Shown here: piece by piece, positions 1 to 64,000 of the stretch | Numbering within the stretch: the stretch's first letter is position 1 | Layout: each line of letters starts with the position of its first letter | NCBI GenBank assembly: GCA_035293285.1 | Contig: DATDOM010000046.1 | Coordinates: 5,982 to 69,981, forward strand | Direction of reading: 5' to 3' | Origin: Candidatus Nanoarchaeia archaeon | GTDB taxonomy: Archaea > Nanobdellota > Nanobdellia > Woesearchaeales > GW2011-AR4 | Length of the DNA: 64,000 nucleotides | Program-made: the position numbers and the translations under genes | Notes under the pieces: generated by a model | The model's database searches: none | Told to the model about the DNA's origin: nothing | Seen by the model: only the letters and a program-made list of their open reading frames with translations

Positions 1-877
1 CAACTGTGTTTTCCTTGAATTTTATGTCAAGCCACTCAAGCTCTGTCCTTGAAAAGTTAATCTGCTTGTCAACTCCTGCAATTTTTGCGTTTTTTCTTGA
101 GTAATCAACGAACTTGAATAAATTGTCATGCGCATATATCTCGCATTTGTCAGAAGTCTTTTTGTCAATTGCATTGAAGAACTTTTCATAATCAATTCCG
201 AGCTCAAGCTTTGTAAATGCAAACTTGTCTTTTTTAAAGTGATTAACCGCAAAACCGCTTGAATAAAACGCAGCCTCGATAGGGATTATGCCGTCGCGTG
301 AAAAGCAGTCCAAGATGGTTTCATTTTTTTTATAGCCGCTTTCGCGGATAACTGTGTAAGCTATTGTTCCGCGGATTGATGCTGGGTGCAAAAATATCTT
401 GTACCCCCTTTTGTTAAGCTCAAAGCCCGCAAAGTCAACTCCAAAGTAGCATTTTTTATCAACAACGTAAACAAAGAAGATTGTCTCGCAGTTTTTGGTG
501 TCAAGCTTTATGCCAACTTTCTTTGCGACAATTTCTGAAACTTTGGACTCGACATCAGCGCTGTTAAAATCATGCGTCCCTTCCCTTGTGCATTCAACCC
601 TGAAGCTCTTTGATTTCAAAATCCATTTTTCAAGCTTTGCCTTGTCAATAAATGAGTTTATTTCACCAAAAAAGTCCTTGAACTCAAAGCTGCCGATAAG
701 GTAGACTATTCTGTCAACTGATTGTGCTTTGTAGCAAAGAAGGCACAAATCTTCAAACTTCTTAAAGTCAAAAGAAACACACTTCTCCTCAATTTTGCAT
801 TTTGAGCCAATCATCTCCTTTATTTCAAGCGCTGCCGTTTCTTCAATGCCTTTTGACGTTATTGCTATTGCTTTCAT
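1..877 (-). CDS. THUMP-domain RNA methyltransferase (N-terminal 292 codons; C-terminus beyond window edge)
   Basis: Own translation from ATG at 875-877 (minus). The frame is open to position 1, so it is absent from the ORF track. MKAIAITSKGIEETAALEIKEMIG...FRVECTREGTHDF...KRGYKIFLHPASIRGTIAYTVIRESGY...ILDCFSRDGIIPIEAA...NAKIAGV gives a THUMP + class-I MTase layout. Confidence 0.7.
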   Translation of the reverse strand, partial: MKAIAITSKGIEETAALEIKEMIGSKCKIEEKCVSFDFKKFEDLCLLCYKAQSVDRIVYLIGSFEFKDFFGEINSFIDKAKLEKWILKSKSFRVECTREGTHDFNSADVESKVSEIVAKKVGIKLDTKNCETIFFVYVVDKKCYFGVDFAGFELNKRGYKIFLHPASIRGTIAYTVIRESGYKKNETILDCFSRDGIIPIEAAFYSSGFAVNHFKKDKFAFTKLELGIDYEKFFNAIDKKTSDKCEIYAHDNLFKFVDYSRKNAKIAGVDKQINFSRTELEWLDIKFKENTV

Positions 878-970
878 GGAGTTTATTATTTAGCTTTAAA
901 TAAAAAGCTATCTAAGCGGTATTTTATCAGAGATAATATTTTAAATTAATCTACAATATCACAAGCTAAA

Positions 971-1294
971 ATGGAATTTTATTCAGTTGAAAATGCGCAA
1001 TTGACTGTAGAGAGCTTTGTAGACAAATATTCTGTCTTTAGAAAAAAGAAGGATTTTACCCAGGGAGCCTATAATTATCTCCTGGACGATGCAGACGACA
1101 TCTGGTTTTTGGATGATTATATTGAAGATCATTACGGGACTAATGGATATTATTTCGCCCTTTTTACAGGCTCATTTATGGGAAATTTCAAGAAATATTT
1201 ATGGGGAATAAAAAGGCAGGATCGTTTGGAGGCAAGCATGGGCAGGCTCGAAGAAAAAATTCATTTGATAGGTTTGGGCAGCAGATTATATTAA
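971..1294 (+). CDS. hypothetical protein
   Basis: 107-aa ORF rich in acidic and aromatic residues, with no motif I recognise. Confidence 0.3.
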   Translation: MEFYSVENAQLTVESFVDKYSVFRKKKDFTQGAYNYLLDDADDIWFLDDYIEDHYGTNGYYFALFTGSFMGNFKKYLWGIKRQDRLEASMGRLEEKIHLIGLGSRLY

Positions 1295-1348
1295 GTAATT
1301 TTAGCTAAAAAGATACAAGAATCTTACGCCGTCAGAGCGTCCAATTTA

Positions 1349-1822
1349 TTGCCACTTTATAGTTACTATTTTAGTAAAATTTATAAACTCTTACCCCATT
1401 CCGTTATCATGGCATTAGTTTACACAACTACAAGGACAAGAACTATTCCAGTAACGCACGCCCATTTAGTAAAAAATAATGATACTTCTGGTTTGGAGGC
1501 TTTTGTATCCTCTGCTGGCGTGGAATTATCTATAAGTGGCCATACAGGACCTGAAAGTGAAGGAGTAATAGGTTCAGGAAATTACGAAAGGATTAATCAT
1601 TATAATTTTAAGGGTATAGAAGAGGCAACCATAATTCAAAAATTAGGGAGTTTAAGTCCCGAGTATGGAGTGCCTAGGCCTGCGTCCGAATATAAATATA
1701 TTTCATCCAAATATGGAGCTTCTGGAAATTATTATCGTGTTGTTTTTGATTTGGGTGCGAAACAAGAGCAAGTGGAGGCAGTATTTGAGAGATTGAATGA
1801 ATTATACCCCAAGGCATATTAG
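1349..1822 (+). CDS. hypothetical protein
   Basis: The track ORF starts at TTG; the in-frame ATG at 1409 (MALVYTTT...) is more plausible. No recognisable motif. Confidence 0.3.
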   Translation: MPLYSYYFSKIYKLLPHSVIMALVYTTTRTRTIPVTHAHLVKNNDTSGLEAFVSSAGVELSISGHTGPESEGVIGSGNYERINHYNFKGIEEATIIQKLGSLSPEYGVPRPASEYKYISSKYGASGNYYRVVFDLGAKQEQVEAVFERLNELYPKAY

Positions 1823-1877
1823 AATTACTTCTTTAAATTACAAAAATATTTATAACATCTAAAAAGAATACAAGTAC

Positions 1878-2276
1878 ATGAAAAAAATAATACTTGACAC
1901 TAACTTCCTTCTGATACCGATACAGTTCAAAGTGGACATCTTATCAGAAATAAAAAGAATCTGCGCCTTCAATTACGAGCTTTGCATTTATGAAAGCACA
2001 ATGGACGAGCTCAAGAGTATTCTGGAAAAGGGCTCAGGAAAAGACAAGAATGCCGCAAAGTTTGCATTAAAAATGGTTGAGGCAAAAGATTTTAAGAAAT
2101 TAAAGTCAGAAACTTCCTATGTCGATTCATCAATTCTTGAAAATGCGGACGAAAACACTATTGTTGCAACACTCGACATTGCATTAAAGAAAAAACTGCT
2201 TGATAAAGGCGTGTCGGTAATATTCCTAAGGCAGAAGAAATACCTCCAATATCTTCAGAGAAAGCTTTATAAATGA
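1878..2276 (+). CDS. PIN-domain protein (Fcf1/Utp24-like)
   Basis: N-terminal ILDTNFLL with later acidic residues (ESTMDEL). It sits directly upstream of rpoE', a common archaeal position. Confidence 0.6.
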   Translation: MKKIILDTNFLLIPIQFKVDILSEIKRICAFNYELCIYESTMDELKSILEKGSGKDKNAAKFALKMVEAKDFKKLKSETSYVDSSILENADENTIVATLDIALKKKLLDKGVSVIFLRQKKYLQYLQRKLYK

Positions 2277-2333
2277 AGTCTGTATCCTCAGCAGTATAGC
2301 GATTAGTTGAAATCGCCTTATATCGAGGTTTAA

Positions 2334-2945
2334 ATGTTCTATAAAGTAGAAGTAAAGGACCACATCAGGGTGCCTCCTAATCTATTCAGCTTGAAGCTGG
2401 AAGAGGCTGTAATCAAGAGAATTAAATCCAAGTATTCGGGATTCATCTCAAAGGACTTGGGCATAGTTGTGGAAGTTGCCGGCATCAAGGAAATAGGAGA
2501 AGGTGTAATAATTCCGGGAGACGGAGCATCATACTACAACGCTACATTTGAACTGTTGACTTTTCGGCCTGAAATGCAGGAAATTGTTTTAGGCAAGATA
2601 AAAGACATCGCAGAATTCGGCGCATTCATGAACATCGGCCCGATTGACGGCATGATTCACATTTCGCAGACAATGGATGACTTTGTCAGTTTCAGCAAGG
2701 ACAAAACCCTTGGTGGAAAAGACTCGAAGAGGGCATTAAAAGTAGGCGACCTTTGCAGGGCAAGAATAATCGCAGTTTCATTCAAGGATATGCTAAACCC
2801 AAAAATAGGCCTTACAATGAGGCAGCAGGGTCTTGGCAGGCTTGACTGGGCAAAAGAAGATGCCGAGACCAAGAAAGAAAAGGATGAGAAGCCTGAAGCA
2901 AAAGAAGGCAAGGAAAAAGACAAAGAAAGAAAAGGAAAAAAATAA
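2334..2945 (+). CDS. rpoE: DNA-directed RNA polymerase subunit E' (Rpo7)
   Basis: MFYKVEVKDHIRVPPNLF start, an S1-like segment (GKIKDIAEFGAFMNIGPIDGMIHISQ) and a K/E-rich tail. Confidence 0.85.
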   Translation: MFYKVEVKDHIRVPPNLFSLKLEEAVIKRIKSKYSGFISKDLGIVVEVAGIKEIGEGVIIPGDGASYYNATFELLTFRPEMQEIVLGKIKDIAEFGAFMNIGPIDGMIHISQTMDDFVSFSKDKTLGGKDSKRALKVGDLCRARIIAVSFKDMLNPKIGLTMRQQGLGRLDWAKEDAETKKEKDEKPEAKEGKEKDKERKGKK

Positions 2946-2974
2946 ATTAAAATCACAAAATAAGGTAACTCAAA

Positions 2975-3160
2975 ATGAAAAAGAAAGTCTGTAAACGATG
3001 CAAGTTGATTGTTGAAGGCAGTGAATGCCCTGCCTGCAAGACAAACCAGTTCTCATCAAGCTTTCAGGGAAGGCTTAACGTGCTTGACGCATCAAAATCA
3101 CTTATTGCAGAAAAGCTTGAAATAAAGACAAAGGGCGAGTACGCAATAAAGGTAAGGTGA
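2975..3160 (+). CDS. spt4: transcription elongation factor Spt4 / RpoE''
   Basis: 61-aa zinc ribbon (CKRC...CPAC) directly after rpoE'. Confidence 0.75.
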   Translation: MKKKVCKRCKLIVEGSECPACKTNQFSSSFQGRLNVLDASKSLIAEKLEIKTKGEYAIKVR

Positions 3161-3465
3161 ATATCATGCAGCTAAATGTAACATCAAAAACAGACGAAGC
3201 ATTAATGGGAAGGACATATGTCAAGGCAACTGTCGAATTCGACGCATCAACTCCTTCGTACAAGGATTTAAGCACTGCAATTGCTCACAATCTTAAAGCA
3301 GACGAAAAGCTTGTAGTTATCAGGCACGTTTACACTTCATTTGGCTCAAAAAAGGCAGACATAAGCGCTTATCTTTACAAAGATGAAGCAAAAAAAACAT
3401 TCATGGAGCCTAAAGTTAAAGTCAAAAAAGGCACTGGAGCAGAAGCAGCTCCTGAAAAGAAATAG
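3157..3465 (+). CDS. rps24e: 30S ribosomal protein S24e
   Basis: LMGRTYVKATVEFD...VVIRHVYTSFGSKKADISAYLY; 4-nt overlap with spt4. Confidence 0.85.
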   Translation: MNIMQLNVTSKTDEALMGRTYVKATVEFDASTPSYKDLSTAIAHNLKADEKLVVIRHVYTSFGSKKADISAYLYKDEAKKTFMEPKVKVKKGTGAEAAPEKK

Positions 3466-3491
3466 TCAAAACTAAAATTTTAATCTAAAAA

Positions 3492-3719
3492 ATGGCAGCA
3501 CCAGCAAAACCACAGGCAAAGGCAGGAGCAAAGCCGGCAGGAAAGCCAGGCAAAGCAAAGAAAGGCAGGTGGAATATTTACGAAAAGAAAGGCGACAAGC
3601 TTGAAAGAAGGACAAAGTCATGCCCAAAATGCGGCGCAGGCACTTTCATGGCAAAGCATAAAGACAGGTTTCACTGCGGGACTTGCAAATATACAGAATT
3701 CTCAACTAAACAAAACTAA
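3492..3719 (+). CDS. rps27ae: 30S ribosomal protein S27ae
   Basis: Basic N-terminus plus CPKCGAGTFMAKHKDRFHCGTCKY zinc ribbon. Confidence 0.85.
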   Translation: MAAPAKPQAKAGAKPAGKPGKAKKGRWNIYEKKGDKLERRTKSCPKCGAGTFMAKHKDRFHCGTCKYTEFSTKQN

Positions 3720-3734
3720 GATTGCACTGCCGAC

Positions 3735-4442
3735 ATGAAATATGTTTTAAGTCAAGAAATACTTGAAAAGTTTCCAACAACCCAGTTAGGGATAATTACA
3801 TTAAGAAATATAGATAATTCAAAAAACAATTCTGAGATTTTGGCACTTTTAAAAAGCGCAGAAGAATCAATAAAAGAAGTTTTCAAAGAAATAAATCCTT
3901 CAGAGCACGAAAGAATAAAATGCTGGCGAGAGGTTTATTCTGCATTCGGCGCAAAGCCAAAAAAATACAACTGCTCAATTGAGGCGATGTCAAAGCGGAT
4001 TTTAGAAAACGAGCAAATTCCTGACATAAGCGACATTGTAAACCTTTACAACTACATTTCTCTAAAGAATTTAATTTCAGCAGGCGGCGATGACTCAGAC
4101 AAAATAGAAGGAGATATTACATTAACATTGGCAAAAGGAGATGAAATTTTTACAGAGATTGGGCAGGAAGAGCCTAAAAATCCAAACCCGGGCGAGGCAA
4201 TATTCATAGATGACAAATCAGTCCTTGGAAGAAGATGGAACTGGCGCCAAAGCAACAAGACCAGAATAACAAAAGAATCAAAAAACATCAATCTCCAGCT
4301 TGAAGGAGTTTTTCCTGTAACAAAAGAAGACATTGAAGCTTCTGCTCAAGAATTGATTAGTCTTCTAAAAAAGTTTTTCAATGCAGAATGCAAGTTTTAT
4401 TTGATAAACAAAGAGAATCCTGTTGCGGAGATTATTAAATAG
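3735..4442 (+). CDS. B3/B4 tRNA-binding-domain protein (PheRS beta B3/B4-like)
   Basis: Pattern ...WREVYSAFGAKPKKY...IVNLYNYISLKNLISAGGDD...LGRRWNWRQSNKTRIT resembles the COG3382-type B3/B4 domain. Confidence 0.5.
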   Translation: MKYVLSQEILEKFPTTQLGIITLRNIDNSKNNSEILALLKSAEESIKEVFKEINPSEHERIKCWREVYSAFGAKPKKYNCSIEAMSKRILENEQIPDISDIVNLYNYISLKNLISAGGDDSDKIEGDITLTLAKGDEIFTEIGQEEPKNPNPGEAIFIDDKSVLGRRWNWRQSNKTRITKESKNINLQLEGVFPVTKEDIEASAQELISLLKKFFNAECKFYLINKENPVAEIIK

Positions 4443-4513
4443 GTGTTTCAAATACCAAATTAAAAAACTATTTTGTCTAAAATTAAATTTCTTAATAATT
4501 CATAAAATATAAA

Positions 4514-5467
4514 TTAAGGGCGAAAAATGACACTAGTCATCTGGTCTCCCCCTCCCATGGAGCTGCCATCCCAAACATCTTTTCTCAAAGAAATCTGTAC
4601 TGGCATGTTCTTATAAACCAAGGCAGAGCCTTCGATAGGGTTTCCAATCAAATAAACAGTTCCTGTCCTGTTTTTTCTTTCCACTTCACTTAAATGAGAT
4701 TGTTTTGCTGACATTAGAAAGTTTACAAGGTCGTCCTCTTTTAGTTTTAGTTCTTTATCTCCTGTAAATTTTGATTTGGCTACTGCAGCAACGCTTTGGT
4801 ACAACATCTCACTAATATATGAAAAAATTCTTCCGTTTCCTAATATATCAGAATAAATAAACAAGTCACCATTTTGGACTGCAGCTATGTAGCCTATTTG
4901 GTCACTTTCTGGTTTGCCTTTTTCTGCCAAAAATCGGATGTAATCACTAAGATCGGTTTCTCTAACAATAGATGCATAGTCATTTGTCTGGCTATGGGTT
5001 CCAAAAGCGGAGCTCGCATGGGAAACTGATTTCCAGGTTCTGTCCTGGGATATTACTCCTGACCTTGCAGATGCCGTCATTATTGTGCCTGATTTTGTAA
5101 AGATTTTGCCACTCTCTATTGGATGCATTTGTTCTGCACAATTAACAGAAATTACAATTCCTTGGGTGCGGGCTGGTAAAATTTCCGCATAATTCGCTGC
5201 CCTGTTCTGTGTCCCTCCCTCAAATATTATTCCAGATGGCACAAAAACCATATCACTTAAAAGATTGTCTATGCTGACTTCATTTCTGTGGCCTATATCA
5301 AAAACACTGAAATCCTTTTCCCCTATAACTACGTTTACTGGAATTAAATTTTCAGTAAACCTGTTATCCCCATAGACTCTTGAAAAAGCGAGATTTTTGT
5401 AAAAGTCCGTATTCCCAATTTCTAACCTACCCAATAAAGACCTTGCGTCCATAGCCATAAAAACCAC
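4514..5467 (-). CDS. hypothetical conserved protein
   Basis: 317-aa ORF with an internal FEGGTQNRAANY motif; family not confidently recognised. Confidence 0.4.
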   Translation of the reverse strand: MVFMAMDARSLLGRLEIGNTDFYKNLAFSRVYGDNRFTENLIPVNVVIGEKDFSVFDIGHRNEVSIDNLLSDMVFVPSGIIFEGGTQNRAANYAEILPARTQGIVISVNCAEQMHPIESGKIFTKSGTIMTASARSGVISQDRTWKSVSHASSAFGTHSQTNDYASIVRETDLSDYIRFLAEKGKPESDQIGYIAAVQNGDLFIYSDILGNGRIFSYISEMLYQSVAAVAKSKFTGDKELKLKEDDLVNFLMSAKQSHLSEVERKNRTGTVYLIGNPIEGSALVYKNMPVQISLRKDVWDGSSMGGGDQMTSVIFRP

Positions 5468-5530
5468 CCTCCTATAGCCAGGTAAGTCTGCCGACTATTA
5501 AAATTTTTTGTTAGCCAAACGAAAGAAAAA

Positions 5531-6424
5531 TTATTTCCCAAATTTCTGGAACACAAGCAAATCCTCGTTAGTCAACTTCTGTCCTTTCCTTATTTTTTCA
5601 TTGACTATTTCTTCCTTTGACCTTAGAATAGACTCTTCATCCATCTTTCTCTGTTCCCTTCTTTCATAATCCATCTTGTCAAGTTCATCTCGTGCCTGGT
5701 TCATGTTTTTAAGATTGCCTTTTAGAGTTGAATTTGCTTCTGAAAACTTGCTTTTGTATTCCACAAATTTTTTCAGTGCTTCTTCTTCCTGCGGCTTTAC
5801 ACTGTCAATTTCGGCTGAAAGCTTTAGAATCTGCTCGTGAAGCAATTGTCCTGCTTTTGCTTTTTCCTGAATCTGCCTGTGAATGTCATTTGCATCTTTC
5901 CTGATTTTGTCAAGCTCGCCCCTTTCCTGCCTTGATTTTCGGCTTGATGCCATCGAATCCCTTATACTGTCATAAGCCTTTCTAAGCTGCTTGATTTTTT
6001 TCATCAATGCCTGCTCCTTGTCAAAAGACATAGGCTCAGTCTCCATTTTAAACTCAAGCTGTTCCATTTGCGCCTTGAGTTTTCCAGGAGATTCCCTGAA
6101 TTCCATAGGCCTCTGAGGAGCTATTACTTCTTTTTCAGGCTGCTTGGCCTTTAGTTCCTTTGATTTTTCAGAAAGCTGCGCATTAAACGCATCTCTTTTG
6201 ACTTTAAGGTCTTTGACTTCCTGAGTTATTGCATCCCTTTGAGTCTTAAGCTCCTTTATTTTATGGATGTCTGATTTAATCTTAGTAGAAATCTCCTGCT
6301 TCTTGGAGTACCAGGATTCCTTCTCATTGTCAAGCTGGTTAAGGTTCTCCTTTAATTTGGAAACCTCGTCCCTGCTCTTTTTGAGGCCTTCAACTACCTC
6401 CTTCTTTCGTTCTTGCGATGTCAT
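5531..6424 (-). CDS. archaeal coiled-coil protein (COG1340-like)
   Basis: 297 aa of K/E/Q-rich heptad-like sequence throughout. Confidence 0.5.
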   Translation of the reverse strand: MTSQERKKEVVEGLKKSRDEVSKLKENLNQLDNEKESWYSKKQEISTKIKSDIHKIKELKTQRDAITQEVKDLKVKRDAFNAQLSEKSKELKAKQPEKEVIAPQRPMEFRESPGKLKAQMEQLEFKMETEPMSFDKEQALMKKIKQLRKAYDSIRDSMASSRKSRQERGELDKIRKDANDIHRQIQEKAKAGQLLHEQILKLSAEIDSVKPQEEEALKKFVEYKSKFSEANSTLKGNLKNMNQARDELDKMDYERREQRKMDEESILRSKEEIVNEKIRKGQKLTNEDLLVFQKFGK

Positions 6425-6458
6425 AAAAATTAAATGAAATAAAATTCATTCCCAGCAA

Positions 6459-6776
6459 TTAACCAAACAGTGCGCCAAGGCCTGCTGCTGCAGATTCTTC
6501 TGACTTCTTCTCATCAGCTGCTTTCTTAGCGTGGTCTGCTTTTGCATCATGTTTATGCTCGTGTCCGCCTGCTGCCGGAGCAGCTGCTACAACCTGAGCT
6601 ACTGATGCCTTTTCAATTGCCTCATCTATATTTACTCCTTCCAAAGCTGCTACAAGCGCCTTAGCCCTTGCCTCGTCAACTTTAACGTGAGCTGCCTCAA
6701 GCACTTTTTTCACTGAAGCTTCATCTACTTTCTGCCCTGCTTTGTGGAGCAACATTGCTGCGTATACGTATTCCAT
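6459..6776 (-). CDS. rpl12: 50S ribosomal stalk protein P1 (L12)
   Basis: [19 protein letters not shown]..., an Ala-rich hinge and a C-terminal GLGALFG. Confidence 0.9.
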
Positions 6777-6803
6777 TTTAACCTCCTAAGTTTATTTTAA
6801 GTT

Positions 6804-7157
6804 TTAATTTAATTCTTTAAGCGTTAACCCTTTAGCTTTATACGTATCTTTAAACCCACTAAATTGTGATTCATCAATATAAAAAATTAATTTTGTCCTT
6901 GAAATGTATTCCATTACTTCATCTGATTCGGGAGATAATGGCACACTACTATACCCTCTAAAGGTTTTTTGATCAACATTTAACGCGTAACCGCCGTGTC
7001 CTTCTCCAATTGAATCCACTCTTAAAACCCAACACTGGCCACTTGGTTTAATTACCACAGCTTCAAGCATGCCGAAAGTTTTACTAATTTGTCTTAATCT
7101 ATCGGAAAGACATGTTTCGTCCTTTGGGATTTTTGAATAATATATTGTTTCTGCCAT
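6804..7157 (-). CDS. hypothetical protein, paralog of 8039-8329, inserted between P0 and P1
   Basis: MAETIYYSKIPKD... shares its N-terminal YYSKIxKD block with the other insert. It starts 4 nt after the P0 stop. Confidence 0.5.
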   Translation of the reverse strand: MAETIYYSKIPKDETCLSDRLRQISKTFGMLEAVVIKPSGQCWVLRVDSIGEGHGGYALNVDQKTFRGYSSVPLSPESDEVMEYISRTKLIFYIDESQFSGFKDTYKAKGLTLKELN

Positions 7158-7161
7158 TTTA

Positions 7162-8037
7162 TTATAAGTTTCCTGCTGATTTCACGCCTGACATCTGATT
7201 ATGAGCTTTTGCTAAAAGCAATTCCATTATCCCTGTATCAAAGATATTTTGTGAAACTCCAAGTGATTTTGCGTCGTTATGAGCTTTTCCTACAAGCAAG
7301 CTGATGTTGTCTTTTGTTGGGTAAGCAATGAAGTTTGCCAAGTTAAATGCCCATCTTGAAGCGTTTGACAAGTTCTGCATGAACTGCTTTTCATCAACTG
7401 ACAAGACTTCTCTGCCATAGATTATGCCGTTTTCATAAACTGCAACAAGCCCAAGGCCAACTTCCATAGGCTGTATTCCAAGCCTTGTCAAAATCTCTGC
7501 AACCTTTGGCTTGATTTTCTCGCCTGCCTTTACAACAACAACATCTTCCTTGATTGCTATTTTCCCGCCTTCAACGCCGGCTTTTATTCCGACCATTGCA
7601 AGCTCTCCGATTATTGGGCCGGGAGCAAACGATGTTGCGCCTTTGTTTACCATGATGTCGCTTATTGCAGTTTGTCCTGCTTTTGCAAATGCAGGTGACT
7701 TGCTCTTTTGTAAAGTCCTGCTTAATTTGAAAGGATTTCCCTTTGTGAATATTAATGCAGGCATGCCGCCAAGGTGAGCTTCAATCTTCTCAATTCCTTT
7801 TTTTGAGGATTTTGTCTGTTCAATTGCAAGCTTGATTAGCCTCCTCTTTGTCATTGTAAGAACGCAGTCTTTTCTTAACTGCGCCCTCATTCCCTGTAGA
7901 GCAGAAGCTCCAAGGTTTTCCATATTGACTACTCCGATTATCGGGTATTCGTGGATTAGCTTGACAAGATTACTTACAACATCTTTCTTGTATTGCGCGA
8001 CGTGAGCTTCGTGTTTTAATTCTGTCATTTGAGTCAT
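7162..8037 (-). CDS. rpl10: 50S ribosomal protein uL10 (P0)
   Basis: 291 aa with ...YPIIGVVNMENLGASALQGMRAQLR..., positioned between L1 and P1. Confidence 0.9.
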   Translation of the reverse strand: MTQMTELKHEAHVAQYKKDVVSNLVKLIHEYPIIGVVNMENLGASALQGMRAQLRKDCVLTMTKRRLIKLAIEQTKSSKKGIEKIEAHLGGMPALIFTKGNPFKLSRTLQKSKSPAFAKAGQTAISDIMVNKGATSFAPGPIIGELAMVGIKAGVEGGKIAIKEDVVVVKAGEKIKPKVAEILTRLGIQPMEVGLGLVAVYENGIIYGREVLSVDEKQFMQNLSNASRWAFNLANFIAYPTKDNISLLVGKAHNDAKSLGVSQNIFDTGIMELLLAKAHNQMSGVKSAGNL

Positions 8038-8038
8038 T

Positions 8039-8329
8039 TTATTCTAATAGTTCCATTGTGCAATTCTTATACATATATTTCAGTGCGTGTTCTAAACCTT
8101 GTGTTTCAACATATAGCAACAAATCTGTTTCAGCTAAAGGAAATAGGCCAGGACCTTCGGCTCCGCTCAATCTACCTCCTGGGTTGGTGACGAAAGACCA
8201 AACATGATTATTTGAGCCTATTTCTACAATTTTTGAAAATTTTTTATTGTGTGTACCCATTAATTCACGAACTCGTTGGTCAATGGGAACATCCTTTTCT
8301 ATTTTCGAATAATATACCACGTTTTCCAT
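8039..8329 (-). CDS. hypothetical protein, paralog of 6804-7157, inserted between L1 and P0
   Basis: MENVVYYSKIEKD.... It starts 6 nt after the L1 stop and ends 1 nt before the P0 start. Confidence 0.5.
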   Translation of the reverse strand: MENVVYYSKIEKDVPIDQRVRELMGTHNKKFSKIVEIGSNNHVWSFVTNPGGRLSGAEGPGLFPLAETDLLLYVETQGLEHALKYMYKNCTMELLE

Positions 8330-8335
8330 TTTAGT

Positions 8336-9031
8336 TTACTTGTGTTTTTTTGATTTCTTTGCTATAGCTTCTTCGGTTTCTTCTCCAATCCTAACTGGCT
8401 TACTCATTGTAAGCTTTACCATGACGTCTTTTACGTTGTGCTTTTCATTTGGCAGAACCTGAAGAATTGAATTGTAAACTGTCATTCCGTTGTCAATCAG
8501 CTTTGCCATTTCCATATCCTCATTGCCGATTGGGCACTGGATTGCAGGGTTTAGCTTGTTTGACGCCCTGATTGTCTTTTGGAATCTTTCATAAACAACT
8601 TTTAAGTTTGCGTTTGGAGCAACTACTCCTCCTGCTTTTGGGTTTGGCATCTTTCCTCTTGGACCCAGCACCTTACCAAATACAGTAGCTACCTTTGGCA
8701 TTATGTTTGCCTGTGCAATGAAAAAATCGTGAGCAGCTGCAAGCTTCTTTATGTCTTTTTTGTCCTTGTATTTCTCAAAGTGGTCAAAAAGGATGACTGT
8801 GTCAAAGGTTCCCTTTGCCTGCGGCTCAAGCTCTGCGCCGATTAACGCGCAAGCCTTTACTTTTCTTCCTCTTGAGAATGGGAGTGTGATGAAAGTCTCT
8901 ATCTGGTGGTCCTGCTTTTTCTTGTCTAGGCCCCTTAGGTTTATGATTAAGTCAAATGTCTGCTTGAAATTTCTTTTATTAGAAGTCTCCTTTGCCTTTA
9001 TTAATGCTGCCTGTAATTGTTCTTTGTTCAT
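8336..9031 (-). CDS. rpl1: 50S ribosomal protein uL1
   Basis: ...NFKQTFDLIINLRGLD...TLPFSRGRKVKACALI...GPRGKMPNPK. Confidence 0.9.
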   Translation of the reverse strand: MNKEQLQAALIKAKETSNKRNFKQTFDLIINLRGLDKKKQDHQIETFITLPFSRGRKVKACALIGAELEPQAKGTFDTVILFDHFEKYKDKKDIKKLAAAHDFFIAQANIMPKVATVFGKVLGPRGKMPNPKAGGVVAPNANLKVVYERFQKTIRASNKLNPAIQCPIGNEDMEMAKLIDNGMTVYNSILQVLPNEKHNVKDVMVKLTMSKPVRIGEETEEAIAKKSKKHK

Positions 9032-9194
9032 TTGCTCCCTCCTACAGCGCGGTTAGACCGATGTAGTACAATGGGTGATAAAATGGTGGAAGATTACGGG
9101 GTTTTTAAATGTTTTTATTATAAAAACTTATATTATCTAATATATATTTTATATAATAGAAATGTATATATAGTGTAATACTTACATTAGTTTC

Positions 9195-9416
9195 ATGAAA
9201 GTTTTAACGTCGATGAGGTTGGATGAAAGAGTATTACAACAAATGGATTTTTTAATTGAAAGGGGGTACGCACTTAATAGGACTCACCTAATTGAAAAAT
9301 CATTGACCGTTTTTCAAAAAATGGTCGAAATGCAGCTTATTAATGAACAGCGTCAAAAGTTTGTTATAAAAGAAAAAGAGACGGAGTCTACATTATCCCT
9401 AGCTCAGTTTCTCTAA
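9195..9416 (+). CDS. ribbon-helix-helix (CopG/Arc-like) protein
   Basis: N-terminal RLDERVLQQMDFLIERGY pattern; lies directly upstream of and co-oriented with hicA. Confidence 0.5.
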   Translation: MKVLTSMRLDERVLQQMDFLIERGYALNRTHLIEKSLTVFQKMVEMQLINEQRQKFVIKEKETESTLSLAQFL

Positions 9417-9430
9417 AAAAAAGAAAAATT

Positions 9431-9655
9431 ATGAAACCAAAATCAGTAAAAGCGGTCTGCAAAGCGTTAAATAAATTAGGCTTTGAATTTGCAAGGCAGA
9501 AAGGCAGCCATATTCGTTTCGCCCATCCTGATGGCAGAAAGACAACAGTTCCGTCACATTCCGGGGAAGATATGGGCCCAAAGCTTTTGAATAAGATTGC
9601 CAAAGACATTGGAATTGATAATAAAGAATTTGAAAAAATATTAAGCAAATACTAG
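9431..9655 (+). CDS. hicA: HicA-family mRNA interferase toxin
   Basis: MKPKSVKAVCKALNKLGFEFARQKGSHIRFAHPDGRKTTVPSHSGEDMGPKLL (YcfA/HicA signature). Confidence 0.8.
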   Translation: MKPKSVKAVCKALNKLGFEFARQKGSHIRFAHPDGRKTTVPSHSGEDMGPKLLNKIAKDIGIDNKEFEKILSKY

Positions 9656-9889
9656 TTTAGGGCTAAGGGGCACTTTAATCTCTTGAATATCCACTTTCTT
9701 TAAAATAGGATTATTATCTTCCAAACACAATTCTATAACTTCTCTGACTCTTTTCATAAGCTCTTTCTTGTTTTTAGCTTGTGTGTGGCAGCCCTGTAAT
9801 TCCGGCACATCCGCAACATAATATCCAGATTCATCTTTCTCCACAAGAACTTTGAATTTCATCATTTTTAATTTAGTTTTAGATGACAT
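9641..9889 (-). CDS. hicB: HicB-like (UPF0150) antitoxin
   Basis: FKVLVEKDESGYYVADVPELQGCHTQAKNKKELMKRVREVIELCLED. It converges on hicA, and their 3' ends overlap by 15 nt. Confidence 0.7.
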   Translation of the reverse strand: MSSKTKLKMMKFKVLVEKDESGYYVADVPELQGCHTQAKNKKELMKRVREVIELCLEDNNPILKKVDIQEIKVPLSPKLVFA

Positions 9890-10026
9890 ACTAAGAACAG
9901 AGGACAGTTAAGATATAAAACTTTCGGATTTATTCTTATTTGAGTTGTTGAGTTTTGGATAAACTTTTTTATGTCGTCAACTAAATTCACGAAAGATTTA
10001 TAAACTTCATAGTAGTCACAATAGTT

Positions 10027-10428
10027 ATGGTAGGACAGGCCAATTATTATCAAGTGGGGTATATGCCTGGAGGGCGCAAATTGGTTGGGAGATTAAGCGA
10101 GGGACTGGACTATCGCGCACGGCAAGCAGGAACACCTTTTGGCGAAGAAGTGGATATTAGACTTGAAGATGTGATACCAGTTGGGCATCCAAAAATAATG
10201 TCGGGTTTGGTTTCAAGAATTGAGGTTAGTGATTCTCCAGAAAGTTATCTAGCACGCATTGATGAAGTAACAAGATTTGCAGATAAGGAGTTTCCAGTTA
10301 TTGAAGAAGGTGGAATTACAGCTAATTCATTTGTCAGTGTACCTACTTTCATTGGTGGTTCTGGTCTTCGATTACACGACTACTTATTACAATTTTACTA
10401 TATCCCAATTTTAGATAAGCAAGGTTGA
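10027..10428 (+). CDS. hypothetical protein
   Basis: 133-aa ORF with no recognisable motif. Confidence 0.3.
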   Translation: MVGQANYYQVGYMPGGRKLVGRLSEGLDYRARQAGTPFGEEVDIRLEDVIPVGHPKIMSGLVSRIEVSDSPESYLARIDEVTRFADKEFPVIEEGGITANSFVSVPTFIGGSGLRLHDYLLQFYYIPILDKQG

Positions 10429-10534
10429 TTTTTTAATCTGTCCAATTTACCCCATATTTTTACTATTTTTCTCAAGCAGGATTCACATATAGGTTTGTTA
10501 ATAACTTAAAAATTGTAGTTTTATAATATTTTAA

Positions 10535-10692
10535 GGGGCAGTTACGCCTCGCCATTTCGCTCGGCATACATCGTTTCTCAATCCAGCACATTCGCCACAT
10601 TTCGGGCGAAAATTTTTCCGTGGGAACTTTAGGTTCCACTTGATTCCGTCGTTAACTCGCGGAAGGGTTATCAGTGTTCATCCACGTCGTTA
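10535..10692 (+). repeat. composite GC-rich hairpin module (A-type fragment + inverted B module + TCAGTGTTCATCCAC box)
   Basis: 10565-10612 aligns with 42785-42835. 10614-10680 is the reverse complement of 43066-43120, with a compensated hairpin (gtgggaac/gttccac versus gtgaggc/gcctcac). Confidence 0.6.
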
Positions 10693-10778
10693 GTTATTGC
10701 AATAAATCGAGGCAAATTTTAGTGCCAGTCAAAAATTTGCCGAGTGTAAATATGGTCGCTCAAAGTGACCTATTGAAA
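10693..10778 (+). repeat. two-hairpin repeat, short form (copy E1)
   Basis: TTATTGCAATAA palindrome, CGAGG, H1 ggcaaatttt/aaaatttgcc (loop agtgccagtc), CCGAGTG, H2 ggtcgc/gtgacc. Confidence 0.75.
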
Positions 10779-10971
10779 TAGAGTTGATTTTTGGGTAAAA
10801 TAGGTATTTATACTTACTAAATCTCACCAGATATTGTAAAAATTTCAAGAATAATCCGCATAGTTGCACCATAGTGGTAGCCAAGCAAAAGATTTATTAG
10901 TTTACACCTGACATTATAAAAGCCGGTGATTCAGAGTAAAAAAGTTTGTATACGTCCAAAGAAGTGATTAA

Positions 10972-11073
10972 ATGAAACCAAAATCAGTAAAAGCAGTTTA
11001 TAAGGCATTAAACGAATTAGGGTTTGAATTTGCGAGGCAAAAAGACAACGATTTCGAAGAAAATATAAGTTAG
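10972..11073 (+). pseudogene. hicA remnant (first ~23 codons conserved, then divergent, premature stop)
   Basis: MKPKSVKAVYKALNELGFEFARQK then DNDFEENIS*. DNA is about 85% identical by eye to 9431-9500. Confidence 0.6.
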
Positions 11074-11080
11074 TTAAAAA

Positions 11081-11305
11081 ATGAAAATACCAAGAAACCT
11101 TTCAGGAATTGATGTAATAAAAGTTTTGAAAAAGCATTATGACTGGGAAGTTTACAGAAGGCAGGGGAGTCATGTCACTTTAAAGAAAAAATCAGAAATG
11201 GAAATACTAACAGTTCCGCTTCATTCTCAGCTCGACGTGGGAACATTCCTTGCTATTTTGAGAAAGGCAAATATCGAAAAAGAAGATTTTCTGAAGAATT
11301 TATAA
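11081..11305 (+). CDS. hicA: HicA-family toxin (second locus)
   Basis: IKVLKKHYDWEVYRRQGSHVTLKK...LTVPLHSQLDVGTFLAILRKANI. Confidence 0.7.
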   Translation: MKIPRNLSGIDVIKVLKKHYDWEVYRRQGSHVTLKKKSEMEILTVPLHSQLDVGTFLAILRKANIEKEDFLKNL

Positions 11306-11306
11306 G

Positions 11307-11612
11307 TTAAGAATATGTAGGAATTTTTATTGGGGCTTTGAGAAGTTCACTATTTGGAATTTCAAGTTTGTTATTTTTCCTAGTAATTCCAAGCTTTTCC
11401 AGTTCATTGTCAAGAATTCCTAATTCAGCTGCGCTCTTTAAATGCAGATTAATAGCTTCTGTAATGTTCTTTCTTGTCTTGTTTAAAGTTTTTCCCTGAG
11501 TGATTATATTCAAGTCCAAACATTCTGCAGTATACCCGTTCTTAGTTTTTCTAACAACAAAAGGAACCGGCAAGGTAAAACTCTCATTCTTATAATTAAC
11601 ATCTTTTTTCAT
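11307..11612 (-). CDS. hicB: HicB-like antitoxin (second locus)
   Basis: ...FVVRKTKNGYTAECLDLNIITQGKTLNKTRKNITEAINLHL...; convergent with 11081-11305, with 1 nt between the stops. Confidence 0.6.
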   Translation of the reverse strand: MKKDVNYKNESFTLPVPFVVRKTKNGYTAECLDLNIITQGKTLNKTRKNITEAINLHLKSAAELGILDNELEKLGITRKNNKLEIPNSELLKAPIKIPTYS

Positions 11613-11765
11613 AAGCCACTAAAATAACTTATCATATTTAAACTTTGTGCATTGCCATTGCCGCATCGATAGAACGCGCACGGAGCTTAAAGGGGGAATG
11701 CGAAGGCCTTGTTGTTGGCCCGGTTGCCCTCATCGTTGAAATAATAAAGAGATTTCTGGTCTAAA

Positions 11766-12380
11766 TTACTCAAATTTTGACAATATCTTTCTCCCTATTT
11801 TTGCAATAGAATCTTTAGCTTCCTCGCTGCTTCCCTTAGAAGTAACGTGAATGAGGTAATCATCCTTGCTAAAATAAAGAGTATAATAGTAAATGCCGGG
11901 TGGATTGAACTCTGCGCCATAATCATTCTCATTGTTGACATAAAACCTGCTCTGGTCCCCGTAATCATTCTCGCTTATCAGCCCTTCTGAACTGCGAAGG
12001 TGTGAAGATTCATACTGGTATGAGCCGTTTAGGTCGTGCAGATTTGTAAATTTCTTGAATTCAAGTATTACTCCAGTATCATTCAATCTGTCAATTACAT
12101 AGCTGCAGATGCTATATTGCAAAAGTGATGAAGATTCATCAGTTGGGTATTCCTCTGTCTTGCAAGGAGTTCCATTAAAAACTATCCCGAGCTGCTCAAG
12201 GTCCTTATTATCAAAATCGCCTGACATTTCAAGCTGCTCTAGGTCTTGTTCATTAAGCAAAAGCTCCTGGACTCCAGATATTTTCAAAGAAGGTTTCTTA
12301 TCTTGCACTTTTGTGCATCCTCCGATAAATAAAAAGAGAATTGCTAAAATTACAGCAAGTTTCACAATATCACCTTTCAT
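11766..12380 (-). CDS. putative lipoprotein, unknown function
   Basis: The internal ATG at 12380 gives MKGDIVKLAVILAILFLFIGGC (signal peptide + lipobox-like Cys). The track's upstream extension runs through a structured non-coding module. Confidence 0.45.
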   Translation of the reverse strand: MKGDIVKLAVILAILFLFIGGCTKVQDKKPSLKISGVQELLLNEQDLEQLEMSGDFDNKDLEQLGIVFNGTPCKTEEYPTDESSSLLQYSICSYVIDRLNDTGVILEFKKFTNLHDLNGSYQYESSHLRSSEGLISENDYGDQSRFYVNNENDYGAEFNPPGIYYYTLYFSKDDYLIHVTSKGSSEEAKDSIAKIGRKILSKFE

Positions 12381-12423
12381 TTTACAGAAAGAGACTATTA
12401 TATTCTTAAATGTTCTTAAAAAA

Positions 12424-12630
12424 GGACGGCATTGAAAAGCTCTCACTTCGTTCGGTCTGCCATCAGCTCGCACTTTTCTGTTATTCCTTTAAGGGAAAAA
12501 TTCGGGGACTTGCGAGTGAGCTCGTTAGCGAACTCGCTCACAGGTCACGGCAATTTCCTTTTCGCATAAACCAATTCTAAAAAGGTACTCGCAAATTGAC
12601 GGCAGCCTTCAACTTTTCAATGCCGTTTAA
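12424..12630 (+). repeat. GC-rich long-hairpin module closed by a 16-nt inverted repeat
   Basis: ggacggcattgaaaag (12425-12440) pairs with cttttcaatgccgt (12614-12629). Internal helices include gcgagt/actcgc and gtgagc/gctcac. Confidence 0.5.
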
Positions 12631-12659
12631 AAAAGCACTCAGTGTTCATCCACTCGTCA

Positions 12660-12742
12660 ATTATTGCAATAAATCGAGGCAAATTTTAGTGTAAATCAAA
12701 ATTTGCCGAGCGAAACCATTGTCGTAAAACGACCGATTAAAA
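12660..12742 (+). repeat. two-hairpin repeat, short form (copy E2)
   Basis: TCAGTGTTCATCCAC box upstream; TTATTGCAATAA; H1 ggcaaatttt/aaaatttgcc (loop agtgtaaatc); H2 gtcg/cgac. Confidence 0.75.
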
Positions 12743-12771
12743 TAATAAGTAAGAAATCAAAAATCTAATTC

Positions 12772-12915
12772 TTAAACATACAATTCCCTGTCAGGGCCCT
12801 TGAATTTTCCATTTTCCTTTTCCCAGCAGGGCATGCACTGCTTCCATGAAGGCTTGATAAAGCAGTATTTTCCGCACCGTGTGCATTTCATCTTGTAAAT
12901 AGGTTTCTTTGCCAT
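12772..12915 (-). CDS. small zinc-ribbon protein (47 aa)
   Basis: Own translation: MAKKPIYKMKCTRCGKYCFIKPSWKQCMPCWEKENGKFKGPDRELYV (CxxC...CxxC). Below the ORF-track size cutoff. Confidence 0.45.
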   Translation of the reverse strand: MAKKPIYKMKCTRCGKYCFIKPSWKQCMPCWEKENGKFKGPDRELYV

Positions 12916-13140
12916 TATTGCCTCGGTTTTATTGTGTATCTGGTAATTATCAGGTATATTTCATATTAAGGCAGCGTCTTTTAAATAGGTATGCAATTAT
13001 TTCGTCTGCAAATTAATGAATTAAGATATTGGCTGCAAATTTAATATACACTCAATCCTCTGAAGGGAAATAGCCCAGCGAGTGTTTGCAAAAATGAGAA
13101 AAGAATTGAATGTCAAATACTTGTTAAAATATTTTTGGAA

Positions 13141-13557
13141 CTATCTCATTCCTATATCAATATTAATTTCAAGGTTTGCAGTCTGGCCGGCTTCTATTTC
13201 AACAGCTGCCGGAAGGTTATTTCCTCCAATTCTGGATGATTCTTTGTTTTCAAGGTCAACAACATAATTTCCAACAGGAAGCTCCAGATTAAAGTTTCCA
13301 TCCTTGTCAGGAGTAATCTTCGCAACTATTTTCTTGCCAGGGGAAAAAACTGCCATAGGCCAGTTCTTGTAAGTTTCTTCTGTAGGCTCGCATCCCGGGT
13401 CAGGCGGATCTCTCGCTACAGGGCAAAGTGGCCCGATGTCAATTTTTCCCTCAAGAAAGCCTTTTTCTTCAATTTTACCTGTCTGCTTAGTGCACGCAGC
13501 AAAAACAACTCCAATTATAAAAAATCCGATAAGCAAAAGATTATATTCATTTTTCAT
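13141..13557 (-). CDS. secreted/lipid-anchored protein, unknown function
   Basis: N-terminal hydrophobic segment ...LLLIGFFIIGVVFAAC followed by a beta-rich domain. Confidence 0.4.
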   Translation of the reverse strand: MKNEYNLLLIGFFIIGVVFAACTKQTGKIEEKGFLEGKIDIGPLCPVARDPPDPGCEPTEETYKNWPMAVFSPGKKIVAKITPDKDGNFNLELPVGNYVVDLENKESSRIGGNNLPAAVEIEAGQTANLEINIDIGMR

Positions 13558-13768
13558 ATTTGTAGCCCGCAGTCGGGATATATTAATTTTCCGTGCAGTT
13601 ACTACTGCCTGTCTCCTTGCCCCATTGAGCCTAAAGGGTTGTATCTTCCCGAAAGCTCATCAGCATAATCATCTCCGGGCTTTTTGCCTAAAGACTTTTT
13701 TCTCTCCGGAGAGCCATTTCCATTTAGATTCTCTGTATTCTTCATTTGAATAAAGATATTTATCGGGA

Positions 13769-14074
13769 TTATGTCCTCGCCCTTCTTCTTTCAACTATCT
13801 TTTCTGTGTGATGCTCAACTCTTCGTTCAGGTGTTTCAACATAAACATTTGGCTGCGATCCAGGAAGAGCCAATCCAAGGACTATTAAAATAGCCCCTAT
13901 TATCATTGATGCAATTGAAACCTGCATTGGAAGACTAGCATACCCAATGACAGTTCTTGTCTTGCCCGCTTCAAGCTGGCTTCCTGATGCTGATGCACTT
14001 GCTATTGGAAAATAATAGAATACTGCGCCAAGAACCAATAATACGACCCCTAAGCTTAATAATCCTGTTCTCAT
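13769..14074 (-). CDS. small membrane protein (2 TM)
   Basis: Two hydrophobic spans (LLSLGVVLLVLGAVFYYF; MIIGAILIVLGLAL). Confidence 0.4.
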   Translation of the reverse strand: MRTGLLSLGVVLLVLGAVFYYFPIASASASGSQLEAGKTRTVIGYASLPMQVSIASMIIGAILIVLGLALPGSQPNVYVETPERRVEHHTEKIVERRRART

Positions 14075-14199
14075 TTATACCACCGAAGTTGTTAAATAAT
14101 CCGCATTATATAAATTTTAATTAGGCTTATATGCGCGCATAAGCTTAGGCTTAAAAAGACAAAACTTAAATATACGTAAGGCTGCATTTTTAGAAGGCC

Positions 14200-14832
14200 A
14201 TGGAAGAAAAAAACAATATCTGGATTCTGCTTATTGTAGCTGCTGTGGCAGTTGTGGCTATTGCATTTGTCTCCTTTTCATCTCAAAATCAAAAAATACA
14301 GGGTTCAGGATATGGGTTAAATAATGAGGCTGATTCTGTAGGGCAGGCGCTTGTGAAAAAACCAGTAAGCAAAGGCCCCGGTGCAATTGAGAAGGATTGT
14401 GAGAAATACCATACATACGTAAATTGCGTATGTTTTGAGGAGAACACTTACAAGGTGGACATCACAATGAATGACCAGCTTAAGATGCCTTCACCTTATT
14501 TCAAGTGCGGGGCAATTAACCCTAAATTTTATTCAATTGAAGAAAGAATTGTCCCGGAAGTTAATAATCCGGAATTGTGGACAGGCAGCCTCAGAATTGC
14601 CGGGAACACTCATCCATTCTCATTTGATACCTCAAGCAGGATTTTTAGCATTGATTACCGGAATGAAGAGTCAAGCCATCACTATTTCAGCACAACTTTT
14701 GAAGGTGAAGGAAATTACTTCTACGGCCCGATTTACACAGACATGGAGAATTACCCTGCCAGTTTTGCATACACTGAAATAACATTTGGGGAAAACTCAA
14801 TTATAAGTTTCAAGCCTTTGCTGATAGGATGA
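14200..14832 (+). CDS. membrane-anchored hypothetical protein
   Basis: N-terminal TM (IWILLIVAAVAVVAIAFVSF) followed by a soluble domain. Confidence 0.4.
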   Translation: MEEKNNIWILLIVAAVAVVAIAFVSFSSQNQKIQGSGYGLNNEADSVGQALVKKPVSKGPGAIEKDCEKYHTYVNCVCFEENTYKVDITMNDQLKMPSPYFKCGAINPKFYSIEERIVPEVNNPELWTGSLRIAGNTHPFSFDTSSRIFSIDYRNEESSHHYFSTTFEGEGNYFYGPIYTDMENYPASFAYTEITFGENSIISFKPLLIG

Positions 14833-14964
14833 TTTAATTTACGGGCAGTAACTTGAACACGTTTTATTTTGCTGAGATTCTGACAAGAAATGTAATAACC
14901 AAAGCAGGTGAAATAGCGCCAATATCAATATTTAATGTAGTTTCTTTCAGTTAAGCCGATTGGT

Positions 14965-15876
14965 TCAGGAAAGATGTAGTTTTTTCTTTGATGGTATATA
15001 TTGTTTTTCAATGAGAGAGATGTTAGTGCCCTTAGCCTTCATAAATTTGTACAAGTATTTTTTATCGTTATACCAATGGTTATAATCAGGATTGTGTTTT
15101 TTTATTCCAACCAATACTATGCCGGGCGTGATATAAACCCTGAACCATTTTGGGACAAGGAGTGACATCCAGACTGCAATCCGGTGAATGGCTTTTAGGA
15201 GATAATTTTTTGGTGATTTTGGGATGAGCATGTGCAGCGGAAAATACCTGACATTGGCAAATCCCTTCCTGTAGAACAGGCTCACAATCTCGTTTATTGA
15301 AGGCACGCCTATGTGGTCCCGGGCATTTCCAAAATCCGAATTAACTCTTTTTTCAATGTCCTTGGATGATGGAGAAAGATAAATCCTCTTTGGGATATAC
15401 TCCTGTATTGGGCTGCTGTAGATAAAATAGCCGCCGTTATTTAGCTGTAAAGCAATATTCAAGAAAGCAATTTCTTTTTCAAAATCAGTCAGGTGTTCCA
15501 TGACTTCGGAACAAATGACGATATCAAATTTTCCCAGGCTCTTCTCCGGATAAATCAGGTCATAGTATACAGAATTCACGATTTTTCCGTAATTCCTGAG
15601 TGTTTTTTTGTGTATTTGCAGGCAGGTCTTGCTAATCTCTGTGCAGACATAATTTTGTATTTTGCCATCAAACATTTCCAAGATAACTTTTGCCAGCTCT
15701 CCAAATCCGGAGCCAACCTCTAAAATAGATACGCCTTTTCTCCCTTTCAAAATCTTTTCTATTATCCTGACAATCTGCACTTTTGTATCTATATTGGCAG
15801 TATAAGCAGGCAGCCCCTCACTATAAAAATTTTGATAGAATTCACCAAATTTTCTTGAGATTAGCAGTCGATTCAT
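14965..15876 (-). CDS. class I SAM-dependent methyltransferase
   Basis: ILEVGSGFGELAKVILE (motif I) and DIVICSEVMEHL; divergent from dxs. Confidence 0.7.
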   Translation of the reverse strand: MNRLLISRKFGEFYQNFYSEGLPAYTANIDTKVQIVRIIEKILKGRKGVSILEVGSGFGELAKVILEMFDGKIQNYVCTEISKTCLQIHKKTLRNYGKIVNSVYYDLIYPEKSLGKFDIVICSEVMEHLTDFEKEIAFLNIALQLNNGGYFIYSSPIQEYIPKRIYLSPSSKDIEKRVNSDFGNARDHIGVPSINEIVSLFYRKGFANVRYFPLHMLIPKSPKNYLLKAIHRIAVWMSLLVPKWFRVYITPGIVLVGIKKHNPDYNHWYNDKKYLYKFMKAKGTNISLIEKQYIPSKKKLHLS

Positions 15877-15975
15877 TTCCGGAATGACTATAAACCGCTT
15901 AATAAACTTTATGTTCCATAATTATAATTGAAAAACTTTATAAATAGTCATAGACATTCCAAGACAGGGGTGTAA

Positions 15976-17859
15976 ATGGAGCAATCAAATGTGGAGAACA
16001 GCATTCTTGACAGAGTAAATTCTCCAAGGGATTTAAAGAATTTAAGCATTGAACAGCTCAAAATCCTTTCAAAAGACATCAGGGAGAAGATTTTGGAGGT
16101 TGTTTCTAAAAACGGCGGCCATTTAGGAGGCCCTCTTGGCGCTGTTGAGCTTACTCTTGCAACCCATTATGTTTTTGATTCGCCAACTGACAAGATTGTG
16201 ATTGACACAGGCCACCAAAGCTACCCTCACAAGCTCATTACTGGAAGAAAAGGCCGCTTCCACACTTTAAGGCAGTATCAGGGAATCTGCGGATTCTGCA
16301 ATATTTTTGAGTCGGAATATGACGCTTTTGGCGCAGGCCACGCATCAACTGCAATTTCTGCAGCGCTTGGAATGGCAAAAGCGCGCGATTACAAAAAAGA
16401 AAGTAACAAAGTCGTGGCAATTATTGGCGACGGCGCAATGACTGCTGGGCTAGCATATGAGGCATTAAACAATGCAGGGTACCTTAAGTCAGACATTCTT
16501 GTAATATTAAACGACAACCGGATGAGCATTTCGCCAAACGTAGGCGCACTTTCAAATTACTTAAACAGGATTGTGCTAAAGCAGGGATACTTCAAGCTAA
16601 GAAAAGGCACAAAGGAAATCTTAAGCATGATTCCCGGCATTGGTGAAGAAGAGCTTGAAAAAATATTCAAGGCGCAGGAAAAATTAAGGGTTTTGTCAAG
16701 CGAAGGCAATTTCTTTGAAAGCCTCGGATTCCAGTACTTTGGCCCGATTGACGGCCACAATCTTGAAGAGCTGATTTCTGCACTAAAAAATGTAAAAGAC
16801 CTAAAAGGCCCTATTCTTTTGCACGTCAAGACTGAAAAAGGAAAAGGCTACTCGCTTGCGGAAACTGACCTTGACAAGTTCCACGGAATGTCCCCGTTTG
16901 ACCCAATCAACGGCCAGAAATATGTGACAACTACAAAAATGGCATATACCGATGCATTTGCAAATGCGCTAATCAGGATTGCAAAAGATGATGAAAAAAT
17001 AATTGCAATAACTGCCGCAATGAAATCTGGAACTGGACTTCACAAGTTTGAAAAGCACTTTCCGGAAAGGACAATTGATGTCGGAATTGCAGAGCAGCAC
17101 GCTGCAACTTTTGCCGCAGGCCTTGCAATAAACGGCATGAAGCCGGTCTGCGCAATTTATTCAACATTTCTCCAAAGGTCTTTTGACATGATAATCCACG
17201 ACATCTGCCTTCAAAAGCTTCCGGTGATTTTTGCACTCGACAGGGCGGGGCTAGTCGGCGATGACGGGCCAACACACAACGGCCCTTTTGATGTTGCATA
17301 CTTAAGGATAATCCCAAACATGACTGTGATGGTTCCAAAAGATGAAAATGAGCTTCAGCACATGCTCTACACAGCAACATTGCACAACGGCCCCTCATCA
17401 TTAAGATTCCCAAGAGGTAATGCAATAGGAGTCGGCCTAAGTCCTGATTTAAAAAAACTTGAAATCGGAAAAGGAGAAATCATCAGAAAAGGAAAAGATG
17501 TCCTGATTATAGGGATAGGCCCGATTTTATATGATGCTATAAATGCAGTTGAAGAGCTTAAGTGCGATGCTACAATAATAAACGCAAGGTTTGCAAAGCC
17601 CCTTGATGAAAGCCTGATTTTGGAATATGCAAAAGATTTTGATACTATAATAACACTTGAAGAATCTTCAGTCAAAGGCGGATTTGGCTCGGCAATACTT
17701 GAGCTTTTGAACGAAAAAGGCATGAACAAAAAAATCAGGATGATTGGAATTCCTGATACATTCATCGAGCACGGCAAGCAGGACATCCAGAAAAAGATTG
17801 CAGGGATCGACAAGGACAGCATCAAGAAAGTTATAAGCGAAGTAATAAATAAAAAATAG
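15976..17859 (+). CDS. dxs: 1-deoxy-D-xylulose-5-phosphate synthase
   Basis: 627 aa; GGHLGGPLGAVELTLATHYVFD, DTGHQSYPHKLITGR, IGDGAMTAGLAYEALNNAG. Confidence 0.95.
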   Translation: MEQSNVENSILDRVNSPRDLKNLSIEQLKILSKDIREKILEVVSKNGGHLGGPLGAVELTLATHYVFDSPTDKIVIDTGHQSYPHKLITGRKGRFHTLRQYQGICGFCNIFESEYDAFGAGHASTAISAALGMAKARDYKKESNKVVAIIGDGAMTAGLAYEALNNAGYLKSDILVILNDNRMSISPNVGALSNYLNRIVLKQGYFKLRKGTKEILSMIPGIGEEELEKIFKAQEKLRVLSSEGNFFESLGFQYFGPIDGHNLEELISALKNVKDLKGPILLHVKTEKGKGYSLAETDLDKFHGMSPFDPINGQKYVTTTKMAYTDAFANALIRIAKDDEKIIAITAAMKSGTGLHKFEKHFPERTIDVGIAEQHAATFAAGLAINGMKPVCAIYSTFLQRSFDMIIHDICLQKLPVIFALDRAGLVGDDGPTHNGPFDVAYLRIIPNMTVMVPKDENELQHMLYTATLHNGPSSLRFPRGNAIGVGLSPDLKKLEIGKGEIIRKGKDVLIIGIGPILYDAINAVEELKCDATIINARFAKPLDESLILEYAKDFDTIITLEESSVKGGFGSAILELLNEKGMNKKIRMIGIPDTFIEHGKQDIQKKIAGIDKDSIKKVISEVINKK

Positions 17860-17954
17860 ACATTGCATTCACAGCAATTGCTAAAAATAAAATCGGGCTT
17901 CGCCACTAGTTACTCGCGCCCGCATTGGCGCGAAATGCATTAAACGTAAATTCA

Positions 17955-18171
17955 CTGAATGTTCCGAGGCAAATTTTAGTGCCAGTCAAAATTTGCCGAG
18001 CGAAATTATTGAAAATTCAAAGAATTTTCCGGTTTAATTTCATCTATCATTGAAAAATAACATTTAAACTGCGGCAATAACGGAAAACATTAAACTAAAC
18101 TCATTAAACCTTTCACAATAATTATTAGAAAAATAAAATTTAAAAAATAAATAAAAATTACAACAAATAAA
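17955..18171 (+). repeat. two-hairpin repeat, long form (copy E3) with AT-rich promoter-like tail
   Basis: CCGAGG, H1 17968-17997, H2 gaaaattc/gaattttc 18011-18029, GGCAATAAC 18073-18081, AACATTAAAC boxes, TTTAAAAAATAA about 25 nt before the ispG ATG. Confidence 0.75.
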
Positions 18172-19248
18172 ATGCTCGAATACAAATCACCGCAAATTCA
18201 AAGAAGAAAATCAAGGAAAGTAAAAGTCGGAAAGATTTTCATAGGAGGCGATGCGCCGATTCCAATCCAGTCGATGACTACAACTGACACAACAGATGCA
18301 AAAGCAACGATTAAGCAGATTCAGGAGCTTGAAGAAGTAGGCTGCGAAATAATCAGGGTTTCTGCGCCTACAATGGAGGCGGCAAAGGCATTAAAGGAAA
18401 TAAGGGCAAACATCAATATTCCTCTTGTTGTGGACATTCATTTTGACTACAGGATTGCGCTTGAAGCAGTAAAATATGTCGACAAAGTCAGGATTAATCC
18501 AGGCAACATCGGAAACCCCGACAAGGTCCAGCAGGTTGTGAATGCGTGCAAGGAATACAAAGTTCCTATAAGGATTGGTGTAAATCTCGGCTCGCTTGAG
18601 CGCGATTTGTTTGAAAAATATGGATATTCTCCGGATGCAATGGTTGAATCGGCGATGCGCCACGTAAAGATTCTTGAAGACCTTGATTTTTATGACACAA
18701 TAGTTTCGTTAAAGGCATCAGACGTTCCAAGGATGGTTTTGGCATACAAATTATTTGCAGAAAAAACAGATTACCCATTGCATCTTGGCGTAACAGAAGC
18801 AGGCTCAAAATTGCCAGGCGCAATAAAATCATCAATGGGTATGGGAATGCTCCTCTCACAGGGAATCGGCGACACAATAAGAGTTTCATTGAGTGAGGAC
18901 CCAAAAGAGGAAGTAAAAGTCGGAAAAAACATTTTAAGGTCGCTTGGATTAAGAAATGACGGCGTGCAGATAACAAGCTGCCCGACCTGCGCAAGGACCC
19001 AGATTGATGTAATAAAGCTTGTTGAAAAAATAGAAAATGCAACTGACAAAATCAAGAAGCCTATTCACGTTGCAATAATGGGATGTGCTGTCAACGGTCC
19101 TGGCGAGTCAAAAAAAGCCGATATAGGGATTGTAGGCGCGCCCGGAAATCACTTGCTTTACAGGGAAGGGAAGATTGTCAAAAGAATTAATGACAATGAG
19201 ATTGAGCAGGTTCTTCTGAATGAGATTAACGAGATTGCAAATAAATAA
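18172..19248 (+). CDS. ispG: 4-hydroxy-3-methylbut-2-enyl diphosphate synthase
   Basis: 358 aa; IQSMTTTDT, SCPTCARTQIDV, MGCAVNGPGES. Confidence 0.95.
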   Translation: MLEYKSPQIQRRKSRKVKVGKIFIGGDAPIPIQSMTTTDTTDAKATIKQIQELEEVGCEIIRVSAPTMEAAKALKEIRANINIPLVVDIHFDYRIALEAVKYVDKVRINPGNIGNPDKVQQVVNACKEYKVPIRIGVNLGSLERDLFEKYGYSPDAMVESAMRHVKILEDLDFYDTIVSLKASDVPRMVLAYKLFAEKTDYPLHLGVTEAGSKLPGAIKSSMGMGMLLSQGIGDTIRVSLSEDPKEEVKVGKNILRSLGLRNDGVQITSCPTCARTQIDVIKLVEKIENATDKIKKPIHVAIMGCAVNGPGESKKADIGIVGAPGNHLLYREGKIVKRINDNEIEQVLLNEINEIANK

Positions 19249-19251
19249 AAT

Positions 19252-19413
19252 ATGAAAAAGCAATATAAAACTATAAGTATTAATAGATATTTTATAATAG
19301 TATTAATCGTAGTGCTTATTGTTGGATTCAAATTTGGTTGGGTTATTGGTATAATGTTTGCAGCTATTCTGGGATTTTTATACAAAATAATTGAGAATTC
19401 AAATAAAAAATAA
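19252..19413 (+). CDS. possible small membrane protein (53 aa)
   Basis: Own translation: MKKQYKTISINRYFIIVLIVVLIVGFKFGWVIGIMFAAILGFLYKIIENSNKK. Starts 3 nt after the ispG stop. Confidence 0.25.
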   Translation: MKKQYKTISINRYFIIVLIVVLIVGFKFGWVIGIMFAAILGFLYKIIENSNKK

Positions 19414-19415
19414 AC

Positions 19416-19727
19416 CTAATTCCTCACGACAACTTTCTTCTTTTTATTCAACGGCTCAATAACCAAAGTATCGAATAAGTCAACAATTTTTTTAACGAAT
19501 GGATTTGCAACATTTAATTTGTACAATTTTGCATTGCCAATGTTTCTTGTGTTTTTTACAATTCCAAGTTCCACAAAATCATCCCAAAGCCTAAATAAAG
19601 TTGTTCTGCCTATGCCTGAGCCTTCTGCTATGTCTGAAATTGAGTAGTCAATCTCTCTCCCTTCTATTAAAAATTCCAGCACCTTGATTTTGGGAGTGTT
19701 AATAAATTTTGTAAAAGCTGTTGCCAT
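19416..19727 (-). CDS. winged-helix transcriptional regulator
   Basis: YSISDIAEGSGIGRTTLFRLWDDFVELGIVKNTRNIGNAKLYKLN; divergent from the methyltransferase-dxr pair. Confidence 0.6.
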   Translation of the reverse strand: MATAFTKFINTPKIKVLEFLIEGREIDYSISDIAEGSGIGRTTLFRLWDDFVELGIVKNTRNIGNAKLYKLNVANPFVKKIVDLFDTLVIEPLNKKKKVVVRN

Positions 19728-19814
19728 ATTAATGACTAAACGAGTAATATTTATATAACTTTGTTAATACTGTTATAAATAAATAACAACTGTATTTTTA
19801 TAAAAACAATAAAA

Positions 19815-20492
19815 ATGAATAAAGTAAATATCTGGGATGAATTAAGCATGCAGTTCGACGGCTATAGGAAAAATCTATTTTACGGCGTTGCAGATAACAT
19901 GTACACTGCATATCCCATAATTCTTGATTATATAAAAAAGAACAAAAAAGGCGTTTCAAAAAAAGTGCTGGAATACGGCTGCGGGACAGGAACATTTTGC
20001 AGAAAGCTTCCCTCATCGGGGTTTGAACCCATAGGAATAGACATCTCGCCAAAAATGATTTCTATTGCAAAAAAACACAATAAAAGTATTCATTTTTTTG
20101 TGGGTGATTCAAAAAAAGCTGTAAAACTTTCTGGAAAAAGAGAGAAATTTGGGTTTGTAGTTGCAATAATGGTTTTTCAGTTTATTGAAGATATAAGAAG
20201 CTGCATTGAGGATTTGTCAAATTGCCTTGAAAAAAATGGCCATATTATTTTTGCTGTGCACAATCCAAAAAAGATGAGGGAAAGAAAAATAACAAATAAA
20301 CTAAAGCTTGAAGACAAGGAAGTTGACATTTATATCAGGAGTTCAAAAGATTATGATAAAATGTTCAATTCTCTTGGATTTAGCAAAAAACTTGAAAAGT
20401 ACCCGAAAACAAGCGAGGAGTTCCTTAAAAAATACACTCAGAAAGATTCTTTAAGAATATCAAAATACATGATTTTGGCTTACAAAAAATGA
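19815..20492 (+). CDS. class I SAM-dependent methyltransferase
   Basis: VLEYGCGTGTFCRKL motif I; its stop overlaps the dxr start (ATGA). Confidence 0.7.
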   Translation: MNKVNIWDELSMQFDGYRKNLFYGVADNMYTAYPIILDYIKKNKKGVSKKVLEYGCGTGTFCRKLPSSGFEPIGIDISPKMISIAKKHNKSIHFFVGDSKKAVKLSGKREKFGFVVAIMVFQFIEDIRSCIEDLSNCLEKNGHIIFAVHNPKKMRERKITNKLKLEDKEVDIYIRSSKDYDKMFNSLGFSKKLEKYPKTSEEFLKKYTQKDSLRISKYMILAYKK

Positions 20493-21655
20493 AACGAATC
20501 TCAATTTTAGGCTCGACAGGCTCAATAGGGACACAGTCCCTTGATGTAATAAGAAAATACCCTGAAAAGTTCAAAGTTGTAGGGCTGACTGCAGGAAATA
20601 ATTCTGAATTATTGATTAAGCAGATAAAGGAATTTAAGCCAAAAGCAGTTGCAATAATGGACAAAAGCAAGGTTGCAGATTTGCTCAATTTCTCCTCATG
20701 CCAGGTTTTTTCAGGAACAGAAGGGCTTAACAAAATTGCGTCATTAAGCGAAGCAGACACTGTGATTAATTCTCTTGTCGGCTCGTCAGGAGTAGAGCCC
20801 ACTTACAGTGCAATAAAAGCCAAGAAAAATATTGCTTTGGCAAACAAGGAAACTTTGGTTGCTGCAGGCTCGGTAATAATGGAAGAGGCAGAAAAAAACA
20901 ATGTAACGGTAATGCCGATTGATTCTGAACACAGCGCAATATTCCAGTGCCTTAACGGCGAAAACAAGAAAGAAGTTGAAAAAATTATAATAACATGCTC
21001 AGGCGGCCCTTTTAAGAATTTTTCAGGTGAAGAGCTAAAAAATGTTACTGCAAAAGATGCATTAAAGCATCCCACCTGGAATATGGGCGCAAAAATAACA
21101 ATTGATTCGTCCACTTTGATGAACAAAGGATTTGAAGTGATTGAAGCCCACTGGCTTTATGGAACAAATTATGACAAAATTGAAGTTGTAATTCATCCGC
21201 AAAGCATAATACACTCGCTTGTAGAGTTCAGGGACAAGTCAGTAATTGCCCAGCTTGGAATTCCGGACATGAGAATACCAATACAATACGCCCTCTCTTA
21301 TCCAGAAAGGCTTGAAAGCAGTTCTGAATCCCTGAGCCTTTCAAAAATAAAATCGCTCGAATTCAAGGAGCCTGATTTTGAAAAATTTCCTTGCCTAAAA
21401 TATGCGTTTGAAGCAGGAAAAACAGGGGGAACAATGCCTTGCGTTATGAATGCAGCAAATGAAATTGCGGTTCACGCTTTCCTAAATGATAAAATCAGCT
21501 ATCTTGACATTGCAATTATAATAAAAAAAATGATGGATGACCATAACCTGATAAAAAATCCAAATTTGCAGGAGATTCTTGAAGTGGACAGAAAAGTGAA
21601 GGAAGAAACAAAAAAAGTAATTGAAAATGGGGAATTTAATCGTCAAAAAAGTTAA
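20489..21655 (+). CDS. dxr: 1-deoxy-D-xylulose-5-phosphate reductoisomerase
   Basis: ILGSTGSIGTQSLDV, LANKETLV, IDSEHSAIFQCL, HPTWNMGAKITIDSSTLMNKG. Confidence 0.95.
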   Translation: MKRISILGSTGSIGTQSLDVIRKYPEKFKVVGLTAGNNSELLIKQIKEFKPKAVAIMDKSKVADLLNFSSCQVFSGTEGLNKIASLSEADTVINSLVGSSGVEPTYSAIKAKKNIALANKETLVAAGSVIMEEAEKNNVTVMPIDSEHSAIFQCLNGENKKEVEKIIITCSGGPFKNFSGEELKNVTAKDALKHPTWNMGAKITIDSSTLMNKGFEVIEAHWLYGTNYDKIEVVIHPQSIIHSLVEFRDKSVIAQLGIPDMRIPIQYALSYPERLESSSESLSLSKIKSLEFKEPDFEKFPCLKYAFEAGKTGGTMPCVMNAANEIAVHAFLNDKISYLDIAIIIKKMMDDHNLIKNPNLQEILEVDRKVKEETKKVIENGEFNRQKS

Positions 21656-21878
21656 TGCAATGTTCCGAGGCAAAATTTTATTGGCAGGAAAAATTTTACC
21701 GAGCGAAACTATTGAAAATTCGAAGAATTTTCCGGTTTTAAACCGATGTGGATTAAAAATAAACTACAGCAATAACGAACGAACATTAATTAATAGCATT
21801 AAACCGACGGCATTGAGATTTTACAATAAGGAAATTTAAAAAATAAAAGACGGAAGAAATGATAAACTAAACCAAAAA
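21651..21878 (+). repeat. two-hairpin repeat, long form (copy E4)
   Basis: Begins at the dxr stop codon (gTTAATGCAATG). H1 21669-21700 (ggcaaaatttt/aaaattttacc), H2 21714-21732, GCAATAAC 21769-21776, GAAATTTAAAAAA upstream of ispDF. Confidence 0.75.
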
Positions 21879-23048
21879 ATGAATTACGCAATCATCGTCG
21901 CAGCAGGAAGCGGCAAAAGGATGGGGAAAAAAGAAAATAAAGTATTTCTTTCATTACAGGACAAACCCATAATTTACCACACAATAAAAAAATTCCAGAA
22001 TTGTAAAATAATAGATGAAATTATAGTAGTCACGAGAAAAGAAGACAAAAAAAAAATAGAGGAAATAAAAAAAAGATTCAGTTTTAAAAAAATCAGTTCA
22101 ATTGTTGAAGGCGGGAAAGAAAGGCAGGATTCTGTTTACAATGGCTTAATGTCGATCAAAAGCGCAAAAGAAGACAACATAATTCTGGTGCATAACGGCT
22201 GCAATCCTTTGGTCAGGGAATCTGAAATTGTTTCCTGCATAAAAGCAGCAGAAGAAAACGGCGCGGCAATTGTCGGATTTCCATTAAAAGACACAATAAA
22301 AAAGGCAAAAAATGAATTTGTTCAGTCTACTTTAAACAGGGAAAATATTTTCCAGGTCCAGACGCCGCAGTGTGTAAGATACGGCCTGTTTCTAAATGCA
22401 TTTAAAAACTTAAAAGCCAAAAAGCTCAAAGTAACCGACGATTCTTCAATGGTTGAAGCGCTTGGCAAAAAAGTCAAAATCGTGCCCTGCTCATATGAAA
22501 ACATCAAGATAACCGCAAAAGAGGATCTGGAAATTGCACATGGAATATTGAATAAAAGCAAATCAAGTGTGTTCAGGACAGGAATGGGGCAGGACAGCCA
22601 CAGGTTTTCAAAAGACAAAAATAAAAAACTTGTTTTGGGCGGTTTTACAATTGATGAAACCGGATTTGATGCAAATTCTGACGGGGATGTAATTCTCCAC
22701 GCACTGTTTAATGCAGTAAGTTCCACAATTGGCGAGCGCTCGCTTGGCTTTTACGCTGATGAAATGTGCAAAAAAGGAATTACTGACAGCAAAGAATATC
22801 TTAAAGTGATTTTGGAAAAAATGAGAAATTCCGGATTTGAATTAAATAATGTAAGCATTGCAATTGAAGCCTCAAAGCCAAGGCTTGAAAAGCACACAAA
22901 AAGCATAAAGGACTCGTTGTCAAAAATATTAAGCCTTGAAAAATCCAAAATAGGAATAAGTTATACTTCAGGCGAAGGCCTTACTGATTTTGGAAAAGGG
23001 CTTGGGATGCAGTGCCTTGCTTATGTAAGCCTTGATGAGTCATCTTAA
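21879..23048 (+). CDS. ispDF: bifunctional IspD/IspF (MEP cytidylyltransferase / MEcPP synthase)
   Basis: N-terminal IIVAAGSGKRMG; C-terminal half RTGMGQDSHRF...GDVILHAL. Confidence 0.95.
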   Translation: MNYAIIVAAGSGKRMGKKENKVFLSLQDKPIIYHTIKKFQNCKIIDEIIVVTRKEDKKKIEEIKKRFSFKKISSIVEGGKERQDSVYNGLMSIKSAKEDNIILVHNGCNPLVRESEIVSCIKAAEENGAAIVGFPLKDTIKKAKNEFVQSTLNRENIFQVQTPQCVRYGLFLNAFKNLKAKKLKVTDDSSMVEALGKKVKIVPCSYENIKITAKEDLEIAHGILNKSKSSVFRTGMGQDSHRFSKDKNKKLVLGGFTIDETGFDANSDGDVILHALFNAVSSTIGERSLGFYADEMCKKGITDSKEYLKVILEKMRNSGFELNNVSIAIEASKPRLEKHTKSIKDSLSKILSLEKSKIGISYTSGEGLTDFGKGLGMQCLAYVSLDESS

Positions 23049-23117
23049 TCCTTTTAAAAACATATAAATGCCTTAAAATCAGCAATATTAATATACCTTC
23101 TGTTATACTCATTCGCT

Positions 23118-23966
23118 ATGGCCATACCATCAAATGCAAAGATAAACCTGTTCTTAAAGATAGGAAAGAGGCAGAAATCAGGCTACCATAACATACAGTC
23201 AGTCATGCAGAAAATTGAACTAAGCGACAACATCACGATAGAACCTCTTACCGAAGACAAGATAGTGATTGAATGCACAAATGCTGACCTTGAAAATGAA
23301 GAGAACCTTGCCTATAAGGCAGCTTCGCTGCTTAAAAAGAAATTCAGGGTAAAGCACGGGGTAAGAATCCACATCGAGAAAAACATCCCTTTTGAGGCAG
23401 GCCTTGGCGGAGGCTCAAGCAATGCAGCAACAGTTCTTTCAAACCTGAACAAGCTCTGGACTTTAAGGCTTAGCGAAAAGCAGCTGATGAACCTCGCTGC
23501 CCAGATAGGCTCAGATGTCCCATTTCTTATAGGGGACGCTCCTGCGCTTGTCGAGGGAATAGGTGACAAGATAAAAAAAATAAACAAGTCTTTTAGCGTC
23601 AACGTCGTTTTGATAAACCCCGGCTTTAGGGTATCAACAAAATGGGCTTATGCAACCTATGACAAAATGAAGCCAAAAATCAAGACAGATGCCAACATCA
23701 AGGAACTAATCAAGGCAATGGAAAGAAAGGACATATCAAAAATTGCTGACAATGTGCATAATGATTTTGATTCAGTCATCACAAAAAAATACAAAGTCCT
23801 CGAGCAGATTAAGACAAACCTTGTCAGAAATGACGCGCTCTCTGCCTCAATTTCAGGCTCAGGCCCCACAGTATTTGGAATTTTTAAGAGCATTTACGAG
23901 GCACGCGAAGCTTTTTTCAAAATCCAGTACGATTATCCTTTCGTTTTCCTGACAAAAACTATATAA
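23118..23966 (+). CDS. ispE: 4-diphosphocytidyl-2-C-methyl-D-erythritol kinase
   Basis: KINLFLKIGKR..., PFEAGLGGGSSNAATVL (GHMP kinase motif). Confidence 0.9.
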   Translation: MAIPSNAKINLFLKIGKRQKSGYHNIQSVMQKIELSDNITIEPLTEDKIVIECTNADLENEENLAYKAASLLKKKFRVKHGVRIHIEKNIPFEAGLGGGSSNAATVLSNLNKLWTLRLSEKQLMNLAAQIGSDVPFLIGDAPALVEGIGDKIKKINKSFSVNVVLINPGFRVSTKWAYATYDKMKPKIKTDANIKELIKAMERKDISKIADNVHNDFDSVITKKYKVLEQIKTNLVRNDALSASISGSGPTVFGIFKSIYEAREAFFKIQYDYPFVFLTKTI

Positions 23967-24018
23967 TTAAGGGCAGAATAACCTGATTCTTAAGCAGTTA
24001 ATAGGGCGCACAGTAAGT

Positions 24019-24211
24019 GTCAATGCCATAAATCGAGGCGAAAATTAGTGCTATTCAATTTTCGCCGAGTGAAAATATTGAAAATTCGCAGAATTTTCCA
24101 GTTGAACGTCATTATGCATTAAAACAATAATAACTAACGACGGCAATAACTGACAACATTAAACTAATAACATTGAAAATTTCACGACAATAAACTAAAT
24201 CACAATAAAAA
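24019..24211 (+). repeat. two-hairpin repeat, long form (copy E5)
   Basis: H1 24037-24066 with compensated stem ggcgaaaatt/aattttcgcc, H2 24080-24098, GGCAATAAC 24142-24150, AACATTAAAC boxes. Confidence 0.75.
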
Positions 24212-25165
24212 GTGAAAAATGAGGAAAAACCAAATAACAAAATGCCAATTATAAAGGTAGCAAAGCACGCAGGATTCTGCTTCGGGGTAAAAAAGGCAAT
24301 TGAGATAGCTGAAGAGGTTGCATCGAAAAACTCAGGGCCGACATATGTCCTTGGCCAGCTTGTTCATAACGAGCGCGTTATAAAGAACCTCGAAGACAAG
24401 GGAATTGTTTTTGTGGACGGGATAAATAAAATACCGCAGAATGCTGTGACTGTCCTAAGGGCGCACGGCGAGCCGGGAACTACTTATGTCTCGCTTGGGC
24501 AAAAGTCAATAGAAAAAGGAAAAAACCTCAATGACGCAACCTGCCCCCTTGTCACTCTTGTTCACAATGTGGCAATCAAGCTAAAGAACTCAGGGTATGA
24601 AGTAATAATTTTCGGAAAGCACGACCATCCTGAGTCAATAGGCACGAGCTTCCATCTCAAAGGAAAGGACACCTTCATTGTAGAGCACCAAGATGATTAT
24701 CAGATAGTGGTTGACTACATCAATAAAAACAATTTTGAAAAAGTTGTAATAATTTCGCAGACAACAATGTCTGTTTATGGTTACAAAGACCTTATCGATA
24801 AAATAAACTCAAAAATACGGAATGCTTTTGTCGAGATTCCGTTAAACCTGCGCGACCTGTCGATAAAGCACGGCTATGTCGACACAATCTGCAACCCGAC
24901 AAAGCAGCGCCAGTCTGACACTGAAGAGATTGCAAAAGAATCCGATGTCGTCATTGTGATTGGCGGGTTAAATTCAAGCAACTCAAAAGAGCTTTACCAT
25001 AAATGCGAGGAGCTCGGAGTCAGGTCTTACTTCATCCAGTCAGCAGAGCAATTGAAAAAAGAGTGGTTTGATTCAATGGAAAAGATAGGAGTGACAGCGG
25101 GCGCATCAACTCCGGATTACCTGATTGATGAAGTTGTTGATAGGATTAAGGAACTTGTTTTTTAG
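24212..25165 (+). CDS. ispH: 4-hydroxy-3-methylbut-2-enyl diphosphate reductase
   Basis: AKHAGFCFGVKKAIE, ...VLGQLVHN.... The track start is GTG; the in-frame ATG at 24242 (MPIIKVAKHAGFCFG) is the more likely start. Confidence 0.9.
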   Translation: MKNEEKPNNKMPIIKVAKHAGFCFGVKKAIEIAEEVASKNSGPTYVLGQLVHNERVIKNLEDKGIVFVDGINKIPQNAVTVLRAHGEPGTTYVSLGQKSIEKGKNLNDATCPLVTLVHNVAIKLKNSGYEVIIFGKHDHPESIGTSFHLKGKDTFIVEHQDDYQIVVDYINKNNFEKVVIISQTTMSVYGYKDLIDKINSKIRNAFVEIPLNLRDLSIKHGYVDTICNPTKQRQSDTEEIAKESDVVIVIGGLNSSNSKELYHKCEELGVRSYFIQSAEQLKKEWFDSMEKIGVTAGASTPDYLIDEVVDRIKELVF

Positions 25166-25200
25166 GTTAAAAATAGAAAATAAGAAAAATAAAAAATTGC

Positions 25201-25656
25201 TTATTCAGCAAAAAATCCCATCCTTTCTGAGTCAAACTTCCATGCTTCCGGTAGTTTTCCCGTTCTTTTATAGTATTTTGCAAGCCTGTTTATCTTTGAT
25301 TCTGCCAAGTGAAGCCCCCTGATTGCAGTCTCGTCCTTCTTGTTTGTTTCCATGTGCTTTTTGACAGCAGCATATTTCTTGAACAGTGCAATAAGGTCTT
25401 CAGGCATCTCTCCTGCAAGCTTTTTCTCTGTGAGTATCTCTGTTATTGATTTTCCGCAAAGCACCTGGACGCTTGGAATGCCGTATGAATCCCTTAGCAT
25501 CAGCCCAATCTGCGACGCTGCCTTTCCCTCCTTTGCAAGCTTCCCTATCAAGAGCTCGACTTTCTTTGAGTCATGCAAAATCCATGAAGGAGATGTCTTT
25601 TTTGCCGGCCTCTTTGAGCCTGATTTTCCGCGTTTTCCCGAATGCATTCTTGCCAT
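25201..25656 (-). CDS. rps15: 30S ribosomal protein uS15 (S13e type)
   Basis: MARMHSGKRGKSGSKRPAKK... Confidence 0.9.
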   Translation of the reverse strand: MARMHSGKRGKSGSKRPAKKTSPSWILHDSKKVELLIGKLAKEGKAASQIGLMLRDSYGIPSVQVLCGKSITEILTEKKLAGEMPEDLIALFKKYAAVKKHMETNKKDETAIRGLHLAESKINRLAKYYKRTGKLPEAWKFDSERMGFFAE

Positions 25657-25965
25657 TTTATTCCTCCGATTTATGTTTTAGTTTTTATTTTGATATATTC
25701 TTAGTTTTTATTTTTTTAGTTTTTTATATTTTATTATTTCGTCCTTCGTTTTTTTTAAATTTCGTTATTGTAAAACCTTAATGCCGTAAGTTTAATGTTA
25801 ATCGTTATTGTTCGTCCGTCAATGCCAGTTCGTCATTGTCGTTGTTATTTATTGTAGTTTTAATGTTTAATGACTTTCAATCGGAAAATTCTTCGAATTT
25901 TCAATATTTTCACTCGGCGAATTTTGACTTACACTAAAATTCGCCTCGATTTATTGCATTAACTC
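25657..25965 (-). repeat. two-hairpin repeat, long form (copy E6, inverted)
   Basis: Read on the minus strand: GTTAATGCAATAAATCGAGG, H1 ggcgaatttt/aaaattcgcc (25916-25945), H2 gaaaattc/gaattttc. The tail carries CATTAAAC boxes and GAAATTTAAAAAAA and leads to the rps15 start. Confidence 0.75.
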
Positions 25966-26098
25966 TAGCGTATTTTATTTCTCTGGAGAAATTGTATTTT
26001 CATCCAGTATAGCCAAGCCGTAACCGAGCTACCTTTACCTATAGGATGAATTGATGGTTTATAAAGGTTATTGTTGAGTTTTTGTATAAAGCTTAGAA

Positions 26099-26419
26099 TT
26101 ATTTTTGCTCAACACCCCAATGAGTAGAGATTACTCCTGGAATCCCTATTTCGATTCCAAAATTTCTTTTAAATTGATCTTTATTTTCAACTATAGATAC
26201 TCCTAATTCAGTAATATTTATTGTGATAAACTCGCCATCAAGAAGTTTTTCACCCTCAATCATGTACATCCTTATCAAATAATTTAAAGCGTTTGTTAGT
26301 TCTTTTTCATTCAACTTTGTGACTTCTAATAGTTTTGATTGTCTAACTTCATCACCTTGTTCTATATCTATATCATAGATGTGACCTAAAACTAAAATTG
26401 CATTTTCTTTGGTTTTCAT
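26099..26419 (-). CDS. hypothetical protein (possible winged-helix fold)
   Basis: 106-aa ORF; the segment LNEKELTNALNYLIRMYMIEGEKL is HTH-like. Confidence 0.3.
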   Translation of the reverse strand: MKTKENAILVLGHIYDIDIEQGDEVRQSKLLEVTKLNEKELTNALNYLIRMYMIEGEKLLDGEFITINITELGVSIVENKDQFKRNFGIEIGIPGVISTHWGVEQK

Positions 26420-26474
26420 CCTAGCCCCAATTACCGAGAATCAACTTACCCCCCACAGATTTCTGGTCGTCAAC

Positions 26475-27227
26475 TCACTCTTTCTTTTTTCCAAGCCTTT
26501 CAAAAAACTCCATAACTTCTACTGGCAAGGCCATTATTACAGTATTCGAAGCAGTTGGGCCAAGCCCGTCAAGGGTTTGCAAAGTCCTTAATTGCATTGC
26601 GCCTTTTGCCTTTCCCATTGTTGATGCTGCCGCTGCAAGGTTCTTTGCAGCATCCCTGTCTCCTTCGCTCTTGATTATGACAGCCCGTTTTTCTCTTTCT
26701 GCTGCTGCCTGTCTTGACATTATTCTTTTCAAATCATCAGGAACTTCAACATCCTGTAATTTAATAGTTTGAATATCCAAACCCCACTGGTCAGTTTCCT
26801 TGTCAACAATTTTTCTTATCTCTTCTCCAATCTTCTGCCTTTCAGTCAAAACAGTATCTAAACTCATTCCGCCAATCACATCCCTTAAAGCAGTCTGCGC
26901 GTATTGTGCAAGTGAATATTCATAATCCTGAATCTTTATGACAGCATCATTTACTTTTGCAACCTTGAAAAACACAACTCCATTGACGTGGACTGGAACG
27001 TTGTCTCTTGTCATTACCTGCTGCTTCTCTATGTCAATTGTCCTGATTCTTAAGTCGACAATTACCATTCTTTGAATTATTGGAAAAATAAATGTCAGGC
27101 CGGGGTCTCTCATTCCGCCATATTTTCCCAGAGTGAAAATTACTCCTTTTTCATACTGATTAATTACCCTTAAGCCTGAAAGAACTACAATCACCGCAAA
27201 AACCAAAAGTCCGATTTGCCATATCAT
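26475..27227 (-). CDS. SPFH/band-7 (stomatin-like) protein
   Basis: N-terminal TM then ...RTIDIEKQQVMTRDNVPVHVNGVVFFKV...ALRDVIGGMSLDTVLTERQKI. Confidence 0.85.
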   Translation of the reverse strand: MIWQIGLLVFAVIVVLSGLRVINQYEKGVIFTLGKYGGMRDPGLTFIFPIIQRMVIVDLRIRTIDIEKQQVMTRDNVPVHVNGVVFFKVAKVNDAVIKIQDYEYSLAQYAQTALRDVIGGMSLDTVLTERQKIGEEIRKIVDKETDQWGLDIQTIKLQDVEVPDDLKRIMSRQAAAEREKRAVIIKSEGDRDAAKNLAAAASTMGKAKGAMQLRTLQTLDGLGPTASNTVIMALPVEVMEFFERLGKKKE

Positions 27228-27376
27228 TTTTACCGCCCCCGCATTAAGTTATGTTTAGCAACTTGTTATTTGCAGATTTATAAATGTTGTTAATAAAAAG
27301 CCTGCATCGATTTTATTATCTATTCAATAGTAGTTACAATAGAAAAGTTTATAAATTTGAATCCTGTACCAGCATT

Positions 27377-27982
27377 ATGGCAAGAAAACCTCAAAACCTG
27401 GATACTTTGTTGTTATCAGTAACAAATGAAGAAACAAAAGAATTGAGGGCTAAGATTGTTCTCGATATTCTTGTTTCCGGAAACGAAGTATCGGAGCAAT
27501 ATGCTAAAGAAGCCGCCGGAACTTATGCCAGTAAAAAAGAAGTTGGCACTGCTGCCTTAATAATGGAGAAGGCTGGTTATGGGCCACAGGCAAAGGACTT
27601 CTATACTCAGGCATTTAAACTCGCAGATTCACCTTCAAGCAAAACAGCTGATTCAACATCAAGCAGAGCAACTCTTTCGGAAAGGGCACATCTTGCTGAA
27701 AAGGCAAAACTTTACGATACTGCAATAGAGTTATGGATGAAACTAGGCAAACCTGGTGAAGCAGAAAGGATTGCAAAAGAACAAAATATGAAAGACAAGA
27801 TAGGAAGTTATTATGCTTTAGTTGGAAGCTATTCAGAAGCCGCAAAAGCTCTGGAAGGGTCAGATTTAATTCATAAAATTGGCAGCTATAACATCCTTAG
27901 CAAAATGACTAATGAGTTTAAGGGTTCCTGGAAGGACAAACTGCCAGGATTTATGTATGATTTGTTTACCAGAAAATACTAA
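27377..27982 (+). CDS. hypothetical helical-repeat protein
   Basis: The ATG at 27377 (MARKPQNLD...) is preferred over the track's upstream start. Ala/Lys/Glu-rich helical sequence. Confidence 0.3.
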   Translation: MARKPQNLDTLLLSVTNEETKELRAKIVLDILVSGNEVSEQYAKEAAGTYASKKEVGTAALIMEKAGYGPQAKDFYTQAFKLADSPSSKTADSTSSRATLSERAHLAEKAKLYDTAIELWMKLGKPGEAERIAKEQNMKDKIGSYYALVGSYSEAAKALEGSDLIHKIGSYNILSKMTNEFKGSWKDKLPGFMYDLFTRKY

Positions 27983-28007
27983 TAAGAGAAATAATTTACA
28001 AAATTCG

Positions 28008-28484
28008 TCATATATGGCACGAATATCCATTCTTCTGAAAGTATTTCTGGTGGTATTCTTCTGCGGGATAAAATTTAGGCGCCTTGACAATTTCAGTAAC
28101 AATCGGCTTTTTGTATTTTCCGGATTTTTCAAGTTTCTCTTTTGATTTCAATGCAGTATTTTTCTGCTCGTCACTGTAATAAAAGATTGCAGAGCGGTAC
28201 TGCGAGCCCACATCAGGCCCCTGCCTGTTCGGAGTTGTAGGGTCATGGATGCTAAAGAACAAATCAAGCAGTTTTTCGTAAGTAACAATTGAAGAATCAT
28301 ATTCAACATAAACAGCTTCAGCGTGGCCAGTTTCATCAGAACAGACATCTTCATAAGTCGGGTTTTCCATTTTCCCGCCCATGTAGCCTACTTCTGTTTT
28401 AAGCACTCCTTTTACCTCGCTGAACTTAAATTCAACTCCCCAGAAGCATCCTGCGCCGAACGCTGCTTTTTGTGTTTGTGGCAT
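28008..28484 (-). CDS. msrA: peptide methionine (S)-sulfoxide reductase
   Basis: [15 protein letters not shown]...[11 protein letters not shown]...[18 protein letters not shown]. Confidence 0.9.
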
Positions 28485-28673
28485 TTATTTTAACCTTCCG
28501 TGATCTCCCAGGTACTTCATCAGTTTTTTGAGTTCGTCTTCAGATATTGTGACTTCAAAATGAAATTTATCAAATAACCCGGGCGCAATTGTTATTTTTA
28601 TGTTTCCAGGTTCCTTGGAATTGTACTCTATGTATCCCTCCTCTTCTATAATAATTGGTTTGCCGGATGGCAT
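28485..28673 (-). CDS. small hypothetical protein
   Basis: 62-aa ORF abutting the msrA start. Confidence 0.3.
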   Translation of the reverse strand: MPSGKPIIIEEEGYIEYNSKEPGNIKITIAPGLFDKFHFEVTISEDELKKLMKYLGDHGRLK

Positions 28674-28725
28674 AGTAAAACTTTGTCTGAAAAGTATATA
28701 AATTTATGCTGTGATTAAAGAAAAA

Positions 28726-28848
28726 TAGCCCCGGGCAGACTTTCGCAAAAGATTTTGATTCTTTTTATTCGAACTGCCGTCACAGCCTTTCTCTTATGAT
28801 TCTCTCATAACCAAAGGGCCGTATCCTTGACCGCTAGACTACGGGGCT
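28726..28848 (-). tRNA. tRNA-Gln (anticodon UUG) with two intervening sequences
   Basis: Minus-strand read: AGCCCCG-TA-GTCT-AGCGGTCAA-GGAT-A-CGGCC-CTTTGG[22 nt]A-GGCTG-TGAC-GGCAG-TTCGAAT[28 nt]CTGCC-CGGGGCT-A. All four stems pair. Confidence 0.8.
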
Positions 28849-28928
28849 TTAGCTTTCTGGAAAATTATGCATTATTTAAATTAATTGCTATAGGAATTTT
28901 TATAAACTTCAAAATATTGGAATTGAAA

Positions 28929-29462
28929 ATGAAAAGATTTTTACCAATTGCATTGATAATTTTAATATTTGTTCCAGGATGCAAATCAAATGCAGGCATG
29001 ACTGAGCAGGAAAAAGTCCAGTACAGCCTTAAAAACTGCGAACGGGACAATAAAATTTGCCCTGACGGAAGCATTGTGATGAGAATTGGTCCTGACTGCG
29101 AGTTTGAAGCGTGCCCTGAAATGAACGACCCCTGCGGATATTCTGATTTCAGGAAAGACTACAGCTCAAGAAATCCTGAAGAGTGCAAAAGAATGAAGTT
29201 CACTTGCTACGGATATGAAACAATGTTTTCAAACGAATGCGGCTGCGGATGCCAAAAACCAGAATGGATGACAGGCGGGACAATGTGCCAGGAAGGCGAC
29301 AGGTATTATGAACGCTGTCCTGAAGATGAAGAAACAATCTGCGGAATAATTGACCCAAAATCAAAAATGTGCGGAAGCGAGCCTTGTAAAAAAGAATTCA
29401 AAAACAGGTGCGAGGCATGCAGGACAGAAAATATAGTTTATGCTGCTGTTGGTAAATGTTAA
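28929..29462 (+). CDS. Cys-rich secreted lipoprotein
   Basis: The ATG at 28929 gives MKRFLPIALIILIFVPGC. The mature part has more than 20 Cys (CGCGC, CEACRTEN). The track start at 28827 would overlap tRNA-Gln. Confidence 0.45.
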   Translation: MKRFLPIALIILIFVPGCKSNAGMTEQEKVQYSLKNCERDNKICPDGSIVMRIGPDCEFEACPEMNDPCGYSDFRKDYSSRNPEECKRMKFTCYGYETMFSNECGCGCQKPEWMTGGTMCQEGDRYYERCPEDEETICGIIDPKSKMCGSEPCKKEFKNRCEACRTENIVYAAVGKC

Positions 29463-29513
29463 TTTCTAAGAAATAAAAAACAAAATTTAAATAGATAAGA
29501 TTTTCTCAATGCA

Positions 29514-31355
29514 ATGATGAGGGGGCTTTCATTAATAATTTTATTCTTGCTTGTTATTCAGACCGCTAGCGCTATGTATACTCAGGGTGAAGGCTATGAA
29601 GCAATAGCCAGTGAGCATTCTCCAATTCTTTTTATTCCAGGAATTATGGGTTCAGCGCTTGACGACAATAACAGATGGACAATGTCAGACAATCTCTGGC
29701 CAGGAAATCCGCATGAAGACAGGATGGAGCTTGCATTCAAAGAAGACGGAAAAACAGTTTTGGTAGACGGCTCTGACATTAAAGCAACATACGTCTTAAG
29801 AACAGCATGGAAATCTCCAATCTATAATGGGTTCTATGTATACATGGATGCCAACACCCCTTACAAATTTGACGGAAAGACTGGCAATGGGGATTATATG
29901 GGTCCTGCTTATTTTGACAGGCCTTATGATTTCAGGCGTCCTACAGAGTTTCACCTCAGCGGAAAGAACAGCATTGGTGATGATGTAAAAAGAATTCTAA
30001 AGGAAACAAAGTCAGACAAAATTATTCTTATTGCCCACAGCATGGGGGGGCTTCAGGCAAAAATGTATGCCTCACAAAATCCAGACAAAGTCAGGGCAGT
30101 CATCTTATTATCAAGCCCGCTTAATGGAGCGCCACGGGGATTCCAATCATTAACAGAAGGATACAATTTTGGAGCAGGCCTTTTGATTTCAGAAGCTCAC
30201 GTCTGGGAAATAGGACACAACTGGGAAGGTGTCTTTCATCTTTCTCCTGACCACCAGTTTGTAAAGGCAAATGGAAATCTTATTTCACTCGACGAAACAT
30301 TCGGCAAAGGAATAAGTTTCCAGCAGGCAGGTCACCTTCCAAGAGAAGCATTTAGCGAGCTTCAAGTAGCCAAAATTACAAATCCTGATGAAGTTACAAA
30401 AAAACTTGAAGAAAAATACAGCGGGCTTTCTCCAGAAGTATACAAAAATACAAAAGAGTTCAGGGCAAAATTCAATGCATTAAAAGCAGACCCTTCAGTA
30501 AGAGTTGAGATTATTCACGGCGACAACCAGATGACAACTCAGGAATTTACTGTAAGAAATGAATTATATACATCTATTCACACTTATGGCACAGGAGAAT
30601 TCATAACAACAGAAGAAGGATCTACTGAATTAGCAGCCCCATTCAAGTTCAATATCAGGAGGCTTGATAAAGTTGACAAAGCAGAAGGAGACGAGACAGT
30701 TCATAGAAAAGGATTCCCATGGGGCAGCGCTGTAAGAACCCAGACTGTAAACTCAGGCCACATGACAATGGCAGCAATTCCGGAAACTCTTGATAAAGTA
30801 GTGGCAATTATTGAAGAAGTTAACCACGACAAAAGAGACAAGCAGTGGATTGATTCAGTCAAAAGAATTGCAGGCGATAATCTTGGAAAGCTTGCTCAAA
30901 TGAGTGAGTCAGCCCTGGCAGAAAAATCCAAGGAATATGCAGAGGCAATTAAGGCAGAAAAGGAGAAAAAAGAAAAAGACGAAAACTTCATAAAAAAACT
31001 CACAGGAGATATAAAGGGAAGGGGCAAGTATGTATTTTTCCAGAGAATGATTGAAGGAAAACAAAACAAAATCCAGATAATAGTTCCAGAGATGGGGCAA
31101 TATGACGACAAGCACAAGGACTTTCATGCATGGATTGCGCTTGACAGCTATACAATAGTTGATTCAGGCGTAGGAATAGTGCAGCCTTCAACATATACAA
31201 TCACAATGAATAAAGAAACTTTCCAGGGAGTAACAAGTGGAACTATTTCGCTAAAACAGGCATGGGACAGTGGAAATCTTGACGTCAGTGGCGGATTAAA
31301 AGAAAATTTACTAATATGGGCAGGATCATGGCTTTCAAAATTTATGTCTTCATAA
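29514..31355 (+). CDS. secreted alpha/beta-hydrolase (PGAP1/LCAT-like lipase) fused to a C-terminal SCP2-like lipid-binding domain
   Basis: Signal peptide; nucleophile elbow IILIAHSMGGLQAKMY; C-terminus TITMNKETFQGVTSGTISLKQAWDSGNLDVSGGLKENLL resembles SCP2. Confidence 0.65.
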   Translation: MMRGLSLIILFLLVIQTASAMYTQGEGYEAIASEHSPILFIPGIMGSALDDNNRWTMSDNLWPGNPHEDRMELAFKEDGKTVLVDGSDIKATYVLRTAWKSPIYNGFYVYMDANTPYKFDGKTGNGDYMGPAYFDRPYDFRRPTEFHLSGKNSIGDDVKRILKETKSDKIILIAHSMGGLQAKMYASQNPDKVRAVILLSSPLNGAPRGFQSLTEGYNFGAGLLISEAHVWEIGHNWEGVFHLSPDHQFVKANGNLISLDETFGKGISFQQAGHLPREAFSELQVAKITNPDEVTKKLEEKYSGLSPEVYKNTKEFRAKFNALKADPSVRVEIIHGDNQMTTQEFTVRNELYTSIHTYGTGEFITTEEGSTELAAPFKFNIRRLDKVDKAEGDETVHRKGFPWGSAVRTQTVNSGHMTMAAIPETLDKVVAIIEEVNHDKRDKQWIDSVKRIAGDNLGKLAQMSESALAEKSKEYAEAIKAEKEKKEKDENFIKKLTGDIKGRGKYVFFQRMIEGKQNKIQIIVPEMGQYDDKHKDFHAWIALDSYTIVDSGVGIVQPSTYTITMNKETFQGVTSGTISLKQAWDSGNLDVSGGLKENLLIWAGSWLSKFMSS

Positions 31356-31936
31356 TTGCACTTTTGATGCTTCCGGGCATCTTTGCATACCAGCAGGGCT
31401 ATCTGGTTTTTGACACAAAAGGCTGGGAAGTGTTTGAGCAGGTAAGCTGGAGGCAGGCATTTACAAAAGGAGATTTATTTCTCGAAATCAGGGCAAGTCA
31501 GGGTTCATTGATTGAAAATGAGAAATTTGCAAGAGAAATAGGAGGCAAAGTTGAAAGCACTCAAGCTTATTCTGACGTCAAAGAATCAATCATTTCAAAC
31601 AGCAATGATTTCTATATATTTGCAACACTTCCTTACAAAGACCATTCATACCTTATAACAATGACCGGGCCAAAAGCCAAGATGAGTGAAGGCAAAACAG
31701 CAATTCAGGCAGTCTACAAGACATTTAGCTTTGCAGGCACTCCTCAAGTTGTCGAGGCTCCTTGGGAAAAAGAGCCAGTGCCTCCAAAAAGGGTTTCATT
31801 TCTTGTCAGGCATCCTGTTCCGTGGGACTGGATTATTCTTTTGGTAGTTCTTGGAGGAATAGGATGGCTAATCTGGCGAAAAATAAAGAAGCGAAAGCAT
31901 AAACACGCAACGCACCACGAAGAGCATAAGAAGTAG
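31316..31936 (+). CDS. membrane-anchored hypothetical protein
   Basis: N-terminal signal/TM, C-terminal TM (WDWIILLVVLGGIGWLIW) and a basic His-rich tail; overlaps the lipase gene end. Confidence 0.4.
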   Translation: MGRIMAFKIYVFIIALLMLPGIFAYQQGYLVFDTKGWEVFEQVSWRQAFTKGDLFLEIRASQGSLIENEKFAREIGGKVESTQAYSDVKESIISNSNDFYIFATLPYKDHSYLITMTGPKAKMSEGKTAIQAVYKTFSFAGTPQVVEAPWEKEPVPPKRVSFLVRHPVPWDWIILLVVLGGIGWLIWRKIKKRKHKHATHHEEHKK

Positions 31937-32023
31937 ATTTCTAGTTGCGCACATCGTTGAATAAGCTATGCAATGCCACTATGGAATGTTAATCTTATAT
32001 ACTAAGATGTCTTAAATTAGGCT

Positions 32024-32434
32024 ATGAAAGAAGTCCAAATGAAAAAAAGATGGATTTTGCTGTCATCATTTTTGATTTCCTGCGCATTTACGATTTTGGA
32101 TTCACTGGTCCATTATTTCTATGAGGGTTTAGAAATTTATTATTATCCATTTCATTTTTTCGGAATACAGTCGGCATTGACTAATTATGCCATGTCCAAA
32201 CTGGTTTCTTCAACCATAATCTTATTCATCCTATTCTATGTTTTTTCAAAGACAAAAATAAACAAGCATGTTCAGTACAATTTAATAACATTGATAGTCG
32301 TAGTTCTTTTGGAAATAAGGTACATAATGGGGGGCTATTATACAAATATTTGGCACATTCTTAATTTCATAAACCATTATTTATCGTTGATTATAGGAAT
32401 CTACTTAGTTAAACAAATAAAATTTAAAGATTAA
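32024..32434 (+). CDS. integral membrane protein
   Basis: Four hydrophobic spans in 136 aa. Confidence 0.4.
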   Translation: MKEVQMKKRWILLSSFLISCAFTILDSLVHYFYEGLEIYYYPFHFFGIQSALTNYAMSKLVSSTIILFILFYVFSKTKINKHVQYNLITLIVVVLLEIRYIMGGYYTNIWHILNFINHYLSLIIGIYLVKQIKFKD

Positions 32435-32567
32435 TGGTATAATTCTAGTCCAATTTTAAGAATTTAATTATTCTATCGCTGCACTAATGCCCTATGAATG
32501 GAAATAAGAAATTCCATTAAGGTTATAAAAAAATAAAATTCCCTAACCAATCTGAAAACTATAAATT

Positions 32568-33401
32568 TTATTTTTCAGTTCCGGTTATTGAAAGCAGGCT
32601 TCCGCTTCCGAGTGCAAGAGGCATCTTTCCGTCCCATTTCTGGATTGTTAAATAATCAATATATCTTGGGCTTTTTGACAGTTCTTCGTTAACTATCCTT
32701 ATTGCCTCTGCCTCTCCTTTGGATTGGACAATTTTCTGCTGCGCCTGGAATTCTATTACTTTCAAATTGTTTTGTTCCTTTAAGGCGTTTTGCTCAGCAG
32801 TTACTTTTTGTTCTATTGCTAAGTTGAATTCCTTGCTGAAATCAAAATTAGTTACTGATAAATCATCCAATGCTATGAATGATGTGGAGAGCCTGTCCCT
32901 CAGGGTGTTTTTTATTTGTTCCTTTACAAGTTCTCTTTTTGTAATCAGCTCTTCAGCAATGTATTTTGCAGTTATCGATTTTACAACTTCTTGAATCGAC
33001 GGGCTGATAATCCTATCCTCATATTCAGGCCCGATATTTTTAAATAAATCATTGACTTTATCCTTGTTAATATGGTAATTTAATGCAATTTCTGCCGAAA
33101 CTATCTGCAAATCTTTTGAAGCAGCTGCTGCCTGCGCATGAAAAACTCTGGTCCTTACTTCAAACCTGTATGGCTTTTCAAAGAAAGGTATTTTCAGGTG
33201 CATGCCTTCTTCAAATGTCTTTTCTTTGACTCCGTAAAAAGAATTGAATATGACTCCTTTGTAGCCCGCGCCAACCACAAAAAATGAATTCCATAGAGTA
33301 ATTATAATCAATAATATAATAAGTAGCTTTTTGATAGTGTTCAAGGATATTCGCGTATTTGTAGGTTTTTTTGTGTTTGTTGAAGTATCTTTTTCTGCCA
33401 A
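32568..33401 (-). CDS. prohibitin/HflC-like SPFH-domain protein
   Basis: TM then ...AGYKGVIFNSFYGVKEKTFEEGMHLKIPFFEKPYRFEVRTR...AASKDLQIVSAEIALNY. Confidence 0.85.
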   Translation of the reverse strand: MAEKDTSTNTKKPTNTRISLNTIKKLLIILLIIITLWNSFFVVGAGYKGVIFNSFYGVKEKTFEEGMHLKIPFFEKPYRFEVRTRVFHAQAAAASKDLQIVSAEIALNYHINKDKVNDLFKNIGPEYEDRIISPSIQEVVKSITAKYIAEELITKRELVKEQIKNTLRDRLSTSFIALDDLSVTNFDFSKEFNLAIEQKVTAEQNALKEQNNLKVIEFQAQQKIVQSKGEAEAIRIVNEELSKSPRYIDYLTIQKWDGKMPLALGSGSLLSITGTEK

Positions 33402-33439
33402 TTTAACTCACCCCCTTAGTATTTTATGATTAATATAAA

Positions 33440-33588
33440 TGCGGAGGACAGGATTCGAACCTGCGTAAGCACTAAGCTAATAGGTGTCTTCTAGTCATTG
33501 CATTGCTGCTCGTAACACCAATCAATGCTGGCCTAAGCTTGGACGGAAATATTTCCTCTATCCCGTTTGGCCACTCCGGCACCTCCGC
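33440..33588 (-). tRNA. class II tRNA, proposed tRNA-Leu (UAG) with two intervening sequences
   Basis: Minus-strand read: GCGGAGG-TG-CCG..CGG-G-ATAG[19 nt]G-CTTAGG[46 nt]A-CCTAT-TAGCTTAGTGCTTAC-GCAGG-TTCGAAT-CCTGT-CCTCCGC-A. The acceptor, D and T arms are unambiguous. The anticodon-arm parse is my inference. Confidence 0.65.
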
Positions 33589-34126
33589 ATTTGAGTTTTA
33601 GATAGATTCTTCCAAGCTTTTCTTTATTCTGCAAAGGGAAAGTGCTTAAAAATTTATCTATTTGATTCTTATTAATCCTTATGCCATAAAATTCTTTTTT
33701 GTATTTTTTGTTAATCCAGGATTCTTTTGAGTGAGTTATGTTAAATTCCGTTAGTAAATTGCTTACACCATCACAAAGTCTTTTGCTAGCTGTTGTGAAG
33801 CCTAAAGTATTTGATCTAAAACCTCCATCTGTGTCAAAATATCCTGCTAAGAAGTGCTTCTTTATCTCTTGTGATGATTTTTCAATTGAAGTTGGTACAA
33901 AAACCCTATTACTTTTTGCACCTTTTGGTATTTCCATTCGTTCATTAAAAAATTTGAATAATTCTTTATTTCTTATCCTTAAGTATAAGCGAGGTATCCT
34001 GTTTCCTCTTTTGAGAGGTTCCTTAGGGTTAGTTCTAGTGAATATAAGAGTTTTAATAAGTTCAGAAAGGTAATTTAAGTACAACCTGTCAGACATATCA
34101 ATAGTTATTGCATAGTCTTTTGACAA
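33533..34126 (-). CDS. LAGLIDADG homing endonuclease (frame stays open upstream to 34261)
   Basis: Second motif HFLAGYFDTDGGF lies inside the track ORF. First motif AYLSGVIIGDGN lies in frame upstream of the TTG start. The C-terminal 19 codons overlap the tRNA 5' half. Confidence 0.8.
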   Translation of the reverse strand: MSKDYAITIDMSDRLYLNYLSELIKTLIFTRTNPKEPLKRGNRIPRLYLRIRNKELFKFFNERMEIPKGAKSNRVFVPTSIEKSSQEIKKHFLAGYFDTDGGFRSNTLGFTTASKRLCDGVSNLLTEFNITHSKESWINKKYKKEFYGIRINKNQIDKFLSTFPLQNKEKLGRIYLKLKCGGAGVAKRDRGNISVQA

Positions 34127-34371
34127 ATCATTTTTCTTAGATTTTACATAATTAGAAATATTGCCGTCTCCTATTATTACTCCTGATAAATAAGCAGTTT
34201 TGGTAGTTAAAGTTAACGATGGCTGTATTTTTGTAGTTCTCTCAAGTACTAATATTATTAATTAAATTATGAATAGTTGCTTTAAATAATATACGCAAGG
34301 AAGTCCAGTGACAGATTCAAACTAACAGCTTTTTAGATAATTATAAATATAACAATGCCAAAAATCAAGGT

Positions 34372-35031
34372 ATGGATGTTGCAGCGTGCATTAGGTCAAG
34401 AAGGTCTGTAAGAAAGTACAAGCCAGTTGACATTCCATGGGATAATGTTGTCCAGATTCTCGAGTCAGGAAGGCACGCGCCGTTTGCAGGAAACATACAA
34501 AACTGCAAGTTCATAGTCTGCAAGAACGAAGACAAAAGAGTTGCAATTGCAGAGGCATGCTCAAAGCAGTATTGGATGCAGGACGCGCCAATCCACATTG
34601 TAATTGTCGCAGAGCCTGAAAAATCAGAAAGATATTACGGGACAAGGGGCTCAAGATTATATACGATACAGGGCGCGGCAGCAGTAATCCAAAACATGCT
34701 CCTGACAGCCCATTCCTTAGGCCTTGGCGCATGCTGGGTCGGCGCTTTTGACGAGGAAGAAATAAGAAGGCTGTGCAACCTGCCTGAGCATGTCAACGTG
34801 CAGGGAATAATCACTATAGGGCACGCTGCCGAAACTCCTGAACCGCCGCCAAAATACAGGATTGAGCACACAATGTTCTTTGAAAAATGGTGGGGCAGGA
34901 TTGAAAGCCCAAAATCAGGCTTAAGCTACTGGAGCCCGTATGTCGACAAGATGGTAAAAAACACAAAGAAAGGCATAAAGAGGGCCGTTGATAAGGTAAA
35001 AGGGAAAGGAAAGAAGAAAGATGGAAAATAA
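34372..35031 (+). CDS. nitroreductase-family protein
   Basis: IRSRRSVRKYKPVDIPWDNVVQILESGRHAPFAGNIQ...; Lys-rich C-terminal tail. Confidence 0.8.
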   Translation: MDVAACIRSRRSVRKYKPVDIPWDNVVQILESGRHAPFAGNIQNCKFIVCKNEDKRVAIAEACSKQYWMQDAPIHIVIVAEPEKSERYYGTRGSRLYTIQGAAAVIQNMLLTAHSLGLGACWVGAFDEEEIRRLCNLPEHVNVQGIITIGHAAETPEPPPKYRIEHTMFFEKWWGRIESPKSGLSYWSPYVDKMVKNTKKGIKRAVDKVKGKGKKKDGK

Positions 35032-35075
35032 AATTAATGAAATTTGTATTTTATAACTTTCTGAATTCTAGAAGT

Positions 35076-35633
35076 TTATTTCGTGTATAATGTGCTTGCT
35101 GCTAAAAGTTGGCTGTTAAAATCTCTGTATCCATTTTCTGAAGTTCTTCTCGCCAACGCCGGTTCTATTACAATAGCTACTAGTTTTTCAAGTCCTCTTC
35201 GGACTTGTGGCTTCATGAAAGAAAATTTATCCAGAACTTTTGCTGCCTTATCTCCAACACCGCCATAATACATTTCAATGAATAATTGGCCAAGAGGATG
35301 GTTAACAAGAACTTCATCCCTATACCTTCTTAATGATTTTACAGTTGGGTGATTTCCATTGCCTTCATAAGCTGATGTTGCGACAAAACATAAAGAGTCG
35401 TCATCGTCATCAAAATAAGATGTTGTCGCTTGGCTGGATTGACGACTTATTTCTAATTCAAGAGCCCTTCTGGGAAAAAGCTCATCGTTTAGAGTTGTGT
35501 CTGTTCCACTTTCTAGCCGAAAAGAAGAGCGGGCTCTGTCCCATATTCTTTCTCTCTCGCCTTCTGGAAGTTTCATATCAAAGTATTTAGGATCGTTCCA
35601 AGGCTCGTCACCTCTAGTCCACCCACCTACCAT
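35076..35633 (-). CDS. hypothetical protein with CFVATSAY...LRRYRD motif
   Basis: Contains a DDDDD run then CFVATSAYEGNGNHPTVKSLRRYRDEVL. I have seen this motif in other prokaryotic proteins but cannot name the family. Confidence 0.3.
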   Translation of the reverse strand: MVGGWTRGDEPWNDPKYFDMKLPEGERERIWDRARSSFRLESGTDTTLNDELFPRRALELEISRQSSQATTSYFDDDDDSLCFVATSAYEGNGNHPTVKSLRRYRDEVLVNHPLGQLFIEMYYGGVGDKAAKVLDKFSFMKPQVRRGLEKLVAIVIEPALARRTSENGYRDFNSQLLAASTLYTK

Positions 35634-35825
35634 TTGTTAGTTCACCTAAGGTTTGTTGTAAAAGCCGAGAATATATAAATTTTACCACTAAAAAATAAGA
35701 AAAAATGTGGCCCGTCACCGAGCCACTGCTTGCCCTCGCTCTTAAAACGTTGGGGGTGGTTTTTCAAAACGAAGGCAAAGAAACAATCTCACCACAAAGA
35801 CTAAAGGGGTGATAGTGATATTTGC

Positions 35826-36896
35826 CTAATTTACAAGCTCAATTCCAAGCTCGTGTGATACTTCAACTGCCTCAACTGAAGGCCTTGAATGATCCTGCTT
35901 GCCTAAAACCCACGGGCTTTTGACACCCGTGATTATAGTCATTACCATTATCTTTCCTGCCATGTCATCAGAGACTCTTGCGCCCCAGATGACGTTTGCG
36001 TCCTGGTCAAGGTGTTCTGTGACAAGCTCGCCGACCTTGTTTATGTCATCCAAAGTCATGTCAGGCCCGCCGACAACCTGAATCAATGCGCCTGTAGCGC
36101 CGGTATAATCAACATCAAGCAAAGGATTTCCAAGCGCTCCCTTGACAGCTTCCTCAACTCGGCTGTTTGTGTCGCTTGTTCCGACTCCAATGACTGCAAC
36201 CCCGCCGTTTTGCATTATCGCCTTCACATCTGCAAAATCCAGATTGACAAGTGAAGGTATTGCAATAGTCTCGACAATTCCCTTTATCATTGTTGCAACA
36301 AGTTCGTTTGCTACTGCAAAAGCCTGCTGTATCGGAAGATTTCCTGCAATCTGCACAAGCCTGTTGTTGTCGATTACAATTACAGTATCACAGACTTTTC
36401 TTAATTGCTGCAGCCCAAATTCAGCCTTGTCAACTCTCGCCCTTTCAATTTTGAAAGGCATTGTGACAGTTCCAATTACTATGCCGCTATTTTCTTTTGC
36501 GACTTCTGCGACTACAGGCGCAGCTCCTGTGCCTGTTCCGCCGCCCATTCCGGCGCACACAAAAATCATGTCAGCGCCTCTCAACGATTCTTTTAATTGA
36601 GGCAGGGATTCTTTTGCAGATGCTGCTCCTTTTTCAGGAAAGCCGCCGCACCCAAGTCCTCTTGTAACATCCCGCCCTATGAGAAATTTCTTATCAGCAT
36701 CAATTATTCCAAGGTGCTGTTTATCCGTATTGCACGCGATGATTTCAGCGCCCTTAACTCCTTTTTTGTAAAGCCAGCCAACCATATTGTTGCCTGAACC
36801 GCCCACACCAATCACTTTGATGTTTGCATGCCCTACATCCATCGTTGCATCTACGCTTACTGCCTGCTTTATCGCACTCTCCACCAAAAAATCCAT
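35826..36896 (-). CDS. ftsZ: cell division protein FtsZ
   Basis: IKVIGVGGSGNNMV, GMGGGTGTGAAPVVAEVAKE, TMPFKIERARV. Confidence 0.95.
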   Translation of the reverse strand: MDFLVESAIKQAVSVDATMDVGHANIKVIGVGGSGNNMVGWLYKKGVKGAEIIACNTDKQHLGIIDADKKFLIGRDVTRGLGCGGFPEKGAASAKESLPQLKESLRGADMIFVCAGMGGGTGTGAAPVVAEVAKENSGIVIGTVTMPFKIERARVDKAEFGLQQLRKVCDTVIVIDNNRLVQIAGNLPIQQAFAVANELVATMIKGIVETIAIPSLVNLDFADVKAIMQNGGVAVIGVGTSDTNSRVEEAVKGALGNPLLDVDYTGATGALIQVVGGPDMTLDDINKVGELVTEHLDQDANVIWGARVSDDMAGKIMVMTIITGVKSPWVLGKQDHSRPSVEAVEVSHELGIELVN

Positions 36897-37261
36897 TTTA
36901 ATCCCCCTTTCTCCCTAGCCCTTGCGGTTTTCAAAATATATTTTGCAATATAGCGGTCAATTTACCGAAATGTTTATATTGCCCCATCATTGTACTACCT
37001 TTAGAATTAGTTCACGCCAATGAACTTGTTTAGAACCGTTTTATAGTTTTTATCGTACAAAAAAACTGGATTTCACGAAAACAGACGATTTAAAGCTTCT
37101 TTTCGCCAAAAAAGATGCCTTAGCTGAGTTTTTCGCCAAAAAAACTCAAATATATCTTTTCTTTTATAAACATAACATGAGTAAACTCATTTATAAACAT
37201 TTCTGATATTTAACATATAGTTTAACTTATATAGTTTTTAAATGAAAATTGGAATAGTGAT

Positions 37262-37708
37262 CTATTGTACTATATCAGACTCAGAAAAAGGCAACCCTTC
37301 GATGAGTGCATCCGCAAAGTTTACTGATTTTCCAATTCCGGAAGGAAGGACCAAATAACCATTACAGCCGCTTATTTTTGATTCTACCAAGTTAACCATG
37401 TCAGTCCGATAATTACTATTGCTCGTTACCATTACAACAGGCACTTCGCTTTTCTGCCTGACTTTTACAAGAACTTCAAGACCCTGGTTTCTTTCATGAG
37501 GCCAGCCAAATTCAAGCGCAAGAAAAACCAGATCAGGGCTTTTTTCATTTATATCTTCAGCAATATACTCAATTGAAGTGCTTGGTTTAACTATTTCGTA
37601 ATTTGCAACATACATTGCATCATCAAGAAATTTTTTGAATAGTTTAGCAACAGCTTCTTCATAATGGTAAATCTGCACTTTCCCCCTGCCAGTCATGTCA
37701 TCTTTCAT
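37262..37708 (-). CDS. receiver-like (CheY-fold) protein with non-canonical acceptor site
   Basis: PDLVFLALEFGWP...VPVVMVTS pattern resembles REC, but the usual acceptor Asp position reads Ala/Glu. Confidence 0.4.
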   Translation of the reverse strand: MKDDMTGRGKVQIYHYEEAVAKLFKKFLDDAMYVANYEIVKPSTSIEYIAEDINEKSPDLVFLALEFGWPHERNQGLEVLVKVRQKSEVPVVMVTSNSNYRTDMVNLVESKISGCNGYLVLPSGIGKSVNFADALIEGLPFSESDIVQ

Positions 37709-37766
37709 ATTACTTAGTAGCGATTAATATATTAAAATATATATTTAATAAAATCCAACAAATTAT

Positions 37767-38396
37767 TTAAGGCACATCAACAAAAAGTTCGTGGAAAAAA
37801 TGAGGATATCTTTTTATGGAGTTTAATAAATTTACAAGGCCTTGCCTGTCCTTCACGGTGCTCTTAAACCGCGCATCGATATTTACGTGGTCTTGATATT
37901 CAAGAATGCCGTATCTATGATAAATTTCAATCGGAATATCATTTTGAGCTGCAATAACGTTAACCCTCGACATTAAAATCAAAGTATCTGCTTCATCTTC
38001 TGTATAAAAAGCAAATCCCTTGCCGGGCATTTCATATCTTCCGCCGCCCCATTTAACATAAAATTCGTGTTCCGGAAATATCTGGGCGTATCTTTCTGTT
38101 ATGTCAAACATATTTTGAAGCGGGTTTTCGCCGTAAATAATTCCTGAGGCCCTCTGGTCATCTTTTAGGGGAAATAAATCCAATTCTTGGTTTTCACTAT
38201 CGGCCTCAATAGAGTGTAATAATCTAGATGCAACACTTCTTCTTTTTTCTCTTTTAGAAAAATCCCAGTCATCCGGCAGGTGTCTTGCGTAACTCCAATA
38301 ATCATTGTGATCATGGGTAACCAAGCCCGGAGCTTCAATCAGCCCTTTTTCAGTGTGGGCTTCAGCAATTCGGTATTCAAGTTTTATTTCAGGCAT
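37767..38396 (-). CDS. hypothetical protein
   Basis: 209-aa ORF with no recognisable motif. Confidence 0.3.
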   Translation of the reverse strand: MPEIKLEYRIAEAHTEKGLIEAPGLVTHDHNDYWSYARHLPDDWDFSKREKRRSVASRLLHSIEADSENQELDLFPLKDDQRASGIIYGENPLQNMFDITERYAQIFPEHEFYVKWGGGRYEMPGKGFAFYTEDEADTLILMSRVNVIAAQNDIPIEIYHRYGILEYQDHVNIDARFKSTVKDRQGLVNLLNSIKRYPHFFHELFVDVP

Positions 38397-38482
38397 TTTT
38401 CTTAATATATTAATATAGTTTATAAGCCTTACTATTGTTACTACTAATAAATTACTAAATAAGTATCTATAAATTTTTATAA

Positions 38483-39256
38483 ATGAAGTTTAATCTAAGT
38501 AAAATGCCACTATATTTCATCGGTCTTGGATTAAGCAACGAAAAAGACATCACAGTCAATGGTCTTGAAGCTGTAAAAAAATGTGATATTGTCTATCTAG
38601 AATACTACACTTCCGTTTTAAACACAACAAAGGAAAAACTCGAAGAATTCTACGGAAAAAAAATAATTCTGGCGCCAAGGCAAAAAGTAGAGTCTGATAA
38701 TAATGAAATTATAGACAACGCAAAAACAAAAAATGTTGCTTTTTTGGTTGCAGGAGACGCAATGGCAGCAACAACCCACATTGATTTAATGCTAAGGGCA
38801 AAAAAAGAAAAAATCAGGTGCCATGTTATCCATAATGCCTCAATTATAAATGCAGTAGGAATTACTGGACTCCAGTTATACAAATTCGGAAAAACAACAA
38901 GCATTCCGATGGAAAACGAGAATGTTGAAAGCCCATATGATGCGCTAAAAGACAACTTAAGCCTTGGAATGCACACATTATTCCTGCTTGACTTAAAGCC
39001 CGATGAAAACAAGTTCATGACAATAAATGACGCAATAAGGTATTTACTCAAAGTTGAGCTTAAAAGAAATAATAAAATATTTACAGAAAAAACTTTGTGT
39101 ATTGGCCTTGCAAGGGTTGGAAGTGAAAGCCAGTTGATTAAGGCAGGAACTGCAAAGGAGCTTGTAAAACATGATTTCGGAAAGCCTGTTCATTGCCTCA
39201 TAGTTCCTGGCAAAATGCACTTTATGGAAGAGGAAGCATTGAAGATTTACAGCTAA
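38483..39256 (+). CDS. dph5: diphthine synthase
   Basis: MPLYFIGLGLSNEKDITVNGLEAVKKCDIVYLEYYTS...FLVAGDAMAATTHIDL; the second ATG at 38504 may be the true start. Confidence 0.9.
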   Translation: MKFNLSKMPLYFIGLGLSNEKDITVNGLEAVKKCDIVYLEYYTSVLNTTKEKLEEFYGKKIILAPRQKVESDNNEIIDNAKTKNVAFLVAGDAMAATTHIDLMLRAKKEKIRCHVIHNASIINAVGITGLQLYKFGKTTSIPMENENVESPYDALKDNLSLGMHTLFLLDLKPDENKFMTINDAIRYLLKVELKRNNKIFTEKTLCIGLARVGSESQLIKAGTAKELVKHDFGKPVHCLIVPGKMHFMEEEALKIYS

Positions 39257-39293
39257 AACGTAATAATGCCGTATTTATTCATCTCGTTTCTAA

Positions 39294-39381
39294 AATATTG
39301 CAATATTCCGAGGCAAAATTTAGTGGCAGTCAAATTTTGCCGAGTGTATCTAAAGTTGTCTCAAAGGCAACGGATTTAAGG
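39294..39381 (+). repeat. two-hairpin repeat, short form (copy E7)
   Basis: AATATTGCAATATT perfect palindrome, CCGAGG, H1 ggcaaaattt/aaattttgcc (39312-39341), H2 gttgt/gcaac. Confidence 0.75.
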
Positions 39382-39388
39382 TAATACC

Positions 39389-39555
39389 GGGACCCGTCCT
39401 AAATCTCGCTCCGCTCGGGTTATTGCCAAGCTTGGCTCCTTCATCTCAAATCGCAGGCTGACATTGCCCGGATGGCGCGTCCCCTTTGTCAGCTTTTCAT
39501 CCGTACAAATCATGGCCTCGCAAAAAGGCAATAACCTGCATTTAGGACGGGGCCC
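39389..39555 (-). ncRNA. structured RNA candidate, C-type (small paralog of 42984-43267)
   Basis: Minus-strand read: P1 gggccccgtcctaaat/atttaggacgggtccc, P2 ggttattgcc/ggcaataacc, gctgaca/tgtcagc helix. It shares the tttttgcgaggcc, cgatttgagatgaa and aataacccgagcg blocks with the larger copy. Confidence 0.6.
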
Positions 39556-39570
39556 AAATATCAACTGGTT

Positions 39571-40221
39571 TTAAGAGCTGCAAAGTTTATACAATAAGTC
39601 AAATGATTTCTGGAGCTTGTCTTCCTCAATAATCAATATGTGCTCGTTCGAGGAAATAAGCGCGTCAATTATGCTTATCCCGTTCTCTGCAAGCTCGTTG
39701 TATATTATTGAAAATACACCTGGTGTTTTCTTTAGTATTCTTGGGTAATTGATTTCAATCATCCCAACTTTTTTGTTTTCCTCAAGTATCAGTTCCTTTG
39801 GGAATGATGATTTGACTTTGTCAAGGTTTTTCTGGTCTATGACTATAGTAAGCGCTTCCGAGCCTTCAAGCACCCTTATTATGTCATGGTCCTGAAAATC
39901 AAGCATCCGGTCAGGCCTGCCAAGCTTGGTTTTTACAGAATCAGTCCTCTTCAATAATAAAGAAGACATTTTGGTCTTGATTGATATTCGAGCCTGCTTT
40001 AGTATTGCGTGTACTGAATTTGACTCCTCACTTTTTTTGATGCTGGTTTTGTATCTTCTTAATGCGCTTATTACTGAATCAGGGCTTGCATCAAGCTTTT
40101 GGGTCTGGATAATATATTTTGCAAGGCTCCTTATGTTTATTATTCCTCTTGAAATGTCTTTTTTGAGCGCAATGTCAGTATCAACAAATTTCCAGACAAA
40201 TTCTGCGATATTTTTTGCCAT
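39571..40221 (-). CDS. ACT-domain regulatory protein (COG2150-like)
   Basis: C-terminal GVFSIIYNELAENGISIIDALISSNEHILIIEEDKL is ACT-like. Confidence 0.45.
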   Translation of the reverse strand: MAKNIAEFVWKFVDTDIALKKDISRGIINIRSLAKYIIQTQKLDASPDSVISALRRYKTSIKKSEESNSVHAILKQARISIKTKMSSLLLKRTDSVKTKLGRPDRMLDFQDHDIIRVLEGSEALTIVIDQKNLDKVKSSFPKELILEENKKVGMIEINYPRILKKTPGVFSIIYNELAENGISIIDALISSNEHILIIEEDKLQKSFDLLYKLCSS

Positions 40222-40336
40222 AGGATGGCATAAATATGGGTCTGTTTTTAAATTTTTTTGCTAAATATGACATTTTTATCAGAATTTTGGCATATATGTC
40301 ACAATCGTTTTAAAGGTATTTTGTTTCCAAAATGTT

Positions 40337-41347
40337 ATGGAAAATGACAAAAAGAAAGTGCTGATAGCAACTGGAACTCCGTTTGATTTGGATGTAAGAG
40401 TCAGGATGGCAAACACCCTGATGGCAAACGGGCTTGATGTTGCAGTTCTGGAAAATTATCAGGGCTGGCAGCTTGAGGAAGAAATATCGTCTGCCAACTA
40501 TCTGATTGTAAGAAGCGACAAAATCGACAGACAACTGATTGACCGTGCTTCAAATCTGGAATTGATTGTCAGGGCAGGCTCTGGAATCAACACAATCGAT
40601 GTAGATTATGCCCAACTAAAAGGGATCGAAGTTCAAAACACAAACGGGGCAAATGCAGTCTCTGTCGCTGAGCTTGCAGTCGGAATGATGGTTACTCTTG
40701 CAAGGGATTTGCACATGCAAAATTACCAGGCAGGCAATCCTGCCAAACAAAACGGTCATTTTGAGATGTTTGGCAAGAAAATAGGTTTGCATGGATTTGG
40801 TGCAGTTGGAGTGCAGGTTGCAAGGAGAGCAAAGGCTTTTGGATTGAATATATTTGCTTATGACACAAATCCGGAAATTGATTATAATCCGCCCGGGATG
40901 GAAAAATCATTTGGATTTGATTCCGTAACTGGCGCAAGAAATATTGAAGATGTGTATAGAAATTCGCAGTTTGTATCAATTCATGTTCCTTTGACAGATG
41001 AGACAGAAGGCAAAGTAAACTACGAATTAATTTCACTTATGAGGTCAAATGGAATTCTCATAAACACTGCAAGGCCGGAAATAGTAAATTACGGAGATTT
41101 GGCAAGAATTATGGAAGAAAATCCTAAATTCAAATACGCAGCAGATGTAAGCAAGGACGAATTTAGGGAATTTGCAGAAAACAACGGGCTTGCAGAATTC
41201 AAAAGCAGGCTTTTTATCACAAACAAGATAGGGGCACAGACCTATGAGGCAAACCACAATGCCGCAATTCAGGCCGCAAATAAAGTTATAGAATACAAAC
41301 AAAGAATGGATAGAGTCATAGTTGCAGACAGCACGTTCCTTCAATAG
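40337..41347 (+). CDS. D-isomer-specific 2-hydroxyacid dehydrogenase (phosphoglycerate dehydrogenase-like)
   Basis: GKKIGLHGFGAVGVQVARRAKAFG (NAD fold), ...SIHVPLTDETEGK..., INTARPEIV. Confidence 0.8.
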   Translation: MENDKKKVLIATGTPFDLDVRVRMANTLMANGLDVAVLENYQGWQLEEEISSANYLIVRSDKIDRQLIDRASNLELIVRAGSGINTIDVDYAQLKGIEVQNTNGANAVSVAELAVGMMVTLARDLHMQNYQAGNPAKQNGHFEMFGKKIGLHGFGAVGVQVARRAKAFGLNIFAYDTNPEIDYNPPGMEKSFGFDSVTGARNIEDVYRNSQFVSIHVPLTDETEGKVNYELISLMRSNGILINTARPEIVNYGDLARIMEENPKFKYAADVSKDEFREFAENNGLAEFKSRLFITNKIGAQTYEANHNAAIQAANKVIEYKQRMDRVIVADSTFLQ

Positions 41348-41408
41348 CCAAAATATCATTTGAAGAAACATTTATAAACAAAGCAACTCTTCTCAAGCTT
41401 GATTTTAG

Positions 41409-41645
41409 GTGATAAATTTGATGGAACAATCTAGGCCACTGGACGCTTTAAACAAAGCAAGAGACAAAAGAGTAATAGTAGAACTAAAGAACAGCAGGAC
41501 ATACATAGGAAAGTTAAAATCATTTGACATTCACGTTAATGTAGTTCTTGAAGATGCCGAAGAAATGGTAAACGGCACAATGACAAGAAAGCTTGGAGTT
41601 GTCTTTGTAAGAGGAGACACAATAACTGTAATCTCAACTGAATAA
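41409..41645 (+). CDS. Sm-like (LSm) archaeal protein
   Basis: RPLDALNKARDKRVIVELKNSRTYIGKLKSFDIHVNVVLEDAEE...VFVRGDTI. Confidence 0.85.
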   Translation: MINLMEQSRPLDALNKARDKRVIVELKNSRTYIGKLKSFDIHVNVVLEDAEEMVNGTMTRKLGVVFVRGDTITVISTE

Positions 41646-41659
41646 ATTCTGGTGCTAAA

Positions 41660-41827
41660 ATGAAGGGAACACCGTCAATGGGAGTAAAGTCTGGCAAGAA
41701 GAATATGATACATTGCAGGCGATGCGGCCAAAGGACGCTTAATCTTTCAGGAAGAGTATGCGCCTCATGCGGCTTTGGAAAAAGCGCAAGGATGCGTTCT
41801 TACACCTGGTGCAAGAAAAGGAAGTAA
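41660..41827 (+). CDS. rpl37e: 50S ribosomal protein L37e
   Basis: Own translation (55 aa, below track cutoff): MKGTPSMGVKSGKKNMIHCRRCGQRTLNLSGRVCASCGFGKSARMRSYTWCKKRK. Sm-L37e is a conserved archaeal gene pair. Confidence 0.85.
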   Translation: MKGTPSMGVKSGKKNMIHCRRCGQRTLNLSGRVCASCGFGKSARMRSYTWCKKRK

Positions 41828-41870
41828 ATAAAAGCACTAAACTTAAATATATTCTAAACATACGTCCTTT

Positions 41871-42431
41871 ATGGAGCGAAGAGTAAAGGACAGGAACATT
41901 CTCGATAAGTTTTGTCTGGATTTTTGCAAAGTTGTCGAAAAACACTGCAAATACATAATTGTGTCTGGATTTGTGGCTATTGCTTCAGGCAGAACAAGGG
42001 GAACTGAAGATATTGACATCATAATTGAGAAACTAAGCCAATCAAAGTTTGCCAAACTTCATAAAAGCCTTATAAAAAATGAGTTTATTTGTATTCAAGG
42101 CAGCAACTCTAATAATTTGTATAATGACTACCTTAAAGACAATATTAGTATAAGGTATACTTACAAAAAGTTGTTGCTTCCCGAAATGGAACTAAAATTC
42201 TCCAAAGACTCTCTTGATGATTACCAGCTTAAAACAAGAGTTAAGCTCAAATTAACTGGATTGGATTTGTGGTTTAGCTCAGTCAACGTAAACATTGCAT
42301 TTAAAGAAGAGCTTTTGAAATCGGATAAGGATTTAGAGGATGCAAGGCATCTGAGAATTGTCTATTCTGAGATGATTAACAATAACGAGATAGATAAAGT
42401 TAAATCTATGATAAAGGAGCAGAGATTATGA
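41871..42431 (+). CDS. nucleotidyltransferase-fold protein
   Basis: ASGRTRGTEDIDIIIEKL fits the minimal NTase G[SG]...D.D motif. Confidence 0.45.
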   Translation: MERRVKDRNILDKFCLDFCKVVEKHCKYIIVSGFVAIASGRTRGTEDIDIIIEKLSQSKFAKLHKSLIKNEFICIQGSNSNNLYNDYLKDNISIRYTYKKLLLPEMELKFSKDSLDDYQLKTRVKLKLTGLDLWFSSVNVNIAFKEELLKSDKDLEDARHLRIVYSEMINNNEIDKVKSMIKEQRL

Positions 42432-42649
42432 GAAATGAACATATATCCCAAGTTGAAAGATGGGCTGACTACGTAAAAAACAACCCAACTCAGTGGAAAA
42501 AACAGCACACTAAATTCATAAATGCTCAATTTGAAAAGCACAGGAATTTTGTAAAGTCAATCCTTAAGCAAAGTAATGGATTTGAAAAACTTGTTAAAAT
42601 ATATAAAATTAAAAATATTGAAGAATACAGAAAGTCTTTTGGTCGTTGA
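42428..42649 (+). CDS. small helical hypothetical protein
   Basis: 73 aa; its start overlaps the stop of the NTase gene (ATGA). Confidence 0.3.
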   Translation: MRNEHISQVERWADYVKNNPTQWKKQHTKFINAQFEKHRNFVKSILKQSNGFEKLVKIYKIKNIEEYRKSFGR

Positions 42650-42743
42650 AATATTTACCTTATTTTAGATTATTAAAAGACTGCGAGAAAAATCTAGGCC
42701 TCGTCATTTGACCTATTTTGAAGATAAATTTTCAGACTAAGAT

Positions 42744-42955
42744 AAAAAAGACGCTGAATTATATTTAGGCCGCACCATTAGTGCGGCGTACATTGCTCAT
42801 CCAATCCGCACAATTCGCCCCATTTGGGCGAAAATCGTTTGTTTTTATTTTTACAAACAAATTCAAGGAGTCACCTTCGCAATGCAACGAATCAACCGTA
42901 TTATGTACGCGGCCTAATGCAGGCCGCCTATCTTTGCGGAGCGGATTTAAAATTA
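42744..42955 (+). repeat. A-type hairpin module ending in a TATA-like box
   Basis: Collinear with 61645-61842: AAAAAAGACG, covarying hairpins (ccgcac/gtgcgg vs cagccgc/gcggctg; gcggcc/ggccgc vs gcgcgcc/ggcgcgc), conserved ttcgccc/gggcgaa hairpin, ...TTCGCGGAGCRG-TTTAAAA. Confidence 0.6.
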
Positions 42956-42983
42956 GTAAAAGAAACCTTAAAAAATAATTTCC

Positions 42984-43267
42984 GGCTCTGTCCGGAATAT
43001 GGTTATTGCCTTTTTGCGAGGCCGTGATTTTCCGGCTGAATAGCTGACAAAGGGGATACTCCACAACCCTTCCGCGAGTTGACGGCGGAATCAAGTGAGG
43101 CCTAAAGCCTCACGAAAAACAAGAATATTCGAGGGCTTGAGCGAAGCGAAACCCTAAATGCGTGTCAACTGAGCGTAACCAGTTGCGGGAAATGTCAGCC
43201 CACGATTTGAGATGAATGAGCCGAGCTTGCCAATAACCCGAGCGAATGCGAGATTCCGGACAGAGCC
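42984..43267 (+). ncRNA. structured RNA candidate, C-type (large paralog, ~130-nt internal extension)
   Basis: P1 ggctctgtccggaat (42984-42998)/attccggacagagcc (43253-43267), 15 bp perfect. P2 ggttattg/caataacc, gctgaca/tgtcagc. The extension at 43057-43187 has agttgac/gtcaact and gtgaggc/gcctcac helices. Confidence 0.6.
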
Positions 43268-43413
43268 ATAATTTCCGTAACCTTTATAAATAAACCAGCC
43301 ATCCCAGATAAGATAACAAGCCCGAGTTCGAGAGAGCGCTTTAGGGTTTAACGAAAGTTAAATTTCGCTATTTCTCTCGCGGTAATACTTAAAAACAAGA
43401 GTCAAATTAAAAA

Positions 43414-43896
43414 ATGCCACCAGAACAGCCAAAACAGGAATTAAAATATTTCGTCAGGATTGCAAACACTGACCTTGACGGAAACAAGCAGATAGGAAAT
43501 GCCCTTCTAAAAATCAAGGGAATAGGTTTCATGTTCTCGAATGCAATTTTAAAGACAGCCAAAATTGACCCAATAAAAAAGGCAGGCTTCATGACTGACG
43601 CTGAAGTTGCAAAAGTTGACGAAGTAATAAAAGAGCCTTCAAAATTCAAGATTCCTGTGTGGATGTTTAACAGGAAAAGAGACCCAGAAGACAGCCAAGA
43701 CAAGCATTTAATCGGCTCAAACTTGACATTCACTCAGGACAACGACATAAAGATGATGAAAAAGATAAAGTCCTACAAGGGAATAAGGCACTCATTCGGT
43801 CTTCCAGTCAGGGGACAAAGAACCAGGTCAAACTTCAGAAAGAACAAAGGAAAAGTAATGGGCGTCAAGAGAAAAGAAGGCGCAAAGTCAAAGTAA
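43414..43896 (+). CDS. rps13: 30S ribosomal protein uS13
   Basis: KYFVRIANTDLDGNKQIGNALLKIKGIGFMFSNAILK...GIRHSFGLPVRGQRTRSN. Confidence 0.9.
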   Translation: MPPEQPKQELKYFVRIANTDLDGNKQIGNALLKIKGIGFMFSNAILKTAKIDPIKKAGFMTDAEVAKVDEVIKEPSKFKIPVWMFNRKRDPEDSQDKHLIGSNLTFTQDNDIKMMKKIKSYKGIRHSFGLPVRGQRTRSNFRKNKGKVMGVKRKEGAKSK

Positions 43897-43928
43897 ATCA
43901 AAATAAAAACTAATTTAACACTGACAAA

Positions 43929-44474
43929 ATGGGAGATCCAAAAAAACACAGAAGGAAATTTTCAAAGCCGAGCCATCCCTGGCAAAAGGAAAGGATTGAG
44001 GCAGAGAAAATAATCATGAAAGATTACGGCCTGAGGAGAAAGCAGGAAATCTGGAAAATGAGCTCATTGCTTCAGACGTTCTTAAACAGGGCAAAAACAA
44101 TCATCGCGCAAAGAACTGTCCAGTCAGAAATCGAGCAAAAGCAGCTTTTGACAAGGCTAATCAAGCTTGGATTAATCAAGCCGAATGCAAAAGTCGAGGA
44201 TGTATTAAATCTTACAATGAAAGACATGCTTGAAAGAAGGCTTCAGACAATTGTAGTAAGAAAACACATCTCAAAGTCAATGCTTCAGGCAAGACAATTG
44301 ATAACTCACGAGCACATTGCAGTTGGCGCAAGAAAAATAACTTCACCGTCATATCTTGTAAGCACAAGCGAAGAATCTCACATTAAATTAATAGACCCGA
44401 TAAATTTGGAAACGCCTCCGCCGGCAGCGCCTGAAAAGGAAAAGGCGGTTGAAGTAAAAGCAGAGGCTAAATAA
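43929..44474 (+). CDS. rps4: 30S ribosomal protein uS4
   Basis: [27 protein letters not shown]...[11 protein letters not shown]. Confidence 0.9.
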
Positions 44475-44475
44475 A

Positions 44476-44874
44476 ATGGAACAAAGACAGCAAAGATGGG
44501 GAATAGCGCACATTTACGCTTCATACAATAATACAATAATCCATATCACAGACATAACAGGAACTGAAACACTTGCTGTAGGCTCTGGTGGAATGGTTGT
44601 CAAAAGCGACCGAATGGAAGGTTCTCCGACAGCAGCAATGATTGCAGCAAAAAAAGCAGCAGAGATTGCAAGAGATAAAGGAATCACAGGAATTCACGTC
44701 AGGATTAAAGCGCCAGGAGGCCATAACGGCCCTACAAGCCCAGGACCTGGAGCACAGGCTGCTATAAGGGCATTATCAAGAATGGGATTAAGGATTGGCA
44801 CAATCGAAGAGGTCACACCACTTCCACACGACGGCTGCCGAAAGAAAGGCGGAAAACGAGGAAGAAGGGTTTAA
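44476..44874 (+). CDS. rps11: 30S ribosomal protein uS11
   Basis: [28 protein letters not shown]...[11 protein letters not shown]. Confidence 0.9.
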
Positions 44875-44905
44875 ACTAATTAATTAAAAAAGGAAAAATA
44901 AAAGG

Positions 44906-45709
44906 TTGAAGAACATGGAAATCAAGGTTTTGGAAAACAAGAAGGACGAGGGAAAGCTTACATTTCTTTTCAAGGACACAAACCATATATTTGTAAATAC
45001 TCTGAGAAGGTTAATCTTAGACAGCGTTCCTTCAATGGCTATCGAAGAAGTTGAGTTTAGCAAAAACAACTCGATCCTTTATGATGAGATGATATCACAC
45101 AGGCTTGGCCTTATTCCATTAAAGACCGACTTGAAATCATACAACCTTATTGAAAACTGCAAGTGCGAAGGCAAGGGATGCAACCGATGCCAGCTTAAGA
45201 TGGTATTAAAGACAGGAAAAAACGGAATGGTTTATGCCTCAGAAATCAAAAGCAAGGACCCTGCTGTAAAGCCAGTCCATCCTGAAATGCCAATTGTAAA
45301 ATTGCTTAAGGGCCAGTCTCTCGAGCTTGAGGCAACAGCAATGCTTGGAACAGGAAAGCAGCATTCAAAGTGGTCGCCTGGACACTTTTACTTCAAGTGC
45401 AAGCCTATTGTTGAGATAAAAGGCGACGTGAAGAACCCTGAGACAATCATAGAAATGGATCACAATAATATTTTCGAAATAAAAGACCGCAAGCTTGTTG
45501 TCAACAAGGACAAGGTGCTTGACTGCGATTTGTCTCTTGACTTTTCAGAGATTGATAAAAATGTAGTAGTTACTGCAAGTACAAGCGATTTTGTAGTAAA
45601 TGTAGAATCATTCGGACAGTTAAGCTGCAAGGAAATGCTCAATCAGGCGCTCGATGTATTTGACGAGCAGCTGGACAAGTTCAGCGACGAAGTAAAGAAG
45701 ATAAAATAA
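44906..45709 (+). CDS. rpoD: DNA-directed RNA polymerase subunit D (Rpo3)
   Basis: FVNTLRRLILDSVPSMAIEEVEF..NNSILYDEMISHRLGLIPL; Cys cluster CKCEGKGCNRC. Confidence 0.9.
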   Translation: MKNMEIKVLENKKDEGKLTFLFKDTNHIFVNTLRRLILDSVPSMAIEEVEFSKNNSILYDEMISHRLGLIPLKTDLKSYNLIENCKCEGKGCNRCQLKMVLKTGKNGMVYASEIKSKDPAVKPVHPEMPIVKLLKGQSLELEATAMLGTGKQHSKWSPGHFYFKCKPIVEIKGDVKNPETIIEMDHNNIFEIKDRKLVVNKDKVLDCDLSLDFSEIDKNVVVTASTSDFVVNVESFGQLSCKEMLNQALDVFDEQLDKFSDEVKKIK

Positions 45710-45746
45710 GCCCACGGAGTTAGGACCATTATGCCTCCTGCGTTTT

Positions 45747-45832
45747 GCGGGGGTGGCGGAGCCTGGTCAAACGTGCTAGCTTGAGGGGCTAGTCCCTTAG
45801 TGGGTGCGCGTGTTCGAATCACGTCCCCCGCA
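45747..45832 (+). tRNA. tRNA-Leu (anticodon GAG), intron-less
   Basis: GCGGGGG-TG-GCG..CGT-G-CTAGC-TTGAGGG-GCTAG-TCCCTTAGTGGGTGC-GCGTG-TTCGAAT-CACGT-CCCCCGC-A. Confidence 0.9.
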
Positions 45833-46025
45833 TTAAAATCACAAACCAAAATCAAAAAATAAAATGGCAATAATCAAATTATCAAAAACAAGGCAGAGGC
45901 TTTATGCCCCTTCAAGCTTGACGAGTTCTTTTTGGTCAAGCTTTTACTTGAAAATCAAAGATTTTCAAGTTCCCAAAAATCGCTTGCGATTTTTTAGGAT
46001 CTTGTTAAGAAAAAGGTTGTAGAAA

Positions 46026-46394
46026 ATGGCATCACAAAGAACAGGACCAACAAACCCAATCCTTGCAAGCTTGATTGTAGAGCTAAAGAAAAAAGGCAGC
46101 GAGGAGGAAATCAACCTTTGGAGAAGGGTAGCCTATGACCTTGAAAGGTCAACAAGGCGAAGAAGAGTTGTAAATCTGTCAAGCATCTCAAGATACACAA
46201 AAGCTAACGAGATAATCATTGTTCCAGGAAAAGTTCTTGGCGCAGGTTCTCTTGACCACAAATTAACAATTTCAGCATTCCAGTTTTCAGATGGAGCTAA
46301 GGAAAAGATAGAAAAAACTGGCTCAAAGATAGTTCCTTTGCTTGAATTAAGCAAGGAAAACCCAAGCGGAAAGGGAATAAGGATAATCGGTTGA
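46026..46394 (+). CDS. rpl18e: 50S ribosomal protein L18e
   Basis: RTGPTNPILASLIVELKKK...RRRVVNLSSISRYTKANEIIIVPGKVLGAG. Confidence 0.85.
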   Translation: MASQRTGPTNPILASLIVELKKKGSEEEINLWRRVAYDLERSTRRRRVVNLSSISRYTKANEIIIVPGKVLGAGSLDHKLTISAFQFSDGAKEKIEKTGSKIVPLLELSKENPSGKGIRIIG

Positions 46395-46825
46395 TTTTCA
46401 TGGATAACAGAATAATAATTGACGGAAAAGATGCAATCTTGGGGAGAGTCTGCACTTATGCTGCAAAGCAGGCATTGCTAGGGCAAAACGTACAAGTAAT
46501 AAACTGCGAGGAAATGGTAGTTTCCGGCAAGAAAAACCCGATAATTGAGAATTACACAAGGAGAATAGACAGAAAAGCCCCAAATAAAGGGCCTTATCTT
46601 TACAGAAGGCCTGACATGTTTGTAAGAAGGACAATAAGAGGAATGCTCCCATTCAAAAGGTCAAGAGGAAGAGAGGCATACAAAAATGTAATATGCCACG
46701 TCGGAGTTCCTCCAGAGCTTAAAGATAGCAAGGCAGTTGTTTTCGAAGACACAAAGATGGAAAAACTAAAGACAGCTGACACATTAAAATTAAAAGAAAT
46801 CTGCGGGCGAATAGGTGCAAGATAA
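46391..46825 (+). CDS. rpl13: 50S ribosomal protein uL13
   Basis: IIIDGKDAILGRVCTYAAKQALLGQNVQVINCEEMVVSG. Confidence 0.9.
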   Translation: MIFMDNRIIIDGKDAILGRVCTYAAKQALLGQNVQVINCEEMVVSGKKNPIIENYTRRIDRKAPNKGPYLYRRPDMFVRRTIRGMLPFKRSRGREAYKNVICHVGVPPELKDSKAVVFEDTKMEKLKTADTLKLKEICGRIGAR

Positions 46826-47228
46826 AATGAAAAACGTTCAGGCTTCAGGAAAAAGAAAAAGGTCAATAGCCAGAGCAGTTTTAAGGCAGGGAACAGGCAT
46901 TGTAAGAATAAACAAAGTGCCAGTTGAATTCGTCAGCCAGAGAATGTTCAGGCTCAAATTAATGGAACCTTTGATTCTTGCAGGCGATGCTGCTTCAAAA
47001 GTCAATATCGATATTGAAGTTGCAGGCGGAGGAATCTCAAGCCAGGCAGAGGCAGCGAGACTGGCAATTGCAAAAGTGCTTACAAATCACTCTAAAAGCG
47101 ATAAATTAAAGGAAATATTTTTAGCTTACGACAGGAATATGCTTGTTGCTGATGTAAGACGAAAAGAGCCTTCAAAGCCAAACAGGCACGGAAAGGCAAG
47201 AAGCAAAGTTCAAAAATCATACAGATGA
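46815..47228 (+). CDS. rps9: 30S ribosomal protein uS9
   Basis: VQASGKRKRSIARAVLRQGTGIVRINK...ends ...KARSKVQKSYR. Confidence 0.9.
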   Translation: MQDKMKNVQASGKRKRSIARAVLRQGTGIVRINKVPVEFVSQRMFRLKLMEPLILAGDAASKVNIDIEVAGGGISSQAEAARLAIAKVLTNHSKSDKLKEIFLAYDRNMLVADVRRKEPSKPNRHGKARSKVQKSYR

Positions 47229-47235
47229 GGTCAAA

Positions 47236-47433
47236 ATGATAATACCAATTCGATGCTGGAGCTGCGGAAAGCCAATAGGGCACTTATGGGAGCAATATCT
47301 GGAAAGAGTTGCAAAAGGAGAAGAAAGGAAGAAAATAATGGACGAGATTGGATTGCAGAGATACTGTTGCAGATCAATGTTCCTGGGTCACGTCGACTTG
47401 ATTGACACAGCAGCGCAGTTTAAGAAATTTTGA
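47236..47433 (+). CDS. rpoN: DNA-directed RNA polymerase subunit N (Rpo10)
   Basis: MIIPIRCWSCGKPIGHLWEQY...YCCRSMFLGHVDLID. Confidence 0.9.
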   Translation: MIIPIRCWSCGKPIGHLWEQYLERVAKGEERKKIMDEIGLQRYCCRSMFLGHVDLIDTAAQFKKF

Positions 47434-47455
47434 ATTCTTTTTTTATTAAAGACAA

Positions 47456-48727
47456 ATGTTACAAGTGCCTGGCGAGAAAGGTTTTTGCAGGGTAGCGGAG
47501 GTTTCCAAAACAGATTTGCATTTAATAGAAAAATTTCAGCGGGAAGTTTTAGGGCTTTCTGATTTAGAGACTATTACAGAAGACCATTTAGTTGCAATAA
47601 AACACGCGGGAGGCAATGTTATTGTCGCCAGGCTAAATGAAGACATCGATCCTGAGATTTTAGGATTTGCTGCGTATACTCCTTCAGTTTCAGGTAATCT
47701 TGTTTCTGTAAATAAAGTCGCATTTGGCGTAAATCCCAAATATGAAAATAGGAATGGGGTTGAGGGCTGGCTGAATTATTCAGTTGCCGTTTTTGGAGAT
47801 GAGGCAGTCAGAAACTTAAGCAAAGGAAGTTTTTCCAGTGCAAGCAGCAGGGTGGGAATTAGAGGGGTTACGCCTTATTCACTCGAAATTCTTTGTGAGT
47901 GTGATTATCCATTGATTGAGGGGTTTCAGGAAAATATTTGGAGTTATAAGCCCCTTCAAATGAGGTCAATAAGCCAGCTTAAGTCCATAAATGGTTCAGG
48001 AGGCCACATAATCGGGGCCAGGTTGAAAGATACCGGAAATTTGATAGGATTCTGCATGGACACGCCTTCAATCGCAGGCGGAAATCTTGGAAGGTATTCA
48101 ATAATAGCGGGTGTAGATCCAAATTATCAAAATATGGATGTGGGCTATCAGCTAAAATTATTCCAGATGGAGCTTGCGCTTTCAAGCGGCGCACGATTTA
48201 TTGACTGGACTTTTGACCCCCTTCAAAGCAGAAACGCATACTTCAACATTGAAAAGCTTGGTGCAACAATTTCAAACTACACTCCGAAATATTACAGAAA
48301 TGCAGGGGGAGGGTTAAACAATGGCCTTGACGCCGACAGGGTTGTTGCAGTAGTTGGCTTAAATTCAGAAAGGTTAGTTTCAAGTGTAAATAGGGAAAAT
48401 AAGGAGCATAACCTGCAGGAGTATCATAAATTGCTAAAGACAAAAGAGGTGGCAAGCTTTTTTATGTATGGGGATTTAAAAGAAAAATTTAATTATGTCA
48501 TACCTCACGGTGATTTGGACTTTTCCGATACAGGAAAAATTGCGATTGAAGTGCCTTACGACATAGGAAAAATTGCAAAAGACGTAACGTTCATTGCAAA
48601 AGACTGGCAAACATACCTTAGGCAGGCATTCGCACAAGTATTTAATACGGGTTATATTGTAACGGGATTCATAACGACAAAAGAAGGTATTCCAAGAAGC
48701 TACTACCTTTTGACAAAGAAAAATTAA
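47456..48727 (+). CDS. tandem GNAT-fold-like protein (COG3375-like)
   Basis: IDWTFDPLQSRNAYFNIEKLGATISNYTPKYY resembles the conserved block of that family; the N-terminal half looks like a degenerate repeat. Confidence 0.4.
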   Translation: MLQVPGEKGFCRVAEVSKTDLHLIEKFQREVLGLSDLETITEDHLVAIKHAGGNVIVARLNEDIDPEILGFAAYTPSVSGNLVSVNKVAFGVNPKYENRNGVEGWLNYSVAVFGDEAVRNLSKGSFSSASSRVGIRGVTPYSLEILCECDYPLIEGFQENIWSYKPLQMRSISQLKSINGSGGHIIGARLKDTGNLIGFCMDTPSIAGGNLGRYSIIAGVDPNYQNMDVGYQLKLFQMELALSSGARFIDWTFDPLQSRNAYFNIEKLGATISNYTPKYYRNAGGGLNNGLDADRVVAVVGLNSERLVSSVNRENKEHNLQEYHKLLKTKEVASFFMYGDLKEKFNYVIPHGDLDFSDTGKIAIEVPYDIGKIAKDVTFIAKDWQTYLRQAFAQVFNTGYIVTGFITTKEGIPRSYYLLTKKN

Positions 48728-48728
48728 A

Positions 48729-49307
48729 ATGAAATTCGTAATTGAGCATATGGATAATGAACTTTATGAGTGGTCCTTTCTGGAATACAGGCATATCTCA
48801 GAATTTGTAGGGAAAGAAAGCCTTATTTTTACAAATATAGAAAACCAAGCAGATTCAAAAAAGCTGGAAAAATACGGAACTGTAAAAAAAGAAAAGATTT
48901 CAAATTTAATTCCGCATAAAGTCTGTGTTCTAAGCCAGTACGCAGAAAAAATTCTTGAGACAAAAGACAAAAGCCATTTTGATTTTTTCATCTTCGGAGG
49001 CATTCTTGGAGACAACCCTGCAAAGAAAAGGACTGAAGATATAATAAACAGCCTGAAGGCAAAAAATATAAAATTTGAAGAAAGAAACCTTGGAAATGTC
49101 CAGATGCCCACAGATGTTGCAGTTTACGTCGCAAAAAAGATTCTTGAAGGCGCAAAGTTCAGCGAATTGAAATTTATCGACAAAGTCGAGATTGACATAA
49201 ATGACAATGAATGCATTGATTTGCCGTTTAGGTACATCGTTGATAATCATAAATTGATAATAAGCGAACAACTGGTTGAATACTTAAAAAACAGGGAAGA
49301 ATTCTGA
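48729..49307 (+). CDS. SPOUT-type methyltransferase, Sfm1/DUF431-like
   Basis: MKFVIEHMDNELYEWSFLEYRHI, FDFFIFGGILGDNPAKKRT, LGNVQMPTDVAV, LPFRYIV. Confidence 0.55.
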   Translation: MKFVIEHMDNELYEWSFLEYRHISEFVGKESLIFTNIENQADSKKLEKYGTVKKEKISNLIPHKVCVLSQYAEKILETKDKSHFDFFIFGGILGDNPAKKRTEDIINSLKAKNIKFEERNLGNVQMPTDVAVYVAKKILEGAKFSELKFIDKVEIDINDNECIDLPFRYIVDNHKLIISEQLVEYLKNREEF

Positions 49308-49351
49308 AATTATATTGAATTAGGATAGGTAGTACCAGTTCAAACCTAAGA

Positions 49352-49540
49352 AATCATTGCAATATTTCGAGGCAAATTTTAGTGCTAATCAAAATTTGCC
49401 AAGTGAAATTCTTGAAAATTCGGAGAATTTTCCGTTTAAATTGCAAAAATACAAAACAGGCAATAAAAAACGGCAATAACGAGTAACATTGAATTAGTCC
49501 AATTAAACTTTGAAATAAAAAAGCCAGAAATTAAAAATAA
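49352..49540 (+). repeat. two-hairpin repeat, long form (copy E8)
   Basis: TCATTGCAATATTTCGAGG, H1 49371-49400, GCCAAG variant, H2 49414-49432, GGCAATAAC 49472-49480, AACATTGAAT / AATTAAAC boxes. Confidence 0.75.
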
Positions 49541-49544
49541 AAAA

Positions 49545-50408
49545 TCACTTCTCTTTCCTGCTTAAGAAATAAACTCCAACAAGCAAAATCATTATACCAA
49601 AAAACTGCATCAGTGTTATTGTCTCCTGCAAAAATAAATATCCAGTTACAACTGCAAAAAACGGGCTTGCAAGCTCAAGCGCTCCTGCCTGCGCGGCCTT
49701 GATTCTTTTCATGCTTTCATAATAAAGAATCATCCCGACGCCGATAACAGCACCAACCAAAATCTGATAGATGTTTGATACAACAAGGGAGCCTGTCAAA
49801 ACCAAATAAGCAAAAAAAGCAACCGAGGCAAAGGAATATCTGTAAAATACTATTGTGCCGGGGTCAAGTTTGCTGAGATATTTCTTCATTACAATTGAAG
49901 TGATTGCCCAAAGTACTGCTGTGGTTAATACAAGCAAATCTCCAAATGTCCCGATTTTAAGGTGCAATAAGTTCTGAAAATTTTTTGTTGTTACAAAAAG
50001 TCCCGCAATTATCATGAAAAACATTCCAAGATAATCATACTTTGTGAGTTTTTCTTCCTTGAGTGTAAAATATGCCATTACCGCTATGAAAACAGGCTGT
50101 GTATGCGCAATCAAAACTGCATTTATGACAGGAACTCTTGAAAGCGCATATACATACAAAAGCTCTGCAATTAATGTTGCAGTGAGTGAGATGTATGCAA
50201 TTGCAGAGAATTCTTTTTTGGTTATTTTGAAGCTTGCCTTGGAAAATAGGACATAAGCAAGTGCAATTAATGCTGCAACAAAAGTCCTTATTGCCGTTGT
50301 GTGGATAAAATCCGAAGTACTGTAGGAAAGCTTGACAAGTATGGGCTCAATTGACCACAAAAAGGCGGAGCCGAGTATCAAAAAAACGCCGATTAGTTTC
50401 TTGTTCAT
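49545..50408 (-). CDS. EamA/DMT-family transporter
   Basis: 10 hydrophobic spans in two EamA-like halves. Confidence 0.8.
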   Translation of the reverse strand: MNKKLIGVFLILGSAFLWSIEPILVKLSYSTSDFIHTTAIRTFVAALIALAYVLFSKASFKITKKEFSAIAYISLTATLIAELLYVYALSRVPVINAVLIAHTQPVFIAVMAYFTLKEEKLTKYDYLGMFFMIIAGLFVTTKNFQNLLHLKIGTFGDLLVLTTAVLWAITSIVMKKYLSKLDPGTIVFYRYSFASVAFFAYLVLTGSLVVSNIYQILVGAVIGVGMILYYESMKRIKAAQAGALELASPFFAVVTGYLFLQETITLMQFFGIMILLVGVYFLSRKEK

Positions 50409-50414
50409 AAATTC

Positions 50415-50933
50415 CTATTTTTTCTTTTTTGACTTGGATTTCCTGTCTTTTGCAAGCAGCTTAAAGAAGCGCTTCTTATAGTCAGCCCCCACAATGTACC
50501 CTGTGCAGTTCTTCGTGCCGCATTTGCACGGGTGCTCGTAATATTCTTCATGGTCGTAGCCGTAATCATAATAAAGCTCCTCCCCTTTCAGAATTTTCCT
50601 TTTTGAGATAATCCAGATATGGTCATTTTTTATTTCAATTCGGCAGTTTGGAGTGCAGGAATGGTTGATGTACCTTGCAGTATTCCACAGCGGGCTGCCG
50701 TCTATGTCCTGTTTTTTATCGAGCTCAAACACATATTCCTGCCCAATAAGGTGGTTTTTGGCTGCCTTTTCAAACTGCGCCTCTGACCTCTTTGTTCCTT
50801 CGCCGGCAGCCACTATTTCGCCGACATATTCGATTATCCTTGTGCTTTTTGGAATGTCTTTTTTTGCAAAAGCCCCGTTATTATGGATCCTGGACTTTTT
50901 TATAATCATATACTCAGATTTAGTTGGTTTCAT
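50415..50933 (-). CDS. SET-domain lysine methyltransferase
   Basis: IHNNGAFAKKDIPKSTRIIEYVGEI, ARYINHSCTPNC, GEELYYDYGYD, post-SET CKCGTKNC. Confidence 0.85.
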   Translation of the reverse strand: MKPTKSEYMIIKKSRIHNNGAFAKKDIPKSTRIIEYVGEIVAAGEGTKRSEAQFEKAAKNHLIGQEYVFELDKKQDIDGSPLWNTARYINHSCTPNCRIEIKNDHIWIISKRKILKGEELYYDYGYDHEEYYEHPCKCGTKNCTGYIVGADYKKRFFKLLAKDRKSKSKKKK

Positions 50934-50951
50934 GTTTTGCCTCTTTCAGAT

Positions 50952-51377
50952 TTAGTTTATGTTAAAAGCTTCCTTTACCTCAGAATTCCCGGAATCATAG
51001 AAAAAAAGCTCGCACCTGTATGCGCCCTTGTCTTTTAGAAAATCATTCATCCAAGGAATCATTTTTCCCTTGACATCCTTCAGGAAGTTTTCAAAGAAGT
51101 TTTCGTCATTAATCTTGGTTTCGTCCATTGTGAATCTTACTTTTAGCTCATATTCGTCATTGCCAGTCATCAGGCATTCAAGGCTTACTTCCAGAAAATT
51201 TTCCTTCGGTTTGAAAATTCCTTCTTTAAGTGTAACATAGATAATGTTGCTTTTTACTGAAATCTTTATCTTCTTGTTCTCGGGTTCTGAAATTTCGGAT
51301 ATAATTGGGTCTATAAGCTCCTTAAATCCCCTAATAAAATCCTGTATCAGCACAGACTCATTGTCCCAGGTTGCCAT
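50952..51377 (-). CDS. hypothetical protein
   Basis: 141-aa acidic ORF with no recognisable motif. Confidence 0.3.
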   Translation of the reverse strand: MATWDNESVLIQDFIRGFKELIDPIISEISEPENKKIKISVKSNIIYVTLKEGIFKPKENFLEVSLECLMTGNDEYELKVRFTMDETKINDENFFENFLKDVKGKMIPWMNDFLKDKGAYRCELFFYDSGNSEVKEAFNIN

Positions 51378-51468
51378 AAGAACTGGACATTATCCCACAA
51401 TTTAAATATTTCTTTTTAAGACTATTACAAAATTAAGTTTATAGTCTATGTATCATCGTTGCCAAAGT

Positions 51469-51542
51469 GGCGTGCGGCGAGCCGAGGGACGGCTCCTCCG
51501 GAGTGGCGAGCAGGTTTTCCCAAAGAAAACCGTCGCACCGCC
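51469..51542 (+). ncRNA. GC-rich three-way-junction element upstream of leuS (candidate leader/small RNA)
   Basis: Closing helix ggcgtgcggc/gtcgcaccgcc (10 bp, one bulge, one G-U that is valid only on the + strand). Hairpins gagcc/ggctc (loop gagggac) and ggttttc/gaaaacc (loop ccaaa). Confidence 0.4.
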
Positions 51543-51633
51543 GATATAGAAAAAATTCAGACCAATTTTTAGAGCTTGAGTTGGACTTATTTTTTGCATA
51601 ATCTTTAAAAACAAAATTAAATAACTCAGAAAT

Positions 51634-54456
51634 ATGTCAGATTTTAAGGAAATATCAGCCAAATGGCAGAAAAAGTGGGAGGACTCAAAAGTATTTGAGG
51701 CAAATCCTGACAAGAGAAAAAAATTCTTCATAAATTTCCCATATCCTTACATCAATTCTTACCTTCACTTAGGCCATGCATTTTCAGTCACGAGAGTTGA
51801 TGTCTTTGCAAGATACAAAAGGATGCAGGGATTTAATGTGTTGTTTCCGCAGTCGTGGCACTGTACAGGAACGCCTGTATGGGCTGCAGCCCAAAGAGTA
51901 AAGGAAAAAGAGCCAAAGCAGCTGAAAATTCTTGAGTCGCTTGGATTCAAGGGAAAAGAAATTGAGAAGTTTTCTGATGTTAAGCACTGGATTGATGTCT
52001 TTGTCCCTGCAGCAAAAGAAGACCTCAAAAGACTTGGAGCAAGTGTTGACTGGAGAAGGAGCTTTATCACTACAGACCTTAATCCAAGATACGACAAGTT
52101 CATAAGATGGCAGTTTAGGAAGCTAAAGGAAAAGGGGCATGTAGCAAAAGGAACTCATCCTGTTGTTTGGTGCCCAAAAGACAATATGCCTGTCGGCGAC
52201 CACGACAGGGTTGAAGGGGAAGGTGAAACGCCCCAGGATTTCATATGGGTTAAATTCAGGGCCAAAGATTCTAACCTCATATTAATTGCAGGGACAACGA
52301 GGCCTGACGCTCTTTTAGGCCAGGCTAACATGTGGGTTGACCCAAAAGGCCATTATGTCATTGCGAAAGTTGGAGACGAAAAATGGGTTGTCGGAAAAGA
52401 AGTATTTTACAAAATTGAGAACCAATACAAAAAAGCAGAAGTTATTGGAAAAATAAGCCCAGGTGAATTAATGGGAAAATGGGTAAAAGGCCCTGTAGTT
52501 GACCGGGATCTTCTTGTCCTTCCTGCAGATTTTATTGATTCTTCTGTTGGCTCAGGAATTGTCTATTCGGCGCTCGAAGACCCTGTAGACTTGTTTGAGC
52601 TGAAAAAAATACAGTCGTCAGATGAAATCATAGATAAATACGGCCTTGACAAGGAATATGTAAAGAAGCTAAAGCCCTTTGAGATAATAGAAGTTGAGGG
52701 GATGGGCGGCAACCTTGGAGAAGACATTGGAAAAGAATTCAAGGTTAAATCGGCTTTGGACAAGGAACTGCTTGAAGAGGCAAAAGGGGAATTGAACAGG
52801 AGGGTTTTCAGAAAAGGGATTATGAGGAAAAGCTGCGGCAGGTTTGCAGGAAAAACTGTTCCTCAAACACAGGAAATCCTGAAAAAAGAGCTTGTTGAAT
52901 CAAGCGATGCAGTAATGTTTTACGAGCCAAGCGCAAAAGTAGTATGCAGGTGCCTAACTGAATGCACGATAAAAACAGTTTCAGACCAGTGGTTTTTGAA
53001 ATACAGCTCACCTGTTTGGAAGGAAAAGACAAGGAAAGCGCTCAAAAACATGGACCTATACCCGGAACTTGCAAGGACGCAGTTTGAATATGTGCTTGGC
53101 TGGCTAAATGACTGGGCATGCACCCACCATCACGGAACAGGAACCAAGCTGCCGTGGGATGAAGATTGGGTAATTGAATCACTTTCAGACTCAACAATTT
53201 ACATGGCATTTTACACAATTGCGCATCTGCTTAATGAGCTGCCGCCTGAAAAAATAGACGACGCCCTTTTTGATTTCGTGTTTTTAGGAATTGGCAAAGG
53301 AGACAAATCGCTTGAAAAAATAAAAAAAGAGTTTGAGTACTGGTATCCCTTTGACGTGAGAAGCTCTGGCAAGGACTTAATCCAGAACCACATGGCTTTC
53401 TGCCTTTTTAACCATACGGCAATTTTTCCAGAAAAATACTGGCCAAAGTCATTTAGCGTAAACGGCTGGCTTTTGGTTGACGGGGAAAAAATGAGCAAGA
53501 GCAAGGGAAATTTCTTCACAATAAGGGAGATTCTTGACAAATACTCAGCCGACATCGCAAGAACTTGCTTAATGCTTGGCGGCGAAGGAATGAACGACCC
53601 CAATTTTGACATGAACAATGCAAAAGCGCTTGATGAAAAGTTAATGCAGTGGCACGCTTTTGCAAAAGAGAATTACAAAAAATCAAGGCCAGGAAAATCA
53701 GGAGAGTTAAGCCTGCACGACAGGGTATTTCTGTCAAGCGTCAGCCGCCTTTTGAAAGAAGGCACTGAATCAATGGAAAAAATGCTTTTTAGGACCGCTT
53801 TTGAAAAATTGTTTTTCCAAATGCAAAAAGCCCTGAGGGATTATGAAAGAAAAGCAGAAGTCAGCCAAAAAGTAATTAATGAGTTTATAGAGCTTCAGAC
53901 AAAAGCCATAAGCCCGTTTTGCCCGTTCATCTCAGAGGAGATCTGGAGTGAAATAGGAAAAAACGGTTTTGCATCCATATCTGAATGGCCAAAATATGAC
54001 GAAAGCAGGATAGATGAAGAGGCTGAGGCGATAGCTGAATACACTGAAAACACAAGAAGGGACATTATAGAGATTTTGAGGCTCTCAAAAATACAAAATC
54101 CAAAGTCAATAAGCATCTTCATAGCTGAAAAGTGGAAGTACAAGTTCTTTGAAAAGCTGAAAAGCGAAATGAGGAATACAAGGAATGCTGGCCAGATAAT
54201 TAAGTCCTTGATGTCAACAGAATTAAAGCAGCACGGAAGCGAAATCAGCAAATTAGTGCCAAGGCTGATTTCTGATGAAAGCAGAGTCCCCTCATTTTTG
54301 TTGAACCAGGAAACAGAGGCAGGCGCAATAAAGGATTCAATGAGCCTGCTCGAAAAAGAGTTTAAGTGCAAAATTGTTGTAGAATCAGCGGAAGATTCAA
54401 AAGAGCAAAAGGCAAGGCAGGCGTTTCCGTCAAAGGCTGCAATCCTGATAAGCTAA
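51634..54456 (+). CDS. leuS: leucyl-tRNA synthetase
   Basis: 940 aa; FPYPYINSYLHLGHAFS (HIGH-type), KMSKSKGN. Confidence 0.95.
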   Translation: MSDFKEISAKWQKKWEDSKVFEANPDKRKKFFINFPYPYINSYLHLGHAFSVTRVDVFARYKRMQGFNVLFPQSWHCTGTPVWAAAQRVKEKEPKQLKILESLGFKGKEIEKFSDVKHWIDVFVPAAKEDLKRLGASVDWRRSFITTDLNPRYDKFIRWQFRKLKEKGHVAKGTHPVVWCPKDNMPVGDHDRVEGEGETPQDFIWVKFRAKDSNLILIAGTTRPDALLGQANMWVDPKGHYVIAKVGDEKWVVGKEVFYKIENQYKKAEVIGKISPGELMGKWVKGPVVDRDLLVLPADFIDSSVGSGIVYSALEDPVDLFELKKIQSSDEIIDKYGLDKEYVKKLKPFEIIEVEGMGGNLGEDIGKEFKVKSALDKELLEEAKGELNRRVFRKGIMRKSCGRFAGKTVPQTQEILKKELVESSDAVMFYEPSAKVVCRCLTECTIKTVSDQWFLKYSSPVWKEKTRKALKNMDLYPELARTQFEYVLGWLNDWACTHHHGTGTKLPWDEDWVIESLSDSTIYMAFYTIAHLLNELPPEKIDDALFDFVFLGIGKGDKSLEKIKKEFEYWYPFDVRSSGKDLIQNHMAFCLFNHTAIFPEKYWPKSFSVNGWLLVDGEKMSKSKGNFFTIREILDKYSADIARTCLMLGGEGMNDPNFDMNNAKALDEKLMQWHAFAKENYKKSRPGKSGELSLHDRVFLSSVSRLLKEGTESMEKMLFRTAFEKLFFQMQKALRDYERKAEVSQKVINEFIELQTKAISPFCPFISEEIWSEIGKNGFASISEWPKYDESRIDEEAEAIAEYTENTRRDIIEILRLSKIQNPKSISIFIAEKWKYKFFEKLKSEMRNTRNAGQIIKSLMSTELKQHGSEISKLVPRLISDESRVPSFLLNQETEAGAIKDSMSLLEKEFKCKIVVESAEDSKEQKARQAFPSKAAILIS

Positions 54457-54905
54457 TTTTTATTTTTTGGCTTTTTCTTGGGGATTGTCATAACCGGAAG
54501 CTCTTCATCTCCGACCAATTTTGTTTTGTCATAATGGAATACATCCTTAAGATTTCTCAATAAATTTCCGGTCCTTTGCTTTACGTTGGGATTTCCCATC
54601 CTTTTAAACCAAAACTCCTCTCTCTCCTCGACAAAATGGGTCGCAAGCACCGAAAGGCAGTATAGCGCAAGGCCAACGCCTACAAATGCAAAGAATATAG
54701 TGAATATTTTTCCACCGTCAGTTCTTGGAGTTATGTCACCATATCCAATAGTAGTCATTGTTGCGGTCGTAAAGTAAAGCGCATCAAGATAGCGCCAGTT
54801 CTCGGCATAATGATAAAACGAAGCACCCAGAAAAAGCGTAAGGAGTAGCACTAAAATCACATAAAAAAGCTTTTTGTGGTATTCTGTGTGGTCTTCGTCC
54901 ATCAT
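54453..54905 (-). CDS. two-TM potassium channel (pore-only)
   Basis: Selectivity filter TTIGYGD between two TM helices. Confidence 0.8.
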   Translation of the reverse strand: MMDEDHTEYHKKLFYVILVLLLTLFLGASFYHYAENWRYLDALYFTTATMTTIGYGDITPRTDGGKIFTIFFAFVGVGLALYCLSVLATHFVEEREEFWFKRMGNPNVKQRTGNLLRNLKDVFHYDKTKLVGDEELPVMTIPKKKPKNKN

Positions 54906-56725
54906 TTCAACCTTTTTGTATTTTTGACAAGGGGTTTAATAACTTTCCTTAATTTGGGGATTTCAAGCCTGTTGCTTTTTACAACTGAAATAATAATTTT
55001 TGCGGATTTAAGGCCGAAATATACTATCACTGCCCCTGCTGCTACCCAGACTACGTTAAATATTGGATGAAGGCCGAATATGAGTGAAACGCCGGGATAT
55101 GAAAAGACGACGATAAAAAGCAGCATTATTATGAAAAAATTCCTGATAATTGTTCTGGTGTCCTTGGCATTTGAAGGGTAAAGGTTCCTGAGAAGCGCAG
55201 GGAATTTTGCAAAAATATCAGAAATGTTCCTGAAAATTGTTATTATAGGGAATATTGAACCGATAAGGAGTGCGCCTATTGCAAATATAAAGAAAATATT
55301 TTGCCTGTAGTTCTGCGGGTAAAAAATTGTAAAAAGCCTCCAGACGAAAAATCCTGTGATGAAAAACGCCAAAAGGACAAGCACGCTTTTGAGTATCCTC
55401 TTTGAGTCTGGCAAAAGTGTTGCAGTATTTATCCTGCTTGCAAGCATCTTCCATGAAAGATTGTTGATGTATGATGCAGTAGCTCTTGATTTTTCTATCA
55501 ATCCCTGAGGAGAATGCCTCAAAAAGGAGTTATAAATCTGGTCATTTTTATTGAGCAAAAATGACATTGCAATTGAAGATACCAGTATGATTATGGAAGT
55601 GATGCTGACTAAGTCTATGTTAAATCCAAGGCCCGACGCCTCCTTTGCAATGAGAAGTGAAAACTCACCCACTGAAACCATTGCAATGCCGCTAAACACT
55701 GCCTGCTTCCCGCTGAAATTTGAAAGTATGTAACTCCCATACCCTATTGCGAGAAATTTTGAGATTATGTTTACAAGGATAAGCACAATTATGAGAAAAA
55801 GGCTTGTCTTTAGAACAGAGAAATTAACAATAGTCCCTACCGAAAAGAAAAACAATGAAGTGAATGTAAGTATGAACGGGTGTATTGACTTGTCAAATGA
55901 TTTTGACTGAGGAAGGGAAGCTACCATGTTTCCTGCAAGGAATGCTCCAACTGAAGGCGAGAGATTGATTATGTATGCAAGATAGCTCATTGCGCCGCAA
56001 AGTCCAAGAGAAACAAAAGTGATTGTCTCGTCAGTCTTATACTTGATAAGCCAGTCTATTATTGGCTTTATCGCCCGTTTAAGTATCATGTAAGCAACAA
56101 TCAGGACAGCCATTGAGAACAAAAGTTCAGTAACTAAATTTAATGGCTGCAAGTCTCCCTGGGTGTTAAGGCCTGAAAAAAATGTAAGCGCAAAAACTCC
56201 ATAGATGTCTTCAATTATCAAAACAGCTATCAGAAGCGGAATTTCCCCCCGTTTAGCCATGCCCTTTTGCTCAAGGATTTTCATAAATATTACTGTGCTC
56301 GTAATTGAAAGAATTACTGCAATATAGAGCGCAAGTATGAAATCTATCCCGAAGAATATTGACGTATAATATGACAAAATAAACACTAATCCCAGCTTGA
56401 ATATTGCAAGAAGGATTCCTTTAATCCCGACTTTTATGAGGTTTTGAAGGCTAAACTCTATCCCCACTGTAAATAAAAGCAGTATAGCCCCTATCTCTAT
56501 TGAAATGTTGATAAGCTCTTTGTCCTGCACAAATCCAAATACATTTGGACCTACAAGCGCGCCAACAATAATAAGCCCAAGCACGGAAGGCTGCCTAAAT
56601 CTTACAGCAAGAACCCCTCCGAGAATTGAAAATAACAATATAAGTCCAAGCTCAGTCGATAAAACCATAATATGGCTCGGAATTGCTGAGTATAAATAAT
56701 TTTTCAATATTAAATCAAAAATCAT
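54902..56725 (-). CDS. cation:proton antiporter (CPA2/Kef-like)
   Basis: 607 aa, polytopic, Na+/H+ exchanger-like N-terminal 380 aa plus extra C-terminal TM segments; 4-nt overlap with the channel gene. Confidence 0.75.
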   Translation of the reverse strand: MIFDLILKNYLYSAIPSHIMVLSTELGLILLFSILGGVLAVRFRQPSVLGLIIVGALVGPNVFGFVQDKELINISIEIGAILLLFTVGIEFSLQNLIKVGIKGILLAIFKLGLVFILSYYTSIFFGIDFILALYIAVILSITSTVIFMKILEQKGMAKRGEIPLLIAVLIIEDIYGVFALTFFSGLNTQGDLQPLNLVTELLFSMAVLIVAYMILKRAIKPIIDWLIKYKTDETITFVSLGLCGAMSYLAYIINLSPSVGAFLAGNMVASLPQSKSFDKSIHPFILTFTSLFFFSVGTIVNFSVLKTSLFLIIVLILVNIISKFLAIGYGSYILSNFSGKQAVFSGIAMVSVGEFSLLIAKEASGLGFNIDLVSITSIIILVSSIAMSFLLNKNDQIYNSFLRHSPQGLIEKSRATASYINNLSWKMLASRINTATLLPDSKRILKSVLVLLAFFITGFFVWRLFTIFYPQNYRQNIFFIFAIGALLIGSIFPIITIFRNISDIFAKFPALLRNLYPSNAKDTRTIIRNFFIIMLLFIVVFSYPGVSLIFGLHPIFNVVWVAAGAVIVYFGLKSAKIIISVVKSNRLEIPKLRKVIKPLVKNTKRLK

Positions 56726-56761
56726 ATAAATGAGTCTTACCTTCAGTTCATTAATTCTAAA

Positions 56762-57652
56762 ATGAAAATAATAATTTTGGGTGCGGGTGCAATCGGAAGC
56801 CTTTACGGGGCAAAGCTGTCAGAGCATAATGATGTAACGCTTGTCTGCAGGGAAAAACACGCAGGTGCAATAAACAAAAGCGGCCTTAAGGTTGAGGGGA
56901 TAATAAACCGGACATATGATGTAAGGGCAGTTACTAAAATAAAAAATATAGAAAAGACCACGCTTTTGATTGTTACAACAAAAGCCCAGGACAGTAAAAA
57001 GGCATTTCTTCCGGTAAAAAACCTAATAAGAAAAGACACAATAATATTGTGCCTCCAAAACGGCCTTTACAGCGAGGATATTATAAAAAAAATTGTTGGA
57101 AAAAGGTGCTTGGTTCTTCGTGCAATTACAAACTTTGGCGCAATCTTTCTAGAGCCCGGGAAAGTCTCATACAAAACAGACAGCTACACTTCAATAGAAA
57201 AAAGCAAATTCAGTGAAAAAATTGCGCAAAATTTTACAAAGTGCGGATTGAATGCACATGTTTCAAAAAACATAAAACATGACATGTGGAAAAAACTTGT
57301 TCTAAACTGCGCACTAAATCCAGTTACTGCAATTCTCAAAATCACGAATGGCGGGATTATAGACCAAAGGCTCGACCCCCTGAAAAAGCTGATAATAGAT
57401 GAATGTATCAGAGTTGCAAAAAAAGACGGAATAAATTTTGATTTCGATTTCCTGGAATTCCTCAACAAGGAGTTCAAAAATTCAAAAAACCGCTCGTCAA
57501 TGCAGCAGGATTTGTTAAAAGGTAAAAAGACTGAAATAGATTATCTGAATGGCGCTGTTGTAAACCTTGGAAAAAAATTCGGGATTAAATGCCCAGTAAA
57601 CAGTGCAATTGTTTCTATAATCAAGGAGATGGAAAGACTGCCTAAAGCCTGA
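56762..57652 (+). CDS. panE: 2-dehydropantoate 2-reductase
   Basis: MKIIILGAGAIGSLYGAKL (Rossmann), ...DMWKKLVLNCALNPVTAIL..., SSMQQDLLKGKKTEIDYLNG. Confidence 0.8.
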   Translation: MKIIILGAGAIGSLYGAKLSEHNDVTLVCREKHAGAINKSGLKVEGIINRTYDVRAVTKIKNIEKTTLLIVTTKAQDSKKAFLPVKNLIRKDTIILCLQNGLYSEDIIKKIVGKRCLVLRAITNFGAIFLEPGKVSYKTDSYTSIEKSKFSEKIAQNFTKCGLNAHVSKNIKHDMWKKLVLNCALNPVTAILKITNGGIIDQRLDPLKKLIIDECIRVAKKDGINFDFDFLEFLNKEFKNSKNRSSMQQDLLKGKKTEIDYLNGAVVNLGKKFGIKCPVNSAIVSIIKEMERLPKA

Positions 57653-57694
57653 TTCAAACAAACCTTTAAATAACTAATTTGATACTGTGTTGAT

Positions 57695-58495
57695 ATGAAA
57701 CTAAAAGAAGTTTTGATAGTCTACACGATTCCAAGAACAAAAGAGCAGAAAGTCTCGCTTGAGCACGTTAAAAAAATACTGAAAAAGCACGAAATCGGTT
57801 TTGAGCTTGCAAACAGGGACGAGCTTAATAAATTAAAATCAAGGTTTGAGAATAAAAGCCTGATTATTGCAGTAGGGGGAGACGGAACTTTCCTGAGAGC
57901 TGCGCAGTTTGTGACATCTGTTCCGGTTCTCGGGGTCAATGCTGACGTGAAAAACAAGGAAGGATTTCTGATGCGCTCAAGTAAAACCGACTTTGAAGCA
58001 AAGCTCAAAAGAATTTCCAAAGGGGATTTCAAAATAAGAAAGCTTGCAAGGCTAAAAGCATACATAAAAGGCAAGAAGCTGCCTGTTTATGCCCTCAATG
58101 AATTTTTCATAGGACCGAAAAAAGCTTACCACGCAGCAAAGTATGAACTAACAGTCAAAGGCCGGACTGAAGTGCACAAAAGCAGTGGAGTCATTGTGGC
58201 AACGGCAACAGGAAGCCACGCCTGGGCAAAGGCATGTAGAGGAAAAGTTCTTGATTTGGGCTCCGGCAATTTCCAGTATGTCGTAAGGGAGCCTTTTGAA
58301 GGCAAGGTATTTAGGGGCTACAGGCTGAAAAGCGGGGTCTTAAATCACAAAGAAGTCCTGAAAATAAAGTCTGAAATGCTTGACGGCGTAATAATAGCCG
58401 ACTCTGTAGGAAAAGAATACGATTTTAAGGACAAAAGCAGGGCAAAAATAAAATTGTCAAAAAATCCTGTAAAGCAGGTGTACTTTGAAGACTGA
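57695..58495 (+). CDS. nadK: NAD kinase
   Basis: LIIAVGGDGTFLRAAQ; ...ATATGSHAWA... Confidence 0.85.
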   Translation: MKLKEVLIVYTIPRTKEQKVSLEHVKKILKKHEIGFELANRDELNKLKSRFENKSLIIAVGGDGTFLRAAQFVTSVPVLGVNADVKNKEGFLMRSSKTDFEAKLKRISKGDFKIRKLARLKAYIKGKKLPVYALNEFFIGPKKAYHAAKYELTVKGRTEVHKSSGVIVATATGSHAWAKACRGKVLDLGSGNFQYVVREPFEGKVFRGYRLKSGVLNHKEVLKIKSEMLDGVIIADSVGKEYDFKDKSRAKIKLSKNPVKQVYFED

Positions 58496-58498
58496 TAA

Positions 58499-59467
58499 AT
58501 GAAAAATAAAGATTATTTCTCGGAATTTGAATTGATAGATTTAATCAGGAAAAAGGCAAAAATCTCAAAAAGTTCTGCTGTCAGGGGAATTGGGGATGAT
58601 GCCGCTGTAATAAATTATGATAAGAAAAATTACATGCTCTTCACAACAGACTCGCTTGTTGAAAATGTTCATTTCTCGCTAAATTATTTCAGCCCGAAGC
58701 AGGTTGGTATGAAAGCAGTTGAGCAGAATGTGAGCGACATAGCTGCGATGGGAGGCATTCCAAAATTTGCGCTTGTTTCGCTCGGCCTGAAAAAAAGCAC
58801 AAATAAAAAATTTGTGGAATCGCTTTACGACGGAATACTGAAAGCTGCTTCAAAATATAAAATTGAAGCTATTGGAGGCAACATAACAAGCTCAAAAGAT
58901 AATTTCATAACAATTTTCCTTGCGGGTTTTGTTGAAAAAAAGAAAATTTGTTTAAGAAGTGCTGCAAAAAAAGGGGACTTGGTTTTCTGCACAGGCAATG
59001 TAGGGAAATCCGCTGCAGGCCTTGAGCTTTTGAAATCAAAAAAAACAGGGGAATCAGTAAAATCCCACATTGAGCCAAAATCAAGGCTTGCCTTGTCCCA
59101 AAAGCTTGTAAGGATTGGAATAAATTCAATGATTGACGTCAGCGACGGAGTTGCGCCAGAAATAAGTCACATCTGTCAAGAATCAAAAGTAGGCGCAGTA
59201 ATTTATGCAGATAAATTGCCAATATCAGAATCGACAATTGAAGATGCAAAAAAATCCAGAAAAAATCCTGTTGATTTTGCGCTTTACGGAGGAGAAGATT
59301 TTGAGCTGATTTTTACAGCAGATAAAAGCAGGCTTTCAAAGCTCAAAAATCTCGATGTTTCAGTTATAGGAGAAATTATTGATAAAAAATATGGAGTCAA
59401 AGTTGTTAAAGGCGGCAAAGAAATCAAGATAAAAAAAGGGTTTGATCATTTTGCTGCTGGCAATTAA
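58499..59467 (+). CDS. thiL: thiamine-monophosphate kinase
   Basis: GIGDDAAVI, FTTDSLVENVHF, NVSDIAAMGG (AIR-synthase-like fold, ThiL pattern). Confidence 0.8.
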   Translation: MKNKDYFSEFELIDLIRKKAKISKSSAVRGIGDDAAVINYDKKNYMLFTTDSLVENVHFSLNYFSPKQVGMKAVEQNVSDIAAMGGIPKFALVSLGLKKSTNKKFVESLYDGILKAASKYKIEAIGGNITSSKDNFITIFLAGFVEKKKICLRSAAKKGDLVFCTGNVGKSAAGLELLKSKKTGESVKSHIEPKSRLALSQKLVRIGINSMIDVSDGVAPEISHICQESKVGAVIYADKLPISESTIEDAKKSRKNPVDFALYGGEDFELIFTADKSRLSKLKNLDVSVIGEIIDKKYGVKVVKGGKEIKIKKGFDHFAAGN

Positions 59468-59486
59468 AGGTGTTACTAGTTTAAAT

Positions 59487-59572
59487 TAATGTAATAAACT
59501 GAGGCAAAATTTTAATGGCAGAAGAAATTTTGCCGAGTGTAATTATGGTCGCCCAAAGCGACGGATTGAAGT
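59487..59572 (+). repeat. two-hairpin repeat, short form (copy E9)
   Basis: TTAATGTAATAAACTGAGG, H1 ggcaaaattt/aaattttgcc (59503-59534), H2 ggtcgc/gcgac. Confidence 0.7.
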
Positions 59573-59657
59573 AAAAAATAAAAGTAAGAACCTCTAAAAT
59601 ATTAAGTAGAGGACGTGCCCAAAAATGAACAAATTGAGACTATTGCAAGTTAACCCT

Positions 59658-59893
59658 TATTCTTCCTCAACTCTGTGACCCAAAGACACCGAAGTTCAAG
59701 ATTACCGCTGCTTCCTTCCAGACCTGACGGATTTTCAAGAGCTTTAGCCCCTTGAGGCAGAGTCTCAACGTCGGAATAAGGCTGGCAACAATCACAATTG
59801 CCGCTTTTTGAGCTTCACCGCGCCTAAAGCACATCTGCGCTGACAGGAGAGTGCTGACCTCCCGGCAAAGTCCTCCGTAGGTTAGGAAGATAA
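59658..59893 (-). ncRNA. ffs: signal recognition particle RNA (7S/SRP RNA)
   Basis: Minus-strand read contains GTCAGGTCTGGAAGGAAGCAGC (59707-59728), the universal helix-8 motif. The ends pair: tcttcctaac/gttgaggaaga. Confidence 0.8.
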
Positions 59894-59930
59894 TGCAGTT
59901 TTAAAAGCTTGCCATAAGTCTATTTTTTAT

Positions 59931-60133
59931 TGAGTGAAACCAGAAGGATTCACACACGGGTTTTCTTTGTGAAAACCCTACTCACAAAGGTAAAATCCAC
60001 ACTGCGCATGGAGTTTCCCTCTGCATTCGGTGTTCATCCACTTTACGTAAAGTTATTGAAATATTCGAGGCAAATTTTAGTGCCATTCAAAATTTGCCGA
60101 GTGTAAATATTGTTGTCAAACAACCGATTTAAG
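59931..60133 (+). repeat. GC-rich hairpin module + two-hairpin repeat, short form (copy E10)
   Basis: gggttttc/gaaaaccc hairpin, TCGGTGTTCATCCAC box, GTTATTGAAATATTCGAGG, H1 60069-60098, H2 gttg/caac. Confidence 0.7.
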
Positions 60134-60170
60134 TAAAAAAATTAATTAGAATTCTATAATCAAAAACAAA

Positions 60171-61118
60171 TTATATAATCCATACAACCAAATACCCAAC
60201 CAAACATCCAAAACTAAGTATTGGCATTGCAGGATAAAACTTATTTTTTTCTCCCTTCATCAAAAGGTAAAGAAGTGCAATTGAGGCAAAAAGCGGGATA
60301 ATAAGGGTTTTAAGAAAGCCAGTCAAAACAGTTTCTGTCAGCATTAAATCTTTCATCACAACTCCTGCAAAAATCAATGTAAATCCAACGTCGCCTCCTC
60401 CTAAAATTGCCACGCGCGTCCTTGAGCTTTTGGCAGTCTTTTCAGAAGAGTTTGGAGAAGAAATTATTTCAATCTTTTCATGCCGCCCGCTTTCATGTTT
60501 TTTGCCGTGGGTTTTTGGAGCTTCGTAAGGAATCATAAGCCCTGCAAAAACTTTTGAGCTTGATTGGAACGTTGCAAGTTTTACCATGTGTTTGGTTTTA
60601 TAGACTGCAATAAAATCATAAATTGAAATTACAATAAGCATCATAAAAGCAGAAAACAAGTTGAAAATGTTGACAAAAAACGCCGCAAGACCGCCGTAAA
60701 TAAAAATCTCAGATAAGTTTTGGATGTAAACATTCGGGCGGTACAATCTCCATCCAGCCAAAATTAATGCAATAACTGCGGCAGCATAATAATTAATGAA
60801 AGCCCCGAAAGCAATTGTCAGTGTCGTAGTTACCGAGAAGAAAAACATTATTTTCCAGATAAGCGGCTTATTGTACTTTACAATCAAAAGCGCAAATCCT
60901 GTACCTACGAGAATTGAGATAATTATCAGAATGTAAGAAGTGGATTTATTTTCAACTTCTGGCCTCTCAATTCCAAGTGGAAGCGGCTTCATCACAGTCT
61001 CTTTTATTTCAATGCTTTTTTTGTGGTCGATGTACTGGTTTATTATCAATAGTCCAAGGAACTGCGCCAGAAGAAAAAAAGCGATGAGAATTGCAGTGAC
61101 TTTATATGTGTGCTTCAT
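60171..61118 (-). CDS. presenilin/signal-peptide-peptidase-like intramembrane aspartyl protease
   Basis: YDFIAVY and LGGGDVGF catalytic motifs plus a PAMP(I)L PAL-like motif; polytopic. Confidence 0.8.
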   Translation of the reverse strand: MKHTYKVTAILIAFFLLAQFLGLLIINQYIDHKKSIEIKETVMKPLPLGIERPEVENKSTSYILIIISILVGTGFALLIVKYNKPLIWKIMFFFSVTTTLTIAFGAFINYYAAAVIALILAGWRLYRPNVYIQNLSEIFIYGGLAAFFVNIFNLFSAFMMLIVISIYDFIAVYKTKHMVKLATFQSSSKVFAGLMIPYEAPKTHGKKHESGRHEKIEIISSPNSSEKTAKSSRTRVAILGGGDVGFTLIFAGVVMKDLMLTETVLTGFLKTLIIPLFASIALLYLLMKGEKNKFYPAMPILSFGCLVGYLVVWII

Positions 61119-61352
61119 CCAATGACAAAAAGAATAATAGTTTAATAAGTTATTGATTGTCGTCGTTATTTTGCTCCAGTGGTAAAAAATTCAAAACATT
61201 TAAATATAAGCTCCTCTACAGATACGAGATAATGGCATATAACACAGTGTGGACTGGAAAATGTATTCTGATTTTTAATAGGGTCCACTATCTGATGTGT
61301 TAGGCCATTTTAACATCAACTTTTTTTTCTAATAACACAGGAGGTGCATAAA

Positions 61353-61457
61353 ATGGAACAAAAAACAAAACTAAGCTCTGCGGCTGATGATGAATTCCTT
61401 CGGGATTTGTTAGTTGTAGACTTAAACAACCGCGGCGAAGAATCGAAATTTAAGTGA
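61353..61457 (+). CDS. small ORF (34 aa) with GGAGG-type ribosome-binding site
   Basis: Own translation: MEQKTKLSSAADDEFLRDLLVVDLNNRGEESKFK. Its start region is homologous to that of 62053-62139. Confidence 0.35.
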   Translation: MEQKTKLSSAADDEFLRDLLVVDLNNRGEESKFK

Positions 61458-61461
61458 AAGT

Positions 61462-61551
61462 ATGAACAAAGGTAAACATTTATATATTATGTGGAATAAC
61501 CTTTGGCTTATGATTAGGTCAAGTTATTTTGGAAATTGTTGTTGCTGTTAG
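61462..61551 (+). CDS. small ORF (29 aa) ending Cys-Cys-Cys-Cys
   Basis: Own translation: MNKGKHLYIMWNNLWLMIRSSYFGNCCCC*. Confidence 0.3.
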   Translation: MNKGKHLYIMWNNLWLMIRSSYFGNCCCC

Positions 61552-61644
61552 TTCTCATCTTGTTAGTTAAACTTTTAAATTGCAGGTTTTATTCATTCAA
61601 AATCACAAATAATCAAATTTAACAATATCAAGTTCGCATAAAAA

Positions 61645-61842
61645 TAAAAAAGACGAAGGATGTTAGGCAGCCGCCAATAACTGCGGCTGCATTCATTGAA
61701 CACAAAATTCGCACATTCGCCCCATTTTGGGCGAAAGTTGATAAAAAGTACCAAGTAAACAATTGAAACCCGCATTGCGGCGGGTTGTAAGATAAATGCG
61801 CGCCATTGTGGCGCGCCTAACATTCGCGGAGCAGGTTTAAAA
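61645..61842 (+). repeat. A-type hairpin module ending in a TATA-like box ~28 nt upstream of the tRNA-like gene
   Basis: Collinear with 42744-42955; gttaggc/gcctaac long-range pair; ends CGCGGAGCAGGTTTAAAAAAACC. Confidence 0.6.
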
Positions 61843-61871
61843 AAACCAATTAAAAAAATAATAAAACTGAT

Positions 61872-62020
61872 GCGAAGGTAGCCAAGCGGCCTAAGGCGAG
61901 CGTTTTTGTTGCGTCTGCAACAATACTCGATGCTGCAAAGCAGCATTATGAGCCAAGCGATTGGCGATGACATGTTGCGCTGGGCCCGCTTCATCGGCGG
62001 TTCGAATCCGCCCCTTCGCT
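61872..62020 (+). tRNA. class II tRNA-like gene with ~65-70 nt of unresolved intervening sequence (identity not assigned)
   Basis: GCGAAGG-TA-GCC-AAGCGGCCTAA-GGC-G ... GGCGG-TTCGAAT-CCGCC-CCTTCGC-T. The middle holds three hairpins (ttgttgc/gcaacaa, tgctgc/gcagca, gccaa/ttggc). I could not derive a canonical anticodon loop. Confidence 0.55.
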
Positions 62021-62052
62021 CTTTAATTAAAACAACGGAGGAAAAATAAGAA

Positions 62053-62139
62053 ATGGAAAAAACAAAAGGAAATATAGAGAATAAAACCAAAGTTTTGAGT
62101 GTTAAAGTTAGTGCTAATTCTGAATGTTGCTGTTGCTAG
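62053..62139 (+). CDS. small ORF (28 aa) ending Cys-Cys-Cys-Cys
   Basis: Own translation: MEKTKGNIENKTKVLSVKVSANSECCCC*; GGAGG 12 nt upstream. Confidence 0.35.
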   Translation: MEKTKGNIENKTKVLSVKVSANSECCCC

Positions 62140-62224
62140 TTCTGATTCAGTTATTTACTAAATCAAATTTTATTGTTAAAGTTAAGTTTATCGTTTAAAA
62201 TCTAAAAATAAAGCTAATGGAGGA

Positions 62225-62644
62225 ATGATTATAATGTGCGATATGTATGGAACAGGATTTGCGGATTACAGAAAAGTTATGCAGCAGGCTGCGCCTTTAT
62301 TTATAGAGGCTGATTCAGGGCTTGAGAGGCAGGCAAGAATGTCTGACATAAGCCTGACAGGAGTTAAAATCAATACTAGGGAGCCGAAATCGTATCTTGT
62401 GCATCCAAACGGAGTTGTAGCGAGGGCTGACCTGCTTGAAGAAAACATAAGCCGGAGTGGACTTGGAATCAGCGCTGAGGCTGCGCTTGATTTGGCAGGC
62501 GCTACAAGGGGAAGAAACGGAGATTATAGAGTAATAAGTGATGATGGATTGGTTTATGCAGTGAGGATAAACGGCAGCATAAGGCTTGGAACTTCTGATT
62601 ATGGGGTGCTTACAAGCATAAAATATCACGGCAAGGCCCATTAG
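62225..62644 (+). CDS. hypothetical protein
   Basis: 139-aa ORF with GGAGG upstream and a hairpin + T-run after the stop (aaacca/tggttt). Confidence 0.35.
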   Translation: MIIMCDMYGTGFADYRKVMQQAAPLFIEADSGLERQARMSDISLTGVKINTREPKSYLVHPNGVVARADLLEENISRSGLGISAEAALDLAGATRGRNGDYRVISDDGLVYAVRINGSIRLGTSDYGVLTSIKYHGKAH

Positions 62645-62706
62645 CCCAATCAAAACCATTAAAAAGTGGTTTATTTTTTATTTTATTTACTAAAAATAAC
62701 AAGAAA

Positions 62707-64000
62707 ATGGCATTAAGATTATTCAATACATTAAGCAGGAAAACTGAAAGCTTCAAGCCGATTAAGGATAAGGAAGTGAAAATGTACACCTGCGGCCCAA
62801 CAGTTTATAATTTTGCCCACATCGGAAACTTCAGGGCTTACATGTGCTCAGACATATTGAAGCGCTACCTGAAATACAAAGGCTACAAGGTAAATCACGT
62901 AATGAATTTAACAGATGTGGACGACAAGACAATAAAAGGCGCAAATTCTGAAAAAATTTCACTAAGCGAATTCACAGAAAGATATTCAAAAGCATTTTTT
63001 GAGGATCTTGAAACTCTGAACATAGAAAAAGCAGATATCTATCCAAAAGCAACCGAGCACATCAAAGAGATGGTGGATATCATCAAAAAACTGATTAAAG
63101 AGGGCATTGCGTACAAAAGCGAGGACGGCTCTGTCTATTACGACATCTCAAAATTCAAGGATTATGGAAAACTCTCAAAGACAAAAATCGCGCAGCTAAA
63201 GGAAGGCGCAAGGGTAAAGCAGGATTCTTATGAAAAGGAAGAGGCAAAGGACTTTGCCCTCTGGAAAGCTTTCGACAAAGAAGACGGGCCTGTTTTCTGG
63301 GAAACTGAAATTGGAAAAGGGAGACCCGGATGGCATATTGAATGCAGTGCGATGTCAATGAAGCACTTGGGAAATCATTTTGACATTCACGCGGGAGGGA
63401 TTGATTTGGTTTTTCCGCATCACGAAAATGAAATTGCCCAAAGCGAGGGATTTTCCCATGAAAAGTTTGCGAATTACTGGTTTCATAACGAGCACCTTCT
63501 TGTCGAAGGCAAAAAAATGTCAAAATCGCTTGGAAATTTTTTCACTCTCCGCGATTTGCTTGCAAAAGGATACAATCCAAAAGGAATAAGGTATCTGCTG
63601 CTTTCTGCAAATTATCGAGTTCAATTGAATTTCACAGATGAGGCTGTAAAAGCTTCGGAAAATGCTGTGCAAAGATTAGACACATTCATTAAAAAAATCT
63701 TGGTATTCAAAAAAATTTTGAAAAAAAGCCATAGAGATTCCGAAATAAAAGAGTTAATTGTGGAATCTAGGAAAAATTTTGTTAAGAATATGGATGACGA
63801 TTTGAATATATCAGAATCTTTATCAGTTATTTTTGAGTTTGTCAGAAAGATTAATGTAAAGATGGCGCCGGAAGAAATTGACAAAGAAGATGCTCAAGAA
63901 ATTTACGATTTTATGAAAGAAATTGACTCAGTCTTGGGAGTTATTGATTTTAATGATGAAGAAAAATTGTCTTCTGAACTGCAAAACCTCATTGATGTAC
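62707..64000 (+). CDS. cysS: cysteinyl-tRNA synthetase (N-terminal ~431 codons; continues past window end)
   Basis: Own translation: MALRLFNTLSRKTESFKP...MYTCGPTVYNFAHIGNFRAY (HIGH), WHIECSAM, KMSKSLGN. No stop in the window, so it is absent from the track. Confidence 0.9.
   Translation, partial: MALRLFNTLSRKTESFKPIKDKEVKMYTCGPTVYNFAHIGNFRAYMCSDILKRYLKYKGYKVNHVMNLTDVDDKTIKGANSEKISLSEFTERYSKAFFEDLETLNIEKADIYPKATEHIKEMVDIIKKLIKEGIAYKSEDGSVYYDISKFKDYGKLSKTKIAQLKEGARVKQDSYEKEEAKDFALWKAFDKEDGPVFWETEIGKGRPGWHIECSAMSMKHLGNHFDIHAGGIDLVFPHHENEIAQSEGFSHEKFANYWFHNEHLLVEGKKMSKSLGNFFTLRDLLAKGYNPKGIRYLLLSANYRVQLNFTDEAVKASENAVQRLDTFIKKILVFKKILKKSHRDSEIKELIVESRKNFVKNMDDDLNISESLSVIFEFVRKINVKMAPEEIDKEDAQEIYDFMKEIDSVLGVIDFNDEEKLSSELQNLIDV

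Follow-up and report, generated by a model that had tools for sequence, protein, structure and literature searches.

The DNA analyzed here is a 64-kb stretch (the window) from Candidatus Nanoarchaeia archaeon (GCA_035293285.1, contig DATDOM010000046.1, positions 5,982-69,981 of the forward strand), whose genome is an 85%-complete, metagenome-assembled draft. On the minus strand of the window, an open reading frame (ORF) of 242 codons plus a TAG (33533-34261, stop-to-stop) matches the Pfam profile LAGLIDADG_3 over two stretches (E = 1.8e-20, 73.4 bits for a cut-off of 22.5) and runs into the 5' end of a tRNA-Leu(UAG) gene (33440-33588, minus strand). The relatives of this ORF are found in Candidatus Woesearchaeota/Nanoarchaeota, part of the DPANN archaea. 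Its translation contains a first LAGLIDADG motif (AYLSGVIIGDGN, 34160-34195) with the catalytic residue Asp32 and a second one (HFLAGYFDTDGGF, 33818-33856) with the catalytic residue Asp145. Across 22 orthologues, G31, D32 and G33 of the first motif and F142, D143, D145, G146 and G147 of the second are invariant, which includes both catalytic aspartates in their GDG and TDG settings. The AlphaFold model of the ORF (22 orthologues; pLDDT 88.8, pTM 0.86) has a tandem alpha-beta-beta-alpha-beta-beta-alpha fold, and Foldseek matched it to I-DmoI (E = 9e-11, target-normalized TM 0.80) and also to PI-PfuI. Judged by its motifs, profile match and modeled fold, the ORF is best read as a free-standing, single-chain, I-DmoI-like LAGLIDADG homing-endonuclease gene. 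That it lies outside any intron or intein, as an earlier sequence-only reading of the locus had stated, is borne out by the complete tRNA downstream, the ORF's own putative promoter and the lack of an upstream exon.

The tRNA gene spans 149 nt on the minus strand and is composed of three exons and two introns. Exon 1 (33558-33588) encodes tRNA positions 1-30, comprising the acceptor 5' strand, the D arm and the first four nucleotides of the anticodon stem. It is followed by a 19-nt intron at the non-canonical position 30/31 (33539-33557) and by exon 2 (33532-33538), which consists of G31 and CUUAGG (positions 32-37) and carries the UAG anticodon. A second intron of 46 nt at the canonical position 37/38 (33486-33531) precedes exon 3 (33440-33485), which provides A38, the 3' strand of the anticodon stem, the long variable arm, the T arm, the acceptor 3' strand and the discriminator A. 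The acceptor strands read GCGGAGG/CCTCCGC, the D arm is of class II type and the T loop is TTCGAAT. Excision of 33557-33539 and 33531-33486 yields an 84-nt product which ARAGORN folds as tRNA-Leu(UAG), as the two-intron parse of the earlier reading predicted, and whose variable arm resembles that of the window's tRNA-Leu(GAG). Among the matches listed, the Leu(UAG) pattern occurs only once in the window's 85%-complete genome. Of the tRNA-finder and manual bulge-helix-bulge checks suggested for this locus, only the latter recovered the gene: default ARAGORN made no call for 33588-33440, Rfam at E <= 1 gave no tRNA match within 33000-34600, and ARAGORN with introns allowed returned a tRNA-Val(gac) with a single 67-nt intron, a miscall which had to be replaced by the manual two-intron parse. 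Single-intron and shifted-intron parses were likewise discarded, as the anticodon stem then contained an A:C mismatch or one nucleotide was lost.

The first intron is predicted, by its minimum-free-energy fold, to form a textbook bulge-helix-bulge motif, with the bulge AG|A, the central helix GGAU:GUCC, the bulge AA|G and an outer hairpin GGAA-UUCC. In a comparison of 34 distinct 30/31 intron alleles, the central 4-bp helix is fully paired in 33, the exception being a parser error, and compensatory changes link versions such as GGAU:GUCC, GGCC:GGCC, GGCU:GGCU and GACC:GGUC. The intron helix changes in step with positions 25-28 of the tRNA itself. This pairing and covariation are good evidence, at the level of sequence, that the 30/31 insert is a real, spliced intron. 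Intron-less alleles with identical exon sequence also exist (e.g., L083). The second intron has a relaxed motif, its central helix being paired at three positions of four (C32:G, U33:A and U34:A, with A35 opposite G) next to a 5' bulge of 3-4 nt. Of the 21 parsed orthologous loci, 14 have an intron at 37/38 and the others do not. A tRNA-splicing endonuclease is encoded elsewhere in the genome (PF01974, E = 4.9e-28, contig C80).

The ORF reaches 53 nt into the tRNA, so that codons 225-242 and the stop lie within the tRNA gene, and the stop codon TAG (33535-33533) corresponds exactly to anticodon positions 34-36. The sequence-only reading had placed the ORF on the 5' side of the tRNA on the same strand, with its final codons inside the tRNA gene and the UAG anticodon as its stop, and each of these statements was confirmed. 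The tail encoded by the tRNA (approximately residues 225-242) is modeled with low confidence, the pLDDT blocks falling to 72, 48 and 35 from residue 221. The ORF lacks a stop of its own and terminates at the in-frame stop which the tRNA gene happens to provide, here the anticodon TAG. Among 21 cleanly parsed orthologous loci, 18 have the stop within the tRNA and 3 have it upstream of the tRNA; the stop falls on the anticodon TAG in only 4, within the first intron in 9 and on a TAG or TAA of the 5' exon in 3. The coincidence of stop and anticodon, to which a special meaning might have been attached, is therefore a frame accident favored by tRNA-Leu(UAG) and not a device.

What had appeared as an oddity of a single locus turned out to be the rule for the family. 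Each of the 28 Woesearchaeota-type orthologues with downstream sequence (36-74% identity; loci L018-L046 without L025, where the sequence stops within the tRNA) has a tRNA-Leu(UAG) gene immediately downstream, and in all 28 loci this tRNA gene contains the 30/31 intron. A homologue from a Micrarchaeota genome (38% identity) converges on the 3' end of tRNA-Leu(UAG). The T arm of this tRNA, which faces the homologue, is interrupted by a 48-nt insert, and beyond the homologue there is an orphan fragment from the 3' end of a tRNA. As this homologue approaches the same tRNA species from the other side, it suggests that the tRNA-Leu(UAG) gene itself may be what the family recognizes. Orphan tRNA 3' ends were also noticed downstream of several orthologous loci. 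In the window's genome, 6 of 13 LAGLIDADG genes abut tRNAs, the partners of the other tRNA-docked families being tRNA-Ala, tRNA-Lys, tRNA-Asn and two more.

A comparison of loci with and without the ORF, which had been proposed in order to define the borders of the insertion, was successful on one side only. The right border of the cassette is the first base of the tRNA. No left border could be defined by synteny among the genomes compared, since the upstream flanks differ: the congener G008 has an additional 254-codon ORF, G024 and G058 have lipoprotein-like ORFs, and the flanking genes of the window (an SPFH gene and a nitroreductase gene) were not found at this locus in the congeners sampled. 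Two other public runs yielded contigs that span the junction between ORF and tRNA and are identical to it, and the contigs of four DNA runs contained no gene-less variant of the same strain. The many apparent joints within the tRNA seen in this contig comparison arise from intron-less tRNA-Leu genes of other organisms.

Upstream of the ORF, a putative promoter (34281-34310, minus strand) consists of the motif CACTGGAC (34310-34303) followed by a TATA box, TATTTAAA (34288-34281). Motif and spacing are identical in 11 other LAGLIDADG genes of the genome and in the G008 orthologue, and a CACTGGAC-type motif precedes 12 of 29 homologous loci. A structured leader that precedes 11 other LAGLIDADG genes of the genome is absent here and occurs in 1 of the 29 homologous loci. 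The alleles of tRNA-Leu(UAG) differ in what lies in front of them. When gene-less and gene-bearing alleles are compared, homology starts at the first base of the tRNA; a TTTTAAA box is present at -37 to -28 relative to this base in 15 of the 19 alleles without the gene, whereas nothing TATA-like occurs at -40 to -24 in 26 of the 29 alleles with it. The cassette has thus probably replaced the tRNA promoter, the tRNA being transcribed from that of the endonuclease. Co-transcription of endonuclease and pre-tRNA, as envisaged in the sequence-only reading, is plausible in light of the missing box near -32 in most gene-bearing alleles. An A-rich stretch within the ORF, AATAAAGAAAAG (-40 to -29), could nonetheless act as a weak internal tRNA promoter. 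The codons for 'QNKEKL' were also considered as a conserved tRNA promoter and rejected, because their synonymous sites and their distance to the tRNA vary, as expected for a protein motif.

The copy of the endonuclease gene in the window has lost its start. No ATG, GTG or TTG precedes the first LAGLIDADG motif within the ORF, the first canonical start being a TTG at 34126, after this motif. Compared with its 74%-identical orthologue in the congener G008, both the Shine-Dalgarno site GGTGAT and the ATG are mutated, while the CACTGGAC motif and the TATTTAAA box are retained. If the cassette supplies the tRNA promoter, this would explain why the promoter has been kept in a start-less copy. The ORF shows no other visible degradation. 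Its dN/dS values against two congeners are 0.17 and 0.13, and comparisons across the family give 0.13-0.23, which shows that, by the measure of substitution ratios, the endonuclease gene has been functional for the greater part of its history. An accelerated evolution of the start-less copy was considered and discarded, its mean identity to outgroups being 47.3% versus 48.1% for the G008 orthologue and its branch being no longer than those of its two congeners. Such dN/dS values and branch length imply either that the start was lost recently or that translation proceeds from some other start. Decay is observed elsewhere in the family, with frameshifts in three orthologues (L033, L034 and L041) and loss of the start in another (L044) besides the window copy. 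The latter is probably in decay, inactive or barely translated, and, having no start codon, it may lack any present-day activity.

The distribution of the endonuclease gene was investigated in 301 genomes of the order by combining a tRNA pattern search with a search for the gene. Only 13 of the 301 genomes contain it, each belonging to a different family. Within the genus, three species have the gene beside the tRNA (G000, i.e., the window's genome, G008 and G054), while 19 sampled tRNA-Leu(UAG) loci are without it; these genus loci comprise 3 with gene and intron, 10 with the intron only and 9 with neither. At the scale of the order, where allele counts rest on 150 of the 187 pattern matches, the 30/31 intron is present in all 12 alleles with the gene and absent in 0 (among the matches listed together with G029 and G298, which lie outside them and were scored from their own loci). 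Alleles without the gene have the intron in 20 cases and lack it in 110, among the matches listed. The resulting association (12/12 versus 20/130, Fisher p = 2.6e-9, among the matches listed) is overstated by this p value, as the genomes are related, yet the 12 gene-bearing alleles span 12 different families. All three allele states coexist within each of four families (f1, f52, f60 and f90) among the matches listed, and intron-only alleles share intron lineages with gene-bearing ones, the intron of G043 differing by 2 nt from that of the window. Since 20 of 32 intron-bearing alleles have no gene (among the matches listed), the 30/31 intron persists without the endonuclease gene, and perhaps spreads without it too. 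The homing-type relation to the tRNA gene which the earlier reading had raised fits these data, the gene being patchily distributed and invariably combined with tRNA-Leu(UAG) and the 30/31 intron. The same arrangement is characteristic of collaborative homing, in that the gene adjoins an intron-bearing gene and its presence implies that of the intron. The association could also reflect common descent of one linked unit instead of protection.

We consider it rather likely that the ORF belongs to a family of free-standing, I-DmoI-like homing endonucleases for tRNA-Leu(UAG), which have their home at the 5' edge of this tRNA gene and whose presumed target is split by the 30/31 intron. In the proposed mechanism, the enzyme would cut intron-less tRNA-Leu(UAG) genes, presumably in the conserved DNA of the anticodon arm around position 30/31. 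Repair of the break from an occupied allele would copy the intron and, with longer conversion tracts, the adjacent gene. By splitting the target, the intron would render its carrier immune, and its removal from the RNA by the host tRNA-splicing endonuclease would keep the tRNA functional. Three classes of alleles would result: susceptible (neither intron nor gene), occupied (intron and gene) and resistant but empty (intron only). While the intron would always be copied, transfer of the gene of approximately 750 bp would require a conversion tract that extends across the 30-nt first exon, which would account for the observed excess of intron-only alleles, with their native promoter, over occupied ones. 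In occupied alleles, the endonuclease transcript would serve as the precursor of the tRNA, which RNase P and splicing would set free. The RNase P cut at 33588 would sever the message upstream of the ORF's stop codon and may thereby limit expression of the endonuclease.

A linked selfish element without any protective role for the intron is one alternative. The nuclease would be tRNA-associated, with its target elsewhere (in the 5' flank or in another part of the gene); the family would have arisen once on an intron-bearing allele and moved since then together with the 5' half of the tRNA. The gene-tRNA junction is indeed inherited as a unit in all orthologues, the intron lineages are common by descent, as illustrated by the recurring ATGATTCTAATC start, and the orphan tRNA 3' ends present at several loci suggest whole or partial replacement of the tRNA. 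However, the many intron-only alleles show that gene and intron can be parted by recombination inside the 30-nt exon, and, if so, an association of 12/12 versus 20/130 over 12 families (among the matches listed) is hard to obtain by linkage alone. The Micrarchaeota homologue, which adjoins the opposite end of the tRNA and whose partner has its insert in the T arm nearest the gene, also argues against a mere hitch-hiker, and we regard this explanation as unlikely, although it deserves to be taken seriously. Domestication of the nuclease appears distinctly improbable. A non-mobile protein serving the host, for instance as a maturase-like factor for the 30/31 intron or in regulating tRNA-Leu expression, would be under purifying selection (dN/dS 0.13-0.23) and would co-occur strictly with the intron, as is the case here, and LAGLIDADG maturases do exist, with the bI3 maturase found among the fold matches (rank 37). 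Such a helper is nevertheless difficult to reconcile with the 20 of 32 intron-bearing alleles which do without the gene (among the matches listed), with its presence in only 13 of 301 genomes and with the frameshifted or start-less copies. Moreover, the intron motif is perfect for the ordinary splicing endonuclease, itself encoded in the genome, and both catalytic aspartates of the nuclease are invariant.

The history of archaeal LAGLIDADG genes provides another possible origin, namely that a long intron of a tRNA or rRNA gene once contained the ORF and that the two were separated by a rearrangement. To our knowledge, the archaeal genes of this type in the literature are intron- or intein-borne, and the closest solved relatives of the ORF are I-DmoI and intein endonucleases, both of which speak for such a relic. 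The locus itself does not: the former longer intron entertained in the sequence-only reading is unsupported, no exon or tRNA fragment being present upstream of the ORF, the downstream tRNA is complete, and all Woesearchaeota-type orthologues examined have the same free-standing layout with their own promoter, none of them lying inside a bulge-helix-bulge intron with flanking exons. We accordingly give this origin very little credence. Finally, although a metagenome-assembled draft could in principle bring together an unrelated ORF and tRNA by misassembly, or the two could be neighbors by chance, the arrangement recurs in independent assemblies of other genomes, the contigs of the two other runs read across the junction unchanged, and abutment on tRNAs is shared by 6 of the 13 LAGLIDADG genes of this genome; an artifact or a coincidence can for practical purposes be set aside.

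Collectively, the locus and its family link one nuclease lineage, one tRNA gene and one intron position. For the origin of archaeal tRNA introns at odd positions, and for their abundance in some lineages, the published ideas name no agent. In Thermoproteales and in ARMAN/DPANN archaea, tRNA genes with several bulge-helix-bulge introns at non-canonical positions have been described, and it has been proposed that such introns result from 'transposition' or protect against integrating elements, no nuclease being named (PMC4033280, PMC3239211). A full-text literature search returned no paper linking free-standing LAGLIDADG genes with archaeal tRNA introns, the Woesearchaeota paper that matched it being concerned with group I introns in rRNA genes, and the word 'homing' is absent from a 2014 review of tRNA gene diversity. 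In contrast to the introns described in these lineages, a specific nuclease gene is tied here to a specific intron position, and the coexistence of three allele states within single taxonomic families offers a lead on how such introns spread. More tentatively, and with appreciable doubt, we propose that trans-acting, free-standing homing endonucleases create and spread non-canonical archaeal tRNA introns in general, with one family per tRNA gene. The intron would be the immunity device, intron-only alleles would represent the resistant 'empty' state, and the nuclease would be hard to silence by virtue of having usurped the promoter of a tRNA that is essential and encoded by a single gene. If true, this would be a case of a selfish gene assuming control of the promoter of an essential tRNA.

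Among known enzymes, the ORF product has the fold of I-DmoI, I-Tsp061I and PI-PfuI (target TM of 0.80 for I-DmoI) and, like them, two motifs that each contain a catalytic acidic residue. Its sequence identity to them is only approximately 20%, and, whereas their coding sequences lie within rRNA introns or inteins, the gene described here is free-standing, tRNA-associated and equipped with a promoter of its own. Phage T4 SegB is a free-standing GIY-YIG endonuclease which is encoded in the T4 tRNA gene cluster and favors inheritance of its own tRNA region. It is similarly a free-standing homing endonuclease tied to tRNA genes, but it belongs to another nuclease family and to a phage instead of a cellular genome, and it has neither an intron partner nor an overlap between ORF and tRNA.

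The closest parallel is offered by the collaborative, or trans, homing of phages, as exemplified by F-CphI, located beside the psbA intron of cyanophage S-PM2, and by T4 mobE, which mobilizes an intron with a defunct I-TevIII (PMC6083498, PMC2790892). In both settings, a free-standing endonuclease gene adjoins a gene with an endonuclease-less intron, which is thought to split the target, and intron-only alleles are expected, as observed for tRNA-Leu(UAG). The partner differs, however: instead of a self-splicing group I intron, it is a 19-nt bulge-helix-bulge intron spliced by host proteins. The setting is an archaeal chromosomal tRNA gene, the nuclease is of the LAGLIDADG family with cleavage presumed, and the ORF is fused to the 5' end of the tRNA, to which it appears to supply the promoter. 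If the proposed mechanism is correct, collaborative homing would extend from the group I introns of phages to the protein-spliced introns of archaea.

About 13 LAGLIDADG genes are carried by the source genome (G000), 11 of which have in common a promoter, composed of CACTGGACA and TATTTAAA, followed by a leader of roughly 135 nt. These 11 genes (loci L087-L097) are scattered over contigs C25, C28, C37, C46, C47, C66, C93 and C102, the C46 member being located at 87.7 kb, outside the window. While the leaders are ~80% identical at the DNA level, the six proteins compared share only 24-30% identity. The leader fold comprises one long hairpin and a second hairpin in which the GGAGG ribosome-binding site is buried, with compensatory changes in six base pairs. 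An Rfam scan of four leader-bearing loci matched no family.

Six of the 13 LAGLIDADG genes of this genome terminate on or within a tRNA gene: the window gene (34261-33533, minus strand), C13:2527-3234, C37:8567-9241, C102:10880-11551, C25:19386-20204 and C28:4036-4794. In three cases, the tRNA lies on the same strand and is entered at its 5' end; in the other three, it lies on the opposite strand and the gene converges on its 3' end. By a rough estimate, a single contact of this kind is expected by chance at ~0.002 per gene.

Another recurrent element is a CACTGGAC-type motif, which is found upstream of 12 of the 29 homologous loci, 65-200 nt 5' of the matched LAGLIDADG coding region, and at 34303-34310 in the window. 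In G000, the spacing between the motif and the downstream TATA box is about 15 nt. This recurrence is shared by distant DPANN lineages, a Micrarchaeota locus (L047) included, and the motif may represent a shared regulator-binding site or a part of the mobile unit.

A third insert of 30 to >100 nt, in the T loop or T stem, is present in many of the tRNA-Leu(UAG) genes of this archaeal group (L019/L082, L020, L034, L036, L037, L060, L066, L069 and L071), and the L020 gene has a further insert in the variable arm, so that up to four inserts can occur per tRNA gene. In G000, when introns were allowed, ARAGORN returned many tRNAs with inserts of 50-108 nt (in the window, 61872-62021 on the plus strand; others on further contigs), several of which were clearly mis-typed, and the tRNA set of this genome needs manual parsing.

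Remnants of tRNA are also found around the tRNA-Leu genes. In L023, L029, L030, L044 and L079, the intact tRNA-Leu(UAG) is followed, at a distance of 60-120 nt, by short duplicates of the tRNA 3' end. These consist of a T-arm remnant and the acceptor strand, and may have been left behind by past gene-conversion or insertion events. In L069 and L084, and similarly in L061, L064 and L070, a mini tRNA-like remnant is located 10-45 nt upstream of a tRNA-Leu allele devoid of an adjoining endonuclease gene. It is made up of the acceptor 5' strand, a few bases and then GTTCGTGACCTCCGCTCA, and occupies the usual place of the TTTTAAA box.

The 38%-identical Micrarchaeota homologue (L047:2375-3319, contig PFPF01000034.1) stops 1 nt away from the 3' terminus of a tRNA-Leu(UAG) encoded on the opposite strand, from which a 48-nt T-arm insert must be removed. 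An orphan tRNA-Leu 3' fragment, differing in its T stem, is located on the other side of the gene, and the whole arrangement resembles a scar left by a replacement event.

Follow-up and report, generated by a model that had tools for sequence, protein, structure and literature searches.

The window analysed here, a 64-kb stretch of DNA from a member of the Woesearchaeota (DPANN), contains a 262-bp gap between two convergent genes. On one side is dph5, an open reading frame (ORF) with a match to TP_methylase and a stop at 39256; on the other, a converging ORF has its stop at 39571. The convergent stop stands as it was given in an earlier note on this DNA, but the label of an ACT protein attached to it there is weak, as PF13840 was matched at E=0.03, under the Pfam cut-off. 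The same note had two elements of opposite orientation filling the gap, and this is what we found: E7 (39291–39384) on the plus strand, and C1 (39389–39555), for which the RNA sense is the minus strand and the GC content is 0.51–0.55 compared with about 0.36 in the surroundings. Neither contains an ORF of note; the sole frame spanning C1 has 62 amino acids and a TTG start. Two distinct multi-copy families of intergenic repeats in this Woesearchaeota genome are each represented in the gap by a single copy, with the following parts:

39291 to 39384, plus strand: E7, a short-form E repeat, whole unit (94.4 bits, E=1e-20 with the E covariance model R1)
39294 to 39307, plus strand: H0 of E7, a perfect 14-nt AT-rich palindrome, AATATTGCAATATT
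39308 to 39344, plus strand: H1 of E7, with a C-G pair, tandem G.A/A.G, a 10-bp stem and the loop AGUGGCAGUC
39355 to 39381, plus strand: H2 of E7 (GUUGUC-UCAAA-GGCAAC, 39355–39371) and the conserved tail GGAUUUAAGG
39389 to 39555, minus strand: C1, a C-type MITE copy (187.7 bits with model R2, 161.4 bits with model R3)
39540 to 39555, minus strand: left terminal inverted repeat of C1, the 5' strand of P1 (GGGCCCCGUCCUAAAU)
39389 to 39404, minus strand: right terminal inverted repeat of C1, the 3' strand of P1
39405 to 39417, minus strand: mini-hairpin P6 of C1 (CGAGCGGAGCGAG: C-G, G.A, A.G, G-C, C-G, triloop), the third arm of a three-way junction
39418 to 39427, minus strand: 3' strand of P2 (GGCAAUAACC), a 10-bp helix with 39527–39536
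39430 to 39436, minus strand: 3' strand of P3 (GCCAAGC), with 39515–39521 (GCGAGGC) as partner and tandem purine–purine pairs
39457 to 39493, minus strand: P4 (GCUGACA/UGUCAGC) with the conserved apical region AAGGGGA..CGGGCAA, the site of inserts in C2 and C3

The palindrome of E7 with H1 and H2 after it, and the 16-bp closing helix (39540–39555 with 39389–39404, one C-U mismatch) and 10-bp second helix of C1 on the minus strand, are all as previously described. Over E7 and C1, Rfam returned chance-level matches only (E≥1); at the gathering score nothing but the SRP RNA, elsewhere, was found in the window, and six further loci with C or E copies gave no matches. Weak matches to sR32, sR38 and SNORA57 (E≥1) were discarded. 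A tRNA or intron-bearing tRNA was rejected, as ARAGORN finds only a tRNA-Leu at 45746, and so were C/D box and H/ACA RNAs, RNase P, Y RNA, a retron, a hammerhead, an integron attC and L1-mRNA mimicry, since the sequence lacks the boxes or the context that define them.

The E family has 10 copies in the window, all of them singletons, and further copies in other Woesearchaeota. Besides E7, the window copies are:

10690 to 10782, plus strand: short form, from the covariance model
12657 to 12746, plus strand: short form, from the covariance model
17947 to 18042, plus strand: long form, between dxs and ispG
21648 to 21745, plus strand: long form, between dxr and ispDF
24016 to 24111, plus strand: long form, between ispE and ispH
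25871 to 25966, minus strand: long form, upstream of rpS15, the sole minus-strand copy in the window
49350 to 49445, plus strand: long form, from the covariance model
59482 to 59575, plus strand: short form, adjoining the 3' end of the SRP RNA gene
60049 to 60137, plus strand: short form, from the covariance model

The strand bias is thus 9:1, and the E copies do not all share one strand, the tenth (25871–25966) being on the minus strand. That copy, together with the orientation of upstream genes, also weakens a reading of E as a replication-linked one-strand element; eight of the ten copies lie directly downstream of a gene on the same strand. Two exact occurrences of the E core pattern are present in the window, against zero expected. 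Copies are intergenic, and the fold and the sequence core are conserved across Woesearchaeota. In H1 (in E7, arms CCGAGGCAAAATTT and AAATTTTGCCGAG enclosing a 10-nt loop) the GA/AG positions are non-Watson–Crick in 18 of 18 copies (a single copy shows A.A at one of them), and covariation is seen in five pairs of the stem. H2 varies in sequence among copies with the hairpin retained, and the tail is conserved as (C/G)GAUUNAA. H0 is at odds with an RNA hairpin, as the palindrome in other copies crosses its centre with a loop of 0–1 nt. By eye, no covariation was seen between H0 and the H1–H2 linker or the tail, and for long-form E RNAalifold predicts no closing helix, including between H0 and GGCAATAAC.

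E is a REP-like family of two-hairpin extragenic repeats of 85–95 nt, where ‘REP-like' denotes an analogy. As in REP, REPIN and ERIC sequences, a short, structured, extragenic palindromic unit is present in high copy number, mostly just downstream of co-oriented genes, with its hairpins held by compensatory changes, and head-to-head doublets of two E subtypes were found in L031 (twice), L030, L025 and L062. E differs from those families in being archaeal, in having two different hairpins plus an AT palindrome, in lacking a GTAG tag or an identified RAYT partner, and in a core conserved across genera. E would fold within 3' untranslated regions and be spread by some mechanism.

The C family has three copies in the window, and about 15 more were found in related genomes (L039, L061, L062, L022, L071 and L028, all GTDB Woesearchaeota) and in metagenomes (nine distinct loci). 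The window copies other than C1 are:

42984 to 43267, plus strand: C2, 118.9 bits, with a nested 119-nt insert at 43065–43183
12427 to 12625, minus strand: C3, 85.9 bits, with a 58-nt apical insert, 28 nt from the E copy E12654

The C fold is a three-way junction of P1–P4 plus the mini-hairpin P6. P6, with its tandem G.A pairs, had previously gone unnoticed. As the earlier note had supposed, the fold of the 167-nt element is real, and covariation in 13 sequences shows that evolution has maintained it. Compensatory changes occur in 14 of 15 pairs of P1 and, with both sides altered, in 9 of 10 pairs of P2; 90% of cells pair, and none of 500 shuffles reached the observed values. P6 is 100% paired across the 13 sequences, with AU and GC each in six. 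The interior helices P2, P3, P4 and P6 are all kept through compensatory changes and strand-specific G.A pairs. The tandem G.A pairs and the model scores also favour the minus strand as the sense strand of C1, in line with the original proposal: true C copies score about 120–160 bits, compared with 25–35 bits for reverse-strand matches. Folding z-scores of the C1 region were −2.95 (minus strand) and −4.45 (plus strand).

C is a MITE, and what had been described as its closing helix consists of the two terminal inverted repeats. Copies are small (156–298 bp) and have no coding capacity. All complete copies end in terminal inverted repeats of 14–16 bp with 0–2 mismatches, and the family end consensus, GGCYYYGUCC..AAU, fits GGnnnYG. 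Target-site duplications flank 13 of the 14 complete copies; they are 8–12 bp long (mostly 9 bp) and exact or one mismatch off. C2 lies between exact 9-bp duplications ATAATTTCC at 42975–42983 and 43268–43276, and C3 between duplications TTAAAAAAG at 12416–12424 and 12627–12635. Flanking duplications of fixed length and variable sequence are found in the family but not in C1 itself, the flanks of which (TTGATATTT and GGTATTACC) show no duplication. Since C1 also has no adjacent promoter, it is probably an old or rearranged copy. When 1.08 Mb were scanned blind to motif for 14-nt inverted repeats with a 9-bp duplication, three of the seven hits were C copies; a 2.1-kb candidate in L030 was rejected as a chance hit, since an ORF extends across its end.

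C copies are dispersed, and orthologous sites differ in their presence. The S13 promoter site is occupied by C in the window, L022, L039 and L061, and is empty in L001, L005, L008, L009, L017, L027, L028 and L030; the empty site of L001 reads AAAAAATCAGTAACCTTTTTAAAT, and the filled site of L022 reads, in succession, GGACAGAGCC, AAAAAATCA and GTAACCTTTTTAAAT. An identical E7 locus is present in metagenome contig L097. Metagenome contigs reached a depth of 115–277 at C1 and of about 100 at the E core, compared with about 8 on the flanks, so that both elements stand at 12–35 times flank level, and many diverged contigs have differing flanks. Precise empty-site contigs for C1 or E7 were not found in four metagenomes, in which one contig had an unrelated 520-nt skip. 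The earlier reading of C as a structured RNA had overlooked its transposable-element nature, that is, the terminal inverted repeats, the duplications and the multiple copies.

No autonomous transposase with matching ends was found among the 46 window ORFs scanned, and no long inverted-repeat pairs in 1.1 Mb of loci. In viral contigs, a 17-nt pattern of the repeat ends gave five chance matches in phage coding sequence, and the specific C and E patterns gave none. To judge from the GGnnnYG ends, a DDE transposase supplied in trans (IS6/IS26-like or IS1-like) may bind the repeats and make 9-bp staggered cuts. As in IS6/IS26 and IS1, C ends begin with GG and have G (or Y-G) at positions 6–7, with G1, G2 and G7 present in nearly all copies; GGnnnTG is common to IS1, and the length of the C duplication fits the 8–9 bp of IS1. 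The 14-bp IS6/IS26 consensus GGTTCTGTTGCAAA is matched at 9–11 of 14 positions across C copies (11 of 14 in the L062 repeat). We do not, however, file C under IS6/IS26, because its duplication is mostly 9 bp, and 12 bp in L062, rather than 8 bp; no transposase was found either. Archaeal ‘IS6' elements have longer, looser repeats (PMC6807381).

Among prokaryotic MITEs, the compared features of which are reviewed in PMC10969869, the Neisseria Correia, Coxiella QMITE2 and Sulfolobus SM elements resemble C, which is about 165 bp long without an ORF, has 14–16-bp terminal inverted repeats and short duplications, is multi-copy and intergenic, folds as RNA into an extended hairpin and is often found directly upstream of genes. 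C differs from them in that its fold is branched, supported by covariation and marked by strand-specific G.A pairs rather than being a simple foldback, and in its placement with single-base precision upstream of the archaeal BRE/TATA. A census of one Woesearchaeal genome gave 105 MITEs per Mb as a bulk count (PMC11602168).

C insertions are not random relative to promoters. Beyond the element end, most copies have, in this order, the 9-bp duplication, a BRE-like hexamer (GnAAnC, 6 nt), a TATA box and, about 30 nt past the TATA, a gene start; on the right side of C2, for example, the duplication is followed by GTAACC and then by the TATA of the S13 operon promoter (43283–43292). In 8 of 17 copies the distance from the C end to a strict TATA match is exactly 15 nt, compared with a background of 0.65% (binomial p=7e-14), although four of these eight are S13 promoters and might not be independent events. 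With near-misses included, about 13–15 of the 17 copies show the TATA phase. ORFs of at least 50 amino acids begin 42–57 nt from the C end in eight non-S13 copies, and the adjoining promoters include those of the S13 operon (four genomes) and of an RNase P RNA gene. Base-precise placement upstream of BRE/TATA has not been reported for an archaeal element in the literature that we searched. Ty3 and other Pol III-targeted retroelements integrate at a fixed, base-precise position relative to a promoter bound by TBP and a TFIIB-family factor (Brf1/TFB), a safe haven in which the gene is left intact. C shares with Ty3 the fixed, base-precise position relative to a promoter; however, Ty3 is an LTR retrotransposon with an integrase, whereas C is a DNA MITE placed upstream of the BRE and not at the start site.

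It is possible that the transposition machinery recognises the archaeal core promoter, by its sequence or by its TBP/TFB-bound shape, and integrates just upstream, leaving the promoter intact. C may also be selected as a folded single strand, most likely as read-through RNA from neighbouring genes, and the folded RNA could be a 3'-end or insulator hairpin between the upstream transcription unit and the abutted promoter. We put forward only tentatively the more specific model that the machinery reads a bent, TBP/TFB-bound BRE/TATA and integrates exactly one 9-bp stagger upstream of the BRE, with the read-through fold serving as an insulator or 3'-end structure. The fixed distance might also arise without recognition of a protein-bound promoter, from a sequence preference of the transposase that resembles BRE/TATA or from selective loss of other insertions in compact genomes, an explanation that falls a little short of an even chance. 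A sequence-specific target is plausible, because about 10 cases have G as the first base past the duplication and the hexamer is similar to GnAAnC; furthermore, the duplicated 9-mers consist of A/T tracts, which transposases commonly prefer. Intergenic spacers in DPANN are short, so that few neutral sites exist, but selection alone rarely yields a precision of ±0–1 bp across unrelated promoters, both C orientations are found at the same phase, and the C1 and L028 copies persist away from promoters.

That C1 is instead a host-encoded functional small RNA gene (a new, trans-acting archaeal RNA family with the termini as its closing helix, its mobility being incidental or the element domesticated) we consider unlikely. 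Such a gene would account for the strong covariation of helices that a DDE transposase does not need (P2 and P6), for the strand specificity of the G.A pairs and of the scores, for unpaired stretches (GCUGACAAAGGGG..CGGGAAAUGUCAGC) conserved across genomes with S13 proteins only 55–60% identical, and for the recurrence of GGCUCUGUCC-type copies upstream of S13 in four genomes. Yet the duplications at 13 of 14 complete copies are of unrelated sequence, the metagenome depth over C far exceeds that of the flanks, the eight nearest relatives examined (S13 69–76% identical) have no C at the S13 promoter, apical-loop inserts of 58–130 nt are tolerated, no consistent promoter lies upstream of C copies, and C is found in either orientation with respect to the adjacent promoter. 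Within a MITE, moreover, covariation could be the outcome of selection on DNA, in single-stranded or cruciform state, rather than on RNA. Single-stranded DNA also enters a rival account of E, by which it is the archaeal counterpart of REP/REPIN, moved as hairpins by an IS200/IS605-type (Y1/HUH) transposase, and not purely an RNA-level element of 3' untranslated regions. The strand specificity of its G.A pairs, the 9:1 bias, a CGTC/CGTA/CGTT tag 4–10 nt upstream of H0 in 6 of 10 copies (not abutting the stem) and the frequent occurrence in H2 of GCGAAGC, a very stable DNA mini-hairpin, are consistent with it, as is the resemblance of the E doublets to the head-to-head heterodimers that bacterial REPs form (PMC3733652). 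We nevertheless regard it as doubtful: REP families have so far been reported in bacteria only, E is two to three times as long as a REP and has two different hairpins, its bias in the window also follows upstream-gene orientation (8 of 10), and no Y1 transposase or RAYT was identified in the loci covered. Nor did we detect a target-site signature; for E we found no consistent target-site duplications, no terminal repeats and no mobilising enzyme. Two long-form copies have 8–10-nt flanking repeats, but these belong to the conserved tail motif.

A further alternative makes E copies miniaturised relatives of the C-type RNA, with one architecture of UUAUUGC/GCAAUAA closure and tandem-GA helix, possibly bound by L7Ae. 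Its basis, the C-G pair followed by tandem G.A/A.G, is indeed present in both families (E H1, 18 of 18; C P3, 10 of 13; C P6, 13 of 13) and in the same context, CGAG/CGAG, the classical stable tandem-GA duplex (5'-CGAG-3'/3'-GAGC-5'); in three C copies, however, A-U pairs replace G.A/A.G. As wholes the two families are not related: R1 detects no C copy at E≤10, neither R2 nor R3 detects an E copy, and BLAST gives words of 9–14 nt only. In E and in C1/C2, TTATTGC does stand before the GA helix, and long-form E has GGCAATAAC again in its tails, but the resemblance stops at the C1/C2 subfamily. Elsewhere P2 covaries freely, and UUAUUGC is not a C-family feature, because P2 is GGUUAGCAGC, GUCAGCAACA, GGCUGCCGUC and so on in other copies; long-form E, moreover, has no predicted closing helix. 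In the window, two of the three C copies have an E copy no more than 30 nt away, but metagenome C loci are without E except in L097, which is the window locus itself. G.A/A.G pairs are the core of the k-turns bound by L7Ae. In E H1, C P3 and C P6 they have C-G on one side and Watson–Crick pairs on the other with no bulge, and the motif is therefore not a k-turn, which needs a 3-nt bulge beside the G.A pairs; the L7Ae idea has no structural basis. Kinship of E and C at the level of whole elements is largely refuted, leaving the miniaturisation scenario highly improbable; what they share is only the stable CGAG/CGAG tandem-GA helix module.

Overall, we favour, with a probability of roughly 0.7, an explanation in which C is a promoter-adjacent MITE and E a REP-like repeat, with nothing but the tandem-GA module in common. 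DPANN genomes are tiny and gene-dense, and yet the window holds about one structured repeat per 5 kb. Labelling E and C as mobile or repeat elements prevents their mis-annotation as novel RNA genes, and the strong covariation inside a MITE bears on the question of whether selection acts on such elements as RNA or as single-stranded DNA, or does not act on them. If recognition of the TBP/TFB-bound promoter is true, C would be an archaeal DNA-transposon counterpart of Ty3/TFIIIB targeting. If the placement is mechanistic, C would, to judge by the literature searched, be the first transposon with promoter targeting to be described from Archaea, and it would serve as a natural probe of the way in which DNA is marked by the archaeal pre-initiation complex. 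The end of a C element could then predict promoters in uncultured archaea, with the TATA 15 nt on and the start codon about 45 nt on.

In the convergent gap we found both elements that the earlier note had described, with their helices: E7, a short-form copy of the two-hairpin repeat family E, and a GC-rich element, C1, which we assign to a family C. The gap and its borders are as follows.

Stop at 39256, + strand: TP_methylase/diphthine-synthase ORF, left border of the gap
39294-39307, + strand: 14-nt palindrome (H0) of E7
39308-39344, + strand: hairpin H1 of E7
39355-39371, + strand: hairpin H2 of E7
39389-39555, - strand: C1, 167 nt, beginning four bases beyond E7
Stop at 39571, - strand: converging ORF of 216 aa, right border of the gap ('ACT' is a sub-threshold match only)

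Read on the minus strand, C1 is closed by a helix of 16 bp (one mismatch) and has an inner helix of 10 bp. Neither E7 nor C1 matched Rfam, at the gathering score or at E<=10, and ARAGORN found no tRNA in the gap. Metagenomes from groundwater and soil contain the gap sequence. The window belongs to a Woesearchaeota (DPANN) genome; its S13 protein retrieved 80 loci, every one from a Woesearchaeota or Nanoarchaeia MAG. Elsewhere the window carries two HicA toxin genes (Pfam PF07927; 9431-9889 and 11081-11612), each adjoining a small opposite-strand ORF that by appearance is a putative HicB; positions 10972-11052, upstream of the second hicA ORF, repeat the opening 80 nt of the hicA at 9431 with 83% identity. 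A free-standing LAGLIDADG-domain ORF of 197 aa (33533-34126, - strand) has no obvious intron or intein context.

We searched 20-kb S13 neighbourhoods and 13 short metagenome contigs (loci with L-numbers below) for further copies of E and C. BLAST and nhmmer with the GC-rich element found C2 (42984-43267, + strand), which has a 119-nt insert in its apical loop, and the C covariance models R2 and R3 found C3 (12427-12625, - strand) as well as copies in the GTDB genomes L039, L062 and L028. Copies in L061, L022 and L071 were found via their ends, and nine distinct copies came from one metagenome pattern scan. The first ~35 nt (CAACCCTTCCGCGAGTTGACGGCGG) of the C2 insert (43065-43183) recur stand-alone directly after the rpoD stop (L030:12203-12260, L022:2588-2645), and the insert also holds an E-like CGAGGG..CCC module.

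The fold of C is strongly conserved. In the model alignment of 13 sequences, pairing holds in 90% of cells and both sides have changed in 29 of the 39 pairs; none of 500 shuffles came near the observed covariation and a slid-partner control was clean, kinship being only partly corrected for. Covariation is seen in 14 of the 15 pairs of the closing helix, P1, and in 9 of the 10 pairs of P2; P4 (GCUGACA/UGUCAGC) is almost invariant. P3 has tandem G.A/A.G in 10 of 13 copies (G.A/A.A in C1), and A-U pairs replace its G.A pairs in three copies. Between P2 and P1, the 13-nt 'joining' strand forms a mini-hairpin of its own, in which the C-G, G.A, A.G motif recurs (100% paired; AU in six sequences, GC in six), so that C is a three-way junction. 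The G.A pairs and far lower reverse-strand scores identify the minus strand as the sense strand of C1.

The two strands of the closing helix are also terminal inverted repeats. In 13 of 14 complete copies they are bordered on the outside by direct repeats, mostly of 9 bp (range 8-12 bp) and of a different sequence each time, for example:

C2: flanking duplication ATAATTTCC
C3: flanking duplication TTAAAAAAG
Copy in L039: flanking duplication GGTTGTTTT
Copy in L061: flanking duplication AACTTTTCC
Copy in L090: flanking duplication TGTTTTTTA

A C-blind scan of 1.08 Mb for 14-nt inverted repeats of whatever sequence, accompanied by 9-bp duplications, gave seven matches, three of them C copies. 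The S13 promoter site is empty in L001 and filled in L022. In four metagenomes, contig depth was ~8 on unique flanks versus 115-277 over C1 and ~100 over the E core, and dozens of contigs at 85-95% identity had different flanks. The C ends (GGCTCTGTCC.., GGCTTTGTTGAAAAT) retain G1, G2 and G7, resembling the IS6/IS26 consensus GGTTCTGTTGCAAA and the GGnnnTG ends common to IS6/IS26 and IS1 (PMC6807381). The 9-bp duplication, however, does not fit IS6/IS26, and no transposase partner was found in the window ORFs or the other loci examined; we therefore call C a MITE and do not assign it to IS6/IS26. A bulk census counted 105 MITEs per Mb in one Woesearchaeal genome (PMC11602168). C1 has no flanking target-site duplication, and we infer that it is an old copy or that its flanks were exchanged by recombination between copies.

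Outward from one end, most C copies show the 9-bp duplication, then a hexamer like GTAACC, GAAACC or GTAAGC, then TTTATAAA or TTTTTAAA. In 8 of 17 copies the distance from the element end to the start of a strict TATA match is exactly 15 nt (binomial p 7e-14 against a background of 0.65% in the same sequences), and L062 (12-bp duplication), L086, L091, L092, L094 and C3 have a one-off or near match. Eight non-S13 copies are followed by an ORF of at least 50 aa whose start lies 42-57 nt from the C end, ~30 nt past the TATA; given typical archaeal promoter geometry, this spacing suggests leaderless or short-leader mRNAs. C abuts the promoter of the S13-S4-S11-rpoD operon in four genomes, in both orientations and with different duplications, cases that may not be independent, and in L071 (1-200) the TATA of an archaeal RNase P RNA gene (GAGGAAAGTCCGCCC) follows 15 nt after the C end. 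In L091 the C copy is 585 nt away from an RNase P RNA (Rfam RF00373, 60 bits) that the contig end truncates. C thus inserts directly before the BRE without disrupting the promoter. This placement may result from selection, or from recognition of either the sequence or the TBP/TFB-bent complex; in the literature searched we found no report of targeting of this kind in Archaea.

Repeat finding and R1, a covariance model built from nine E copies, identified ten copies of E in the 64-kb window (nine on the + strand, one on the - strand at 25871-25966), and R1 also matched E at eight further Woesearchaeota loci. In 18 of 18 sequences H1 retains a C-G pair together with two G.A/A.G positions that are non-Watson-Crick, and five of its stem pairs covary; H2 varies in sequence between copies and retains its hairpin, and the tail (C/G)GAUUNAA is conserved. 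The H0 palindrome runs through its own centre and so is unusable as an RNA hairpin, which makes a DNA-level feature more likely. Eight of the ten window copies sit 0-90 nt downstream of the stop of a same-strand gene, and the remaining two are preceded by a common CAGTGTTCATCCAC motif. A motif C(A/G)GTGTTCATCCAC (10672-10686, 12640-12653, 60027-60040) directly precedes three short-form copies. Five long-form copies have an additional conserved tail followed by near-identical promoters (AAATTTAAAAAATAAA between the MEP genes); long-form sites are upstream of rpS15 and within the MEP cluster. That cluster (15976-25165; dxs, ispG, methyltransferase, dxr, ispDF fusion, ispE-like GHMP kinase, ispH) is a complete bacterial-type MEP/DOXP isoprenoid cluster in an archaeal (Woesearchaeota) genome.

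In L025, L030, L031 and L062, E stands head-to-head with an inverted E of another subtype, with H0 as the symmetry centre. E in this respect is similar to bacterial REP elements, which form head-to-head heterodimers (PMC3733652). In the loci examined, E showed no duplications or terminal repeats, and no partner enzyme was identified. The best available description, held with modest confidence, is of a REP-like extragenic repeat that would fold in 3' UTRs. E copies (59482-59575, 60049-60137) flank an archaeal SRP RNA on both sides (59607-59877, - strand; Rfam RF01857, 106.8 bits). In L006 (6587-6770) an E copy has its AT-rich H0 ~24 nt upstream of a divergent tRNA-Leu gene; read in reverse, this H0 could act as the TATA box of that gene. 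A third repeat family, a GC-rich hairpin TTCGCCCCATTTGGGCGAA with neighbouring hairpins, occurs at 10561-10611, 42783-42833 and 61686-61736; its copy at 42760-42955 has the same terminal GGATTTAAAAT tail as E.

L009 and L022 have a single E within the S13 5' leader. A conserved structured 5' leader of the S13-S4-S11-rpoD operon (GCCCGAGUUC..GAGCGYUUUAGGGUU..ACGCUUUAUUCUCGG; window 43309-43385, just upstream of S13 in L001-L030) was found in every S13 locus inspected, is absent from Rfam and is likely a ribosomal-protein leader. In relatives, a conserved sRNA-like sequence of ~85 nt (GGGGCAUCCUGGGAGGUGAUGCAUGCUUCGGCAUG..AAUCCAGGCCUAGGC; L001:9790-9875, also L005, L009 and L027) adjoins an intron-bearing tRNA gene, a few hundred bases upstream of S13; none was seen in the window.

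The earlier note suggested that E is a miniaturised relative of C. What stands of this is a CGAG/CGAG tandem-GA helix, present once in E and twice in C. Kinship beyond that motif is not supported: as whole elements the two are not alignable, R1 gave no C matches, R2 and R3 gave no E matches, and BLAST between E and C returned only words of 9-14 nt. The proposed UUAUUGC/GGCAAUAAC likeness is confined to the subfamily of C1, C2, L086 and L095, and long-form E has no closing helix. The tandem-GA motif is not a k-turn, having no bulge, so the structure does not suggest the L7Ae binding that had been raised. Two of the three window C copies adjoin an E copy, and C copies in other loci have no accompanying E; the adjacency is most simply explained by both families using the same few AT-rich intergenic sites.

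Statements about E and C as transcripts are drawn from sequence. The finding holds up, but what it amounts to is ordinary: a pair of intergenic repeat families, of which one is a MITE. Two features of that MITE set it apart from the routine, its conserved branched fold and its base-precise placement just before archaeal core promoters.

Follow-up and report, generated by a model that had tools for sequence, protein, structure and literature searches.

The question raised by this locus is whether the 284-nt element directly upstream of the gene for ribosomal protein S13 is an RNA gene in its own right or something else. The element comes from the chromosome of a DPANN archaeon in the Woesearchaeota/Nanoarchaeota group, and the whole stretch of 64 kb that was analysed is referred to here as the window. 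The window carries the genes for FtsZ and diphthine synthase and the cluster S13-S4-S11-RpoD-tRNA-Leu-L18e-L13-S9, and its S13 protein is 76-78% identical to S13 of Woesearchaeota MAGs. A first-pass annotation had read the element, together with a 167-nt paralog, as a structured RNA whose closing helix is maintained for RNA pairing and not as a terminal repeat recognised by a transposase. The large element (42984-43267) is intergenic, with the S13 ORF at 43414..43896; neither copy codes for protein (only spurious overlapping ORFs were found), and no further copies of the family occur in the window. The features of the two copies and their flanks are as follows.

42975..42983, no strand: left target-site duplication ATAATTTCC, identical at 9/9 positions to 43268-43276
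42984..43000, plus strand: left terminal inverted repeat GGCTCTGTCCGGAAT followed by AT, 5' arm of P1; perfect 15-bp complement of 43253-43267
43001..43010, plus strand: 5' arm of P2, GGTTATTGCC; partner at 43229-43238
43016..43022, plus strand: 5' half of the tandem-GA helix P2b, GC-GA-GGC; faces GCC-GA-GC at 43220-43226
43043..43049, plus strand: 5' arm of P3, GCTGACA; partner at 43193-43199
43057..43187, plus strand: apical-loop extension of ~130 nt with several hairpins, missing in the small copy
43193..43199, plus strand: 3' arm of P3, TGTCAGC; partner at 43043-43049
43220..43238, plus strand: 3' half of P2b, GCC-GA-GC, then the 3' arm of P2, GCCAATAACC (43229-43238)
43239..43252, plus strand: P4 mini-hairpin CGAGC-GAAT-GCGAG (C-G, G·A, A·G, G-C, C-G), adjoining the right terminal repeat
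43253..43267, plus strand: right terminal inverted repeat ATTCCGGACAGAGCC, 3' arm of P1
43268..43276, no strand: right target-site duplication ATAATTTCC
43277..43290, plus strand: BRE-like hexamer GTAACC and TATA box TTTATAAA of the S13-S4-S11-RpoD operon, directly after the duplication
39389..39555 (model: 39390-39554, 165 nt), minus strand: small family member with terminal repeats GGGCCCCGTCCTAAAT / ATTTAGGACGGGTCCC (variant)

The closing arms of the large copy (42984-42998 and 43253-43267) are perfectly complementary at 15/15 positions, as the first-pass annotation had stated. The paralog it reported at 39389-39555 exists, with two blocks of 91% and 87% identity to the large copy, although it sits on the opposite (minus) strand. 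The closing helix of the paralog had been described as unrelated in sequence and equally complementary; neither description held, as GGGCCCCGTCCTAAAT matches the arm of the large copy at 11/16 positions and the helix has one mismatch (15/16 paired), with about four pairs differing by compensatory change. The shared helices GGTTATTG(CC)/CAATAACC and GCTGACA/TGTCAGC and the long identical blocks are present in both copies, and the insert of ~130 nt in the large copy takes the place of the apical hairpin of the small copy, both as proposed. The extension had also been said to recur inverted near 10614-10680; a recurrence was found for 56 nt of it (43065-43119), which lie inverted at 10614-10669 with 84% identity. 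Extensions related to that of the large copy (TGTCAACYGAGCGTAACCAGTTG plus a covarying hairpin) occur at loci L161 and L092, and apical-loop insertions are also present in other family members. Both window copies fold better than shuffled sequence, with z = -4.6 for the large copy and z = -3.2 for the small one.

The element matches no RNA family in Rfam, in agreement with the first reading. A scan of the whole window with Rfam 15 at gathering thresholds gave no match for the element and only an archaeal SRP RNA elsewhere (59607-59877, minus strand), and a scan of 38500-44000 with E up to 10 gave chance-level matches only. RNase P, SRP, C/D, H/ACA and hammerhead RNA were each rejected, there being no model match and a three-way junction that lacks the single-stranded hammerhead core. 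Retrons, integron attC sites, replication-origin boxes and dif sites were likewise rejected, with no reverse transcriptase or integrase nearby and a misfit in length and composition.

What had been overlooked is that perfect 9-bp direct repeats (ATAATTTCC) stand immediately outside both arms, with the S13 promoter directly after the right one. A family was defined by the terminal pair GGCTCTGTCC…GGACAGAGCC. In the scan of fetched loci, the flanking 9-mers matched at 8-9 of 9 positions for 77 elements with these termini, and the duplicated 9-mers were unrelated to one another. Element lengths showed modes at 144 and 163-166 nt, with longer variants too. In the genome collection the pattern CGAGATTNNGGACAGAGCC was found at at least 120 loci, almost all of them from Woesearchaeota or Nanoarchaeota; among the matches listed for it, some MAGs held more than 20 copies, and copies inside one genome were near-identical. 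An exact 28-base interior pattern was too specific and gave no match in the genome scan. Between copies, covariation in the terminal repeats is confined to the inner 5-6 bp, and the outer 10 bp are invariant across genomes, which does not support the claim that the closing helix reflects RNA pairing and not a repeat recognised by a transposase.

The shared termini, the 9-bp duplications that each element has of its own and the many dispersed copies together make this a family of miniature inverted-repeat elements (MITEs): its members are short and non-coding, carry terminal inverted repeats, are multicopy and dispersed, and have ends in common with a transposase-encoding element. The duplication of fixed length is intact in the large window copy (9/9); the 9-mers flanking the small copy match at only 5/9 positions and no TATA box adjoins it, so that the small copy is probably an older insertion. 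The large copy is assigned to the family by its shared ends and its sequence identity with the small one. Judged from these sequence features, the large and small window elements are very probably MITEs of an IS5-family, IS903-like insertion sequence widespread among Woesearchaeota and Nanoarchaeota.

An autonomous partner is found at locus L191, where positions 6046-6949 hold a 904-bp element with the family ends and the duplication TATGCAATC. Its ORF of 289 aa matches Pfam DDE_Tnp_1 (PF01609) at 4.9e-10, above the cut-off, and the NCBIfam model NF033579 (IS5 family transposase) at 2e-36, with 125.9 bits against a curated cut-off of 140. The transposase signature Y-2-R-3-E-6-K is present (YHRRELIESGNSSIK). 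At E up to 1e-10 this transposase has 928 homologues, many of them on contigs of about 0.9-1.3 kb; the name "IS5 family transposase [Nanoarchaeota]" is attached to some. The outer repeats are identical to those of the MITEs in L191 and L206-L211 and variant in L201 and L212-L217; the further autonomous copies L201, L207/L208 and L217 have perfect 9-bp duplications and repeats that begin GGCGCTGTCT… or GGCGTTGTCC… (identical or variant). These ends also tell against the argument that had been made against a transposon, as do the 9-bp duplications that flank more than 70 copies.

The autonomous elements, which occur in related genomes, measure ~0.9 kb (893-904 bp for L206/L207 and L191) and encode a DDE transposase of 269-295 aa; the MITE and the insertion sequence have unrelated interiors. 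The subgroup was assigned on duplication length, size and GGC ends, using the ISfinder criteria for the IS903 group: a 9-bp duplication, GGC termini and a length of ~0.95-1.15 kb. The elements show the 9-bp duplication and the GGC ends, and at 893-904 bp they are slightly short. The end of IS903 itself is GGCTTTGTTGAATAAATC, to be set beside the family end GGCTCTGTCC. By sequence, the insertion sequence thus appears to correspond to the IS903 group of the IS5 family. Such an IS5-family transposase would make a 9-bp staggered cut and would mobilise the MITEs in trans. No transposase of this type was found by tblastn within the window, and both window copies may for that reason be immobile relics.

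The sites chosen by these elements are not random with respect to promoters. Target sites were analysed on the reconstructed flanks of 75 non-redundant insertions, 58 of which had a TATA-like octamer starting 15-17 nt from an element end. This TATA lay on the 5' side in 29 insertions, on the 3' side in 27 and on both sides in 2, and TATA counts at other offsets were mostly 0-3, with a spill-over at the adjoining offset 18 (9 and 5). When the empty sites were oriented on the TATA, no signal was seen upstream, followed by the 9-bp duplication, R-A-A-A-N-N and TTTATAAA. The BRE-like R-A-A-A between the duplication and the TATA was not conditioned on, and one of its A positions reached 93%. An ORF of at least 80 aa read away from the element on 51/59 TATA-bearing sides, most commonly starting 30 nt after the beginning of the TATA box, as expected for leaderless mRNAs. 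The same layout of duplication, 6-nt BRE-like spacer and TATA is found at the autonomous copies L191, L201, L207/L208 and L217, whose duplications are intact. These data show statistically that the cut is placed immediately upstream of a gene's BRE/TATA core promoter, with the element in either orientation.

A 9-bp cut that abuts the BRE at 6 nt from the TATA would imply that the transposition machinery recognises the promoter, or the TBP/TFB complex formed on it. The transposase might read the promoter sequence itself, or perhaps promoter DNA bent by bound TBP and TFB. No orientation bias of the elements was seen relative to the promoter gene (29 vs 27) or to the gene on the other side. At the window locus the relevant TATA box is the downstream one; it is part of the S13 operon and indicates the insertion target. 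The upstream box ATTTAAAATT at 42944-42953, which the first-pass annotation had offered as a TATA-like promoter, is present in the sequence and is unsupported as a promoter of the element.

Conserved secondary structure, the remaining part of the initial proposal, was upheld. Covariation in P2 and in the apical helices was already visible in the consensus from a plain MAFFT alignment of 31 diverse members, each ~165 nt long. A covariance model was built, leading to a 59-sequence alignment in which 56 distinct sequences were scored; the counts that follow come from this model-fitted alignment and to that extent lean towards structure. Paired cells amounted to 94.1%, against 75.5% in shuffled controls and 33-43% when partners were slid, and double-change cells numbered 388 vs 110. 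Compensatory change was seen at 31/39 pairs, comprising 10/10 in P2, 7/7 in P3 and 10/15 in P1, where it was concentrated at inner repeat positions 11-12; at a single pair of P2, up to 31/56 sequences had both sides changed. The G·U pairs outnumbered A·C (74 vs 28), which makes one strand the selected one. The model scored the small window copy at 124.8 bits (E = 6e-34) and the large copy at only 11.6 bits, because it cannot span the 131-nt insert.

The architecture is a three-way junction in which the terminal repeats form P1. P2 leads through a conserved tandem G·A (C-GA-G…C-GA-G) to P2b, P3 and a 4-bp apical hairpin, and P4 is a mini-hairpin of the form CGAGC-loop-GCGAG that abuts the right repeat. 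P4 is found in nearly all family members, with a variable loop and a covarying stem (e.g., CGAGUC-GAA-GACGAG). P2b and P4 each hold the C-GA-G…C-GA-G motif, and both window copies fit the plan. A second MITE family, which has the repeats GGCGTTATTGAAARGCTC and an 8-bp duplication (L157, L117), shares this core, as does L094, which lacks the terminal repeats of the present family. On this comparative evidence the interior is a selected fold and not junk, and it would act as a folded single strand.

The position of the large copy suggested an alternative in which the element is a cis-regulatory leader of the S13-S4-S11-RpoD operon or an invertible switch. The S13 neighbourhoods of 80 related genomes were compared by a terminal-repeat scan. 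In favour of a leader or switch, the element stands directly upstream of the S13 promoter in the window and in L061, L039 and L022, and the L039 element is inverted relative to the others. However, complete elements were present at only 2/80 S13 loci (L039 and L061), with a partial copy in L022 whose left end is lost at the contig end, and most family members adjoin unrelated genes. The elements at S13 in L039, L061 and L022 carry the outer termini GGCTCTGTCC…GGACAGAGCC. The 9-bp duplication reads AACTTTTCC in L061 and GGTTGTTTT in L039, and a direct reading of the S13-upstream region of L001 showed no interruption, its site AAAAAATCA-GTAACC-TTTTTAAA agreeing with the sequence to the right of the L022 insertion. 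Since the duplications differ at each S13 insertion, these are independent insertions and not products of inversion, and the S13 promoter, judging by these sequences, is one that was hit independently in the window, in L061 and in L039. No recombinase gene is adjacent, and, as the element precedes the TATA box, the S13 transcript does not include it. RNAalifold on MAFFT-aligned S13 leaders returned no consensus because leader lengths vary too much. We regard the leader or switch as the least probable of the readings considered, with hardly any weight left to it.

Little more weight attaches to the idea of a chromosomally fixed, free-standing RNA gene with a paralog, its helix kept for RNA pairing and its transcription driven from the box at 42944-42953. 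The covariation in P2, P3 and P4, the folding z-scores, the want of an Rfam family and the A/T-rich box 31-40 nt upstream would all suit it. Against this, 9-bp target-site duplications stand on either side of more than 70 copies, insertion sequences that encode a transposase have identical termini, some MAGs have tens of copies per genome, and the element is sporadic among close relatives and occupies the same site at S13 in either orientation. Being outside the duplication, the upstream box belongs to the pre-insertion sequence. As a sole reading the fixed RNA gene was rejected on the target-site duplications and the autonomous insertion sequences, and we consider it very improbable. It is also unlikely, if less extremely so, that the complementarity is a by-product of a foldback MITE origin (IS-end duplication or fusion) passed on by common descent without structural selection. 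Many MITEs are imperfect palindromes, according to reviews, and the near-identity of copies within a genome would fit such an origin; yet the helices, P2 among them, stay paired across genomes while their sequence changes, the non-complementary G·A/A·G dinucleotides inside the helices are strictly conserved, and the interior bears no relation to that of the insertion sequence.

If the fold is selected within a transposon, the form in which it is used has to be weighed. We favour RNA cargo as the more likely form over ssDNA or cruciform DNA, with confidence evenly poised. That another transposon family reuses the core, and that the strands are asymmetric, speaks for a cargo independent of the transposase; random orientation to promoter and neighbouring genes, with no internal promoter seen, weakens an RNA that depends on read-through. 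The rival is that the fold is used as DNA, either extruded as a hairpin or cruciform or folded when single-stranded in replication, and thereby raises mobilisation; in an element whose shortness prevents looping, it might bring the two terminal repeats into contact, or it might offer a recognition platform, and the element itself would then be the unit of selection. The random orientation (29 vs 27 for the promoter, and likewise for neighbouring genes) and the lack of a conserved internal promoter count for this, as does the formation of P1 by terminal repeats whose inner 5-6 bp covary. So does the presence of P4 loops such as GCGAAGC and GCGAAAGC, which in Hirao's work are reportedly unusually stable DNA mini-hairpins. 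Standing against it, the core in the second MITE family, with other ends and another duplication length, and in L094, without these repeats, is easier explained as transposase-independent cargo, and the excess of G·U over A·C and the one-strand G·A motifs misfit a symmetric cruciform. Moreover, the ends on which IS4- and IS5-family DDE transposases act are double-stranded, and we know of no ssDNA requirement for them. The DNA reading is thus appreciable but on balance doubtful, and RNA cargo remains our preferred form.

The family is of a known kind, an IS5 MITE; what sets it apart is the promoter-anchored targeting and the conserved, reusable structured core. That the two go together, as promoter-precise integration and a mobile structured ncRNA/ssDNA module, a three-way junction of ~130 nt with two C-GA-G…C-GA-G motifs kept by compensatory evolution and shared by MITE families with different transposases, is a reading that we advance tentatively and with slightly less than even confidence. 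To our knowledge, neither promoter-precise integration nor a conserved structured cargo has been described for prokaryotic transposons. Our literature search found no promoter-anchored targeting by an archaeal insertion sequence, and one survey notes a high MITE density in a Woesearchaea genome. For annotation, the apparent new RNA gene is a transposon and should not be entered as a housekeeping RNA. Here a prokaryotic DDE transposon selects its target by reference to an archaeal BRE/TATA promoter, and the case is clear and has good computational support; it would make a simple model for studying how a transposase reads transcription-initiation complexes, and it would account for the tolerance of many insertions by a very small DPANN genome. 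The insertion sites flag genuine promoters in uncultured archaea, and an interior that is under structural selection and recurs in another MITE family suggests a mobile nucleic-acid module with a function.

Several known systems resemble parts of this picture. Kink-turn and k-loop motifs are bound by archaeal L7Ae and have as their defining feature a 3-nt bulge that separates the canonical stem from the G·A pairs. Similarly, the elements here have tandem sheared-type G·A/A·G between Watson-Crick pairs, twice per element. A canonical kink-turn is not apparent: the tandem G·A pairs are conserved, but no 3-nt bulge was found beside them, and the pairs are embedded between C-G and G-C.

The insertion sequence resembles the IS5 family and IS903 group in its DDE_Tnp_1 domain with Y-2-R-3-E-6-K, its single ORF, its size of ~0.9 kb, its GGC ends and its 9-bp duplication. 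It differs from IS903 in its host, which is a DPANN archaeon, and its transposase scores under the NCBIfam equivalog cut-off. The target of IS903 is reported to be palindromic, WTTYA-N9-TRAAW (PMC2577343). The sites examined here do not follow that pattern; their signal is one-sided, with RAAANN and then TTTATAAA 3' of the duplication, so that the target reads as 9 bp, a 6-nt BRE and the TATA.

Like Correia/NEMIS of Neisseria and ERIC/IRU of enterobacteria, the MITEs are short, non-coding and foldable, carry terminal repeats and duplications, and are dispersed between genes, often just upstream of them. The hairpins of Correia/NEMIS and ERIC/IRU are simple imperfect palindromes, and their reported effects include promoters and RNase III/RNase E sites (PMC10969869). 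Unlike these, the present family has a three-way junction, conserved tandem G·A pairs, strong covariation between genera and reuse of its core in a second MITE family. Its insertion position relative to the promoter is, again unlike theirs, fixed to the nucleotide.

In that last respect a parallel in eukaryotes is Ty3, an LTR retrotransposon whose integrase inserts it at Pol III start sites via TFIIIB. Both keep a fixed distance to a TBP-type core promoter and leave the promoter and gene intact, a "safe haven", whereas the element here is a DDE insertion sequence or MITE in an archaeon. TBP or TFB may be involved here, and direct recognition of the BRE and TATA sequence is equally possible.

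Members of the window's MITE family differ at their ends. Variant terminal repeats were found in two loci from related genomes (L102 and L083) and in the small copy of the window, with the pairs GGCTTTGCAGAGAAT/ATTTTCTGCAAAGCC, AGCTTAGTAGAAAA/TTTTCTACTAAGCT and GGGCCCCGTCCTAAAT/ATTTAGGACGGGTCCC:

L102, 5054-5216
L083, 1687-1848
window, 39389-39555, minus strand

In each of these, both ends had changed in concert, which suggests either sub-lineages matched to different transposases or selection for pairing of P1, the helix formed by the terminal repeats. A second MITE family has other ends (terminal repeats GGCGTTATTGAAARGCTC, with an 8-bp duplication CAGAAATC) and the same P2-P3-apical core as the window's family. 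This core is accompanied by a P4-like GAGCG…GAGCG hairpin, and both are enclosed by a different outer helix, GACCAGCAC/GGTGCTGGTC. Copies were located in related genomes:

L157, 6932-7190, minus strand
L117, about 7260-7476
L082, L085, L171 and L189, further copies

The stretch that separates the left terminal repeat of the autonomous IS5-family copies from the start codon of the transposase carries a conserved hairpin (e.g., AACCCCUUGCAGAGCAAGGGGGUU), followed by a second stem that encloses a GAGG Shine-Dalgarno-like loop immediately 5' of the AUG. This arrangement probably controls translation of the transposase. The positions are:

L201, about 1445-1500
L212, about 1440-1500
L191, 6070-6124

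A second, intergenic repeat family is present in at least ten copies within the 64 kb of the window:

10671-10758
12639-12724
17965-18009
21650-21712
24024-24078
25904-25964, minus strand
39296-39348
49356-49408
59486-59552
60027-60113

A 10-bp hairpin, GGCAAATTTT…AAAATTTGCC, characterises the family and varies in a compensatory way between copies (GGCGAATTTT/AAAATTCGCC and GGCAAAATTT/AAATTTTGCC). This hairpin is flanked by the C-GA-G…C-GA-G motif that also occurs in the MITE, and is followed by another small hairpin. One copy adjoins the small MITE copy.

A further short repeated motif with the hairpin TCGCCCCATTTGGGCGA or TCGCCACATTTCGGGCGA occurs in the window at 42800-42840, 10580-10620 (minus strand) and 61641-61736. 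The 330 nt of intergenic DNA upstream of the large MITE contain one of the copies and, at about 42901-42928, a stable hairpin, GCGGCC-TAATGC-AGGCCGC.

A 25-26-nt module, AACCCTTCCGCGAGTTGACGGCGG(AA), is 95-100% matched in genomes in which S13 shares only about 75% identity with the window's protein. Its positions are:

window, 43063-43088
window, 10640-10669, minus strand
L022, 2588-2613
L030, 8205-8229
L015, 2745-2769
L014, 8403-8422

Direct reading of L022 placed the module upstream of tRNA-Leu, with the stop codon of rpoD immediately 5' of it. RNA genes in the window include:

45746-45833, plus strand, tRNA-Leu(GAG), flanked by the rpoD and L18e genes
59607-59877, minus strand, archaeal SRP RNA (Rfam RF01857, 106.8 bits)

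Within the S13 operon's 5' leader (window 43300-43413) lies a conserved motif, AGCCCGAG…AGAGCGYUUUAGGGUU…CGCU…UUCUCGG, which also precedes S13 in L001, L002, L005, L008, L017, L027, L028, L030, L039 and L061. Part of this motif recurs, inverted, within the insert of the large MITE (CGAAACCCTAAATGCG). RNAalifold on a MAFFT alignment of the S13 leaders did not yield a consensus structure because leader lengths vary. The apparent pairing of GCCGAG with CUCGGC and of GAGCG with CGCUU was seen in the motif, which is a candidate ribosomal-protein leader.
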